This document shows, in pieces, positions 1 through 64,000 of a DNA stretch of 64,000 nucleotides. The notes under the pieces were generated by a model. The model was not told the origin of the DNA, did no database searches, and worked only from the letters and a program-made list of their open reading frames with translations. The DNA is from Blasia pusilla (taxonomy: Eukaryota): contig CM114271.1 of NCBI GenBank assembly GCA_050084515.1, positions 27,404,001 through 27,468,000 of the forward strand, read 5' to 3'. Position numbers and translations under genes: made by a program. How positions within the stretch are numbered: the first letter of the stretch is position 1; every line of letters starts with the position of its first letter.

Positions 1-523
1 AGCTCAAGAAAATGATATTCGACTTAGAGGAATGCCACTAAAACACACCCATTGATTAGGTTCCTTGCAAGAGGGGAAAAAATAAATCTCTCTTTAAGTT
101 TAGATGATCTCATGCACACTATTTATTGTCCAGATCTTGTAGTAATATTATAGTATATAGAATTAGACCAATCGCACCCATAATCACATAACTTACGATT
201 GTATTATTATGATATCGGGTTTCATACTAATAAAGAACAATAATATTCCACCAGAGTTTCTCAAATAAATCTTGCAACTCTATCATCATAACATAGATAG
301 AGTTAGGCGTATCGGTATCTAGATTCAGACTTGGAAACACTAAATAAATGCTAATCCATTGCAAACATTACATGATTCTCGCAGTTCTATTATTATTATA
401 ACGGAGAGTTTGGCATATTCATCCCTGATTTCACACTCCAAAAGAAGAAAGAGTAGTCCCATGGCACATAGAGTTCCATCCATCGATCGATCCCCTTGGA
501 GATCCACGTTCTTACTTACTTAC

Positions 524-3500
524 CAGCGGGAATGGTGAGGCACAAGTCCTTGAAGATTTGGGAGTCGGGGCGCGAAGGGTAGCAGAAGTCCACGTTTCGG
601 AACTCCATTCGTCCTTCCAACTTCGCCAGAGTTTGCCCACTCATATTGTCGCAATCGATCTCTGGTATTCGGTCGATCATAGCAAAGATGCGCATGGCGG
701 CTGACCGTCCCTCTGAAAAGTACTTCAGGTTGGGGAGGGCAGTCCCCAAAGCTCTGCACAAGCAACCCCAAAGTTGCCATGTCATCCTTCTCTCTCTCAT
801 CAACTTCTCGCCCAAAGTTGCCATGTCATCCTTCTCTCTCTCATCAACTTCTCACCAAAAGTTGCCATGTCATTCTCCTCTCATCAACTTCTCACCCAAT
901 TCATCAACAGCTTCGTCCCATTTGAGATGAGTTGGCAGAAGCTTGTGCGGTCATGGTGGCTCTAGAGAATCATGGTCTTAGGGAAGTGGGCAGAAATGGA
1001 CTCTAATGGCGAAATGGGCCTTGGGGAGTGGAAAAAAATCCTCGTAGCAATTGAAGAATTTGAGGGAGGGAGAATATGATAAAGAGGAATGCCATGATAT
1101 GAGGATACATTGAGGACAACGTGATGCAGTGGAATGGCAATTGTGTGCAAGGAAACTAAATTTGGTCAAGAGACCAAAAATAAATAAAGATTCTTTTCGA
1201 GTCAATATAATGATAACAATAAAGCCGAAGGTTTTCGAACTTAAATTTCTAGACTCACCACATGGAAAGTAAAATTCTCGCAAATTCAAACAACCTAAAT
1301 CAGTACCTTTATCACTATAATCATAATAAATTGAAACTCATATGGAAGACTTTTAACTTCTAAGGATGGTAAAGTAGTGAAACAAAAGAGTTGAATCAGA
1401 TTAGAAGCCATAAAATAAAAGGAGACGAAAAAAGACTCTCGTAATAAAAAGAAGGAAGAAAAAAATCTTAGAAAGAAAATGAAAAGAACACTCTGAAAAT
1501 AGAAAGGAAGGACGTCCCTGAAAAGAAAAGAAACCGGTAGAACGAAAAGAAAAGAAGAAACTGACGAAATAAAAGAAAATGAAAGGAAGGAAACTGAAAG
1601 AAAGTAAAATCCTAAAACAGCAAAACAGAAAAGAAAAGAAAGGAGGGAGGGAGGGAGTCGCTGGCTCACAATCCGCCCGTCAACATGCCGAGGCCGGACG
1701 TGATGATTCTCCCGCCGTTGATTCCCTCGTTGATGACGAGCTTGCTCCCGTACCAGGACATGAATCCCCACAGCGCGAAGTTGACGCCGTTGAGGCCCAC
1801 CGCGAATCCCTTCGCCATCCCCATCTTCTTCCCCAGCTCAACCGTGCTCTCCAGGCTCCTGGAGAAGCGCGCGCGTGTCTTCTCCTCGCCCACGAACGAG
1901 TACACGGTCCGGATCGACGATATCGCCTGCTCCGCGATGGATCCGGCCTCCAAGTACGTCACTTGCATCTTCCGCGCCAGGCTCGTCAGCGTCCTCCCGT
2001 ACACGATCCCGGGGATCACCAGCAGAGGCGAGAAGCTCAGCAGTATCAGCGACATCTTCCACACCAGATAGAACCCCACCACATAGCCGCCCACGAAGCT
2101 GGAGATGTTCGCCACAAAGTGGCCCACCTGTCATGCCAACGCACACGCGATCGATGGTTCATTCACTCCCACTCATCGGCTCATCACCTCTCCCCAATTC
2201 TTCTCACATCCCGGACCATCCGCCAATCAAACTGCCTACTCCCCAACGTGAATGAAAAATTCACACATTTGCCTATTCATATTGTTATGGGCTGTTGAGG
2301 GTTGGATTGACACAAGAAAACGCTTTTAAACTCCTTTATGATTGTTCCTGCGTAGACGCATATCATGCGCACGTCCTGGGAGATGGTCATTCCTCTATAC
2401 ATGAAAGTCGCATCCTGAGGCTGAAACCCCCCAAAACATTATAGACGGGTGAACTCTCAAAGTTGAGTACTCGCTCAACTTAACGGGTCACTGTAAGTCA
2501 ACTACACAAATCGATCTCTAGTGAATTCTGACTGGTGTTGGAAGTGGTACGGAATGGGTTTGCGTGTTCAATCGGTCTCTGGCAAGCCAAGTATATGTTA
2601 TGAAAGGTTACCGGATCTTTGATGTACAATTGGACTGTTTAAAGAGAATTTCCAAGAACCATCCAAACTCGGACATGGATCCTGGATTGGATCAGCTGAG
2701 GTTCGGATCGACAAGGTATCATGGATGCAGTGACATGGACTAAATATATGCGCACTTGCCCGACAATTCCAGCTCGCAAGACAAGAAGAATGTCATTGAG
2801 GAGCGAGGTCACAATTGCTGCAGTCAATGACTCGACTTCGAACAATGCCGATTCGGAGTCGAATTCTACTGCAGTGCTGTCGTAATTTCGGAGGTCGACT
2901 GTGGATGACTTAGGGACACTAGAGCTATGAATTCGATGTGCATGACATCGATCGTCGACCTCTGGGCGGAAGGTCCAAACGCTCTCAAGTACGTACCTTC
3001 TCGCTGATGGCATCCTGAATCGTCAAGCAGTCGCTGGAGACGCTGTTGACGACCTCGGCCGTGTTGGCTCCTGCAGTGTCGAAGAAGCCCTGATTTTGTC
3101 TCAGAATGGCCCTGAGGTACATGAATCGGAGCCGACTCGTCTGCCTCTCGCCTGTTTTCATCCAGCACGACGCCTCTGCACGCCACGCTCCACTGCTCCA
3201 TCAGAAATTCCGTTTGCATATAGAAACAAGTCTAGAATAATACCCATATCTCAGTCCACGAATCTCCCGTGACTTCCCTCATTCATTCAGAATCCTCAAT
3301 CATTTACGAGACAGATGTGCAAAACAATCGCCATTTCTAGAAGAGTGCACAGAGGCCTGCGGAGTTGGGTCTTCACGTGAACCCAACTGCTGGATGGGTA
3401 TATGCACTCTCTCTCTCTCTCTCTCTCTCTCTCCCTGTGTGTGAGGCTAGACACCCCAAATCAAACCATCCGGGAGATAGCACCACCAAGAAATCACTCA

Positions 3501-5607
3501 ATGACATGACTGCAGACATGCCAGGGCTGGACAACTCTGGAATACATATACATGGATGACAGCGGGGTGGGGGAGGGGGGGAATATGAAACGTGGAGATT
3601 ATGAAACCACTCCCCTCTCTAAGTATCAGAAGAGCAGCTCTTAGAAAGGGAGAGAGAATTGGGTTGATTTTTTCAAGTCCACGGGAAGCCTATTGGACCC
3701 CTCCATACGAGTTCAGCCAACCGGCACCTTCAGAATCCAGATTTTCAAGCAGTTCTGCTCGGGGTTCGATTCCACGACGGAGATTTGAAAGACGGTTTAA
3801 AAAATCGCAAGCTTGCTGGAATAAGTGGAGGTGCTCACTCACCTAGGTAGCACACGATGAAGCAGCCGACTGCCAAATAAACGAATCGAAGGACGTACTG
3901 CAGGAAATCAAATGCCGAACAACCACAAGTTAAAACACATCAGCTGCTGCAAGGACTACTGGGTACGCTCTGGTGCGATAGCTCGAGAATTTAATGTCCA
4001 ATCCATCCGCAACACAAATCAGCCTCAGCCTCATCATAATTGAGTCCACTCTGAAGCTACTACCTTCTCCAACGATCCGTCAGTTCGTCATTTTCGATCG
4101 ACCATACCGTTAACCAGATCTATTCACATAAAATATGCACGAAACGAGCGAACGATGAATGCGACTCGACTTCTTGGGTGTGTTGCTCATAACCAGCTCT
4201 CTACATATATCTATACACGCAACAACTCATTTGACCCATATTTGCATTGCAGTACTTCCCACCTTGTCATCCCAGCGAGGACAATGAGACATCTATCAAA
4301 GAGGGCCAACTGTCTAGCTCGCCTGCATGCAGTCGACCACGATATCATATTGCACGGTGACCGACTCCATTCGTGACATTCTTGCGATCTTTCTCCAGAA
4401 CCATCTCGACTGTCAGCAACCTACCCCCAGCTAGGTTCCCAATCCCGTACTCCTTCGAAATCTCAAAGTCAATCCTGCAGTGCTCGGTTCCCAGCTACAG
4501 CTCTCAGATGTACATATAATTAAGTGCTCGTGAATCTCCTGCTCAAAATATGTTACAGAGAGGATCTATGGAGTCGGACGGGGCCATCAGCACCGGACGT
4601 GTGTAAGGCAGACGTGACGAAAATCGGACATTCATGAGAGATTCGCAAGTCCGTGGAGTGCTAGGTTCCCAGAGCCGAATGTGATACGTATGCGCATATA
4701 AGGAAATAAAGAAACATTCATTCCGTGCCAGAAGTATTCAAAAAGGGTCTCCGCAGTCGCGACCATAGCCCCAGAGGTGATGTAGAACCTAAACAAGCGG
4801 ACCAAAATCTCACGAGAGCTTTGGAAATCCGAGGAGCTCACGGTTTTACTGTGCACACAGGATGCGTGAAATAGCGAGAGGGTCTGTGTAGTCCGGGGGT
4901 TGGGGAGGGGCATTGGTACCAATCGGTCGAGCAAGCTCGCTACACGTGGTGACAAGCTGAGAAAAAACCAATTTGAAAGGACACGGGGATTCCTACGGGT
5001 CCGTGGTCGCTGTCGATCAATTCTCTTGTAGAGCCGTGGAATGTACATGTTTGCTGCGGAGAGATATGCATACCTTATTGATCTCGTGCTCGAAGTAGGC
5101 GGGGTCTATGGAGTCGGGGCCCTTGGTACCAAACGCGTCGATCAAGCCCGACGTGATGAAGAGGGCAACGGGGAGGGCGATTCCGTTGCCTATTGCACCC
5201 ACAGTGCCCAGGATCATGAGCAGCACGTCTAGAGAATCTGCGTACTTGAACATTTGCAGGAAGGTGACGCGGTTGGAACCGGCGATGGGTCGGCTCTTGG
5301 AGTCGTTCTTCTTCCGGTTCTCGTTGCTGGGATTCCTCTCGTCCTCTTCCGAGCTCCGCTCCAGCTGCGGAAGATCCCCGGCAGCTCCGCGTTTGTAGGC
5401 CGTGGCCTGGTGCCCGGCGAGGGCGTCGACGATGGATTTCTCCTTCTCCACCATCTTCTCTTGCATCTGCAGGAGCTCCTGCCTCTTCTCCACGAGCGCC
5501 TGCTCCTGCTGGAACAGCTTCTCCTCCCTCTCGAGCAGATCCTCTCGTTTACTCAGGATCGCTTCCGTCCGCTGCACCACGTCCCCTCTCGTTTCTATCT
5601 CCCCCAT
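524..5607 (-). CDS. ABCB: ABCB/MDR/P-glycoprotein ABC transporter, 5' part (exons 5607-5074, 3897-3843, 3175-2997, 2127-1670, 753-524); gene continues beyond the left edge
   Basis: GT-AG spliced exons join in frame and give typical plant ABCB TMD1 and NBD1-start sequence: FKYADSLDVLLMILGTVGAIGNG, CWMKTGERQTSRLR, IQDAISEKVGHF, IAEQAISSIRTVYSFVGE, EFRNVDFCYPSRPD. Confidence 0.95.
769..900. repeat. Tandem repeat, ~44-bp unit x3, in ABCB intron 4
   Basis: AAAGTTGCCATGTCATCCTTCTCTCTCTCATCAACTTCTC occurs three times; the third copy is degenerate. Confidence 0.9.
3407..3432. repeat. (CT)n microsatellite in ABCB intron 2
   Basis: About 13 CT units read directly. Confidence 0.95.
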
Positions 5608-6495
5608 GGCGTCCTGCGATCATTCGCGACTCGCGATGGAATAGGCGAATTCTTTCCCCACTGCTAGATCTCCGATTTCAGCCAGGCGCGGACCGATCGA
5701 CCTGCCGGGCAGATCGCTACGTCACGAGGCGGCGGAGGATTCATCTCGAATTCGACGTCCGTATCATCAACTGCTTCATAAAATTACGAATGTACGTGTC
5801 TGATTACGAACGCGCACGTCTATGGCAGAAATGCATCCCAAGCTTCCGCGATGGGTGTCTGTCCCTCCTATCCTCCGTCGACTGGCGGATCGATCCGGCT
5901 GCCACCGCCCACCGCGTGGCAATGCAAACGACGAGCTGCGCTTCCTACAGCTTGGCTATGCAAGCGAGGATCACGATCAGACGTGCTCTCTGTATACCTT
6001 CGGAACGACGGACGATAGAGAGAGAAACTATCGCCCCCACATCAACAGATAATCCGGCCTTCCTCGGAGTCCCCGAAGTGGGATGTACTGTTTATTCCGT
6101 TTGAATATACATCTGCATATAAGTGTGTGTCAGTACGTATTAATCACGCACACGCGTTTGTGTATGTGTGGCGATGAAGTGATCGGAGATCGGTCCACCC
6201 GTCGCGAATTAGCTAGCCTTTGAAGGTGGCAGCCGACTGGCGATGGGATTGCGATCGACTCGGATACTCCGACGCCGAGAGTGGATTTGTGCAGTCTCCC
6301 CCAGGGCCGACGGTGGGCGGGCTCGGATCGATCTGGAGCCGCCGTTGGAAGCTCGAGCGGACTGAATGATTGATACGGATCGGCGGGCGACTGGATTCGG
6401 GGAAAGTTAGCGACGATCGAGCGAGCGGGGGGATGAGCGGAGCTGACTGATATGAGAGCTTTGTCCCACGGCCACAGTTGGCACATGGGAAGGGC

Positions 6496-6900
6496 TTTAT
6501 ATAGGTGGGCTGTTGGGGATTGCTGGGAGGGAGCATCAACTGCCATCAGGTAGGACGTAAGCACGTCCACGTCGCAGTGACATCAGTCAGACCGCCTCGC
6601 GAGCGCTCCGCTGGATTCCTGCCACGTGGAACGGCTGCATCCGGGGAGCCCTTCGACGGAGGACTCTCGCTACCTTGTCGGACGGTATCCGGGGGAGGCG
6701 CTCTGTACGCGGGACCAGTCATGTCTGGCTGAGCCGCTGACGATGGAACTTCAAGGAAGCCGTCCGTGCGGTGTACCGACGGGCCGAGTGGAAGGTGCTA
6801 CGACTCCCCGGTGCCCCACTACCGATCATCATGGTTCCCGCTTTATCATTCCGCGTGTCATCGTGTGGGTGGGCTGACATGCTGTCTCCGACACGTGTCA
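6496..6900 (-). promoter_or_regulatory. Putative ABCB promoter: TATA box plus two G-box/ABRE-like elements
   Basis: Minus-strand TATATAAA at 6496-6503 (~890 bp upstream of the ATG); CACGTG cores in GCCACGTGG (~6621) and ACACGTGTC (~6891). Motif matches only. Confidence 0.45.
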
Positions 6901-9900
6901 CAAATGAGGAAGTCAGCCCGTCGCGAGCGAGGGAACAGGGAGACGATGTCCACGCTGCCAGCAGCGAGAGAGCATGGATTTGAGGCCCATTTTGAGTCGG
7001 GGATACGGTCGTCGACTGTTGCTAGCATTGTCTTTTCTCGCGATGGGAATAGGCCAGGCTCCGGGTAGTTTTCGTTTTCTAGATAACCGGTACATTTCCG
7101 ATCTATGTGAAACGTTCTTTTTCTATATGAAACGTGAGGATATATTTTGAAGAAATTTTAATTCCAGCCGATGTTTTATTGCTAATACAAACGAAACGGC
7201 AAGTCTGAGAGCTAGGTAGGTGAACACGTAACCCCGGTTCTCCCGTTCATTAGAACCGGCCGAGGTCTCAATAAAAATTGATGGTGGAAAGCCATGAAGG
7301 TAACAGTCTGAAAAGGGGCATCCTTATCCGTTAATTCACCAGAGACAACAACGTTAGTAACACCAGGGAGATGTGATTACCATTAAGTGGGTGGGGGTGC
7401 CTCTCACATCCATTCTGCCGAAAGAATTTCCTGCTTTCCGTAAAGAGCCACGTCAGAGTCAAACGTCGGGAAGCGGACACCGGGAACCGCCTGACATGGT
7501 GGTGAGATCGCCTGGCAATACAATCGCCTCGCCGTATATGATAAGTAGATGACCGTCATCCAAGGACCAGTGAACCTTCCGCTGCGTGTCCCCATGGGAC
7601 GGCTCCAGCCGCCCGACACATGCGGAGAGGATTTTGTAGAGAGGGGTCGCACAGACGGATACGGAGTCCCAAGACGGAAGGACTCCTCCTCCCGCAGAAA
7701 GGCTTGCGTACATCGATCGCAATCCGGAAAGTGGCGGTTCAAATCCTCCAAATGTGCCCGTTGTGTCAGCTTTCGCAGCGGTCCTTAAACAGTTATACCT
7801 TGCGGTGTACGCTTCCCTGGCACGGGGTTTGACACCCCTGCCTTTGCAGAGTGCACACTGCACATGTTGTAGCGGCAGCTACCGCCTGCCGCTATGATTT
7901 AGACCCCCATACGCTGCCCTGGATGGGATCATGGGAGGCGTGTGTCCATATTGGGTCCGGGGTCCTGACAGGGATCGACTCCCCTCCGCTCGATCGTCAA
8001 CCGTGAGTAGCTAGGCCACCCTGCGTGGGATGCACCTGATCGCTCGATCTGGTTCGGAACATGGCCTTCCTCCAAGCAGATTTAATTAAATAAATTACGA
8101 TCGAAGTAGTTAAGGGACAATATTTTAGGGGAGATTGGAGAGTAGCCCCTTAACTCCTTAATTTTTATTTATTTTTCTGGACTTTCACTCTCCACTGACG
8201 CGGCCAATTCAGTAATACTCAGGCGATCACATGAGGTATCCCAACTGGTTTGCTTCTGACGATTAGCGCAGCAGCTGATAACGGTAGCTGCTGAATTCCT
8301 GTGTCCATGAGTTGCAAATCGAGGGTAGAAACCGGTACTTTGATCTAGGTAGCTTGTAGATATTCTGGACTCTTTCACGTTTTACGTACATCTCATTCTC
8401 GAAGTTGGGCTGCTGAAGATACATGCTCCTGTCCGGACCTTTACTTTGGATGAGGCGGGAGCTTTATGGATTTTGTTTGATCCATGAGGTGGAACGAAGA
8501 CAGTGAACACTCGGAGTTCTTGATTGGTCATAGCTGTAGCAGGCCGGATCCACGGGGCCTCTGAAATTTTCTTTGAACTCTTAATATTCCAGCGCTTGCA
8601 AATGCTTTGGTTTGATGAGAAGTCTTGGAGAGGTTGATATCAAGTAGGCTCTAAAGCTCAGTCTAAGCTGAGCCATAAATCCGCAAGTAAGGATCCGGAT
8701 CGATCGAGCTCGACGTCTGCTGCTGCTGCTGCTGCCCGAGGCGCAGGGCTTCTGTCTCTGGCAGTCCAGCCGCCTGTCGATGAAAGGTGGGAGGACCGAA
8801 TCCTTTCAAAGTCGCCGCCGGTGGCACTAGTTGTGGTCCAGCCGATGAGACCTCCACCGACGTCCCTCTCTCTCGGACTTCCGCGTGCGCTTGCGCTTGC
8901 GCTGGCAGCTTCGCAGTCTCGGATTGCCTTCAAAACTCGCCCTCGACAAAACATGGGCCGTCGGGCCATGGGTTGGTGGATACCTATCCGAATTCCAGCT
9001 TTACACTTTGCGATACCCATAGCCAATCCATAGTCATGGAGGTACTCATCCGGCGCAGGCGAGTCTATGGGATATCGAATATTGGCGAATGGCCTCACCA
9101 ATCGTGCTCTGCGCGCAGAAGCATATTCAAATGTCACACCGCTATGGGTCCTATGGGTCGGGGACGCATGAATTCGCCTTACGAAACACGCCAGGTCGCA
9201 TTGGATTCGCGCCTACCACTATTAAACGAATCCGAGTCTCCCCTCTCGTAGCCAGAGCACAGAGCGGATGTACGTGCATGCGTCCCTCTGCGGGTGACTG
9301 GAAAGCATGGCTGTTGTAGTTCTAGCCTCTAGGTGCTGTCCGATCGCGTCCACCTCATACACAGTCTACATTTGAAATCGATAAATCAAAAACTTTATTT
9401 CAGTGACTATAGCATGCTCGCTTTTACAGGCATCATTATTATTTTTGACAGCTACGAGTAGCAACTGAATCAGAACTTCAATGTCTCGTCACCATCGTGC
9501 GCACATACGTGTAGGTTACAAACATTATTATGTGTATTTAAATATAAATAAACGGAGTAATTTTATTTCTCGTGATCGTAGTGTATGCATATGAGAGGAC
9601 ATATGTAATCTTGGACACGTAAACGTTAGCGAGGCACCTCTTTGTGGCCGGGACACATGTGCCACCTCTCATAAACCAGTGTGCGAAAGAAATGAATAAA
9701 TTCGCACTTAATAAATTCGCTTACAGTAAATCCGAAATTGTGAATGGTTGAAAGACGGGGCACCACACATGTCATGGGAATACACGAGAGCAGTGTAATT
9801 TTTTAATTTAAAGTAATGGTCCTTGGGAAGAATATTACTAAGTTTTTTTCAAAGACATGATTTCAAAATGAAAAGAGAAAATTGATTCAATTTTTATATT

Positions 9901-11449
9901 TAATTACAACGAATTCTAGCATTCGAGATGAGAAAAAGGCCCTTGTGCTGTACAATGTATAGATCTTTAATATATTCTGAATGGATATTCCACTTTGTAG
10001 TTCAGATATATGCATATTGTTCTAGTTTAATAGCCAATGGGATGAAAAAATAAACTACATCGAAAACTTCCATGAATTACTTTTAAGAGTAAATGAAAAT
10101 ATATATGACGTTATTTCATTTAAAAAATGAAAATCAATCCCCTTGATAATGATTTGAAAATACAAAATACTAATCGATTGATTTTGTATACCAGTAGCAG
10201 CGAGTACCTTACTAATAAGTAGTAGTCGCTAGAAGCGAGATAGATGTGGAATCACCCTTCCTGGGTTTGGATTAGTAATTGTAATGCTGGTTCGTTGCAC
10301 AGGTCCGCAAACGGGAGGTTTTCGATGGCAGGAAGGATTGAAAAGAAGGAAGGACCCCCGCAAAGTTCGAATTCAGACTCCCGAAGTGCTACCCATTCGT
10401 GTCCCGGTGCGAATCGAAAGAAATTGATTTTTAGTAACGGGTTTATGGGACTAAAAATCCATTCTTCTTATTGACATGTTTCTCGATTGTGAGCACAGTT
10501 AGCTCTAGAGGTGTAGGCTTCACAGAAGCCGACATGTGTTTTGTCTGCATTAACGGCCGTGAGGTCCGCTTCTTGCAATGCTTTTCTGGACCGCAGATGT
10601 GCTTTGATTTCCATTCGTGTCCTGGGTTCCGGCCTCTTGCGGTCTATTTTTTGGTTCTCCATGCCCCCTCTTTTTATCGTGATGGGTTTCCATCCTTTTT
10701 CTACATATATATTTAGAGAGACTTCAGTCGCTGAGTGGCGCCCTTCGACGCTGCAATGCAGCTAGGGCCTAGAAAAAGAGGGAGCGAGAGATATCCATGC
10801 GGTACTCTTTTCGTCTTGAGAGCCGGGTCCACACTAACGATTTAACGACCCATGATGGTTCTGGCTATTGATACAGATTTCATCACTGATATGGATCAAA
10901 GGTTGCGATTTTCTGTTTGTTTCTTTGTTAATTTGGCACTATCTCCGTGCGTTCGTATCTGCAGATATTGCGGAGTCACAGTTAATTCCGATGACGAACA
11001 TTTGTTAGGCTTTCTTTGGTTCGGCGATCTTTCCGTGCTTTCGAGATATATATAGATAGTGCCTCCGAAGGTATTATTATCCTCGTTTGTTTGGACGCTT
11101 TATTTTGTGTCCAAACAAAATAACGTTCGTTTGTCTGTTTCTTTGTTCGGCTCGGAACTCCTTCCGCATTTCCGAGCTTTCGATCTATAATTAGCGATGG
11201 ATTTGATCCGGTTTGTTTTCCTTTGGCACTGCTTCTGTTCCTTTCATAGATATGTATATATATACCATTGTTCTGTACCTTCGCTGACGGTGGCTTGTTT
11301 GGTTGCCAGTTTAGCACTCCTTCCAAATTTGCGCTTTCCACAAATTTAGATAGCTGGATCCACACCTACAATTTGGATTCTGCCGGTCTGTTTAGGGTTT
11401 CGCTTGTTTGTTTCTGGAGAAATAGGCGCATTCGCAGAGCTCTGCACTC

Positions 11450-12170
11450 GGTACGTACATGGCGACGGGAACCATCTGTCTCGTCGTTTGATGGATGAGA
11501 AGTCAGCGCAGTAGCGGGTAGGGGGGGGCTCTGGAGTCTGAGAATTATCCGATCAATTTCTAGCGAGATTTTTTCTCAAGGCAAAACGTGGATTAATCGC
11601 AAATGGCGTGCGTCAAGGAGCTGTCTGCCTACATGTGCATACGCGGCTTGCGAGCGTTCATCCTCAGCGGTCGTAATATCCCCCTGCGCACAAGTAGACA
11701 GAGGGACGGACACTTTCTCGACGAATACCGATTCAGCGATTTGCGATGAATTCACGTCGCGCGCGCTAGAGATTTGGGTCTGATAATTCCGTCGGACCTT
11801 AGAGCCCCCTCCCTCCCTCCCTCCCCGCTACCTACCTACATGCGCTGACTTCTCTATCCGTCTACCAAGGCTACAGGTGGATCCCGTCGCTATGGACGTA
11901 GCTAGCCAATCGTGGATGAACGCTCGCAAGCCGCCTATGCCCATGCAGGAGTTTGCCCGGTTGCGAACGTTGAATAGCTGCGTACAAGGCGACGGGATCC
12001 ATCTCTGTTTAGCTTTGTTTGATGGATAAGAACTCGGGGCTGTAGGCTCTAGAGTCCGAGAAAGTTACCTCACAGATTTCTAGCTGAGATCTTCATGAAG
12101 AAAAGAGGGGAGTTCATCGCTTAATCTGTGTGCGTCAAAAAAATTGTCTGTGTATGTGTGCCTAGACTTC
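11450..12170. repeat. Cluster of diverged ~200-bp units in forward/reverse/forward orientation
   Basis: GGCGACGGGA(A/T)CCATCT...TTTGATGGAT..GAAGTCAGCGCA...GCTCT.GAGTC.GAGAA...TTTCTAGC at ~11460 and ~11990, reverse-complemented at ~11765-11895. GCGGCTTGCGAGCGTTCATCC (~11643) is inverted at ~11914. Confidence 0.75.
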
Positions 12171-12879
12171 TTCCGACCGTTTATAAGTCACTAGTGCGTG
12201 GACCCGTTTAAATAACTTCCCACCATGATAATTAACTTTCACGATAAATGATCAGGTCCCGTTTAAAATCCACTCCGATCTTTTCCTTTTTCCGTAAGAG
12301 GATTTTTCAAAATGAGAGGGGCACTCTACTAGAAGATATAGATGAATAGCTGCTCGGAACTTCGCTCATCTTACAGCAGCCGTCCGTCACAATTCGGATG
12401 CCCATCTGAGTCGTAGCTTTCCAGTTCACAGACGTGCATGCATGGATCCCGCAGGCTGGCTCGCCTTCGCGCATGATCAGACAGCGCAGCACTCAAGAAT
12501 GTGAGTCTCTTGAAGCGGAGCCTTGATGACTGCATCTACTAACGAATAAGAGGGACTGTAAGAGGGACGGGACTCGGGAGAGTCGTTGTTTTCGTACTTT
12601 CCCTAACTTTACGCTGCACGTCTTTCCGGCTTCTTTCCCGTACACGTTGACTCTCGTACCCTCTTTTAGAATTTTAGGATTTATCATTTCTCATGCAAAC
12701 AATATTTTTAAGAAATGTACCTTTTTATTTCGGTTTTATCAAAATGTTTTTGCTTTTCACGTACATTTGCTCACTAGTTACACTGAAATAATAATAAGAA
12801 AATAATTGAATAGTAACTAGACGCTAATCGAGCTCGTCTACGTTCATGTGTTGGTACCGGAGCGGAGGCGTGGTTTACT

Positions 12880-13780
12880 GCAAATCCTTTATTCTTCCAT
12901 TTCGTTGTCCTCGAAATATATTCTCGACAGTTTTGCGGTTACGTATTGGACTTCCCCATCCTTCTCTCTTAGGCGTGCCAAATTGTGTATGCGGGGATCC
13001 TATTGATGCCAAGGATATCCATATTCTCCGATGTGCACATGGTGGAGAGCGAACGGCCACACATGATGTCATTAGAGAGGCGGTAGCATCGGTGGCTCGT
13101 ACGGCAGGATATACCGTTGGGCAAGAGCAACTCTATGTCCTACCTTCAACCACACAAGCAACCTCTCGTCTGAGAGTGGATCTTGTTATGTCTCGAGGTG
13201 GATTCCGGACACTAGGTGATGTGGTGGTTCTTTGATCCAACACGTTCGACTTGGTGTGTAGAGTCGCACATACCAAAGGTTTGGCGGCGAAGGCTGCAGC
13301 AAGAATCAAGGAGTTAAGTTATCTTTGTGAGACATGCATCGACGGATTTATTCCGTTTGCAGTGGAAGTATTCGGTCATTTACATGTGTCTTTTGATACT
13401 TTCCTCAAAACATGTGCTCACCACTCCCTCGAGAATCATCACCTTGCCCCTTCCCGTAGTCCTTCTCTCTCAGTTGTTACTACTTATTTTAGGCAATGCA
13501 TCTCAGTGGCCTTACAACGTGCATAAGCCTTGGCATTAATACGTCGTGCGGAGGTGGTGGGAGGTCGCTCGCCTCGTCGTCCATTCACGTCTGACCAACG
13601 ACTCGTGTTCTTGTCAAATTTGTTTCAAGCAATCAATCGTGTTGCTCGTTGAGCCGGTGTTTACGTGGGCTTGTTGCCATTTTCTTTTTGCATTCTTTTA
13701 TGCATTTTTTTACTTCTCTTTTGAGTTGTTATTACCTTTCTTTGTCCTCTTTTGAGGTTTATTTTATAATAAAGTGGTTT
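12880..13780 (+). mobile_element. 5'-truncated, decayed RLE-type non-LTR retrotransposon (CRE/R2-like C-terminus: CCHC finger plus restriction-like endonuclease)
   Basis: Reading across a stop and frameshift gives RLRIG..CVCG..D..H.LRC..G..T(R)HD...G..V..E...RVDLV...DVVV...K...Y...FIPFAVEVFG...ISVALQR. A T-rich 3' region with AATAAA near 13768 follows. Confidence 0.75.
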
Positions 13781-14589
13781 CTTCTCTGTTTAGGGGAGGG
13801 ATGCTTCAGAACTTGATTGGGGGGGTGGTGGTTAACATGTTCGTGGTCATTAAAATTTATTTTTTCAAATTTAAAATATTTTCATTAAAATTTTTATGTA
13901 TTAAATTTTTTTATGTTGAATCAAATTCAATTTAAATTCAACGCCTTGGAAAATTTTCACTCTTCCACAAACAAAAGTTTAAAGAGTATCTATTCTCTTC
14001 CGTTCAAATTCATTTTTTTATCAAATGTGAATTACCATGATTATTTTTAAAAACAATTCTTATGTTAATTTCAAATTTTAATTTTCTATATCATAGAGGA
14101 ATAATAACCTTTCATTCTTCCAAATAATTTCATTTTTGAATTAAATTTAAATGATTAACCACTCCCGTAAATAATCCCATCCTTCCATAAAAATTTAAGC
14201 AATATCTACTCCTTTTCCATTACAATTCAGTTTCCCTTCCAATCAAACATGAGTAAAGGGACAAAAATTTAGTTTTTTTGGTTAATTTTCTAATTATTTC
14301 GTCTTATTTTACACATAGGATCACCCATTATAATATAAATTACATTTATTATTTATTAATAAAATAAATTTCTCTTCCACTCAAATTCATTTTCTCTTCT
14401 CGACTAATGTGAAGTAAGGGACAAAATTCAACCAGGTTGCTATTTTATCTTACTATCCCACTATTTTCTCTTATTAGACATATAGGGTCGTCCATTGTAA
14501 CACAAATGTTGCTCCTTAAAGAAAAATTTAATTTCTCCCAAAGCAAACCTCAATCCTATAAAAAAATAATAATAACTAGAGAGCTACAT

Positions 14590-15335
14590 GGTGCCCTTTA
14601 GAACACTTACATGGAGCAACCCGCCCCGTACTCAATTCCAATCAAAAGTTGGGCAGTACTTCCACGCGCCCACTTTCTTGTTAGAAAAATCAGCAAAGAA
14701 AACAAGGTCGTGTGGAATCCGTCTTTCTTTGGGCAAAACTTACAAAGAATGATGGATATCTCACAATCAGAGAGGGAGTGGTACACTATGTGAATCCTAA
14801 TGATATCGATAAAGTTGGTGGTCGGAGACTGGGGGATCACCATGTTGGCATATTCATTACCAAGATGGCCAGCCATCTTACACAACACAAGGTTCTTGAA
14901 AGGAACTTAGTCGTATGGCCTACGACATCATGTGTTATAAAAGATGGACGAGACTTGTGGACATGCTACTTGGAGTGTTCAAACTTGTCCCAAGGGGTGA
15001 ATGGGGCCCTTGAAGCAATGACAGACAAGCAAAAGAGAGCTTACACGTACATCTATCGGTCTAAGAAAAATTCCCACCAAGCGTGACCAAAAGGAATAAA
15101 AAGTTTTTAGAGGAAGATATATCATTGATGACATCCAAAAATTGTTGTAGAGAATTAAATTGCCAATATACGTCGAGAGATGTTTTTCGCTTAACAAGAG
15201 AGAAGTATTGTAACAAATCCTTTCAAGCAAGAAGGGAATCACTCCACGCCATGGTCTATTCGTTTTACTTCAAAGACAAAGGAAGGATTATGCGATTGGA
15301 AGGTAGAACGGTGTGCCTCCAAGGTTGGCGATAGA
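14590..15335 (+). pseudogene. Degenerate ORF remnant, possibly the Cys-rich N-terminal region of a DNA-transposon protein
   Basis: Frameshifted ORFs ending KNCCRELNCQ...R..Y...LEGRTVCLQGWR, cut off by an inverted Gypsy integrase fragment. The family assignment is a guess from Cys spacing. Confidence 0.3.
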
Positions 15336-15344
15336 TCCACAATC

Positions 15345-15720
15345 TTGGAAAAATGAGCACAACCCTCTCCGCTAGTCTATCCACCCCAAAATGATCTCGT
15401 GAAGTGGTGTAGTGGTCGATGAGTGTCTGATCACACAAAAACTCCCCATGAAACTCGGTATCCTTGTCTATCAACACCTCAACTAGTATGCCATAATGAC
15501 TCAGCAATCGATCTAAGAAGGCATACGCTACTCCCTCACTCGCTTTATCAGGAAATGCAACCAACTCTATCCACTTGAAAAAGTGCTCTACCATCACCAA
15601 CACATAATGATCATGGCGCTCTATAAAAGGTAAGGGTCTTGCAAAATCCAAACTCCATCTATAACCTAAACCCATGATCGGAAATGGATAAAACTATGGA
15701 GTTAGAGCATTGAATGATGT
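15345..15720 (-). mobile_element. Inverted Gypsy integrase fragment of the same family as 23958-24400
   Basis: MGLGYRWSLDF..P.....H.YVLVMVEHF.KWIELVAFPDKASEGVAYAFLDR is nearly identical to the integrase of the large element. Confidence 0.9.
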
Positions 15721-15944
15721 CGAGGATGACCTGCTCAAGCTATAGATAACCTGAGAGAGCAAGTTTTCCCTTTGTTTCAGCTCATTTGGAGCCATATATA
15801 TATACTTACTATTTCGAGTAAGTTTCCATATTTAATATAATTGACTTTTCACTTTGGTAAGTGGCCCTTGACCCACTACAACAAGTCAAGAGCTACGGAG
15901 GTGACTTGCAAGCATAGGTTACCGTGGAGAGAGTTTAGGAGAGG
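15721..15944 (+). mobile_element. Older family-A LTR fragment, interrupted by the 15945-26891 insertion; it resumes at 26892-26952
   Basis: Matches the family-A LTR sequence (CCTGAGAGAGCAAGTT...CATAGGTTACCG). It stops at GAGG and continues GAGGGAAGGG..ATATCTCCAAGAGAG after the insertion. Confidence 0.8.
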
Positions 15945-16825
15945 TGTCACGACTGTTAGGATAGATTGGTGGGATCTGGTAGAGCGTCTCCACGAGTAGT
16001 GGAGGACAAGCCCAGGAGGTGGAGGATGACCTGTTGAGGCCCCGGGAAATCTAAGAGAGCAGGAAACCTGAGAGAGCAAGTTTCCCCTTCGTTTGGGCTC
16101 ATTTGGAGCCATATGGAGAAACTTACTATTTCGGGTAAGTTTCCATATTGGGGATAGTTGACTTTACACTTTGGGAAGTGTCCCTTGACCCGTTACAGCA
16201 GGTCAAGAGCCAAGGAGGTGACCTGCGAGCATAGGTTACCGTTGAGAGGGCTTGGGAGAGGGAAGGGGGTACACCTCCAAGAGAGAGAGTTTGAGAGCTC
16301 ATTCTCTCGCTGTTTTTGCATGTTGAGGACCGTGTTCCCCGTTCAGCGGCTCATGGGAGTGCTCACCGCAGCAAGGGCTGCTTTGATTATTCTTTGCATT
16401 TGCCGATTTTTTGTGTGGAAGAGTGGCGCGCGGAAGCATTGCCCAATTTCTGATAGGGATTGATTATGGGGGCAGGTTGCCCCATGCCGATGCTCTCGGG
16501 TGCACCATGTAGCTCGCTGATTTGTATCTTTACACGTTTTACATTTTCTTTGCGAGAAATCAGCGCGGAAGCGCTGCCGAATTTTGTGTAGGAGAAAGAG
16601 ACATTGGGATTTACAACAGTCCCCTTCAATTTTTACTGGAATGTCCAATTCTAAATATTTTTTGACGTTATCATAGATCGTGAATCTGTGCACGCTGTGC
16701 AATAAATAGTGCACAATTTGGAGTTGGGAGCAAAAAGTTATGGTCAATCTTGCAAAACTGCCATTGCTAGGCAATTTTTAGGGTTAAATTGTTCAAACCC
16801 TAAACCAGCCGCCACGCCGTCATAG

Positions 16826-16925
16826 TCACCGTCAACGGTCAACTTTCACCATCAATAGTCAACTGTCACTGTCACCAGTCGGCCGTCACCATCAACGGTC
16901 AACCATCACCGTCAACGGTCCACCA
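16826..16925. repeat. Degenerate ~21-bp tandem repeat (CACCGTCAACGGTCAAC-like) in the Gypsy 5' leader
   Basis: About 5 imperfect copies read directly. Confidence 0.7.
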
Positions 16926-18183
16926 TCCGTTGTCCACCCTTTGGTTGCCATTGCCGCCATTATGGAGTGGAGGGTCTTCCACGACGTTCGTTGATTCTCT
17001 GACTTGCGTCGCCACCAAGTACTTTGTTTTGGTCGCCATTGTCATCGCAATTTCGTCATCAACCAGTGATGGCAGATGACCTCCGATTATGGTGTTTGAG
17101 TTTTGATTTCATGCTACTATGTTGTGATTGGTAGCCGCTCGACGACGATCGAGTATCGTGCCGTGACGCCCGTAGCCGCAACGCGCCGTGCCGCTCGTGG
17201 CCGCACCGCACCGTCTCGATCGTGGAACCGCTCCTTCACTAAGGAGCAGAGCGTGTGAATTGCTGATTGAGGAGGTTATGCCGTCGAGTGCCGCACCCGA
17301 TTCCCGAGTGCCTTGCTGTTTGTAGCCATTCCGTGCCGCTAGTGCCGCACCGGACTGCTCGACCTGCACTGTACATCGAAGAGGTTAAGCAACATCTGTA
17401 CGAGAGGAGTACGACTTGCTGATTGGAGGAGTTATGTTCACGACCGAGTTGGGGTTGAGATTTTCAGTTTCCGAGGAGCGACATCGACATTATTGTCAAG
17501 TTACCCATTCTGTTCTCCTACTCTACACGTGTGAGGGATTTCCGAATATTGGGAAGTTATTTGGGATATTGGGTTTCGTGTTGATGCTCGATGATATTGG
17601 AGCATCGATGATGTATGGGTTTAGGGGACATAGACCTGTGTGGGATGTCCGGAGTTGAGGGTAGGTTGTCGATGAGATGATAGCCTGGTCGATTTGCCGC
17701 ACCATGGCGCGTGTTGCCGCACGTTACACGTCTCGGGGAGGGAGAGTGTAGATCGAGTGCCGCATGTTTGGGATGAGTGATTGAGGGATTACTCGCGAGG
17801 TTGAGAGTGATCGAGTGAGAGGAGCACGAGGGTCATCATGGCGTCCGTTCGGGACTTTGAGAGGTGAGGTGGTGAACCCGAGAGTAGCTCTAGAGGTTTT
17901 TCACATAGTGGCGTGAGGTTCCGAGGGTCTCCATGTGAGGAACCACCTTGACCTCCTTGTGTGTCATCGTCAGACGAGAGGGAGGGTGTAGAGGAGTTTG
18001 TGAGCACATCGCCACACATTGTGAGTTGTCGAGATGGATGGTCGGGGTATAGGACCACGTAGGTTTTTAGGTGCAGTAGGCACAATTGAGTTGCACAATT
18101 TCATAGCATAGTTTAGGAGTTGGTGCGACTCCCAGCGGGCCACGAACTCTATAGAGTTCAACCCATTTACAACATGCAACGGT

Positions 18184-19080
18184 ATGTTTGAGCATTTAGA
18201 AGGGGCGCCAATGGATGATTACCATGAGTTCTCGAAGAGATATGCACGTGAGATCGAGGCGTGGAGGCTCTACTATGACCCACATTATGTGTCATGGACG
18301 GAGTCGTTCCCTGATGAGGAGGAGGAGTCAGGAGAGGCTACTTCCTCTTCCACTAGTGACATTTTAGGAGGGGTAGGAGGGGTCACTCGCACTGGAGCAA
18401 TTGCACCGTCTAGTCGGGTTTGTCCCAAGTTCAACCCTGTGGTTGAGTTCTTTGCTAAGTTGAGGGCGAGCTACCAAGGGGTACGGACGGAGAAGTTGCG
18501 GAGCATCCATGACTTCTAGAGGCGCCCAGGTGAGAGTTTGCGTGAGGCTTACACTCGCTTGCGCCGGTTGATCAACATCACTCAGAGGATGACAGAGGCT
18601 AAGGCTATCTAGGCATAGTACGCGATGTTGGACCGGACCCTGCGGACACGGGTGCGGGAGGGTGTGCTTCTTATGAACACCTCCCCTACATTGAGAGATG
18701 TTTTTAGGACCGCCGAGAACATTGAGCGCAACATGGCAGAGGAGAGCGTAGCCACCATGGGTTGTGGGCGAGAGTAGTCACGATTGGCTGCATTACCTGT
18801 GCAACAACGTGGACTCCGAGATAGGTCGATTGTGGCACCACGAGCTCAGGGAGGATAGTGGGAGGTCGTGCCACAGAGACTTGTGCCTTCTTATGCGGCT
18901 CAGCAGCAGCTGCCTACTACTTCTAGTTGGTCATGTGGTGGAGCCCATCATTAGCGCGATTGCACTTGTCAGGGTTATGGACGTGTGCCTCAGCATGGAG
19001 GAGGAGATGGTGCTGCACCAAGAGATTATCAATGTGATTATTGTCAGAGGTATGGTCATACATGCGCCAGGTGTTTCAGT
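18184..19080 (+). pseudogene. Gypsy gag remnant with two CCHC-type zinc knuckles
   Basis: FFAKLRASYQGVRTEKLRSIHDF*RRPGESLREAYTRLRRLI resembles a retrotransposon gag; knuckle-like CGGAHH*RDC and CDYCQRYGHTCARC. Multiple stops. Confidence 0.7.
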
Positions 19081-19959
19081 TTACATGATGAGTTACGTTC
19101 GGACTGAGGGCCAAAGAGGGCACTAGAGTGAGTAGCCGGTCCGGGTGGGCCTAGAGATCGTGCACCAGGTGGTCCCGTTGGGAGATGAGGAGCTCAAGTT
19201 GTCCCACAGGTTGATGGAGCTACCCGTGGAGGAGGTAGAGTACCACCACCTAGACGCGCCCAGGAAGACGTTGGACGTGAGGTTGGGATGGTTGCTTAGA
19301 TATAGCAGCTACAAGAGCAAATTGCAACTAAGGCATTGAGGTTACCCGATGCCGGATCCGTGGCATCGACATCATATGGAGCAAAGATATGGAGGATCCT
19401 GGTTGGATGTGCGGGGTTGTCCACATGGAGGCCGCCGCAATTATGACACGTGGAGCAGTAGCAGAGTTGGATCCACAGCGAGAGGAAGCCAGAAAATAGA
19501 CTAGGCTTCCTCAGTCTTTCACGTTGTCCGAAGCGATGAGGATCCCATCAATGGATCCTCATCAAAGTTTCTGGAGAGTTGGTGATGTTGTTGGTGTGCA
19601 GGCACGGAAGGCAATGGGAGATGCGAGTGCAATGAATCCTATTGTTGATGCTCAAGAGGGGCATGTGTCGAGCACGTTGTTGGGGGCGGCCACCGTTGTG
19701 TACCGCACTCCTTTATTTTCTGCTTCCGATGTTATAACGTTAGGGGGTACGCCCGCCGAGGCTTTTCGGCTGGCCGCTTCACTATATTAGCGCGGAGTTG
19801 GAGTTCCTACATCACGTTCAGAGGTGATTGTAGAGGAGGTGATCGACTTGCCTTTGGAGCGGATGCTCGGGCCGTCCACGTCAGATTCATGGCAGGCTAC
19901 GGCTGCTAGGATGGTGGAGATGCCCGCTAGACCTGCGATAGAGCGTGCCATGGCTTCTC

Positions 19960-20410
19960 CTAGTGTTGTGTTGTTGGATAACCGAGGAGAGGTCTTCTAG
20001 TTGGTGAGTCTCGGAGGTAGAGCTTTTAGTCCGCAACGCGTCTTGTTGGATTCAAGAGCGCAATCCCTGATGTTGGGGAAAGGGTCATTCAGAGGATTGG
20101 GCTTGACAAGAGCCGATGTGGAACGTTGTCCATTCCGGATACAGACATCCTTGGGTGGAGTGAGAACTACATAGTATATCACCCGACAGGAGGTCGAGGT
20201 GAGGATTTTCCTGGGACATCCTGCAGATGAGTCCGTGGTGCGAGCCAAGGCGATAGTGACTGATGCAGAGTCCTATGACGTCTTGGTTGGTAAAGCAGTG
20301 TTATACCCGATGGGATTTTCCCTGGTTTACTGGGAGGATTCAGCGTCCTACAGACCAGGATGGCAGTCAGGTGATGGGCGCCTTAGCTCATTACCCATTT
20401 GATTCATATG
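19960..20410 (+). pseudogene. Gypsy aspartic protease remnant
   Basis: VLLDSRAQ at 20040-20063 (decayed LDSGA active site) and downstream YDVLVG. Confidence 0.75.
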
Positions 20411-20744
20411 TGTAGTGATCGAGCGACGGCAAGGAGAGGTCGTGACCTTAGCAGGATTTAGCAGTGCCATCACTTGGCCTAGTGATTTGATCAAGGGACA
20501 TTTCCATGCAGAGGATACTCCTGTTCCTGACATTTCTATGGAGAGGAGTGTTATGGTAGCCGCATCATTCTGTGGAGGAGAGGTGCTGTTGTGGGGCTCG
20601 ACTAAGGAGCTTCGACGATTGGCACATGAGCACGTGCAAAACGCGTGGAGCAAGGCATTTGCACCGGAGCGTGACAGGTCTGAGGAACCCGAGATAGCAA
20701 GGAGTGCTACGATGACACCCTTGGATATCACACCCATTATGTGA

Positions 20745-21710
20745 TGTATCCGGGAGCAGGGTATTCGAGTGTTAGATCTCTTTGGAGGGATTAGCACCGG
20801 GTTAGCTGCTGTTTTGCAAGCAGGAGTGTGAGTGCAACAATACCTGTATGTGGAGAGTGATGATGTTGTGAGGCGCGTCTCACTACAACATGTGGCGCAA
20901 TTACGCCTATGTTTTCTTGACTTATTGTCTGCGTCTGCGGTACAAGGGTACCAGAGTTCCCTACCGAGGGATATTTCGTTGCTGGAGGCGCAGGACTTAG
21001 AGTGGGTAGGGACCATTGATTTGGTCATTGCGGGTTGGCCATATCAGGGCCAATCGAGTGTTGGACGAGGCAGCAGGTTGGCTGACACTTGGTCCAGGTT
21101 TTTTTGGGAGATGTTGAGGGTCTTACGGTAGTTGTAGGAGCACCACTCTCATTCTCCAGCCTACATTCTGGAGAATGTGCCGATCTTAGGAGACTCCAGA
21201 TCACGGGTGGTGACAAGTGCTCATCAGGTGCGTGCCTGGATTGGCATAGCAGTGTTCTTGGATGCGGCGAGTGCAGGTTCTAGAGCCCATTGCCCGCATA
21301 TATGGTGGACCAACTTGGTGCCCCATGCGGTGTTACGGAGGATGTATGCAAGAGTGGAGCGCCCCTCACATTTTTAGTGGATTCCATTCTGGATCCAGAT
21401 CATCGATCACAGGTAGTGAGGCCCAATGATCGACCACCGTTGACTGTGGTCAACAGGGTAGGTAGGCCACGGGCAGCCTTGCCCACGTTTGTGAGTTTTC
21501 CCGCTTCCTATGCATACCAGAAGGTCGGTCCTCGTTTGGTTTGGGATGACCAGGTTCAGCGGTTGGTGGAGCCCAACACCGACAAGAGAGAGCGAGCGAT
21601 GGGATTTCCACTGGACTAACAACAGTACCGTCAATGTCAGAGGCATCACAACGGCATGTCTTGGGTCAGCGATGGACATGAACTGCTTGACATGGATCCT
21701 CAACTTGGGA
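20745..21710 (+). pseudogene. C5 DNA cytosine methyltransferase domain inside the Gypsy pol (inactivated copy)
   Basis: Motifs in canonical order: I VLDLFGGISTG (20769), II YLYVE, IV DLVIAGWPYQGQS (PCQ changed to PYQ at 21042), VI YILENV (21171), VIII DAASAGSRAHCPHIWWTN, IX RERAMGF, X LGSAMD. No introns; several stops and frameshifts. Confidence 0.9.
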
Positions 21711-22049
21711 GTGGCTGAGCAACGCCGTATGAGATCGCGACAGATCACAGCAGTTGCATTGGTGAGCCCCATGCCTACCGAGACGGTGGAGGCAGTGGTT
21801 GGGGGCAAGACCCGAGGAGATCTACACACCAGGGGAGATCATGAGAGAGACCCTTGGACTTCTTGGGATGTTTTACAGGTATACCAAGAGATGATAGCCA
21901 TGGCATCGAGTGTGGTTCTGGGCACTGCACGTGGAGGAGATCAAAGTTTGCAGTTGCATGCAGGAGAGTGGCCGAGTGTTGTTGTTTGAGACGGGGTTGC
22001 ACCATAACAACCACCGATACCTACGCCAAAGAGTCCTACCGTAGTCACG

Positions 22050-23500
22050 ATGGAGACTTGGGAGCCAGATATGGGCCCTAAGTTGACAGGAGGAGAGTGG
22101 GGCCGGATACATCAATTCCTCAAGAGTTATAAGAGCTGCTTTGCGTTTAGCATGGAGGATTTGGGTATGGAGAAGGGACTGGGGATCCGCATTGAGTTGT
22201 GGAGTGATACGCCAATCTTCCGAAGACCCTACAGGTATAGTGATATGGAGAGGGACCTGATTCAGAGTAGGAGCGAGGACTTGGTTGGAGCAGGACTATT
22301 GGAGATGTCGCATGGGGAGTATGCATCTGCCACTGTCATGCCCGCCAAGAAGGATGTGCATGGCAACTGGACGGATAGGCAGATGTGTGGGGATTACCGA
22401 CCTATCAATCGGCAGACGAAGTTCGATAGGTATGCCATGCCCACCCCTGAGGAGATCTTTAAGGTGATTGGTCATGCAAAGATCTTTAGTTCATTGGATT
22501 TGCAAGCCGGATACCATGAGCTGCCTATCAGATTGGAGGACAGGAAGAAGACAAAATTTTGGGGCATCGATCCTCACGAGAAGGATTGTTTGTACCAGTG
22601 GCAATTCTTACCATTTGGGTTAAAGAACGCCCCGACTGAGTTTCAAAGGGTCATGGATAGGATCTTGGCTGGTGTGGATTTTGCTAGGAGTTATATTGAT
22701 GACATCGTAGTCTTTAGCGCCACAGTTGAAGAGCATGAGCAACATCTAGAGGAGGTGTTTCGACGATTGCAATTACAAGGGTTGAAGCTACATCCAGGAA
22801 AGTGCAAGTTCTTCTACGACTAGATTGAGTACTTGGGTCATACGATATACCCAAGGGGCCTTGGTATTCAGAAGACGAAGGTAGAGGCTATCTCAGGCAT
22901 TCCATGCCCTACAGATGTGAGTCGTGTTCGCGCATTCATGGGATTGGCGAACTTCTATCCGCGGTATGTCAAGGGATTTAGTTTGATTGCGAAGCCGCTA
23001 ACCTTGCTGACCAAGGTGGATCACGAGTGGCACTGGGGGGATGAGCACGAGCAAGCATTTCAGTTACTCAAGGACAGGTTGACATCCGTGCCCATCTCGA
23101 GGAGACCGATCAGGGGGCGTCCTTTCCAATTGCACATAGATTGGAGCATGTTGAGGCTTGGAGCGGTGCTCACCCAGCATGATGATGAGGGTAGAGAGTT
23201 CATGGTGGCTTACGCTAGCCGTTCAAACTACGTTGTAGAGGCAAAGTAAAGCTCGTATGAGGGTGAGTGCTTGGTTGTAGTGTGGGCCGTCGCGCATTTC
23301 AGGTGTTACTTATTCGGCAACCCCTTTACCATCATCACTGATCATCAACCACTGAAGTGGTTGATAGAGTCCGACAAGCTTACAGGGAAGCTTGCGAGAT
23401 GGGCTCTGTTGTTGTAGGAGTATGATTTTTAGGTGGTACATAGACTTGGAACGCTCAACCAGGATGCAGATGGGTTGAGTCGTAACCCATGCCCGAGTCA
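22050..23500 (+). pseudogene. Gypsy reverse transcriptase and RNase H
   Basis: MCGDYRPIN, SSLDLQAGYHEL, LPFGLKNAP, YIDD (~22692), KLHPGKCKF; RNase H LHIDWS..LGAVL, VAYASR, TIITDHQPLKWL, QDADGLSR. Confidence 0.95.
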
Positions 23501-23699
23501 GCGAGATGCGACTGGAGCTCGATGGCATGGAGAGAGTGATGAGGAGTCAGTGCCAGGATGGCACGCGTCACCCTATTTAGGCATGTTGGCTATGGAGAGC
23601 CAAAGTGTGGAGACTTCGATGGCGAGGTCTAGTGGAGTGTCCTTGGATCCTGAGGCCAGTGAGGAGACGACAGGTGGCTGAGATATTCATGATGATGGA

Positions 23700-24920
23700 G
23701 TAGTCTTGGAGTACCTTCGTATTGGTAGCGTTGCGAGCATTGTGGGTGCTAGAGAGCGGGATTGGATCCTACAGCGGGCCAGACGGTTCCGTTGGGAGGG
23801 GACACATGTTTTGAGGGTTTGGGAGGATGGTAGAGTACGCGTAGTGCCCCATCCTTTGCAGAGAGCACGACTAGTGCAGCATGCCCACGAGGAGTTGGGT
23901 CACTTTGGGATGAAGCGGACGTACAACTTGCTCCAGATTCAGTAATGGTGGCGAGGCATGTGGACTGACGTTCAACAGTTTGTTGCTAGGTGCATGGTGT
24001 GTGATCGGGTTCGAGCATCGTTCAATGCTCCGACTCCACAGTTGCATCCATTATTGATCATGGGCTTAGGGTATAGATGGAGTTTGGATTTTTTAGGACC
24101 TTTTCGTTTGACGGAGCGTCACAGTCGTTATGTGTTGGTGATGGTCGAGCACTTCTCGAAGTGGATCGAGTTGGTTGCATTTCCTGACAAAGCGAGTGAG
24201 GGAGTAGCTTATGCCTTCCTTGATAGAATGCTGAGTCATTGTGGTGCACCGGCTGAGATGTTGAAAAACCAGGGTATCAAGTTTCACGGTGAGTTCTAGG
24301 CCTTGTGTGATCAAGCGCTGATCGACCACCGCACGAATTCGCGAGATCATCCCGAGGAGTATGGATTAGCGGAGAGAGTTGTGCAGAAGGTGAAGAGGCG
24401 TTTACGCAAGTATGGCTTGCAGAGAGATCACCTAGGAGATTGGGACCTCCAATTTCCGTGGTTGGCGATGGGATACAGATTCAGCAGGCATGCATCCTTA
24501 GCGTCTTTTTCACCGTACTTGCTACTTTATGGCCGAGAACCAGATTTACCCTCGGCCATTCGCCAGATGCTGGTGAGATGCTGGACCTTGATGACCCAGA
24601 TATATGGATGCGACCATGTTCTCAGAGGGCTAAGTTGTTTCGGAGAGTGATGCCCATGGCGTTCAAGAACTTGGCAATTACGCAGCATCGGGATACATTG
24701 AGGTATGCGACTATTCGGGGTGGTGGTTATCGACCAACTATCCGGGGATTTCATCAGGGAGATTATGTCTACTTGCAATAGACAACACCAACGAGGTTGG
24801 ATGTGACTGCATGACGCACTATCTTGAGAGTGGATGACGTTTTTCCATCCGGTGTTCTCTTGCTAGAGGGACGCGATGGTATGGTATGGAAGGACCATGT
24901 GCATAATTGTGCGCCATGTC
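23700..24920 (+). pseudogene. Gypsy DDE integrase
   Basis: HHCC finger (HEELGHFG...CMVC), WSLDF.GP, GLAERVVQ..K..L, FSPYLLLYGREP; internal stops and frameshift. Confidence 0.93.
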
Positions 24921-24982
24921 ACCTTCCTAATATTGATGGTACAATAGATCCGAGCTCAACAGTAGTTCCTATAGGCTTGCGT

Positions 24983-25117
24983 TGTATGTTGTGTGGTTCT
25001 GCTTGTGGTGCGGCCACGATGCTAGTCTGTGATGGATGTTCGAGAGGTTGGCATATGGCATGTCTGACGCCACCTCTCACTAGGGTTCCTTGGGGACGAT
25101 GGATGTATCCCAGATGT
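24983..25117 (+). pseudogene. PHD finger at the integrase C-terminus
   Basis: CMLC...MLVCDGCSRGWHMACLTPPLTRVPWGRWMYPRC is a C4HC3 pattern with the 7th ligand changed to Tyr (TAT at 25106). Confidence 0.9.
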
Positions 25118-25772
25118 ACATAGAGGAGATACTAGGTAGGTTTTCGATTCCGACTTTTTCTGTGACATGGATGACAGGAAGGCGACTAACGCTGGGGCCA
25201 CATGAGCATCCGGCCTTTCTGCTCTTAGCGTCCTAGAGATGTATGTCGTGGTAGGTAGGGATAGATGGCTATGTGGAGTTTGAGGGACCTAACCACCAAC
25301 TAGGGGGGCGATTGGAGATATTTTGGTACTTCTCGCCTCTGTGTATGGATGCTATGAGTTAGCATGGGATCGTGTGTGTTTGTGTGTGTGTTCGATGACA
25401 ACGATGTATGTTGTGTAGCAATGTGTATGCGCACGACAGTTGTCACGACTGTTAGGATAGATCGACGAGATCTAGCAGAGCGTCTCCACGAGTAGTGGAG
25501 GACATGCCTAGGAGGTCTAGGATGACCTATTGAGGCCACGGAAAACCTGAGAGAGCAGGTTTCCCCTTCGTTTCGGCTCATTTGGAGCCATATAGAGAAA
25601 CTTACTATTTTGGGTAAGTTTCCATGTTGGGGATAGTTGACTTTCCACTTTGGGAAGTATCCCTTGACCCGCTACAATAGGTCAAGAGCCAAGGAGATGA
25701 ATTGCTAGCATAGGTTACCGTTGAAAGGGCTTGGGAAAGAGAAGGGGGTATACCTCCAAGAGAGAGAGCTTG

Positions 25773-26777
25773 TGTCGCGCCCCTATCCTCCTTGAACGTC
25801 AATCTTTAGTGTTGCGGAAGCGTACGTTCAGTAGGTCACGAACTCATCACTGATCTGCACCCAAACACGCACTCTCGTTAGTTGGGTCTGGGCCAACCAG
25901 CGGCGTTCCAACCCACCGAGTCCTCAACTCGGCGTCTCATCAAGCTCAACCTTCCTTAGTTTCTAGTTTCCAAAACATGGCAAGTCCTTCAAGACTTGGA
26001 ACAGACTTCCTGGTTAGTCCAAGGATCTGAAACGGCACTTGCGCGCCTAGCGATCCCAACTGTTCAACGGTCCTCGGGTGAGTTCCGAACCGAGACCCAA
26101 GTAATTGAGTCGCGGGGTGGAATCCAAGAGGGACGTCTAAAATCGCCTCAATGGACTTGGTGCAGGTTTTCCAACCCAACCCCCAAACTCGCGTTCCGTT
26201 CCATGCCCTTGAGCCGCCCCGCGGCGCCCAAAGTGGGGTTTGGGTTCCAAGCACTCTCGGAGACCTTCCCCCTTACTAGTACTTCTGGGGTTCTCCAATA
26301 ACCCCTCCCCTTTGGGAAAAGAGGGTCGGGCCCTTCATTGTGGCCCTCAACCCGACTCCACTTACAGTCGTTTTCGGGTTGTATCTCGGCCGTTGCTTAT
26401 GTGTTTGCAGCGATCTTTGGTGCGTTTGGACCGGCTCTCCATAAGCTTTCCAACACACCTTATTCGTTCCAAACGCATCTTGGCGCTCAAAGTTATGGCC
26501 ATAAATACAGTCGGAAACTCTAAAACGCTAGTGGCGTTCCAAATCCGGATCTTTCCTTTGGCAACTCACTTCCTAGACTCGACTTCTTTCAAGTCTCATT
26601 CCGCGTTTGGTCCAGGTTTCTCAGTCGCGACCATAACACCTGAAACGCGACTCCTCGCTCGCGTCTCGTCTCTTGTCTCCTCTTTGAGACAACTCCAACG
26701 CGCAAACCATCTTAGCGTGAGCCCGCTAATGTTCCGATGTTCCGCTTGGCACTTGTTTGGTCATGAGGGTTGCGACA
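25773..26777. mobile_element. Solo LTR (~1.0 kb) of an unrelated family nested in the 3' LTR of the Gypsy element
   Basis: Termini TGTCGCGCCC...GGGTTGCGACA; flanks GCTTG/ACTTG (5-bp TSD, one mismatch). The host LTR is continuous across it. Confidence 0.8.
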
Positions 26778-29700
26778 ACTTGAGAGCTCCTCTGTGTATG
26801 GATGCCATGCCTTAGCATGGGATCCTGTGTGGTTGTGTGTGTGTTCGATGACAACGATGTATGTTGTGTAGCGATGTGTATGCGCACAATAGAGGGAAGG
26901 GAATATATCTCCAAGAGAGGGAGCTTGAGAGCTCATTCTTTCTTTGTTGAACGTCTCGGATAGAGGTTCTCCGTTGTATGTGCTTGTGGAACTTCAGAAG
27001 ACTTCCTCCAAAGACATGAACCCTAAACATTTTATCTTCAAGATCCTACTATGATGATCGTTGGTGACAGATAGAGACTCGATTAGTGGCAAAAGAGGAT
27101 GATGTGGGGTCCAGATTGAAATGGACTTAAGTTATAATTTTATTTTCCACCATGACTTCAAGGAAGTCGGAAACCCACAAATGTTTTAATTCACCAAGAA
27201 TGTCAAATTTTCTTTAAAACACTCTATGCTATAAAAAAACCTGCCACCTTTCTCACCTTTCTATACCTGAAAGAAATGAAAATTTCAAGGCTTCAGTTGT
27301 GAACAATGAAAAAGAAACAAGAATGCACATTTCATTTCCAAAGGGTAGTGATTATAGATGGTGCGAAACTCCAAGAAAACTCCTAACTCCAAAGACTCAT
27401 AGTGAGGAAGAGTTTAGATCACACTCCTTAAGTACAGGTCTTGAATCGGCTCAAGGAATTTTCCTCCTCACCTTCAATCTCGGCTCCAATGCTCCTCGAT
27501 TGGAAAAATAAGTTGAAGGTGGATTGAGAATTTCCTTTGTCAATTGCAAGAAGTAATGCATGACACAAGCTTGAGGACGGAATCAAGAAAAGAAGGATGC
27601 ATGTACGCAATTTGCGGGTAAGGGGGAATGCAAGAATCGTGAGCACATACTTTCAATGCAAAGCATTATGTCTCTCACACGAAAGCCACTTCGTGTGTGG
27701 GAAGCTAAAGAATTTTCTGTGTGGGTGTGGGTTGCATTTCATAATGGAGTGTTATGCATCCCCCAACCTTGAACAAGGCCAATCCTCCTTCAAACCCTAA
27801 TCCCCACACAAGAAACTACCAAACGTCGATGATCATACTTGGACCCTCAAAGTTGGATGTTAGAGGTTGGAGCTTGCCATTAGCTATGGGGCACGGATCA
27901 ACTTGACAACACGCTACCATTGGCTACAATTTTAAGGGAAAAGGGAATAAAAAAGCCCAACCTCATGCCGACGATCAGTTTGGGGATACCATGGAGATAA
28001 TTGGGGATGAGTACATGTCATGATCCCATGATGACACAAACAACCCCACATTCACAAGGACATCCATTCCCATGCGAATGGTCTTCGAATGCGGATGTTC
28101 GGGGAGACAAAATCGAGAATTTCCGATTTATTTTGAAATTACCTATCAAAAACCTATTGGATCTATATAATTAATCCCGGTTAGGAAACCGGGATTACTG
28201 ATCGGAAAGTCCCAGCAACGTACCGGCTCCCCGAACCCTGCCAGGGATAGCCGGTCCGGAAGACCGGGATCGCCGGGGACGAAAAGAATCTTACAAATTT
28301 GCCGAGTTCATATTTGAGGCGTGAGAACGTGTCGGGGGCGGGGTAATGGGACGGCGGTTCCAAAGAACTGGGAACCCCGAGTAAAAGGTCCGGTTTCTCG
28401 GAATATCGTCCTCCTTTCCAGTGTGGATCGAAATTCGGATGGGGATCTGAATGTTCTAGAAGAGTCTGAAAGGCGGGACATCCATAGCTGGCCTTCACTG
28501 TGGCGAGACGACTGAGTCACGACTTAACAATTTTAGAGCGCCTCCCTGCGAAGTTCGATGATGAGTCCAGTGCAAGGAGCTGGATACGAAGCACGACTCT
28601 CTCCGCTGAGCCCACTGCACGACAGCAGCCCTGGTTCTTCTGCATTCTCATGCGTGTTTGGTTGTTTCCTTTTTGTTTTCTTCTTTTCTGGGGAGCGTTT
28701 TCCTTGCATCCGCTCTGATGCATCTGAACCCTCTGGAATCAAGGATCAACCGGGACGATCACCATCTTCTGAAGTTCTGGTCATACAGCCGAAACATCCT
28801 TCTGGTCACTGACTGGCTAGAGATTCTAGAAGGTTACAGACTTGCTCCGCAATTGCCTGCTCGTGCAGTGATTGCTGACAGAATGCGACAGACAGGCAGG
28901 TTCCGACTCCCGAGTCCCGAGCGAGCGGAGGTTTGCAACTTTGCAAGTTTGCACTGGGCTGGCCGCTGGTAACGAGGATCGAGTTGCCCGGATCCTGAAG
29001 AATCCTTATGTGTGTCTGCCATGCGATCCAAGCAAACCGACCAAAGTTGGCCGAACGTGACTCTGGCCACTACAAAGGGCTTAGATTTCTATGCACATGC
29101 GTTTTAGTATAATACTAGGGTACAGCACGGGAGCGAAGGGATTCATTCAAAATTCTTTCTTTGCTGCCCGAAATATGGAAGTTTCCACGTGGCACCAAAA
29201 GATAATTGCCACGCAGAGTTTTTATGATGCCCAATCTGCGGCTCAATCAGCTGAATGTGCCGCACGATCCACACAGTTTTATCATGTGGAACAGGTTCAA
29301 GAGATATCTCCGGAGGATGTCCATCGCAGGAATCACGGGCGTCGGGAGGATTCATCCGTATCAATCTATTCGGGTCCATGGAACTGAATTGACGAATAGA
29401 ATCTACCGTTGACAATCCCCAGGGTACTATATCGATCCCTCACCACATTCTTCGTTAATGGTCAAAAGGCTACCCCGCTCTGCCAGTGCCAGGGTGCCTC
29501 CACATTCTGCTGCAATCGCTTTACGTGTGGACCCTTGAATGATAAAAGCTGCTACTTATATTCTTGAGAATGTTCTTCTGCTTAGAAATTTGAGTGGGTA
29601 CCGAATGATAACTCGACACTCAGCATGGAAATTCTTTCGGGGCGTCACTTACCGAAATTTCGAAAGTCGTTCCTTCTCCATTATCGCAGTTCTCCTCCTT

Positions 29701-31997
29701 GCCTCTATATTCCTCGGAAGCCAGTTCGAAACTCTTTCGCTCGAGATCCCTCCTCCGCGCGATAGGCGGACTCTACAATACCTCACGATTAGATATTGTC
29801 TCTATCTTGCATCATCGAAATTTTACTGTTGTTTTTCCTACGGTCACGCCAGAGCGACCAGGCGGATTCATTTAGGAGTTCCCGAATCGCAGTACCTTGT
29901 TATTAACGATTCGGGAACTCCTAAATTAATCCCGCATCAGTTACCGGATGTGCTCCAACGCTTCTGTGATTAATTGAAGCAAGAGGAAAAAGCGCGAGAA
30001 TTCCGGACGCGGTAAACATGTTGCCGGTAAGAAGTTAAGGCCGCAGGGATTTTGGCGCCAAGAGTGGCAGAAGTCTCAAGAAAAGTTCAGAGAAGGGCGG
30101 TCCAGAGGGTTTGGACGCGGAATACCTACAGGGCCAAGCGGAAACGGATGCTCGACCTCGATGTTCGTAGTTGATCTTCCGCGGTGATCACTGTAACTGG
30201 GATTACTCTTGTCAATTTCAAAGTTCCAACGAAACGTGTGATCTACGAAAGTGAGTACGGGAGTATCAACACAGAATGTGCTCCACAGTTCCACCGCGAA
30301 GCACATCGATCATTGATGCGCCAGTCGATGTCTGCAAAAGCTTCCGCGACTACACTCCACATTGACCTTGGCTTTACCGTACGACGACATCCAACCAGTG
30401 GCGGAAAATGCTCTCCAGCGTTGTTCTCGGGCGATGGAGCGAACGCGAATCGGGATCACGTTCCGTAGCCGAGAATCTCCTTTGTCAGCTTCCAGTGAGT
30501 CATCCCTAATCATAGATTCATAGCCACTCGAGAATCTGCTTTGTCCTAAAGTTCCCGACGAGTGGACGTCTGCGGCCTTAGACAATCGCGGTCCGTAGCA
30601 ACCGCCCGCTCCATCCTTACCCTGGCAGACATCCGACAAAGACAGCGCCTTCTTGTCGTCGTTTCTCGCTTTACGAAAAGGAGTATATCTTGCAATCTTT
30701 TCGAGTCGACTCGCGACGGACCTTCTCACTGTAGTTCTTCCAACCGCTTCCGCTTCTGTTTTTCTTCCTTTTCTTCACTGTCTGAGGGAACAAAGGACAC
30801 CGTATGGCTAAGCTGCTACCAGCCTGCCACGTCATGTAATCCGTCATTTTCGATACTTTCTTACGCGAAACTTCAGGGGGGCTGGGAAAAAAAAAAGAAA
30901 TAAAGAAAAAGAAAAAGAATGCGAAAGCAGATTCTTTTCAAGTTTATCCTAATATTTGGCTTAGTTCTTTCATGTTGAACTCCATATTACTACAACACGC
31001 ACCAGTGAATTTTCTAACGAAATGAAAATCTGGAAGAAAATTTCTGGAGTCTTCTTCGATTGTAGAAGAAGAAGACTAAGACTCACGACGAGGCATATTT
31101 CCTTTTCAACGAAGCTTCAACACAATAGTCTTGGACATGTCCTCAAATTCTCGTATAAGTATGTTCCAATTAGGTTTGCGCCAGTCATCAATATGTTTGG
31201 ATTTTCTTTGCCAAATTTTGTCTCCGTCGTCGGTATTTCTCCCGCTCATATTTTCGTCGCTAGAACAGGTCTTCAATACTTTCCCCATCAGACTTTGCTT
31301 ATCCATAGTTTCTCCTCAGATTTCATCGAGATTTTTTTCCTCATCACTTGTGGGAATTTCATATCGCCTTTCTGTTTCCAGATTTCATTCTCCGAACTCG
31401 TCCGGTGTCTGCTTTTCCGAACCCGAAAATCATGTGAGTCTGTTTGTCCGATATCGTATGTGTCCAAACCTATGGCCACTTGGGCGCTTTCTTTTGGTAT
31501 TAAAGTCGGGGGAGATATGTTTAGGTCAAAGAAACAAAACACGATAAGATTTAGGACAATGAAAACTGGCAGAAAACAGGGGCAAGAATTTCATTCAGGC
31601 TTGGGAAAATGGAAAATTACAAGTTTCAGAATAGTTCTTTTTAATCTTTTCGGATGACAATGACTTCTAGCAGCTATTTTTTAAAAGGATTTGTAGTGGG
31701 AATTTTTTAAAGACAATTTCTGCTTAATTTTTTAATGACCGGAACTTTTATCGGGAGACGATCCGATGACTTTGTCCGACGATGAAAATCTTGGAAAAAC
31801 ATTCCGAGATCAGAATCTTTCCATTAGCAATGTGAGAACTCAAAAGCTACAAATTCTATAAACGGGCAACTTTTAAGATTTCCAAAATATTCTATTCCTA
31901 ATATTCCACTATTCCTTGTTTTTAGAATCAATTTCAACTACAATAATTTTATTAGGGAATTTTTGTTATTAAATTTTTGAGGTAGCGTTTGCAAATG

Positions 31998-32640
31998 TGT
32001 CGTGCGCATACACATCGCTACACAACATACATCGATGTCACCGAACACACACACAAACACACACGATCCCATGCTAACTCATGTCATCCAAACAACGAGA
32101 CAAGAAGTACCAAAATATCTCCAATAAAGTAAGATCCAATCTCTCTCTACACAATCTCACACCATAGCTCTCAAAGGTGTGCACTCTCTCTCATATCAAA
32201 CCAAACCCACTCTCCTAATGAGAGGCTTGGGTTACACTCACAAGGCAAGGGACCATAGCTCCGCCACCTCATGCCAAGAGGTTCAACAAAGAGAGAATGA
32301 GCTTTCAAGCTCTCTCTCCTTGGGATATATACCCCTCCCCTCTCCCAAGCTCTCTCCATGGTAACCTATTCTCCCAAGTCACCTCTTTGGCTCTTGACCT
32401 TATGTAGGAGGTCAAGGGCCACTTACCAAAAATAGAAAGTCAATCATATACTCAAAATAGTATTTACTTGAAATAGTAAGTTCTTCAATATGGCTCCAAA
32501 TGAGCCAAAACGAAGGGGAAACCTGCTCTCTCAGGTTTCTCGAGGCCTCAACACGTCATCCTCGACCTCCTAGGTCTGTCCTCCACTACTCTTGAAGACG
32601 CTCTACTAGATCTCACCAATCTATCCTAAAGGAGGTGACA
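31998..32640 (-). mobile_element. Complete solo LTR (643 bp) of family A with 4-bp TSD AATG
   Basis: Reverse complement of the LTR pieces at 15945 and 25311-25770. TG...CA termini, AATG at 31994-31997 and 32641-32644. Confidence 0.9.
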
Positions 32641-34100
32641 AATGTCTTACTACATTCGTATAATATAAGTTAATGGTTTCATACTTTAATTCATGTGTAC
32701 TATAGGGGGGAGAGGAGGCTTGGGGGTTGTTTAGTTTTTGTGGGAAGTGGATTCTATAAGAAGTGAAGCCCAAAAACTAACCCCTCTTTTCAAGAAAAGA
32801 GCAAAACTTCACTTATTTCTGAATGAGATTTTGGGATTTTTATGCTTTCATTGCATTAGGATTTTATTTTTCTAGAAGTTTTAACTAGATTTTGATAACA
32901 TAATCCTTCCACGTGCTAGAATTTTTTCTTTGTTGACATGGTACAAGTCCAAAGAGTAAAAGGCAACAATGTATTTGAAATTTTAAAACTAGTCCGAAGA
33001 GATTCAAATAATTTTTTTGAAATTTCCCAAAAAATTAGAGTTATTCCTTTTTTGCAAGTTTTAAGCTAGAATTCAAATAGAATTTCTTTAAAAAAAAGAA
33101 ATCAAAATGGTAATATGTGATATGGAGAGATTTTTTACCCTCCATGTGCTTCAAGATCGACAATTATGTAGAGTGGTGAATAAAAAGCAAGAGATTGAAT
33201 AATAACATGGCTTGTGAAGCTTATCAAAGTATTACATGATGAGGATAGAACTTTGAGGTAATTATCCTCAAAAAGAGTTAGGAAAACTCTTCTAAGAAAG
33301 AAAGGTTAGGAGGATTCAAGTTACAAGTAGCCCGCAATGCTCTAATGGCAACAATTTGAGAGGCATAGTGGAATGACTCCATGGAGAGATAATACTTGCT
33401 CTTTGTTTGGACTTTGAAAGTGATGCAAAGTAAAATAAATATTTTAAAAAAAACTCATTGAACTTGTATCTATGAGGCCACAAGATGTAGGTTACCTAAG
33501 CTCTCTTGTTTTAACTTCATAGATGTCCAAAGAAAATTGATATCCCTTACGAAATCAATGTTCTATTTAATTTTAACAACGTAGAGCGACTAGAGCTAGC
33601 ACATAGGAAAGAATATCTCCTTAGCACACATATCCAAACATGAAAAAGCTAGAAAGTTGGTCCATATGTAGAAAAAAAAGTGGATGCAAGTATAGGCAAT
33701 CCCATGGGAATTATTGGGCACAAAGCATGTAAGTGGATGACTAGTGGATGCTGGCGCGGGAGTGCAAATACAAGTGGGGACACTAGATCGACGTCCTTCT
33801 TTTTAACTCAAATTCTATTTTTAAGATTACATTATTTCAACTATGAATGAGGTCCTAGTTACCTATTATCTTTTAGCCCGACCGTTGGTATTATTGGAAG
33901 TTAGACTTTAACTACTATTTGAATCTTCCTCGTGTATTCTTTTATGGGTTCTACCATTCCTGTGTTTGCCATATGAAGGGAAGCAAATTCAAGAAATCAA
34001 TCAACACGCTCTTATGATCATATCAAAGTGGTCCTATGAAGGTTGATTGAATCAAGATCTTTTGATGAAAAACTTTCCCTCACAAATGACTCCCTCCAAG

Positions 34101-34420
34101 CAAGGTTGCACACGGACAAAGTCCATGTCGGCAAACTTATGTCCATCCCATGTACGGACATGTCCGTGCGGGCCCAAGCCCACCCAAGAAAAATTCGGTC
34201 CGCGGACCAAAAGTTTGGTCTAGTTTGCCCATCTGGAGCTCGCATCTGCCTGCTAGGAGCCCACACTTGCCTCGAGCTTGCGCCTGCCCGCCTCGAGCCC
34301 GCCTTGCGGACAACGAAACGGGTGCGGGCTCCGTGAGCCCGGGTCTAGGTTGCGGGCTGCGAGGCGAGCTCGGGGCGGGCTCGGGTGCGGACTAGGCATG
34401 TCCGTTTCCGTGCAACCTTG
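34101..34420. mobile_element. Non-autonomous hAT element/MITE (320 bp)
   Basis: Perfect 11-bp TIRs CAAGGTTGCAC/GTGCAACCTTG and a perfect 8-bp TSD CCTCCAAG (34093-34100, 34421-34428). GC-rich interior in AT-rich flanks. Confidence 0.92.
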
Positions 34421-37400
34421 CCTCCAAGTCTCCAACTTAAGATTCTATCCCTTGTAATTTGTTAATTGCCTATTTGTGTATGTACTATATCTTACTATTT
34501 TTCCATGCACCATATCTTTTAATGGGTTTGGATTTCAAATGGTAAGTCTCCCCATGGAGTAGCATTAAAATCCAAGATGGTCAAGGCACAAACCATGTAC
34601 GTTATTGAGTATGGTTAGAAACCATTAGACCAGAAGAAATCTTACCTCATTTTACCATTTTAGAAGGGGTGTGAAGGGAGGTGGATGCTTGATGACATAG
34701 GAGGAGACATAAAAAAAACTTACAAGAAGAGTAATGTTTGCCCTCATGGGGAGGATTTAGTCGTTGAATTAATATAATCATGACATTTTTTCCCATTCAT
34801 GTGATATGGAATTTCTAGACTTTATTCCTTTTAATCAAACAAAATACCTGAACCCACAAAAGACAAGAGTGGTATAGTTAAACATCCGCAAACCTCCCCA
34901 TCTCTCTATATCCCCATCTATATTATTATTAGAGACATGAGTCAACAACAAACGTCTCCCAATTCAAAAGCTATCCTCTCGGGTGGCCTCTTATTACTAC
35001 ACCTATCCCATGTAATTAGTTAGTCATGTCTAACTATGTTAGAGCAAAGGAGTGTACCCATGGTGCTTATCATGCCCGAGCATCCATTAGTTAACTAAGA
35101 ACAAGACAAGATATTGGACTACCAAACTCATTATTAGTTCACAATTCCCTTAAGAGCATGTCAACCACATACTCATCATGCAATGGCATCCTTGGATGGG
35201 GACAACAAATCATTTTCAAGTTTGGCATATTTGCAAAGTTGGGCAATGTCATATTCAATCATATGTTTCTCTTCACCATCACTACAATCCAATTGATTAT
35301 CTCTTCATCTAATTTGATTCTCATATCCATTGTCATTGAGTGGGAACAAGTTGCAAAGTCAACCACCATAGTATAGGCTGGTTCTCACATTTAGCAAATT
35401 GGATTCTTCATTAGGGATCCAAAATATTAGGAGTAGAATGGAGGATAATTTATTTTTTCCCGGGAGAAAAATTTGTATGATATTTCTTGTATCTCCTATC
35501 ATACACATACTAGATTTTCAAATGAAGTGGATGTGTAATTGAGAGAGGAGGGTGTCCGGGATGGAATCTTCATTTAGAACTACTAAACCAAAAGGTTCCG
35601 AATGAATTCAATCTCTACCTCCTAATCTATCTAGAATTCAAATATTGATTACACAATGGAGATCAAACCGATTCTTGTCATGGTGTTGAGATCTATTGTG
35701 GTTTCTCTTGTGATTTGTTCGTTAGCATAGACATCTAAACTAGTCTTTTCCTAATCATCCGCATCCTTTTCTTGTCTTAAATCCATCTAATATTTTCCAG
35801 GTACTATTTCTTGTCCTTCCATCGCAATCATTACATCCATGGCCTTGTCCTTAGCTTGAGATCCATGTGCTTGTTTGGGTTGCACAGTGCGCTAATTGAT
35901 TCCTTCCCTAAATTTATTATTATATTACACGGGAGAATAGAACAGCCAAAAAACCTTTTCCTTTTATTTCTTATCATGACCTTTTACTGTTTGTCATCCA
36001 AACTATGTACGTGATCACATAGGGTGATTAGTTTGTATTGGTTATTATCTTAATAAGGGATTAGTGATATCGGTGAGCTCTCCTGAAATATTCAAATTCA
36101 GGCGGGGTCGTATGGGAATCCTGAGATTTTCAAATTCAGGCGGGGTCGTATGGGGAGACTCGCCGCGTCCTCAAGAATTGCCAAGAACTTCGGTTCTCTT
36201 CTGACGTGATGTGCTACAGAAATCTTGTCCCTAACACCTCTCGTTACAAAATCTCATCGTAGTTTTGGACGTCGAAGCTCAGATTTCTTTGGTAGTCCGA
36301 ACCGGAGCTTAGGTAGGTTGTTCTTCGAGATGGCATGCGAGTGCATTGCACGAATGCCAATTTCCATTCGGAATTTTGATGTGCGTCTTTGAGACTTCTC
36401 TCCGAATTTAACACATTTCTTACGATTTGTATTTATTGTGAAGAAGCACTTAGAAAAATTCATCCGGGGAAACAATCTGAGATAAGAGGCTTTGCAAAGG
36501 CAAGTCATTGTTACATCATACTACGAGAGTGCACTAGCAAGCCATTTTGTTTTTCACACTATAAATGTCAGAAAAGGCAATCCTCCTAGTTTACCAGATT
36601 GCCAAATAAAAGAGGAGAAGAACGTAAGAGCTACGAAAAGGTATGAATCTTGACCAACTTATGAATTATCCAAAATGCCTGCTACAACCTGAACAAAGGG
36701 GTCCGTCAAGCAAGTTGGGACAATGAAATGATCTTCGGTCTCCGATCTCCGAAGAGGACATGAAAATGCAATCCTCTGGTAATTGTAAAAGTGATGACTC
36801 TTAGAATACTATCCAAAACTCAAACTCAACCTCTGGGTGACAGATCATCGAGAGCACGCTGCCCGATTAGTTTAAACTAAGGCACTGCTTAAATTGTAGA
36901 TCCAGTGAAACATCAAAAGATTCGTCTCGATCGTGGCGCAGAAATTATTTGCCTCTGGTAGAGTGCCTACTTGGTGTCCAAGGCGTTAAATTGTGGAAAG
37001 CCGCACTGAGTTGTAAATTAGGGAGCTGAGTCCTGGCTCGTTGATATGATGAGGTGATTCTAAGAAAGCTGCGAAGTACAGTCTTCAATTTTAGGAGCTA
37101 AACACAGCTCTTCGAATTTGGTCAGGAGTGAATTGCGGGGGAACTTTGAACTCAGAGCTGAGGTCCTCCTCTCAGACGCCTGCCGGTAAGAAGCTAGACA
37201 AAATGACTCGTGTAATGAGCTCCCGTGTGTCGGCCGAACCACAGGCATGCGAGGGTTTAGAGAGTTTTGACATTCGGCACTGCATGGTGACATTCTGCAT
37301 TTTGATATTGTTGTTTGTTTCCAACATAGTGATGGAAACGATGTCGAGATCATGAATCTTGATTTGAAGGAAGAGCAGAGGTCAATCTGTTCAAATGTCT

Positions 37401-37831
37401 AATGATTGGTTCATCCGGTGATATTCGACTAATCGTCATCGTAATAGAAATCTGCACGGCGCCCGAGCGCGTGACGACTGGGAAAAAAAAACGATACCCG
37501 GAGTGACGAAGGACAGACGCTATGGCCACGTACCTTCAACTTCCTAAACTAAACATTTTGACTCGACATAGAGAGAATCTGCAACGCTAAAATCGCTCCC
37601 CTTTCCACCAAAGACAATCATTCTGTCAGAGGCGCTGTTGCAAATCAAACTTTCTACTCCCATCCAATTCTGGAAACGAGTCTATATTCTTCCTGTGGTG
37701 TACCTGGAGAAGGTCATAGGGCGTGGAGCCAGCTCTCGAAAGTAGTAATTAACCATTCCTAAAGAGAGGCCAAATAATAACTGGATTGGTACAATTTCAG
37801 TTATCATGATACTATTTCTCTAATCTTCATC

Positions 37832-40038
37832 TCAATTCGACGCAGATTTGGGCTTCACTTTCTCCTTCAGAAACTGTTCGATGTGTTCTGACTTCCAGTT
37901 GTCGATCCTGGACAAAGCAGGAAAGATGAGATAATCCTTATACCTCCAACCACGATATACCATAACTTCCATACTAAGTTTCGCAAGCGTCTCAAATTTT
38001 GTGTACACGACATTAACTATTTAGGGTTTCGGGCGAAAAAATTCACCTTATAGTCTCTTTTTGATTCCCTTCGCTGTCTTTCATGATAAGCTTTGGAGGT
38101 GATCCGAATCGATACTGCACATCCACAGATGGGAATTGCGACAGCTTCCCTTCAATGATAGACTGCACGTGAGGGTAGTAACCGAGTTTCCTCAGGCAAA
38201 CTTCCAGAGTTGCAGCTGAGTAAGTCATCTGCAAAAGCAATTCTGGTCAGGTCCTGCCCGCAATCGAAGAGATGGAGATCTCCCTTAGCCAAACCTGCGC
38301 AGCTATAGAGTGCCTTCCTCATGAAGCCCTGCGAATCCGCATCCCTTGACCACAGCTACTGCATGGCCAGTCTTAGTAATGGCCATCAAAAGCCAGATTT
38401 ATGTCCTTGGATGAAGATGCCCACAAGGCTCAATGGCATGTAGTCATATGCAGCTAAATTGACACGCAAGTATTCTTGCTTCCACTTTTTCTAGCTACCC
38501 ACTCAAAGCTTTTTATTCGCTGCTCACGCTTGCCAGCTTTGGTGAATTTCTTTCTACTTGTGGTACAAAGATTCCCTCTAACGCATGATTGATGCATCTC
38601 TTTCCTCCGTGTCACAACCGTATGTACACATACAAAAACCCTAAACCAAATCCAGAGATTTGTTGTGGCTCAACTTGTAAGTAAAACTGGGCAGCCCCAG
38701 TTAGATACAATTCAATATCGATCCTACAGACTGTCTGACTGGCAAGAAGTTAGGAGATTCAGCAAATCTTCATGAAGCTCTGATGCTAATAATGCTTCCA
38801 CAACGCTAAGACATGAACATTTCTGGCACAAGCTTCGCTACTCTACTCAGTGTTTTCACCCTTGACTTTGCATTGTCAGTTCAACGCTATCTTTATACCG
38901 TCTGCTGAATGCCGCTGTTAAAATCAGTCACCACAGTGCCCACAGCCACAAACCCAGAACTGTACATTCAAACCAGGATCGTACCTTGCTAATGGAATCC
39001 TCGGATTCTTCAGCACAGCATTTCTTGCAATCTGAAACCAGCTCTGTAAAAGAAACAAAACAAAAAACCGTTCAGATGCAAATTCAGACGTGCTCATTCT
39101 GAAGGAGATTCAGTTCCCAGAGCAGATGCGATTAGTATCGCAGTACTAGCTTGTCCGTGGGGTGGGAGGGAATTGAGGATTTTAGTTCATATTAGTACAT
39201 CCGTACCCGCACTATGCACAGGCGAAAATTTCGCCAAATAATCGTAACAAGTTGAAAAAGAGTCTCAAAAAGGAAAGAAGGCACACGAATCCTCTTCAAT
39301 TGTGTAAGGCTTCGACCCAAGAGAAGAAGGTTTCTTTCCTTCAGCAGGATGTCTCGTATCGATTTAATATACAAACACCCTTCGTTTCCCGATCTAACAA
39401 GATGTAGATTCCACCAAATTCAGTTGCACCATTTTAGATAGATCTTTTGCTTTGTTAGATCAGGTGCAGGAGTTGTTTTGCTGCATGCCCAATAATTCAA
39501 TTTGCTCGTGGGATGTGCCCAGTCATTAAGAGATTGCGTTTCCAAAGCAGTAGCGATTTGTAAAGCAGTTTCAATAAAATTTCCTCACATCAGTTCTGCT
39601 GGTTCTAATTCTGAAGGAGGTATGTCCGGAAACTTTTCATTTTCGAGTCAATCGTGCAGAAGGTGCACATTCGACCACGAGAAGCTCCATCAATTTAAAT
39701 GGTTTATTTTAGTCACCTAACATTACACAATTTGGCAACATAAAAACATACACGAGTTCAGATTAGACGTTGAATGAACTGCACGAGATGAGTTGGGCTG
39801 AAGAGAATTCTCTCTATATCTTTTTGACTCCCCCCAATAACCTGGATAAGCAGCTGCTGGAAGTGCAAATACCTTGATCTTTGACATACTCGTTGAGGGA
39901 GTCACAATCAGAGCAGAGAGCGAGGCCTGTGAAGCCCAAGTCCTCGCAGTTGAGCCCATCTTCGCCTTCACCGGTCACTCTGACGAGAATCACAACCACT
40001 ACGCTCAGCAACACGTACCATCCGTTTCTCCCCATCAC
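37832..40038 (-). CDS. SELENOF: Selenoprotein F (SEP15)-like ER protein, non-Sec homolog; exons 40038-39873, 39043-38985, 38228-38047, 37907-37832
   Basis: Signal peptide followed by CEDLGFTGLALCSDC..L...VKDQELVSDCKKCC, ATLEVCLRKL..YP, VQYRFGSPPKL, IRIDNWKSEHIEQFL.EK. All introns GT-AG and in frame. Confidence 0.93.
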
Positions 40039-40875
40039 TCCTTCAATCCCTTCCGTTTGCTACCTTTCCGATCCCTCGCCTCCTGCCCACCGGCTCTCTA
40101 AACCTCAGTACTTTTCAAGCCCATCGGCCCACGAACGAACACTCTGCTGTTTGCCAACTTTGCACGCCTCAGTGCTTCAATGCCGCCTGCAGCCAACCTA
40201 CTCTCTGAGCCGCAGGGCTTCAATTCGATCGACCCGCAAAGGAACACTCCGCTGCGTACCCTCTGTCGAAACCTCAGTTCTTCAATCCGATCGACCCACA
40301 ACACTTTGCTGCCTGCCCGGTATCTACGGCCGTCGAGGTTCAGTCTAATTCACCCTCAACTACTACTTGTTGCTTGCAAAAGCTTCTGAGCTTTCAGGAA
40401 CTCCTGCTGCCCTCTTGATCCTCTTCCTCATGTGATCTCTCACTCCTGAACTTCAGAAACAGTTCTGGTCAACCCAAGTCGACAATACGCTGGTCTTGAT
40501 TTGCAAGGAGTTCTTGGTAACTAGTTGCCTTAGGAAATTGGGAACTCCGTTTTAGAAGCACTTCTATTTTCACCTCTACTAGTGCTTCTACTGGTGGGTG
40601 CTGTCCAAGCCTCTAGTGACATTGTGGTCAATAAAGGCAAACCACTAAAGTTGCAAGCATCCCAACCCACGTAAACAGCCGTTAATCTTGACCGGTAGAC
40701 TGTCTGGTTAGGTTATTATTTTCGTAGTTGTTGAGAGTCAGGCTCAAGGGAGTTCCCTCCTATCCCAAAACGGAGGACGATGGAGCTCGAAAGCTAGGGC
40801 TAACGAATAGATGGGTTGAAATTGGGGCTTACTGATGCGCCAAAGAGGTTCATTGTCTCATGGTCGGTGGTGGTA

Positions 40876-43800
40876 ATGGGGTCCGAACTTCTCATCCAGA
40901 AGCTGCAAAGAGACCTTAATTGCTTGACCGATCCAGACCGGAGTAGTAGGAGAAGAGCGCTCGAGAGGTTGCCTAAGCGGTTGCTGAATGGGGATCCTGG
41001 TGAGCGTGCACCTTCACCAGCCGTAATTCAGGTAGGCACATCTCGATTTCTTTGCTACCGCGTGCACCGTCACATTAATATGCTGGAAATGCCCATATGT
41101 TCAGGGCTGGATGCTGCTGACCTAGCTAGTGGGCGGCCCAACGAGGGAGCTCCAGTTGCGTTTCAGCTGAGCCACAGTTCGAGGCATTGCTCTCCCCGTC
41201 ATCTGCTTTATTACGGTTCGGTACTGACGATGAATCGAGAGAATGCGCATCTCTGGTTTTTGCAATTGACTACCCCTGGGTCTCAGTAAATCCGTTAGTT
41301 GGCTTGCCGATGTGTAAGCACAACAGTTGATGCTCAATAAGAGACAACGAAAAGAGTGGTAGCAGTTGAGGATTTGGGTTTGAGTTTGGGCTATGGGCCT
41401 TCAGGGTTTTGGGTGGAAGTGGTCCTTAGGGCTTTTTCATCAGGAGTTTCGTCTTCCTCTATACAGAGGTGGAAATGATTATTGAATAAGTGAATTGAAT
41501 AAGAATAAAATCATTGAATAACTCGGTGACAAAAGTGAAGTGGAAGAAGAAAGTGCTAGAGAATTATTACGACGTAGAAGCGTTTCTGAAAATTGTGAGT
41601 AGAAGCATAGTGCGTTTTCTGATGGTATCCTAATTACCGATAGAAGAAGATTCATGTGTTAACAACGCAAAATAAAGTGCTTCTGTGGAATCCTGAGAGG
41701 TGTCTGTAAAGTCGACTAAATGGAGAATGCATTCATGTATTACATAAAGATTTGGGGAGAAATTTATCGCGAATTTCTTTTGGCACTAGGCCACAAGTTG
41801 CCGTGGCCAGCGAAATAGGCTTCCTACTACCTAGACTCTGAAGCTCAATCCCTTTTTAAAGATCGAATTTAGAAACATCGTCTGACCGTCCTGACCCAAA
41901 AGGTTGTCTCGTAGAAGATGAATCATCTAAGAACATTCATAACCCCCAACAGTGGAAGGAATTAGTGACAATCATAACCCAAATGGGTTTTCTACTGCTA
42001 AAATCCTGAAATCAGAATTCCCTACGAATGACTAAATTCACCTACAGCTTAAACAATGATGAGCAATTCCAACACGTGTGGCCTTCTGAATGGTGCCACT
42101 CTAAGACCTGAATCGCCTACGGATTTAGGACGCGCTTCTCATAAGGGAGCAGCAATATTTAAGGGCTTAAGTCATGGTATGGTTGAGCAGAAACTAAATC
42201 CCATCAGACAAACCTAAATGGGCTGTCTATTCCTGATACTCTAGGAGTTGGTTCCACAACTGATTGAGATCACCCAAATAGCCCATAAAGGGGTGGAGGT
42301 GACAACATGTAAGACAGTATGGTAGGATGTAGTTTTTTATGACAAGGAAATCACTGCTAAGCTGCCTTTCCTGATCCAGTGTTATGTGATGGATTTGTCA
42401 CAGGAAGTATGGGATCAAGTTATACTGCGTCTTGTTGTTCGAGTTTTGGGAGATTCAGTAGAAAAATGCCGGGAGCTTGCCATCCAGCTAATCAAATCAG
42501 TTATCAAAGTAGCACCTTTGGTAAGGACTTACGACTAAAAGAGCTTAGGCTGTCCCTCATGTAATAGTTCTTGTGAGTCATATTAAAGTTTTTGTTCTAG
42601 TGATAGAGGATATCTCTACATGGATGATTCTGAGAAAAAGCTTCTGGGTGTGACTTGAGGTGAATGTCAGTAGGACCACTTGTCCAAATGTTTGTGTCCT
42701 CACGAAGAGCTTGGTATTCCCTTACAAGTCGTTCTCAGGATTTATGCAGTAATTTGGTGTGAGCTGAAGTGTGGTGGCTAGTCTGACTTGCTAGAATAGC
42801 CTTTTCTAGAGCTTCATGGAAAGGTTTTGAAAGACCAGATGTTTGTTGAAGATATCTTTTAAATTTAGAAGAGGCTTTTCATGGGTTTGTACGATGAGAT
42901 AATGGTGTTTATTGAATTTCCGAGTAGTCTCTTATTTCTTAGTGGGCTCTGTTGCTGGCATCTCGTGTCCCCATTTTTATTCAACTATTTGAATCTACTC
43001 GTGTTTTCCTCCATGGGTTGCTTCACATCCTCGTCTATTGCATGAGTTCTTTTTCTGATACTCTTTCTATGAGAGATGTGTACAGGTAAATCAGACAGTC
43101 CTACTCATTCTTCCGGTCATGGCAGAAAGAATGGGTATGATCAAAATTTCTTCTCTAGTTATTTTTGAATTGCCGAATGTAGCCTCAGTCCTGGGTAATC
43201 CATGGCACATCTTGGCCCAGGCCAGTTTTACATGTCAGATGGATATTAATTACCTTAGGCCAAAGTTCTTTGTTCCAATCAGATAGTGTCAGTCCCTAAG
43301 TTCGATTGATTTTGATAAATGTGATTACAGGGCAGATGCCTGTGCTCGAGGAATCAGAAGAAATTCGACTTCAGCTGGTCCAATTGTTAGCTACATCATT
43401 ACTTCCTCAATGCCCTGTCGACATCTGTCTCATTGTTTCAGATCCTCTTTTGAAGGTATGAGTCAATTGAATTATGATGATAATGAGTATGAGTATTGAG
43501 TGTTTGGCAGTGATCCCCAACTTGAAAGAGATGTAAAACAGTGTTGGACTCTGGGAAGAGGAAAACTCTTTTATTCTTCCTCTCATTGGAAGCTAGTTGT
43601 TAAGCAAGGCCAACCCTCAATCAATTGCACTGCCACCCCCTTCCTGTTGGACACACTACACACAGTGCATTGTAGCCCACCCGATTCTCCACTTACATAA
43701 ATCAGTTTTACACTCGTGATGCTATTGGCACTTAACACTCACACTTCAAGCAGCACACTACCAGGGCGACACAAGGCATGAAGCAATCCTGGATATTATG

Positions 43801-46800
43801 GGCACCCATTCAGCCTGAGAGTGACCTCCACTCCACTCATACGCGTCCCAAGGGATGCCCAAACTCTGATTTACCAGTGTTGCTACTTGTCCTTCCTCCT
43901 TTCCTTCCCTAACCCTAATTACTTGGCCATATTATCCAGAACCCTAAACTAAAGCTTGTTAATCTAAAGGACTCTAGTGAAATGTATCGACAAGTGTTTC
44001 TATATCTTGTATGTAAAATCTGAACCAAGCTAAATATTTCCAGCGAACTTGACAACCCAGAGAATTCATTAGGCAATGCAAAAAAAATGTAACTGAAAGT
44101 GTAGCCCTGAAAGGATATCCTCACTGTAATGAACTTGTGGATGTGTAAGAGGCATGTTCTTACCCTGGTAAAGAACTTGAAGAACAACTTTTACATTTTG
44201 CTCTCAAGTTACAGAGTTATTTCAGTGCTCACATTGTGGCTACAGGATGGTACTGTTATTGATGTGGGCTGATTTGCAGAAATTGTATGCAAACTCCATG
44301 AACTCTCCAGTTTTCTGAGAAGTTGTGTGATAATGTACTCTCTACACAGGTTTTAATTTCGGCAGTTGCAGACCCATTTCATGAAATAAAGAAAGGGGCG
44401 TGTCACATTATTGTGTCGGTTGGTGAACGTGCTCCTAAGACGTTAGAGGAGAGAACTGAGCCACTTTTGAAAGCTTTACTGCCGAACATCAATCACAGTC
44501 ATTCACGGGTGCCTTTTTCTTCCTCCTTCGCGTAGATTATTCTGAGGCAAATGCGAACACATGCACTTCACTGCATGGCTTCTAGTGGTTTTAGAATGAT
44601 AATTTTTAACTCAGCAGTGCAAGACATGAGCTGGATTGGTCAACGGGAGCCTTCAGTGCTTCCACTTTGTGATATGTCATGTACCAGGTAAAGAAGCTCC
44701 TATCAAATTTATGACGATAGAATATGGGGCAGGTTCGAATGGCAACATTGCAAGCAATTGATGAAGTTGTGCGAATTGGGCTGCCACCCGGCACAGTCTC
44801 TACTTTTCTACCGGGTGCTGTGAGACCTTTGGCTTTTGATCGTTCAGTTGCTGTGAGGGAAGTAAGTCTTCTTCTTGAGCCCCTCTTAAAACGTTCTAAT
44901 CTGTTTTAGGGTTTTTAATTAATGTTAGGACATCTGTGTTATACCTTTATCTTGTGCCTTTTGATAGTATACTATGTATGGTAGGTTTTCTGCATAAAAG
45001 GTCTGATTGTTGTTTATGCTGTAAATGACATGATGTTTATTGACTTTCATTACAACTACTTCAAACCTTCAAGTGTTAAGTGTTACTTGCATCAAATGTT
45101 TGAAACATTTTTAAAACCATCTGAAGCTTTGTAGAAAGCAATACGAGGGATGTGGGTCTGTAAATACAGGTCGACTATTCATGTCAAATGACACTTGTTG
45201 CAGCTTGAAATACTAATTTGTGTTATCTACATCTCTTTTGCCACCACCTTTCCTCAGCCCACTGTGTATGTTTGGTGTTTCCAAATCACATATCTCCCCT
45301 GCCTCTGAGCTAGTTGACCGTTGCCTTTGGTGGATGAATCTAATGCTTGGGCTCTCTCAAAATTCGAATGTACACATCTACCAGTTTCTGATTCAAACGT
45401 GGGGATTTGAAGAAGTCATAAGACCCTCCATTGGTGACCTTTCTATCAAAATCGGTAGTAACAATCTGGTTATTTATAAAGAAACCCCTTGTGTGGCATG
45501 TAAGGAACCCAGCTGGACTCAGCAGGCAAGTCTTGGGTATTCACATTTGATTCAAATATGAGCTCCATGCATTGTGATTCTTTGATCACACTGGCTACCC
45601 CTGCAATCAATAGTGCAATTGGTTTGAATTGCAGGTCTTTTTTTCTGTGGTTGCTCGATGGCTTGGGTATGAAGATGAACAACTGAAGAAGAAGCAAAAT
45701 TCTATCAATCAAAACGGAGATTCTAAGGTCAACCTTCCATATTTGTTGCCATTACTCTTGCTTGGAGTCACAGATGAATCGAAAGATTTGGCTACAGCTT
45801 CTCTATCCCTGGTGGAAGAAGTCGGTCGGGTGTATGAGGAGCAATTACTTGTATCAAGTTCTTCATCTGACCAGGTCAGTGGTGTGAAATTTGGCATTCT
45901 CTGTCCACATGCCTTTCTTGACAATTAATTGGTAATGCCAGTAGACAATTTGGGATTGAATTTTACTTGTTGTTCTACAGATGATGATAGAAGCAGTTGA
46001 GGAGATGAGCCTGAAAGGTTCCAAATGTGACAAAGATACCATTATGGTGGAGAGTGTGGAGAAGAACGATCTTAATGACCAAGGCAGAGATATATATTCA
46101 GATTTTCTGTTACCTCCCCCATATAAAGGAAGACCTTCTGTTGGATGTCTCAAAATGGTGCAGGTACTCAAACTTTAAGATTGCAGTCTCCGAAGTTTTC
46201 ATCAAGGGATACCCTGATGGAGATAGGACAAGTTGTTGATCTTTACATTTCTTCTGTCTTTCTGGACCTAATCCATGGAAACCTCTTGTCACTCTCTGAT
46301 CACTTATGCAAAACTAATAGCACGACAAGCAAAAGCCCTGGTTTAAATTGCTTAGCTGGTAAGATCAGAGCTGTTTGTCAGGTTCACTGCCCAAACCTGC
46401 TGCACTGTCAATTGATGTCTTTTTGGGGGACCCAATCACATCAGCTAGATAAAGTTGAAGAATTTTAGGCTTATACCTGGAGGCTCTGCACCAACCCTCT
46501 GTATTGCAAGCACTCCTAGTCTACGACAGGGTCTCCCTTCTCTCATATAGTCCTTCACTGTTTCTTCATCTGATGGAACAGCACCATTCAACCAGAGTAT
46601 GGGGTCTGTGGTATGAAGTGTACCACAGCCACTGCTTAAAAAGTAGAGTGTACCAGCTATCTGTAAGAAATCATCTCTTAGCTTGCTGATTGTGAGCGGC
46701 CTATGTCTATTGACACCCAGCCAACAAGGTATATGAAATCCAATAGGACAGATAGGTTATTCTGGTGACGGGCTGGGGTTGAACTGGAATCACTTGTCAG

Positions 46801-49800
46801 TCACTAGGCAATGTCAACATGAATTGCTTTCAGTTCAGATAGGACACATCTCTGTTCAAGGGTGGGTATGGTTTAGAGGCCCCTGCATATTTCTATCAGC
46901 TCCTCTGACCAGGTGTATGCTGCAGACCACATTCCTCATAGATCCGTGCTGATCTATTGCCTTGCTTACTATTGCTCTGATCTACAGCTGAGTCAATCTC
47001 CTCTCAAAACTTAATACCTTCTTAATTTCTCCTGCATCCATCCCACGTAGTACTACAGCTGAACTAGGCATAGGGTCTATGCCTAGTTCAGCTGTAAGGC
47101 TATGACGGTCATAGTCATGAGCAGGTCCTGGCAGAACATACTAGCCATGAACTGCATGCATTAGCCAAGTAATAATACCATTCTATTCCACCTATCTCAG
47201 CAATTCAGATGCAGCAGTTCACTACAGTTATTCAAACAGGATTATGGTGATTTAACTGAATTCTTGGACTGATTGAAGACTGATAACTGAATTCTATGAC
47301 TTTGCTGGTGAATTGGACGCTGGTCAGTGACGCTTGGACTGTTTGAAGGTCATCGGTTTGAAAGATGAAGGCCCCTGTAGCATAGAGGCCGGTATAAATG
47401 GTGGCAATGAAGCTTATTTGTGGTAACATTATTATGTTTAGGCATATCTAGGAGAATTAATCAAGCCGACAGCAAAGGAGCTTCATGAGTGGACAAGTCT
47501 TGCTCGTTTGGGAGCTGCTCGTCTTATTCACACTTTGTTGGTATGCATCTTATGATTACAGCCTTTACAAGTTCTCCCTGTTTTTTGTGCTCTCCATCTA
47601 GCCTTTCCACGTGTCCTACACACATGTTTGATAATTACTTTCTCCCCAGCCCTCTCAAAGGGCCGCACACTGGTTTATTCATACTTAAAGATTGTGAGAT
47701 ATTAGATGGACATCCTTGTTGAAAATATTATGTGAATGTCTACATTTTGGGGATTGATATCTTCTTGAGTGCACATACTATTACATAATTGATGTTCATA
47801 GAAACAATCCTGTTCTTCGCTCCCTTTCAAAGACTAAATTTCCCTGGAAGAGAACCCTCTCTGTAAGATCTCGAGTCTCAGTCAGTACTCTCTTCCACGC
47901 AAGAATGTTCTCTTAAGAGCTATGCTCTGCTGGTTCCTTGGACTGGCATGCATAACTGAACTGGGCATGTCTAGTGGCATCCACTTAAATAGGATATTCG
48001 GCAACCTGGATTCTCTCTCCAGAGAGTTATCATTGGTTCCAGATATCAATTGAAGTGTAGCAAGGCTGTGGGTGTCCCCATATTCCAGATATCTTCTGAA
48101 ATGTAGCAAGGCTGGCTCTTAATCTCTTAAAGTTTGGAGGAAAGTCATTGCATTAAGCCATGCTCTTTCATGATGTAGGTCTTGGCAGAAGAGTGCACAA
48201 CTGAGTATCTGGATTTGCTACTGCCAGCTTTCTTCAGGTTAGTAGTTGACTGGATGTGTCTAGTCATTCTGACTAGACTGGATGCTGTATACTGCTCCTG
48301 TCTACTGATAGTAGATGCTCCAAGACTCTCTGGAATATCTACTTGGCTTGGCTTTTGTAAATTTGGAGTCGTGTGGGCCTGGTGAATGCAGTGCAGTTGG
48401 GGATGATGATGTGGCAGTTGCTCAACAGATTGTCTCAGCAGTTCAGGTTCTGGGCTTCCACGTTCATGCAGAGAACTGGGTTCCACTTGTGTTGGACCTC
48501 GGGACAAATACTCGAAACAGTGAAGCACAGGTACCATATATCCGCCTTCTGATGTGGATCCTCTCTCTCTGTTTGTATAGAAGGTCATCGTCACTCAAGA
48601 ATCCCTCGAGTGATTATGTTGCTTTGGTAAAATTCAGGTTGATGATCTCTCATTTATTGTCCTGAATGCATGGCTAGGCGAATCTAAGTCCAAATTGAGC
48701 TTGAAGTGTAGAGGAGATAATATGGGTAAAGCTGTGGTCACCTATGTTGGTTCTTGGTCTAACAAAATTATATACCCCTTGCTTTATTGTTGCAGCTCTA
48801 CGGAGCATGAATCCTATAAGTAGTCCACAACTCTCTGTTCCAAAGTTTGTCCTCAGTAGTCAGCTTTTTTGCACCAAAGGAATGGGGTATGCCTCACCGT
48901 ATATAGCACTATAATCTTTTCCCAGTCACATAATTCTAATCCAGGTGGGCTTCTCTCGGCTTAAACAATCCAATTGTTCCACTTCCAACATCTTTGTCGT
49001 ATTAGGTTTCCATTTTATTCTTACACTGATTCTGAGACCGTTTCATGGGAGTTTCAGAGAGCAAATGGGCTGGTCGTCATGGCAGGCCTACTTTATGGGA
49101 CTCCAAAGCATAGAATAAGTGGGAAATTGGTAATGCAGGTCTGTATCTACTACTCACCGACCTTTTGTTTGCATGCATTAGTCTCGTCATTGGCATTTAA
49201 AGGTTTGTGTGAGTAATCTCTTCCTTCTGGATGATCGACAAAATGATGATTTTGTGGATTATATAGGAATCTTACTTCCTCTGTATTTTGGGGATTGCAG
49301 CTAAGTGCTGGACTCGCACAAGCAGATGTCCGATGCAGTGATCATCCAGCTGTTAAAAGTCAGGTAAGATGAGCTAATTGTTAAGCCACTGAGGTCAAAG
49401 ATTATGAAGTGATTTTAACTCCTGATTCCAAACCTGCTCTCCAACTGTCTTCTTTTAATCAGTTTTGTTGTGCAGATTTGTTGATGACAAGTTGACAGAT
49501 ATGAGGTTTCTTACTGGTCTTCCTTGGCAGCTTCTGGCAGTGGTTACAAATCTCCTGCATGTTGCTGGATCCCTTTGTGCATCGTCTGCACTAAATATAT
49601 TTCTCATCTTACTCCAGGTTTGAGTCTTCCCATCCTTGCTTTATACTGTTTAATATCCCTCTGATACTATACCCTCCATGGAAGTGAAGTGATAACAGTT
49701 GACAATATACCCAATGGGATGTCAACATTTACGTACTTTTATACCTAGTTACACCGCTACTTTCACTGCGCTCCTTATGTAGAATTTTTTTTTAATGCTA

Positions 49801-52800
49801 GTTGAAAGTAGTGGAATTGAAGTCTTACCATACCGGTTGCAGCTTCAATCTGCAGAAGATCTACAACTTCAGCACGGAGCTAATCATCAGATAGATACTT
49901 TTACCAAACTTCTGGAACTGGCTTCAGTGCAAGATCTCTACCTGAAACACATCAATGGGCTCATTCCCCTTGTAACTGTTGGACATGAGGAGTGGCTGGG
50001 AGCTTCCCCAGGGAGATCACTATTTCAGACATTTGTGAAGAACTCTGGGATTACGGTAAGCCACTCCATAAACCTTGAGATCTCACAAGTGCAGTGCATT
50101 GTCAAATTAATAATCCACATTAGCATCTGACTTTTGAATTTGCACACTTAAATTCGTAGTTCTGTGATCATGCAGTGCAGAGAACTTGATCAGCGAGTGT
50201 AATAGCTATACGCGCACTTTTAGATTGTCAGTTCATGTCATGACACTTGCCATAACTTTCTAGGAAGGAGCGCCATCTCTCAGAGATTAATTAATAGCCT
50301 ATCCAGCCTAGAATTGATTTTACTGAAAGAGAATACCATCATTGAACTATTCTCATGTCCCTCTTTGGTCCCCACCAACAAGAATTCAGATCATTAATTA
50401 ATTCATGTGTATCTGACATGTTTTGATAACTATTACGTTTCATAGACCCTGGTTTCTTGTTGGGTGTAATCAAATTGCTGTCATTTATCACAGTTAGAGC
50501 CACGATTTCACTTCATGATGTGTTGGGTTCTTTTCATTTATTGTGGGTGATGCAGGTTGGCCCATATCTAAGTACTCTCATCAACATGTTCGAGACTTGC
50601 TTGCATCAAGACAGAGATCCTGCTCTGCGAATTAGCTTTCTGCAGGTAGTTATGGTTTAATTTGGCTTCACAATCTAATTTGGTTGTCACTATTTTGGAC
50701 TTTCTGGTATCTTGCGTAGCTTCACATCAGGGGTATGAGAAGTTCATTTATGAGACTATTGTGAGAATTGCGGAATGAATTGAAATTGCGTTTGTACTCT
50801 CTGTGTTCTCTATATTTATAGATTGAAAGCCGATACATAAGTAGTAAAGTCTGCTCTAAACTAAGAGCCGTAATCAAAAGACATGACGGTAACTGTGTCA
50901 CTTCAAAAATGTCTCATAGCTACATATCGTTTCGCAAGATGAAACGTTAGTAGCAGTAATCAATGGTCATAAACAGAACATTGATCCTAATCTAATCTAG
51001 ATCGTCCGTATGGATTGATCCGTGTGATCAATTCTTGGATCAGTACTCTAATGATTTGTTTCGCTGGACTAATTGATTTCCTACACTCCCACTCAGGGGA
51101 ACAAATCAGCCATTTTCATTACTAGTTAACCCTAGAGATTTAGTATGTTTCTGATGAGGTCTTTTCTGTAAACCCTTAGTAAAAATGTCTGCAGTCATCT
51201 CTGCTGTTGAAATATAGGTCAAAATAATTTCGCCACTTGATACTTGATCTTTGATATAGTGGTATTGAATGTCGATGTGTTTGGTGCGGTCATGATGTTT
51301 TGTAGAACTGACCAAAGCAATAGCACTCTGGTTGTCACAGAAGATCTCAGTTATCTTCTGAGCAAAACCAATTTCGTAAAGTAATCTTCTGATCCAAATA
51401 GCTTCAGTGCTAGTTTTAGTCATTGCAATGTACTCAGACTCGGTACTTGAAAGAGCAACTGACTTTTGTTTTCTACTTGCCCAACTAACTGCTCCTCCTG
51501 CAAGGAGAAAGCAAAATCCGCTAGTAGATTTTTGGGAGTCGATATTGTCTCCATAGGCAGCATCAGAATATCCTTGAAGATGAAAAGGAGTAGATGAGCG
51601 CTGATATTGGAGAAAGTAATGTTTTGTCCCTTGTAGATACCTGAAAATACTTTTGACAGCAGTCCAGTGTATAGGACCAGGATTGGTGATGAACTGTGCA
51701 ACAGTGCTAACAGAATAGGCAATATCAGGGCGAGTGCACACCATTGCCCACATTAAACTGCCTGTAGCACTTTTATAAGGAATAGAAGACATTGCTGCAA
51801 TGTCAGCAGGATGAACAGGAGATTGATCTTGACTAAGATGAAGGCCAAAATCAAAGGGAGTGGAGATAGGCTTGCAGCCCAGCATGTTGAACTGTTTGAG
51901 TTTGTTGGTGATGTAAGTCGTCTGGTTGAGCCTGATCCATCCTTGTTGTCGGTCTCGTTGGATATGAATTCCCAGAACATGATAAGCTTCACCGAGATCA
52001 GTCATTTCAAACTCTTGGCGGAGCTTGGTTTTGACAAAATTAAGCAGCGCAGAACTGGAGCTGGCGATGACAGTGTCATCCACGTAGAGAGCAAGGATCA
52101 GAAAATTGGAGTCCTTGTTCAGAATGTAAATATTAGAGTCAGCAGTGGTGCTGACAAAACCAATGTCGAGTAAAACATAGTGACATCGTTCATACCACAT
52201 ACGGGCTGATTGCTTCAAACCATAAATGGACCTTTCGAGAAGGCAGACCAAGTTATTATGGGGAACTGGCAAGCCTGGAGGAAGGGCCATGTAGATATTG
52301 TGTTGCAGGAATCCATATAGAAAAGCAGCGATTACATCTAATTGATGTAAGTCCAGGTTGAAATAAGCAGCAATAGCAATAAGAATACGAAGAGATTGAA
52401 GTTTAACAGTAGGAGAAAAGGTCTCGTCATAATCGAGATCGGGAACTTGAGTAAATCCCTTAGCAACCAGACGGGCTTTGTACTTGTGGATTGTGCCATC
52501 CACATGAGGTTTAATTTTAAAAACCAAATGGCAGCCAACTGTGCTTTGATTAGGAGGAAGGGGAACCAAAGTCCAAGCCTTCATTCTAGCCATATTCTGA
52601 AGTTCAGCAGAAATGGCAGCCTTCCAATGTGAAGAGTCAGGTCCAGAGATAGCCTGTTCATAAGATTGGGGTTCAAGAAAAGAACTAGTAGAAGAGAGCA
52701 AGGCCCAACGCTTCTCTGCAGCTCGCTTCTTGTTCTTCTCAGCTTCAATAAGTGCATCGTAATGCTCAACAGCCCGAGTAATGCGAGGACTTTTTCTTTG

Positions 52801-55800
52801 AGCAAGAGGAGGAGTAGGAGCTCGTTGTCTTCTTTCATAGTAAAGATGGGTACGCCCATGACCAGGTACGGGGTGTGCAGTGGAAGAGACGGTTGGTGAA
52901 GGCATGTCCTCTGGCTGCGGCAGACTTGAAAGAGGTTGAACTCCCACTGAAGAAGACATGGAAGGAGAGGGAGTTCCCACTGAGGGAATAACCGGGGAAG
53001 TAGCAGGAACAGGCAAGGAAGTTTGAGGATTAGGGGATGAGCGGAAAAATAGAGGATCAGATCTGATAGCCAGATCTTCTGCATCAGAAGAAGCGAAAGA
53101 TGGAGTGGTCTGAGCAGTCTGATCTTCAAGAACTACAGCATCACGGGAGAGAATGATAGTTTTGTCTGAGAAAATGATTGACCAGCAGAAGTATCTCCTT
53201 GTACAAAGTCAGAGCTAGCATCAGCTAGACCATCCATGATTTCAGCTTGTACACAATCAGCCAATCAGTTCCTATCTCTATTGCCAAATCAGAGCCCTAC
53301 CATGATGTGACTCTTCTTACTATCTAAGAGATACTAAGAAGGATTCTACAGTCACACCTTGCACTCACACTACAGGTCCTCACATGTCACCAGCTCAGAG
53401 ATCAGACATGGCTCACCATTGAGCACAAACAATCTCCATCAGCATTCTAGACAAAACAACCTGCCTTCCAGTGAGGCTCTAGCAAGCACAGCAATTAGTC
53501 TCAATCTCCTCTTCCTATTCTCTGATCACTCTGCAGCAGGACCAAGAGCCTCAGGAGTCCTCACCAAAACTGTGCATGCTGTAGAATTGACTTCTGCTCT
53601 CTAAACAGAGACATTATATACATGAGGGTGAGCACTTCTGGCCCTTGGATCTTCTTGAACAGATCCATACCCTTAATAACAGATGGTGGCTAGCCCTAAC
53701 TCGAGAATTGCCCTAATTCAAGGTTACCCTAAAAAGATAGAGGAACACTAAGTTATCTCTAGCTAACTAAATTAGTATCCAACTAAGTTAGTATTTGACT
53801 AACTACTTTTAGGGCATGACTAAACTAGATATTAACAAATTTCAACATTGTCTGTCAGCCTCTCGAGACCCAAGGCTTTGCTTTGGTCACTGTAACCAAG
53901 GAAAATGCATTCCTCAGTGCAAAAATCCAGCTTTGAATGAGGATCATTGGTTTTAGCAAATGCAGGGCTTCCAAAAATACGAAGATGAGATAACACGGGT
54001 TTACGATTAAACCATAACTCATATGGTGTTTTGGAAAGTGGCACTGCTTTGCTCGGAAGACAATTTTGCAAATAATTAGCAGTGACCAAAGCTTCACCCC
54101 AATAAGTCTTGGGGAGAGCAGAATGGAAAAGCATAGAACGGACAGAATTAGCAAGAGTTCTGTTCTTACGTTCTGAAACACCATTTTGCTGTGGTGTGTG
54201 GGGAACAGTGAACTGCCTGGAGATTCCTGGAGAATGGCAGAAGTCTAAGAAAGCAGATGACTTAAATTCCCCACCATTGTCAGATCGCAATGTCTTAATG
54301 CATGGAGGTTATGTTGTGTCTCTACATTAGCCACAAATTGAGCGAAACGGGAAAAACCTTCGGATTTGTAATGGAGGTAAACAGTAGTATACTGGGAGAA
54401 ATCATCAATAAAGACCATGAAATAACGAAAACCCAAATGAGTAGGGGGAGAAATAGGCCCGCAAATATCTGTATGAATTAATTCTAAAACATTGAGAGCT
54501 CTATAGACTGGAGTAGTGTTAGAAAAAGGTTTGCGAGTCTGCTTGCCATGTAGGCAGGCTCGACATGAAGAAATCTGAGAGGGATTATGCCGTGGAAGTC
54601 CGCCAGCCATTTGCTGATTTTGAAGTTGAGAAACACGAGCGGCGCTGATGTGACCCAAATGGTGATGCCACAGATCAGCAATCCTGGGAAGAATCGCAGT
54701 GGCAGCTGTAATGGGAGAAAATCGGGAGGGTGGAAGGACAGCTTCTCCGAGTTTGTACAAATCATTGATTAAATAACATGTTGTGATGAGCTGGTCTGTA
54801 GAATCACGGAGTATGCACTTTCCGTTGTGAATCAAGGCAGATCCTCCTGAAGTATCTAGTTGCTTGACTGAGAAAAGATTTTTCTTCAAGCTTGGTATAA
54901 AGAGAACATTCGGAAGAATGTATCGAATACCATTACTCAGAAGGATCTCAACGTGTCCAGATCCTTTTATCTCCAGACTAGAGTTATCACCTAGGAAAAC
55001 ATACGAAGATTTTTCATACGGAGTGTAATTGGAAAAGTAATCACTGGAGAAGGCCATATGATGAGTAGCACCGGTATCAAGATACCATGTGTTTGGAGCA
55101 GACAATCTGGACTGCATTTGCTGATCTGCAAGACGTTTTCGGAAATCTTTAAAATGATGCCCCTGCAAATTGCAGTAGAAACACCTCATTTTCTTAGAAG
55201 TGTTGTGCTGATTGGAGGATGAAGCCTGCCAATCAGCTTGATGATTGGATGATTCGCCATGTGGAATCGTCATAGAAGCAGGAACAAATCCTGATTTGAA
55301 AGGACCAAAGCCTTTCTGAGGAGCTTTGCCTCGACCGTAACCTCTGAACAAGCCCCCTTGCCTCGAATTGCCGAATTTGGACTTCGATCGAAAAGGGGCA
55401 GAACCTCGTCCAACAAAAAAAGCTGAGGACGGTTCAGCAGTCTGCGTCTTCATCATTTTCTCCTCTCTAAGAAGGAAAGTGATCACAGATTGCAAAGTAA
55501 GGTTACTCTGACCTCGCAATGAGGTCAATAAGTTGCGGTAACTATAGGGCATTAATCGCATCAATGCAAGATACTGATTTTCATCAGTAGTCACCGATCC
55601 AGCAGCGTGGAGTTGATCAATCAATGTCCTAAATTGATGGACATGTTTGGTAACACTATCGCCTTCTTTCATCTTAAGAGTCTGCAATTCATCTTGCAGA
55701 TACATTTTTGTGACAGCGTCCTGGGCTTGGTATAAAGAATCTAATTTCGTCCAGGCTTCCGCTGCAGTCGTAGCAGAACTGATATGATGAACTTGCGAAT

Positions 55801-58800
55801 TGTCTAAACGATTCGCTATGAAGGATAAGGCAATTCGGTTGAGAATCTCCCATTCGTGGACACTCCCAGCGCCGGTGGCAGGAGCGGTAGCCGCTGCTGG
55901 CTTTGGAGTTGTTCCTTCTACGATGCCTACTAAATCTTCGGCATCAAGGTACAATCTCATGCGTAATCGCCAGATATAGAAATAGGTCCCGTCAAATTTC
56001 GGGATGTCATCAGTCTTGAGGAACATGTTAGAATTCACCATCGTGAATTGATGAAAATGATAGAAAACGGGTCAAGGACTTCGAATTCGTAAGAATCGGA
56101 AGTCTGCAGCCACCAAGCAATCAGAAACGAGAAAGGCGTTTGAGCAGAAGGCGTCCCCTCTACTCTAGGAATGTTGAACTGTCCCTCAAATTCCAATCCT
56201 TTCTTGAAAATCGTAATAGTGACTAGCGACCAGGCTCTGATACCATGTGAGAATTGCGGAATGAATTGAAATTGCGTTTGTACTCTCTGTGTTCTCTATA
56301 TTGATAGATTGAAAGCCGATACATAAGTAGTAAAGTCTGCTCTAAACTAAGAGCCGTAATCAAAAGATGTGACGGTAACTGTGTCACTTCAGAAATGTCT
56401 CTTAGCTAGGCATCGTTTCGCAAGATGAAACGGTACTAGCAGTAATCAATGGTCATAAACAGAACCTTGATCCTGATCTAATCTAGATCGTCCGTATGGA
56501 TTGATCCGTGTGATCAATTCTTGGATCAGTACTCTAATGATTTGTTTCGCTGGACTAATTGATTTCCTACAACTATTGCAACATCTTGTTTTTTCTTCAC
56601 AAGCAGATCTAGTCATGGTTGCAGTTATGTTTGTGAGAGTAGAGATCAGCTTTTTGTACAGCGTAGTGATTTGGGTGAAAAATCTTGTTTTACCTTCCCA
56701 GAAATAAAGAGAAAAGAAACACTTGGGGATACTGCATGAGGCTTTCAAGGATCGGCTTTAATTCGTTTAGAATAGATTCATTCATCACATATTCTTTCTC
56801 CTTACTAATATAAAACAGCTGTAAAATATGTGGGCATTAAAGGTGAGTTTTAATACTAATGCGCTAACTCAAGTATTTTGTCGTGCTGATAGCTTTTAGA
56901 TGATCTGTTCGAGAATCAAGAGCTTGGGCCTTGGTGGGTACCTCTTGCAGAACATATTATTGGAGAAATATTGATTCCATGTGGTGTATGGCGTATTGGG
57001 AAGGTGTTCCAACTCTCTGAGAACCAGCTGCATTGGTGCTTTCAATCAAACTTGGTCATAGTGTTGTTCTTGAAAATCCGTCAGAATACCAGAAGTGTTG
57101 AGACGAACTCTGAATATCACTAAGCCAATGTAGGATACACGTCACCAAGACCTATGCTTCCAATATTGAAGATGAAGTTTAATATTGTGCAGGTTGGAGC
57201 GGCAATACGACATAGGGCAATGGTAGCATTGGGGACGTTTCTAAGGAGAGATCTCTGCACCCAGGTAGGGGAAGAATTTGAAGCTTAAGAATTTCTGTAA
57301 GGTCCTTAGATTGCATAGTTGGTGATCAAAGCCTATCGGCGTCCCTCAGTATAGTCTATACTTCATCTCTTACAGCCTTTCTTTCATGGTGATATTTCTG
57401 TTGTCTTTAGGATGCATTCAGTTATTGGTGCAAAGGCACCATGATTTGTCTTGGAACGATCCTTTTATAATGTTCACTTCCAAGGATTATAATGAACTTG
57501 AAATTGTGGTGCAGCAACACATGGAATGGTAATGCTTTCATTGTCAGTAACTGGGGAGCCTAGTTATTTCAAGAGTTTTCTTTAACAGTTCGTAAATTCT
57601 GGTGTGAGGCAGGATCAACTGTTGAAACTCTTACCTTTGCAGAAAGGCATTCTAGGTGTGATTATCTCATGCCTTGATGAGGATTACTATGTTGACACCC
57701 GCCGTGCCACCTGCCATGTCATGCAACATTTGATTAGAATTGCTGGGCCTGCAATGGGAGGTACCGTCATTTCAAGCTTCATTACTCCCCTGAATTGAGT
57801 AACATCAGTACAATGTTGTACTCTTCTCAGCCTTGTGTTAGAAGATGACCATTGATCACAACATGTTATGTCTCTGGTATGGGATGCCGGCAGATGCAGA
57901 GAGGAATACTGTGAGTACAGAGATCCAGAAGCGTCTGGATGATAGCAATGACAACGTTCGCCTAGGAATCTTGCCTGCAATTGGGACCTTTTTCCATACA
58001 ATGCCGACTTCTTTTGGTGATGAAGCGGTATGTCTTTATATATGGAGTCTTTGTGCTTCCAAGAACTAACTGAATAGGTGCATTTGATGTTTAGCTTTGA
58101 AGACTTTCATGATAAATTCGCATGTCCCTGTGTACTCATACCTTATTTTAATAAAAATTTATTCAAATCTAAATTTTTTTCTCCTATATATTTTTTAGTT
58201 TTTAGATAATTTTCTAAATTTTATATATATATATTTCAGCCATGTATAAGAAACCTTTCTGCCAACCTTTGCTGAATTGAACCCACGATGATAGAAGCTC
58301 TCTACAGAAAGAATATTAGCCGCAGTATATATCAAGACCTTCGAAATTGGAGCTCTACAGTAAGTATGAGATGGCTCACTCTTCTACTTTGGTGACAAAT
58401 GACCCCTTGGTTTCCCATGTGATGCAGGTCAGAGTTCTCCTGACAAATCTACTTGTACACATGGATGACCCCAATCAGAAAATTCAAGTAAGTTTCAAAT
58501 ATGGAGTGTGGGAGGGGTGGCCTCTCATGATCTCAAACGCTTTCAGTACATTTGGCTGAATTCGTAGGTTTTGGTTGGAACTGGCAGTGGGTTTTGTTTG
58601 GACCTGAGCGGTGTAGAACTACAATTAATAGCTTTAGGGGATTTTGGTTCTGCTCATCACAAGACCATCTGGGTGCAGTGGGATCTTTTGATTTGCACAT
58701 GTGACTTCTTTCTTGATCTCACTGGTGTTGTAACCCTCTATGCATGCAGGAAGCTGTATGTCTAGTTGCGGAAGCCTGTGGAACACAAAGGCCACAGATC

Positions 58801-58896
58801 GTTATTGAAGTGGCAAAGAAAGTATGCAATGGGCACCGTAGCACTACATACTGCAACCGCCTGATAGCTTTTGCAGCTACACTAGAATCAAGCTAG
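40876..58896 (+). CDS. DNAAF5: Dynein axonemal assembly factor 5 (HEATR2), ~22 exons (e.g. 40876-41031, 42404-42520, 43086-43134, 43331-43455, 44350-44508, 44733-44861, 45635-45874, 45981-46163, 47442-47540 ... 50556-50645, ~56893-57003 ... 58750-58896)
   Basis: HEAT-repeat exons with family-like motifs: LQRDLNCLTDPDRSSRRRALE, DSVEKCRELA, EESEEIRLQL, DPFHEIKK, HSHSRVR, GRPSVGC, VWRIGKVGAAIR, KRLDDSNDNVR, LLVHMDDPNQKIQEAV, HRSTTYCNRL. Some internal exon boundaries are approximate. Confidence 0.88.
47054..47096. repeat. Perfect 20-bp inverted repeat with 3-nt loop in a DNAAF5 intron
   Basis: TACAGCTGAACTAGGCATAG-GGT-CTATGCCTAGTTCAGCTGTA. Confidence 0.95.
51106..53016 (-). CDS. Copia RT-RNase H open frame (part of a disrupted pol)
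   Basis: YKARLVAKGF, QLDV..AFL.G, IYGLKQSAR, LYVDD, YSDA, ALSSTESEY, TKHIDI, ADIFTK. Confidence 0.93.
   Translation of the reverse strand: MPVPATSPVIPSVGTPSPSMSSSVGVQPLSSLPQPEDMPSPTVSSTAHPVPGHGRTHLYYERRQRAPTPPLAQRKSPRITRAVEHYDALIEAEKNKKRAAEKRWALLSSTSSFLEPQSYEQAISGPDSSHWKAAISAELQNMARMKAWTLVPLPPNQSTVGCHLVFKIKPHVDGTIHKYKARLVAKGFTQVPDLDYDETFSPTVKLQSLRILIAIAAYFNLDLHQLDVIAAFLYGFLQHNIYMALPPGLPVPHNNLVCLLERSIYGLKQSARMWYERCHYVLLDIGFVSTTADSNIYILNKDSNFLILALYVDDTVIASSSSALLNFVKTKLRQEFEMTDLGEAYHVLGIHIQRDRQQGWIRLNQTTYITNKLKQFNMLGCKPISTPFDFGLHLSQDQSPVHPADIAAMSSIPYKSATGSLMWAMVCTRPDIAYSVSTVAQFITNPGPIHWTAVKSIFRYLQGTKHYFLQYQRSSTPFHLQGYSDAAYGDNIDSQKSTSGFCFLLAGGAVSWASRKQKSVALSSTESEYIAMTKTSTEAIWIRRLLYEIGFAQKITEIFCDNQSAIALVSSTKHHDRTKHIDIQYHYIKDQVSSGEIILTYISTAEMTADIFTKGLQKRPHQKHTKSLGLTSNENG
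53167..53847. mobile_element. Solo LTR (681 bp) nested in the Copia integrase C-terminal region; TSD TTGTC
   Basis: TG...CA termini; TTGTC at 53162-53166 and 53848-53852. Removing it restores RLTDK-TIILSRD. Confidence 0.88.
53848..56041 (-). pseudogene. Copia gag-protease-integrase (frameshift near 54300)
   Basis: PKFDGT, knuckle CFYCNLQGH, WYLDTGATHH, LWHHHLGH...CRAC, IHTDICGP, RSDNGGEF, QQNGVSERKNR. Confidence 0.93.
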
Positions 58897-60079
58897 GGGT
58901 GCCTTTCATCCTTCTAACCTGCACCAGTGATCCTTAGCAGCATCCTAAGATCCCTGGATGTGTGAGTGTACATGGATGGATAAAGTAACGAGCTGATTCT
59001 CTGAATTCATCTCAGAGGGTTTAATGACCCATAAGTAAAGCTCTCATTTGATCATATCATCTCACGTCTGTCAAATACTCCCCATTCATCCAAATTGTGA
59101 TGTATGTACAAGCCCTCATCTGTCAGCCTTATTTTCGGGTAGTGCCCATCACGGAATTTACACCATTAATCCCATATCATACGTCAACCTCCTATGCTAA
59201 AATCTCCAACGGCAGATTCTGATTCTCGGTGCATGCAATCATCCTGTCACAGTTTAAGAGGCTGGAGCTCTTTGTAAGCATAGTCGACTGAATCTCATGA
59301 GACGCAGAAGAAAGGGGGACATCAGCACGCTTCTTCATATTCGTTTTTCTCTTCTCTTTGCTATCAAGCACAAGCAGCCGAGAGAAAAGAGCAGTATAAT
59401 GAGGTGTTCACTTCTTCTGGGTTTGGCAGAGGGAGTTGCCCCTGTGTGCTGGACATTCCAATTCCACATGATTGTGTACAAGAAGCACAGGTTGAGAGAC
59501 TTCCCAGGTCAGGCAAACAAGCTGTACACTCAACTCCAGTTGAGAGCTAGCACCTCTGCTGGGCAGAGGAGGTCACTACTGGGTGCTGGGCATTGCAATT
59601 CCTGACGATGGTGGAGATGAAACCTCTGTACGAAACTTGGATGGGTGAGGCCTTGTAAGTGATAGGATGGAACAATTATCTGGATCCTCAAGTTCTCACC
59701 ACTCAACTATTCCTACAATCCTCTACGCTGAAGGAAAGAGAGTCGGAGTTTGATGCAACCACTGAGTGTAATGAGAGAGAATCTTACCCTCTTCTGTTAA
59801 TCATCATATTTGTGGTTGATCCAACCTTCACACCTCAAATTATCTCACCTCACCTTGTGACCCCACCCAACTCAAGGTATCCCAGGCATCTTTCCATGTT
59901 CACCTTGTGTCTTCCTTAATGGATTTCGTTAGACCACTAGCCTTGTGGAGTCTATTTTCGGACCACACGCGTATATTCCATTATGGGCTCCTGATGGTTT
60001 GTTTTGGAGCCATCAAGTGCTGTGATCGGACACATTTTTGGACTCGTGAGAATCTTGGCCCTTTCTGTGAATTTTGCTT

Positions 60080-60540
60080 GTTCGTCAGGGCTAGCAGTGA
60101 GTGATGTATCGTTACAAATGGTTGGACCCATCACCCTTTTGCTCCTCTCGTTTGTTTTAGGGCTGGCAGTGAATGATATATATAGCTTTACACTTGGTAG
60201 GACATATAACCCTTTTGCCACTGTCGTTTGTTTTTGGGCTAGCAGTGAGTGATTGACCTAGCCGTGCACATTGTTGAAGTCCTGCTCCTTTTGCGACTGT
60301 CATGTGCTTTAGGGCTAGCATTGAGTGATCTAGCTTTACACATTGTTGGACTCACGACCCTTTTGATACTGTCGTTTAAGGCTACCAGTGAGTGATACAG
60401 CTCTACGCATTGTTGGACTCCTGAACCTTTTGGTAGTGTCGTGTGTTTAGGGCTAGCTAGCATTGAGTCATCTAGCTTGACGCATTGTTGGATTCATGAG
60501 AGCGTCTTGAGCCTAATCATTCTTGTTTGTTTAGGGCACG
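60080..60540. repeat. Minisatellite, ~70-75 bp unit, 6-7 diverged copies
   Basis: GGGCTAGCA(G/T)TGAGTGAT...ACATTGTTGGACTC...CCTTTT recurs at ~60088, 60160, 60236, 60312, 60379 and 60450. Confidence 0.85.
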
Positions 60541-61899
60541 CCCGGCAATCACTTGAGACAATCCGAAAACGCCACAAGTGAACGTGACAACACACTGGTA
60601 GGTGTAGTAATTCACCCCCACCCTTCTTTGAGGCCGGCCGGCATAGCCCCAAAAAGCTTCCCACTTTTCTGGTCTCACAAATGGATCTCACCCTAGAAAA
60701 ACGCCTAACATTCTTTTTTGACCTCACCTAGATGGTTTAGAGAAAAAGACTAGAAATAGATATTCACTCCTCACCCATTGGACGATATTTACGAGGCCGT
60801 TCCATGGCATTTTTTTAGGCCATGGAAAGGCCTCGTAAGTATCTCGAACCGTGTGCAGCCCTTAGAGAGTCCATGTAAGGGGTTGCCAAAGAAAGCCACT
60901 CTGCCAGTGACGTTATCTAGCACGAAGTTTATGGAAGAAAACATAAATGCATGCTTAAAGCAGCTGAAGGAGTATCATTGTCTTTTTCCCAGCAGGGTGC
61001 TTTTGATTTGAGTTTTGTTGTCGGGTTTATTTATTTGAGGATTGCTTGTCTTTCCCTCCTAACAGTTACTGCAACTCATTTCATCTCGGGGTCAATTGGA
61101 GATGACTTGGTTGGGTTCCAACTTTTTAAAATTGAATATAGCGAGATGGGTTTCTGCAATAATAATATAGATAAAATCAAAATTTTGAAGAAAATTAAGG
61201 GAAATAGGTAGGCCATTCATAAAAGCATAAAAGTATCTCCAATGAATGGGTTGAAGAAGTGATTTTCACGACACTGCATTATTCCCAGAAACAAAGAAAA
61301 AATACATGATAATCATGGAAGAAGAAAGATGCTTCTTCCATGAATAAAATGCAAGATTATCCCCCACAATTTCCATGGAATGTTGTATCTCAACAAAGAA
61401 AACATGGGAGTTAGAAAACACAAAAAAAGTAGGGTATGGGCGGAAGCCAAACTTGAGAAATTGAGGCAAGAGTAGTGCAAATGCATGTACAATGCATTAA
61501 GTGTCTCTTTAGAAAAAAAAATTATTGGGTCGTTAGTTCTCCATTTTTAGGATAATATACACTAGATTTTTTCATTTTTAAATTAAAGAATGTGACACCT
61601 CGTCATTACACTTTGAAAAAAAAATTTCTTCAATATTAAATAATCTCCCTTATTTCAATGTTAAAATAAAGGAAGTCACTAAATATTCCCTTCACACTTA
61701 ATCACATATAACTTAAGGACTAACCTTATTTCCTTTCAATAAAAAGTAATAAGATACCTCATATTTTGCTTTTGAAAAGAACGTCACTTCTTTTAGAAGA
61801 GACTTTCCTTAGCGACCCTAGTTCCTCAATTAGTAGAGACGCTTAGAGTTAAGGATCATATACCTATCCAAAAGAAAAGCAAAGACATTTCTCAGTCAA

Positions 61900-62700
61900 A
61901 AAGTGGGAGGTGAATAAACCTTATTTTTCCACAAACTATCAATTACATTCAAAAACCCAAAAAAATATCAACATAGTGACACATTTAGAAATTTCAACAT
62001 CTTTGGCTATATCAAAAGAGATTGAAGAAGTGGTAGGTTCTCTCCCACAAGTTGCGCTTTTATCACTACTTGTATCATTAACAAAAGAGAAATCGCATTG
62101 CTTGCAAAGCATCAATACGTATGTTTGATGAATCCAAGAAGGAATAGGAAAATTGGAGTACAAGAAACAACTCATTTTTTCTAGGATGGAGCACTCAAGA
62201 AGGACATGGATGTAGCCATGATGTGTATTTGAATGGCATATTAGGCAAGGAAATGTTGGACAGTCTCTCTAAACATGTACTGCAGTCCTACAAATAAAAC
62301 ACCGCACCTCTTGTTGGTATGCATCATTTCCTTTCTTTCTAAAATCACCTTTCAAGACAAAAAAAAATTATTAAATGTCACATCTATGCTCACAACTATC
62401 CAATGTGCACTCGGATCCCATATCATGTATTACTTCCACAAAGCTCCCATATTTGAGGAAGATAGGCTTCCTTGATTTTAATTTGCAATTTTTCTGACCA
62501 CATCATCCTAGGATTTTTCCAATCAAAAGTAGTAGAGGGTGAATGATTTACCAAAATGCATAGAGTGTCTACTTCCTTTGCCCAAAAACTCTTCTCCAAT
62601 ACAACATTGTTGATCTTATTCGTTGCTCTCTCCAACACTAGAAGCAATGTATTGTTTAGACACTAGCTTTTACAATTAGTCTTGGTTGTAAATCAGAGAT
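61900..62700 (-). pseudogene. Highly decayed Copia integrase remnant
   Basis: LEKSFWAKEVDTLCILVNHSPST...P..MWS.K resembles the Copia LPKSFWAEAV.TA.YL.NRSP motif. Extent uncertain. Confidence 0.6.
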
Positions 62701-63677
62701 TATGAATAATGACCAGATATAAAACTAACAATATTGTAGTGTTTAAGGACTTGGCGTATTGGATTCCCAGTTGTAAATAGACTTATCATCAATCTTACAT
62801 GGCATGGTGGCAAGATATGACTTTGATATTTTGACACTAGATAGAGTAGAGTCATCAATTTTATGAGAATGATATGGCTCTAGTGACATGATGAGATAGA
62901 GTGTAATAATGTGTAACACGTGCATGTATTTTAGATTCTTTAGTTGGACATTAGTATCATAAGTAATTAATTCACTAATATTCGTCTCAAAATAAGTCAC
63001 ATGTCCATATTTTGGTGTGCCATGTGGATTGTGGAGAACTATATTTAGTTGTAAATAAATGACATTTGTCTCTAATAGCTTATGCTTATCTGGTGAATTC
63101 CTACTTTAGAGACTATGGTCAGTTATCTTATGATTAGTTTTGGTTGTAGAATGTTAGGTGTAGTTGTAAATTGAGGCATATGACCAGTTTGGTACTTAAT
63201 GTAGTTGTATGGAATACCAAAACCAATCATCATTCTCATTTGAGAGTATGAGAGTATAAATGCCAACTTTCAACATTAACATTCTGTATGAGTGAATGTC
63301 CAGCAAGGATGTATTTTGTAGTTTCGTAGAATGAGTTGACATCGATATCTCAATTATGTGTCCACATTGTTTTTCGCAACCACAATTTCATGGACGCCAA
63401 TCCTTGTGATGTCTAGGATGAAGTAGTTGGAAATGTTGCAAATGTGTACAAGAGCTCTCTATGCTCAAAGCCAAGAGTCATCACATTGGCCATAGCAAAC
63501 TGAATATCCTCTCAACTTCTCAGATTACTTAGGGAAGAAGAGTTGTCTATCAGAGAGGAGAAAAACTTGTGGGAGCCTTTAGGATCCAAATCTTGTCTTC
63601 ATAGTTGTCTTCTCTTCATCTTCTTCTATAATTCAAATTTGATAATACCCTTGCCTTAGGTTAATCTTGGTTAAATA

Positions 63678-64000
63678 TGTCGTGCGCATACACATCGCTA
63701 CACAACATACATCGCTGTCACCGAACACACACACAAACACGTATGATCCCATGCTAACTCATGGCATCCAAACAACGAGACAAGAAGTACCAAAATATCT
63801 CCAATAAAGTAAGCTCCAATCTCTCTCTACACCATCTCACACCATAGCTCTCAAAGGTGTGCACTCTCTCTCATGTCAAACCAAACCCACTCTCCTAATG
63901 AGAGGCTTGGGTTACACTTACAAGGCAAGGTACCATAGCTCCGCCGCCTCATGCCAAGAGGTTCAACAAAGAGAGAATGAGATCTCAGGCTCTCTCTCCT
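63678..64000 (-). mobile_element. Family-A LTR copy cut by the window edge
   Basis: Colinear with 31998-32320, about 14 mismatches in ~320 bp by manual comparison. Confidence 0.92.

Follow-up and report, generated by a model that had tools for sequence, protein, structure and literature searches.

A decayed Gypsy retrotransposon with a DNMT3-type methyltransferase and a PHD finger, nested within its own family in the land plant Blasia pusilla

The stretch of DNA analysed here, the window, comprises 64,000 nucleotides of Blasia pusilla (GenBank assembly GCA_050084515.1, contig CM114271.1, positions 27,404,001 to 27,468,000), and direct reading of its sequence reveals a single plus-strand element spanning 15946-26890, both ends of which bear the 5-bp duplication AGAGG (Table 1). 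A Ty3/Gypsy-type element enclosing both a methyltransferase and a PHD finger had been predicted, and this is borne out by the set and order of the domains, Gag, protease (PR), DNA methyltransferase (DNMT), reverse transcriptase (RT), RNase H (RH), integrase (INT) and PHD, and by the one target-site duplication that bounds them all. The Pfam matches RVT_1, RT_RNaseH and Integrase_H2C2 are arranged in the expected order, and those to Retrotrans_gag and, for the integrase, to rve (30.7 bits, cut-off 32.6) are weak. The protease motif D[ST]GAQ, present in 12 of 12 aligned relatives covering the region, is altered in the window, where DSR stands instead of DSG.

Table 1. Features of the element and its flanks (window positions)
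Feature	Position	Strand	Evidence or remark
Older same-family A repeat, first half	15716-15944, resumes 26891-26967	+	blastn, window vs itself
Target-site duplication, left copy AGAGG	15941-15945	+	direct reading; flank overlap
Repeat A1, 5' terminal repeat	15946-16314	+	blastn, window vs itself; begins TGTCACGAC
Gag remnant	18031-19380	+	tblastn vs P0081, P0002; CCHC knuckle 19033-19074, 12 in-frame stops
Protease region and linker	19386-20741	+	active-site motif LLDSRAQ at 20043-20063
DNMT3-type C5-DNA-methyltransferase domain, broken	20742-21700	+	Pfam PF00145, homologues, family profile
Methyltransferase motif I, VLDLFGGISTGLA	20769-20807	+	
Methyltransferase motif IV, IAGWPYQGQ	21027-21053	+	
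Methyltransferase motif VI, AYILENVP	21159-21182	+	
Methyltransferase motif VIII	21276-21314	+	
Methyltransferase motif IX, RERAMGFP	21587-21610	+	different frame
Methyltransferase motif X	21652-21695	+	different frame
In-frame stop TAA, then CAA CCA	22005-22013	+	homologue of the conserved ORF1/ORF2 stop
Reverse transcriptase core	22386-22847	+	Pfam RVT_1, E 2.5e-29; YIDD 22692-22703
RNase H domain	23118-23423	+	Pfam RT_RNaseH, E 3.3e-30
Integrase, H2C2 zinc domain and DDE core	23859-24350	+	Integrase_H2C2, E 3.5e-15
C-terminal PHD finger	24983-25120	+	Pfam PHD
Polypurine-tract-like motif CTAGGGGGGCGA	25300-25311	+	immediately 5' of repeat B1
Repeat B1	25311-25441	+	blastn, window vs itself
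Repeat A2, truncated at 25772	25442-25772	+	blastn, window vs itself
Foreign insert, about 1 kb, non-family	25773-26788	+	replaces A2 end and B2 start
Repeat B2, 3' terminal repeat	26789-26890	+	blastn, window vs itself
Target-site duplication, right copy AGAGG	26891-26895	+	flank overlap of older repeat halves

Are the ends ordinary LTRs? That reading was rejected, as the direct repeats are split, A...B-A-B, in the window and also at four other loci (L036, L050, L057 and L073). On comparison of the window with itself by blastn, A1 matches A2 (15939-16293 vs 25435-25772, 86.2% over 355 nt) and B1 matches B2 (25336-25434 vs 26789-26887, 93.9%), and the foreign stretch has no second match within the window. 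RNA depth over that stretch is near 0, with the flanking sequence covered on either side, and DNA contigs from the source species skip it, connecting 25763 directly to 26922. The organisation of the family is A1, coding region, polypurine tract, B1 A2 B2, with TG...CA termini and a target duplication of 4-5 bp; the G-run plus GA of the polypurine-tract-like motif is unchanged in all 5 aligned elements (those from the window and the four loci just named). What flanks the element is itself informative: the left flank, 15748-15944, corresponds to 16065-16261 at 85%, the right flank, 26891-26939, to 16257-16305 at 88%, and these two halves of an older repeat overlap by exactly the five bases AGAGG. 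In this single case the element has inserted into an earlier repeat from the same family.

An intronless C5-methyltransferase between protease and RT had been proposed, and its motifs I, IV, VI, VIII, IX and X are indeed found in that order. Pfam DNA_methylase, the check suggested for it, scores 19.7 bits (E 6.5e-4) on a piecewise reading, below the cut-off of 22, and 25.7 bits (E 9.7e-6), above it, when 20403-21374 is read through with X at stops; the translation of that interval matches Marchantia proteins (best E 2e-90, 53% identity). Within the domain the frame changes near 21365, 21607 and 21665, in-frame stops include that at 20829-20831, and the catalytic Cys of motif IV is replaced by Tyr (codon TAT), giving PYQ for PCQ. 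Compared with PDB sequences, the family profile finds DNMT3A (4.8e-18), DNMT3C (6e-17) and DNMT3B (6e-16), and with much weaker E-values tobacco DRM (2e-9), DRM2 (7e-6), M.HhaI (1e-5) and DNMT2 (about 1e-3). For the domain of an intact relative, L021, the top Foldseek matches of its AlphaFold model are DNMT3A/B/C (E about 1e-15, TM 0.72-0.79 on target). By sequence profile and predicted fold, the family methyltransferase is DNMT3-type.

The PHD finger is the last feature ahead of the stop at 25121, and its Pfam match, at 24983-25117, reaches 34.1 bits (cut-off 24, E 2.7e-8). The terminal position claimed for a C4HC3 finger ending the integrase thus stands, but in the window the full ligand set does not, 7 of the 8 zinc ligands being kept and the seventh Cys having become Tyr (WMYPRC); the full pattern is present in 111 of 114 related ORF2-type proteins, mostly at the extreme C-terminus. 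Among solved structures PHF12 scores best (E 2.3e-14), and the nearest fingers are those of PHF12, CHD4, KDM5 PHD1, PHF21A, KAT6A, DPF3, ATXR5, AIRE and UHRF1. We take these closest fingers to be readers of unmodified H3K4, a likeness in sequence which leaves specificity unfixed.

Measured against its nearest intact relatives, the window copy is interrupted in ORF1 by 21 in-frame stops and 4 changes of frame, and in ORF2 by 9 stops and 1 such change. With some 30 stops and 5 changes of frame in all, together with PYQ, DSR and the Cys to Tyr change in the PHD finger, it is an old, inactivated copy. RNA of the source species is nevertheless plentiful over 15.9-25.7 kb (6161, 6471 and 6491 reads in three runs), about 10:1 from one strand, the sense strand, and DNA contigs and RNA reads of that species cover the coding element throughout. 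As nearly all of these reads are 85-95% alike to the window, they stem from sister copies; in them the single nucleotides that the window has lost at 21373 and 21607 are present, and its stop at 20829 is absent. Transitions (A>G 289, C>T 297, G>A 290, T>C 247) predominate among the differences between window and reads in run X21, with 47-77 transversions per class.

How far does the family extend? The methyltransferase stretch of the window has 26 protein matches, 15 of them from Marchantia polymorpha, whose proteins are collinear with the window from Gag through DNMT; an intact Marchantia domain as query finds 61 proteins, including ones from Calypogeia fissa (73%) and Sphagnum fallax (52%). 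A relative is encoded in 339 of 599 candidate stretches in a metagenome scan, and 499 representative proteins match the domain profile at E<=1e-30. The INT-PHD part of the window shares 71-78% identity with a Marchantia gene model, and in the tree the nearest relatives of the window are liverwort sequences. DNMT and PHD are features of the family, occupying matching positions in Marchantia, Calypogeia and Sphagnum proteins and in hundreds of metagenome contigs. Loss of the DNMT from other copies, or its presence there out of frame, had been set beforehand as counting against the original prediction; these copies carry it in frame, and its PCQ and ENV are intact. All 14 aligned relatives have PCQ, and ENV and FxGxG are invariant; in the window copy PCQ is lost. 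The proposed dN/dS check points to purifying selection on the methyltransferase in intact copies, the DNMT core (196 codons) giving 0.114, 0.116 and 0.089 among L021, L024 and L027, three related copies of which two are at dS 1.3-1.4, near saturation. For RT the L021 vs L024 value is 0.046. Across all copies the pairwise median is 0.435 (981 pairs), since decay has affected most of them.

It had been supposed that PR-DNMT-RT-RH-INT-PHD might be one ORF. It is not: in intact relatives ORF1 is Gag-PR-DNMT, ORF2 is RT-RH-INT-PHD and a conserved in-frame stop lies between them. In L021 an ORF1 of 1369 aa is followed by TAG and then, in the same frame, by an ORF2 of 1047 aa, and the layout of L024 is the same; many database proteins terminate shortly past the DNMT, and ORF2-type proteins (about 1040 aa) start right after it. 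The homologous stop is followed by CAA CC(C/A), CAG UUA or CAA UCA at 25 of 52 loci, as well as in the window, though, with many of these contigs nearly identical and drawn from related samples, the locus counts overstate independence. TAG or TAA precedes CAACCC at 21 loci, and TAG precedes CAGTTA or CAATCA in L021, L027 and L024; one clade has TAG-CTCACC at this boundary, and 6 loci have zero stops between DNMT and RT. Gammaretroviral gag-pol is expressed by stop readthrough, and the family shares with leaky-stop systems one in-frame stop, lying between what would be the abundant product upstream and the rarer enzyme module downstream. However, its break follows protease and DNMT rather than Gag, and here it is the context of the stop that suggests readthrough. 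In the type I leaky-stop context of tobacco mosaic virus, given as UAG CAR YYA in PMC2754532, the CAR YYA part is fitted by the window (TAA CAA CCA), L021, L024 and L027, whereas CAA CCC, found at the 21 loci and in most of the window's clade, deviates at the final base.

Whether the family had been described was left open by the original prediction, and its kind has been: DNMT3-carrying Gypsy elements with the same repeat layout were published for the charophyte Klebsormidium nitens as KnitGypsy-Dnmt3 (de Mendoza et al. 2018, PMC5890265). As described there, an intronless, non-rearranged DNMT3-related methyltransferase lies in a Gypsy-type coding region, the repeats run A-coding-B-A-B 'as in DIRS', the domains are those of a Gypsy element, key residues are conserved and Ka/Ks is < 0.2 (0.09-0.12 in the intact relatives here). 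Because its anatomy matches that description, the window element is a member of this known kind, and it is by the published description that the family is placed beside KnitGypsy-Dnmt3. The difference is the host, here a land plant: the nearest sequences with a name come from liverworts, and a moss carries the family too; the main text of PMC5890265 mentions neither a PHD finger ('PHD' 0 times) nor a stop between DNMT and RT. The same paper describes dinoflagellate retrotransposons with a C5-methyltransferase, SymbioDIRS-Dnmt3 and SymbioLINE-Dnmt, the former sharing the A-coding-B-A-B repeats and a DNMT3-type enzyme, which methylates CG in yeast. These have a tyrosine recombinase or a LINE endonuclease, whereas the family here has a DDE integrase (H2C2 and rve) and a target-site duplication. 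According to a preprint (bioRxiv 10.64898/2026.05.21.726589), EpiLTRs and DAM-LTRs are LTR elements that likewise combine methyltransferases with a chromatin reader, but their DNMT is near DNMT4 and is accompanied by an adenine methyltransferase and a chromodomain, and its authors regard the acquisition as distinct from that of streptophyte Gypsy-DNMT3.

For the PHD finger too there are precedents. The INT-PHD search also matches Haematococcus, Volvox, Tetrabaena, Pleodorina and Chromochloris proteins, and REM1 (Perez-Alegre 2005) is reportedly a PHD-bearing Gypsy element of green algae. In Chlamydomonas Gypsy-7a_cRei a PHD finger is similarly tied to a Gypsy integrase in the green lineage, but the figure legend orders PHD before INT and names no methyltransferase, whereas here PHD is last (PMC9940879). 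Chromoviruses also have a histone-tail reader fused to the integrase C-terminus, a chromodomain that directs integration to heterochromatin (PMC6673714), in place of which the family here has a PHD finger, a histone reader as predicted from sequence. All told, we put at about 0.9 the probability that the window holds an old, inactivated copy of a 'Gypsy-DNMT3' retrotransposon, from a bryophyte branch of this green-lineage group, nested in an older repeat of its family.

Of what benefit to the element could these domains be? Most ribosomes would halt after the methyltransferase, making Gag-PR-DNMT abundant, and occasional readthrough would yield Gag-PR-DNMT-RT-RH-INT-PHD; since most would stop there, the DNMT could be incorporated in the particle at Gag-like amounts and be freed by the protease. 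It may then methylate fresh cDNA before or at integration, with the integrase PHD finger tethering integration to H3K4-unmethylated, silent chromatin, so that a new copy would arrive resembling resident, methylated repeat DNA. Readthrough, packaging, enzyme substrate, PHD specificity and targeting are what we infer, and for these five steps as a whole the odds are somewhat short of even; the identity of the element, the family anatomy and this mechanism together make the best overall explanation, which we judge slightly better than an even bet. The DNMT may instead act for restraint, methylating the insertion or its surroundings with immediate silencing, low copy number and harm, and long persistence, an option raised in the discussion of PMC5890265, where the Klebsormidium copies are described as methylated and silent. 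Conservation of PCQ, ENV and motif I with low dN/dS, and heavy decay with transition-dominated differences from reads, fit such long residence in methylated DNA, but the data fit a disguised cDNA equally, selection acts on the element, to which self-silencing is a cost, and silencing is incomplete, as three RNA runs contain transcripts of sister copies; we consider restraint unlikely. Decidedly unlikely, in our estimation, is retention for something other than DNA methylation, whether methylating RNA or binding nucleic acid or a host factor within the particle. The DNMT does share an ORF with Gag and protease, adjoining the RNA-packaging part, and neither the isolated Klebsormidium Gypsy DNMT nor the Symbiodinium LINE DNMT methylated DNA in yeast, RNA being suggested by the authors as a possible substrate of the LINE enzyme (PMC5890265). 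Yet human DNMT3B failed too in the assay of the Klebsormidium enzyme, on which ground its authors drew no conclusion from the negative result; fold and sequence are DNMT3-type and not DNMT2-type, and a purely structural role would not account for a catalytic Cys kept by all 14 aligned relatives or for the invariant Glu of ENV.

Could the domains be mere accidents? That DNMT and PHD entered once, as neutral passengers, and decay with the copy might be thought from their broken state in the window, but this is highly improbable and is refuted by the collinear relatives, by their intact catalytic motifs and low dN/dS, and by sister-copy transcripts free of the window lesions at the three positions given above. 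Similarly, a host DNMT3 gene adjoining an ordinary Gypsy element or split by one, or else a chimeric assembly, has in its favour only the general frequency of nested elements within the window, and is scarcely credible: the domain has no introns, shares its reading frame with the protease and is collinear with single ORFs of independent contigs (L021, 1369 aa), the entire unit lies inside one target-site duplication, and coverage by DNA contigs and RNA reads refutes it likewise. As a bryophyte branch of the Gypsy-DNMT3 kind, then, what the family adds is occurrence in land plants, with sister copies still transcribed, and an anatomy in which the DNMT closes ORF1 and a conserved stop, in a leaky-stop-like context, precedes ORF2.

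One retroelement copy, with TGTCACGAC as its first bases, occupies 15946-26890 of the forward strand of the window, and its flanks are the halves of an older family repeat that was split by the insertion: 15748-15944 resembles 16065-16261, 26891-26939 resembles 16257-16305, and the overlap is exactly the five bases of the target-site duplication (TSD). The original prediction placed the ends to within one base of these, and what it had observed, a Gypsy element with both a C5-methyltransferase and a PHD finger inside one TSD, is confirmed by Pfam, by relatives and by the AGAGG flanks. Pfam finds reverse transcriptase (RT), RNase H and integrase in that order on a single strand, with the protease upstream known from alignment to relatives, and the order PR-RT-RH-INT, a DDE integrase with H2C2 and a short TSD (4-bp AAGG in the related metagenome locus L036) are as in Ty3/Gypsy elements. 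We put at about 0.9 the probability that this is a land-plant member, now decayed, of the known Gypsy-DNMT3 kind. On the coding strand GC skew is strongly positive, +0.14 to +0.24, at 16001-26000 and about zero elsewhere in the window.

Features of the window, and the repeats of the L036 locus, with the evidence for each
Feature	Coordinates	Strand	Remarks
TSD AGAGG (5 bp)	15941-15945 and 26891-26895	+	both flanks of the element
A1	15946-16314	+	coding region follows
RVT_1		+	in the element; Pfam E 2.5e-29
RT_RNaseH		+	in the element; Pfam E 3.3e-30
Integrase_H2C2		+	in the element; Pfam E 3.5e-15
rve		+	in the element; Pfam 30.7 bits, weak, just below the cut-off of 32.6
PHD finger (PF00628)	24983-25120	+	Pfam 34.1 bits, cut-off 24; last domain before the stop
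PPT-like tract, CTAGGGGGGCGA	25300-25311	+	directly before B1
B1	25311-25441	+	
A2	25442-25772	+	
Foreign stretch, ~1 kb	25773-26788		stands in place of the A2 end and the B2 start
B2	26789-26890	+	
Integrase fragment of a related element	15343-15723	-	opposite orientation; 79.5% DNA identity to 24011-24384
Family remnant	32646-31998	-	A, ~150-nt spacer, B; no coding, no B before A
Family remnant	63998-63678	-	A, ~150-nt spacer, B; no coding, no B before A
Copia-type element	51106-56071	-	RVT_2 E 1.6e-63 in a 700-aa ORF; 608-aa ORF with Retrotran_gag_2, Pol_BBD and gag_pre-integrs
L036 repeats	A1 1676-2017, B1 10238-10350, A2 10350-10691, B2 10693-10805 (of the locus)		layout clean

The window copy is dead. 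Against its nearest intact relatives ORF1 (Gag-PR-DNMT) has 21 in-frame stops and four frame changes, and ORF2 (RT-RH-INT-PHD) nine in-frame stops and one frame change. The protease motif is DSR, where D(S/T)G is found in 12 of the 12 relatives that span the region; methyltransferase motif IV is PYQ (codon TAT), where all 14 aligned relatives have PCQ; and the seventh zinc ligand of the PHD finger is Tyr. With PYQ, and with stops and three frame changes within the domain, the copy does not qualify as encoding an active methyltransferase.

Is the methyltransferase assignment secure in so decayed a copy? Read piecewise the domain scores 19.7 bits, under the Pfam (PF00145) cut-off, but 20403-21374 read through with X at stops reaches 25.7 bits (E 9.7e-6), above it, so that the C5-MTase hit on which the prediction had staked itself is there. 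A chance match is excluded because the same stretch matches Marchantia polymorpha proteins at E 2e-90 with 53% identity. Motifs I-IV-VI-VIII-IX-X stand in canonical, non-rearranged order between protease and RT, and the intactness of PCQ and ENV (motif VI) that was to be looked for in other copies is found, together with motif I, in 14/14 aligned relatives. Among solved structures the family profile matches DNMT3A (E 4.8e-18), DNMT3C and DNMT3B far ahead of others, the weaker matches being tobacco DRM (2e-9), DRM2 (7e-6), M.HhaI (1e-5) and DNMT2 (~1e-3). An AlphaFold model of the domain from the intact locus L021 (mean pLDDT 65.8, core near 90) has in Foldseek only DNMT3A/B/C as top matches, at E ~1e-15 and TM 0.72-0.79 on target. 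The ESM Atlas returned for the Marchantia domain only generic DNA_methylase clusters (Streptophyta, phage), which have no bearing on origin. Selection has acted on the domain where it survives: dN/dS, which the prediction had asked to be measured, is low in comparisons of the intact copies L021, L024 and L027, at 0.114, 0.116 and 0.089 (Nei-Gojobori, 196 codons of the core; two of the three values are at dS 1.3-1.4, close to saturation), and RT in L021 against L024 gives 0.046. The median over all copies, 0.435 (981 pairs), is what would be expected if neutral decay after insertion had affected most of them.

The family is transcribed. Three RNA runs of the source species (X21, X22 and X23) place 6161, 6471 and 6491 reads at 85% likeness or more over 15500-27300, with a depth of 10-180 across 15.9-25.7 kb, near zero on the foreign kilobase and 18-40 on B2, and reads with the first mate on the minus strand are about tenfold commoner than others, which, given usual stranded libraries, indicates sense RNA. 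Likeness is 85-95% for most reads and reaches 99% in only 14-16 of each run, so the RNA comes from sister copies and not from the window copy. An extra G after 21373 is present in 28/29, 20/24 and 31/41 reads of the three runs, an extra C after 21607 in 27/44, 25/50 and 36/75, and C for T at 20829 in 53/55 (X21), 34/34 (X22) and 40/44 (X23) first-mate-on-minus reads; the copies transcribed are thus free of two frame changes and one stop that the window copy has. The higher RNA depth over ORF2 was set aside as a signal, since ORF2 is more conserved and more of its reads pass the 85% threshold. In all three runs some reads (14, 21 and 9) join 22167 to 23244, skipping 1076 nt of RT-RNase H; the joint has ends TG..CA, is not splice-like and is absent from DNA contigs, and may reflect template switching or transcription of a copy with an internal deletion.

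To the question raised with the prediction, whether PR-DNMT-RT-RH-INT-PHD is one ORF, the answer is no: the intact L021 and L024 have two. In L021 a 1369-aa ORF1 (CCHC, protease, motif I, PCQ, ENV) is followed by a single TAG and, in the same frame, by a 1047-aa ORF2 with RT, H2C2 and PHD, and L024 has the same build. This layout agrees with the many database proteins that stop just past the DNMT and with the existence of separate ORF2-type proteins of ~1040 aa. The six bases 3' of the stop in L021 and L024 are CAG TTA and CAA TCA, both matching CAR YYA, described in the available text of PMC2754532 as a leaky-stop signal of plant viruses, and the window has at 22005 TAA followed by CAA CCA. 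At the homologous place in 52 loci, besides the window, in which the end of the DNMT and the start of RT are both present (counts that are not independent, as several loci are identical sequence from related samples), strict CAR YYA is present in three (L021, L024, L027) and in the window, and near-matches to it in 21 with TAG/TAA-CAACCC and one with CAACTC; six loci of another clade have TAG/TAA-CTCACC or CTTACC, a further six lack a stop, and in 15 decay has made the site illegible. Gag-PR-DNMT would on this layout be the main product, with RT-RH-INT-PHD added by occasional readthrough, and the methyltransferase would then be in the particle at Gag-like amounts. The ORF break point varies among clades: a more distant one (L050, L057, L058, L064, L069, L075; 25-30% identity to the window PR-DNMT) has no stop between DNMT and RT, and L050 has one between protease and DNMT.

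The repeats are split, in the order A...B-A-B, with A1 and A2 86% alike in the window and B1 and B2 94%. Of 34 loci of at least 9 kb examined, seven had a long-range direct pair, and four of these (L036, L050, L057 and L073) have the same arrangement. L036 has the termini TGTCATGAC...CGCACGACA, AAGG at both flanks, and ATGACA-GC-TGTCAT as its B1/A2 junction; the G-run upstream of B1 is invariant in 5/5 elements, and no block that could be a conserved primer binding site (PBS) is kept after A1 among the five. Repeats were not found in L021 and L024, whose contigs probably end inside the element, nor were terminal repeats found in L009. In the window and in L036, L050, L057 and L073 the A pair is the more diverged (85-92%, as against 94-95% for the B pair); pairs identical at insertion should decay alike.

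What sort of element would be so arranged? Two identical LTRs, with a PPT before the 3' one and a PBS after the 5' one, are not what is found. An ordinary LTR composed of A+B or B+A can be set aside, as the TSD, together with the older repeat running on across the insertion, places the termini at the A1 start and the B2 end, and as an internal B1 placed after the PPT also contradicts it. DIRS-like elements have the repeat layout in common with the window family, but that alone: H2C2 and rve are found, a TSD is present, and neither the window nor any of six relatives has a Pfam match to a tyrosine recombinase. Chromovirus identity was rejected, the C-terminal domain being a PHD finger, with no chromodomain match. 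Split repeats thus occur in this family together with a DDE integrase, TG...CA ends and a TSD. The PPT lies away from the ends of the integrated DNA, which a linear textbook intermediate does not readily explain, and we infer that a circular one, opened at the B/A junction, is likely.

Remnants of the family in the window number five or more. The two minus-strand A-spacer-B remnants look like products of A1 x A2 recombination, the equivalents of solo LTRs, and the integrase fragment adjoins the older A repeat. In DNA contigs of the source species the word depth of the foreign stretch is very high; RNA reads on it are almost absent, its 200-aa ORF has no Pfam match, and it is probably another repeat family. 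The Copia-type element, with its long open frames, seems far younger than the Gypsy one.

A one-off capture of the methyltransferase, with other copies lacking it, was the outcome that would have undone the prediction; relatives, tree and scans make DNMT and PHD a feature of the family. Of 26 matches to the window's MTase stretch, 15 are Marchantia proteins, collinear with the window Gag-protease-DNMT, and two of the gene models extend into RT. The intact Marchantia domain as query brings in 61 proteins, including ones of Calypogeia fissa (73%) and Sphagnum fallax (52%) and many from metagenomes. A metagenome scan gave at least 599 pattern matches, at least 339 of which encode a relative (80 stretches were kept as loci), and a DNMT-domain profile matches 499 representative proteins at E<=1e-30 among 1.84 billion, one of the ten looked up being a 'pol' protein from Scenedesmus, a chlorophyte. 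A 39-row tree of DNMT domains, from which five short or partial rows (P0038, P0026, P0013, L066, L046) were left out, places the window in a clade of 11 with Marchantia and Calypogeia (support 100/99), and its INT-PHD is 71-78% identical to Marchantia Mp_7g09570 (P0254). That protein, protease and DNMT fragments joined to INT-PHD, is like P0007 and P0015 an annotated Marchantia 'gene' stitched from pieces of these elements; about 15 such models carry DNMT domains and could inflate host DNMT gene counts. A sister group of metagenome proteins (P0022, P0023, P0024 and relatives) has RT-RH-DNMT-INT-PHD in one ORF of ~2000 aa and ~300 more residues beyond the PHD; this tail has DPFxGxG-like and SPPW-like motifs (by eye), no Pfam match and weak Atlas leads (0.87) to phage N6_Mtase and MTS clusters, and may resemble a SAM-dependent amino-methyltransferase and be related to the DAM-carrying LTR elements of a 2026 preprint.

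The PHD finger of the window retains seven of the eight C4HC3 zinc ligands. With the INT-PHD of an intact relative as query, 266 proteins match; 114 of the 120 listed were new, and 111 of those 114 have the full C4HC3, mostly 15 residues or fewer from the C-terminus. The solved fingers closest to it are PHF12 (E 2.3e-14), CHD4, KDM5 PHD1 (Lid, KDM5B, KDM5A), PHF21A, KAT6A, DPF3, ATXR5, AIRE, BAZ2 and UHRF1. Most of these read the unmodified H3 tail (H3K4me0) and not H3K4me3, which does not fix the specificity of the window finger.

Elements of this kind are known. As far as the accessible text of the sources goes, DNMT3-carrying Gypsy elements are reported from the charophyte Klebsormidium nitens (KnitGypsy-Dnmt3, PMC5890265), 'streptophytes (Gypsy-DNMT3)' are named in a later text (bioRxiv 10.64898/2026.05.21.726589), DNMT3 members are embedded in retrotransposons (PMC12344493), and PHD fingers are known in retrotransposons (PMC6673714), including Chlamydomonas Gypsy elements (PMC9940879). 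Like KnitGypsy-Dnmt3 the window element has a DNMT3-type, non-rearranged C5-MTase within its coding region and, by the published description (legend of Fig. 4, PMC5890265), A-coding-B-A-B with Gypsy domains; no Klebsormidium sequence was among the matches of the word-based searches, the exhaustive profile search or the cluster look-ups. Expressed in yeast, the Klebsormidium enzyme gave no methylation, an outcome its authors call inconclusive in the text available (PMC5890265). Searches of article text, with supplements and figures that may hold such data lying outside them, found nothing on these elements in liverworts or mosses, including the literature on Marchantia and liverwort retrotransposon DNMTs, nor on the PHD-DNMT combination or the DNMT/RT stop; six Marchantia gene ids belonging to such ORFs were found in no paper, and the accessible portions of PMC5784723, PMC12344493 and PMC11982613 do not mention the elements.

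How might the parts act together? The prediction had proposed a self-contained writer and reader, a reasonable proposal that the ORF layout sharpens. Replication would pass through circular cDNA, with the B/A junction (...GACA-NN-TGTC...) copied internally as B1/A2 and opened in the circle by the DDE integrase; the DNMT3-type enzyme, ahead of a leaky stop and so at Gag-like amounts, would pre-methylate the element's own cDNA; and the integrase-borne PHD finger would steer landing into H3K4-unmethylated chromatin. The specific mechanism of readthrough, packaging, cDNA methylation and PHD-guided integration is tentative, at somewhat under even odds, and it is unlikely that a transcribed lineage with the whole non-textbook life cycle of circular cDNA, leaky-stop DNMT and PHD guidance lives in land plants, the model liverwort Marchantia among them.

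The role of transposon-encoded DNA methyltransferases has been a standing question since 2018, the sole Gypsy-type example in print being from a charophyte alga, with an enzyme that gave no activity in the single reported test. The same kind of element is in land plants, many copies being 'hypothetical proteins' in Marchantia polymorpha, with sister copies transcribed in the source species, and the question thereby reaches transformable organisms with existing methylomes and chromatin maps. The anatomy (DNMT at the Gag-PR end ahead of a conserved leaky-type stop, PHD at the end of the integrase, split repeats with TG...CA and a TSD) opens concrete, cheap tests. For annotators there is a warning that some bryophyte 'DNMT3-like' and 'PHD-type' gene models are retrotransposon ORFs. 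If the proposal is true, the system would be a self-contained writer-reader one, and new copies would enter the genome pre-marked as old heterochromatin.
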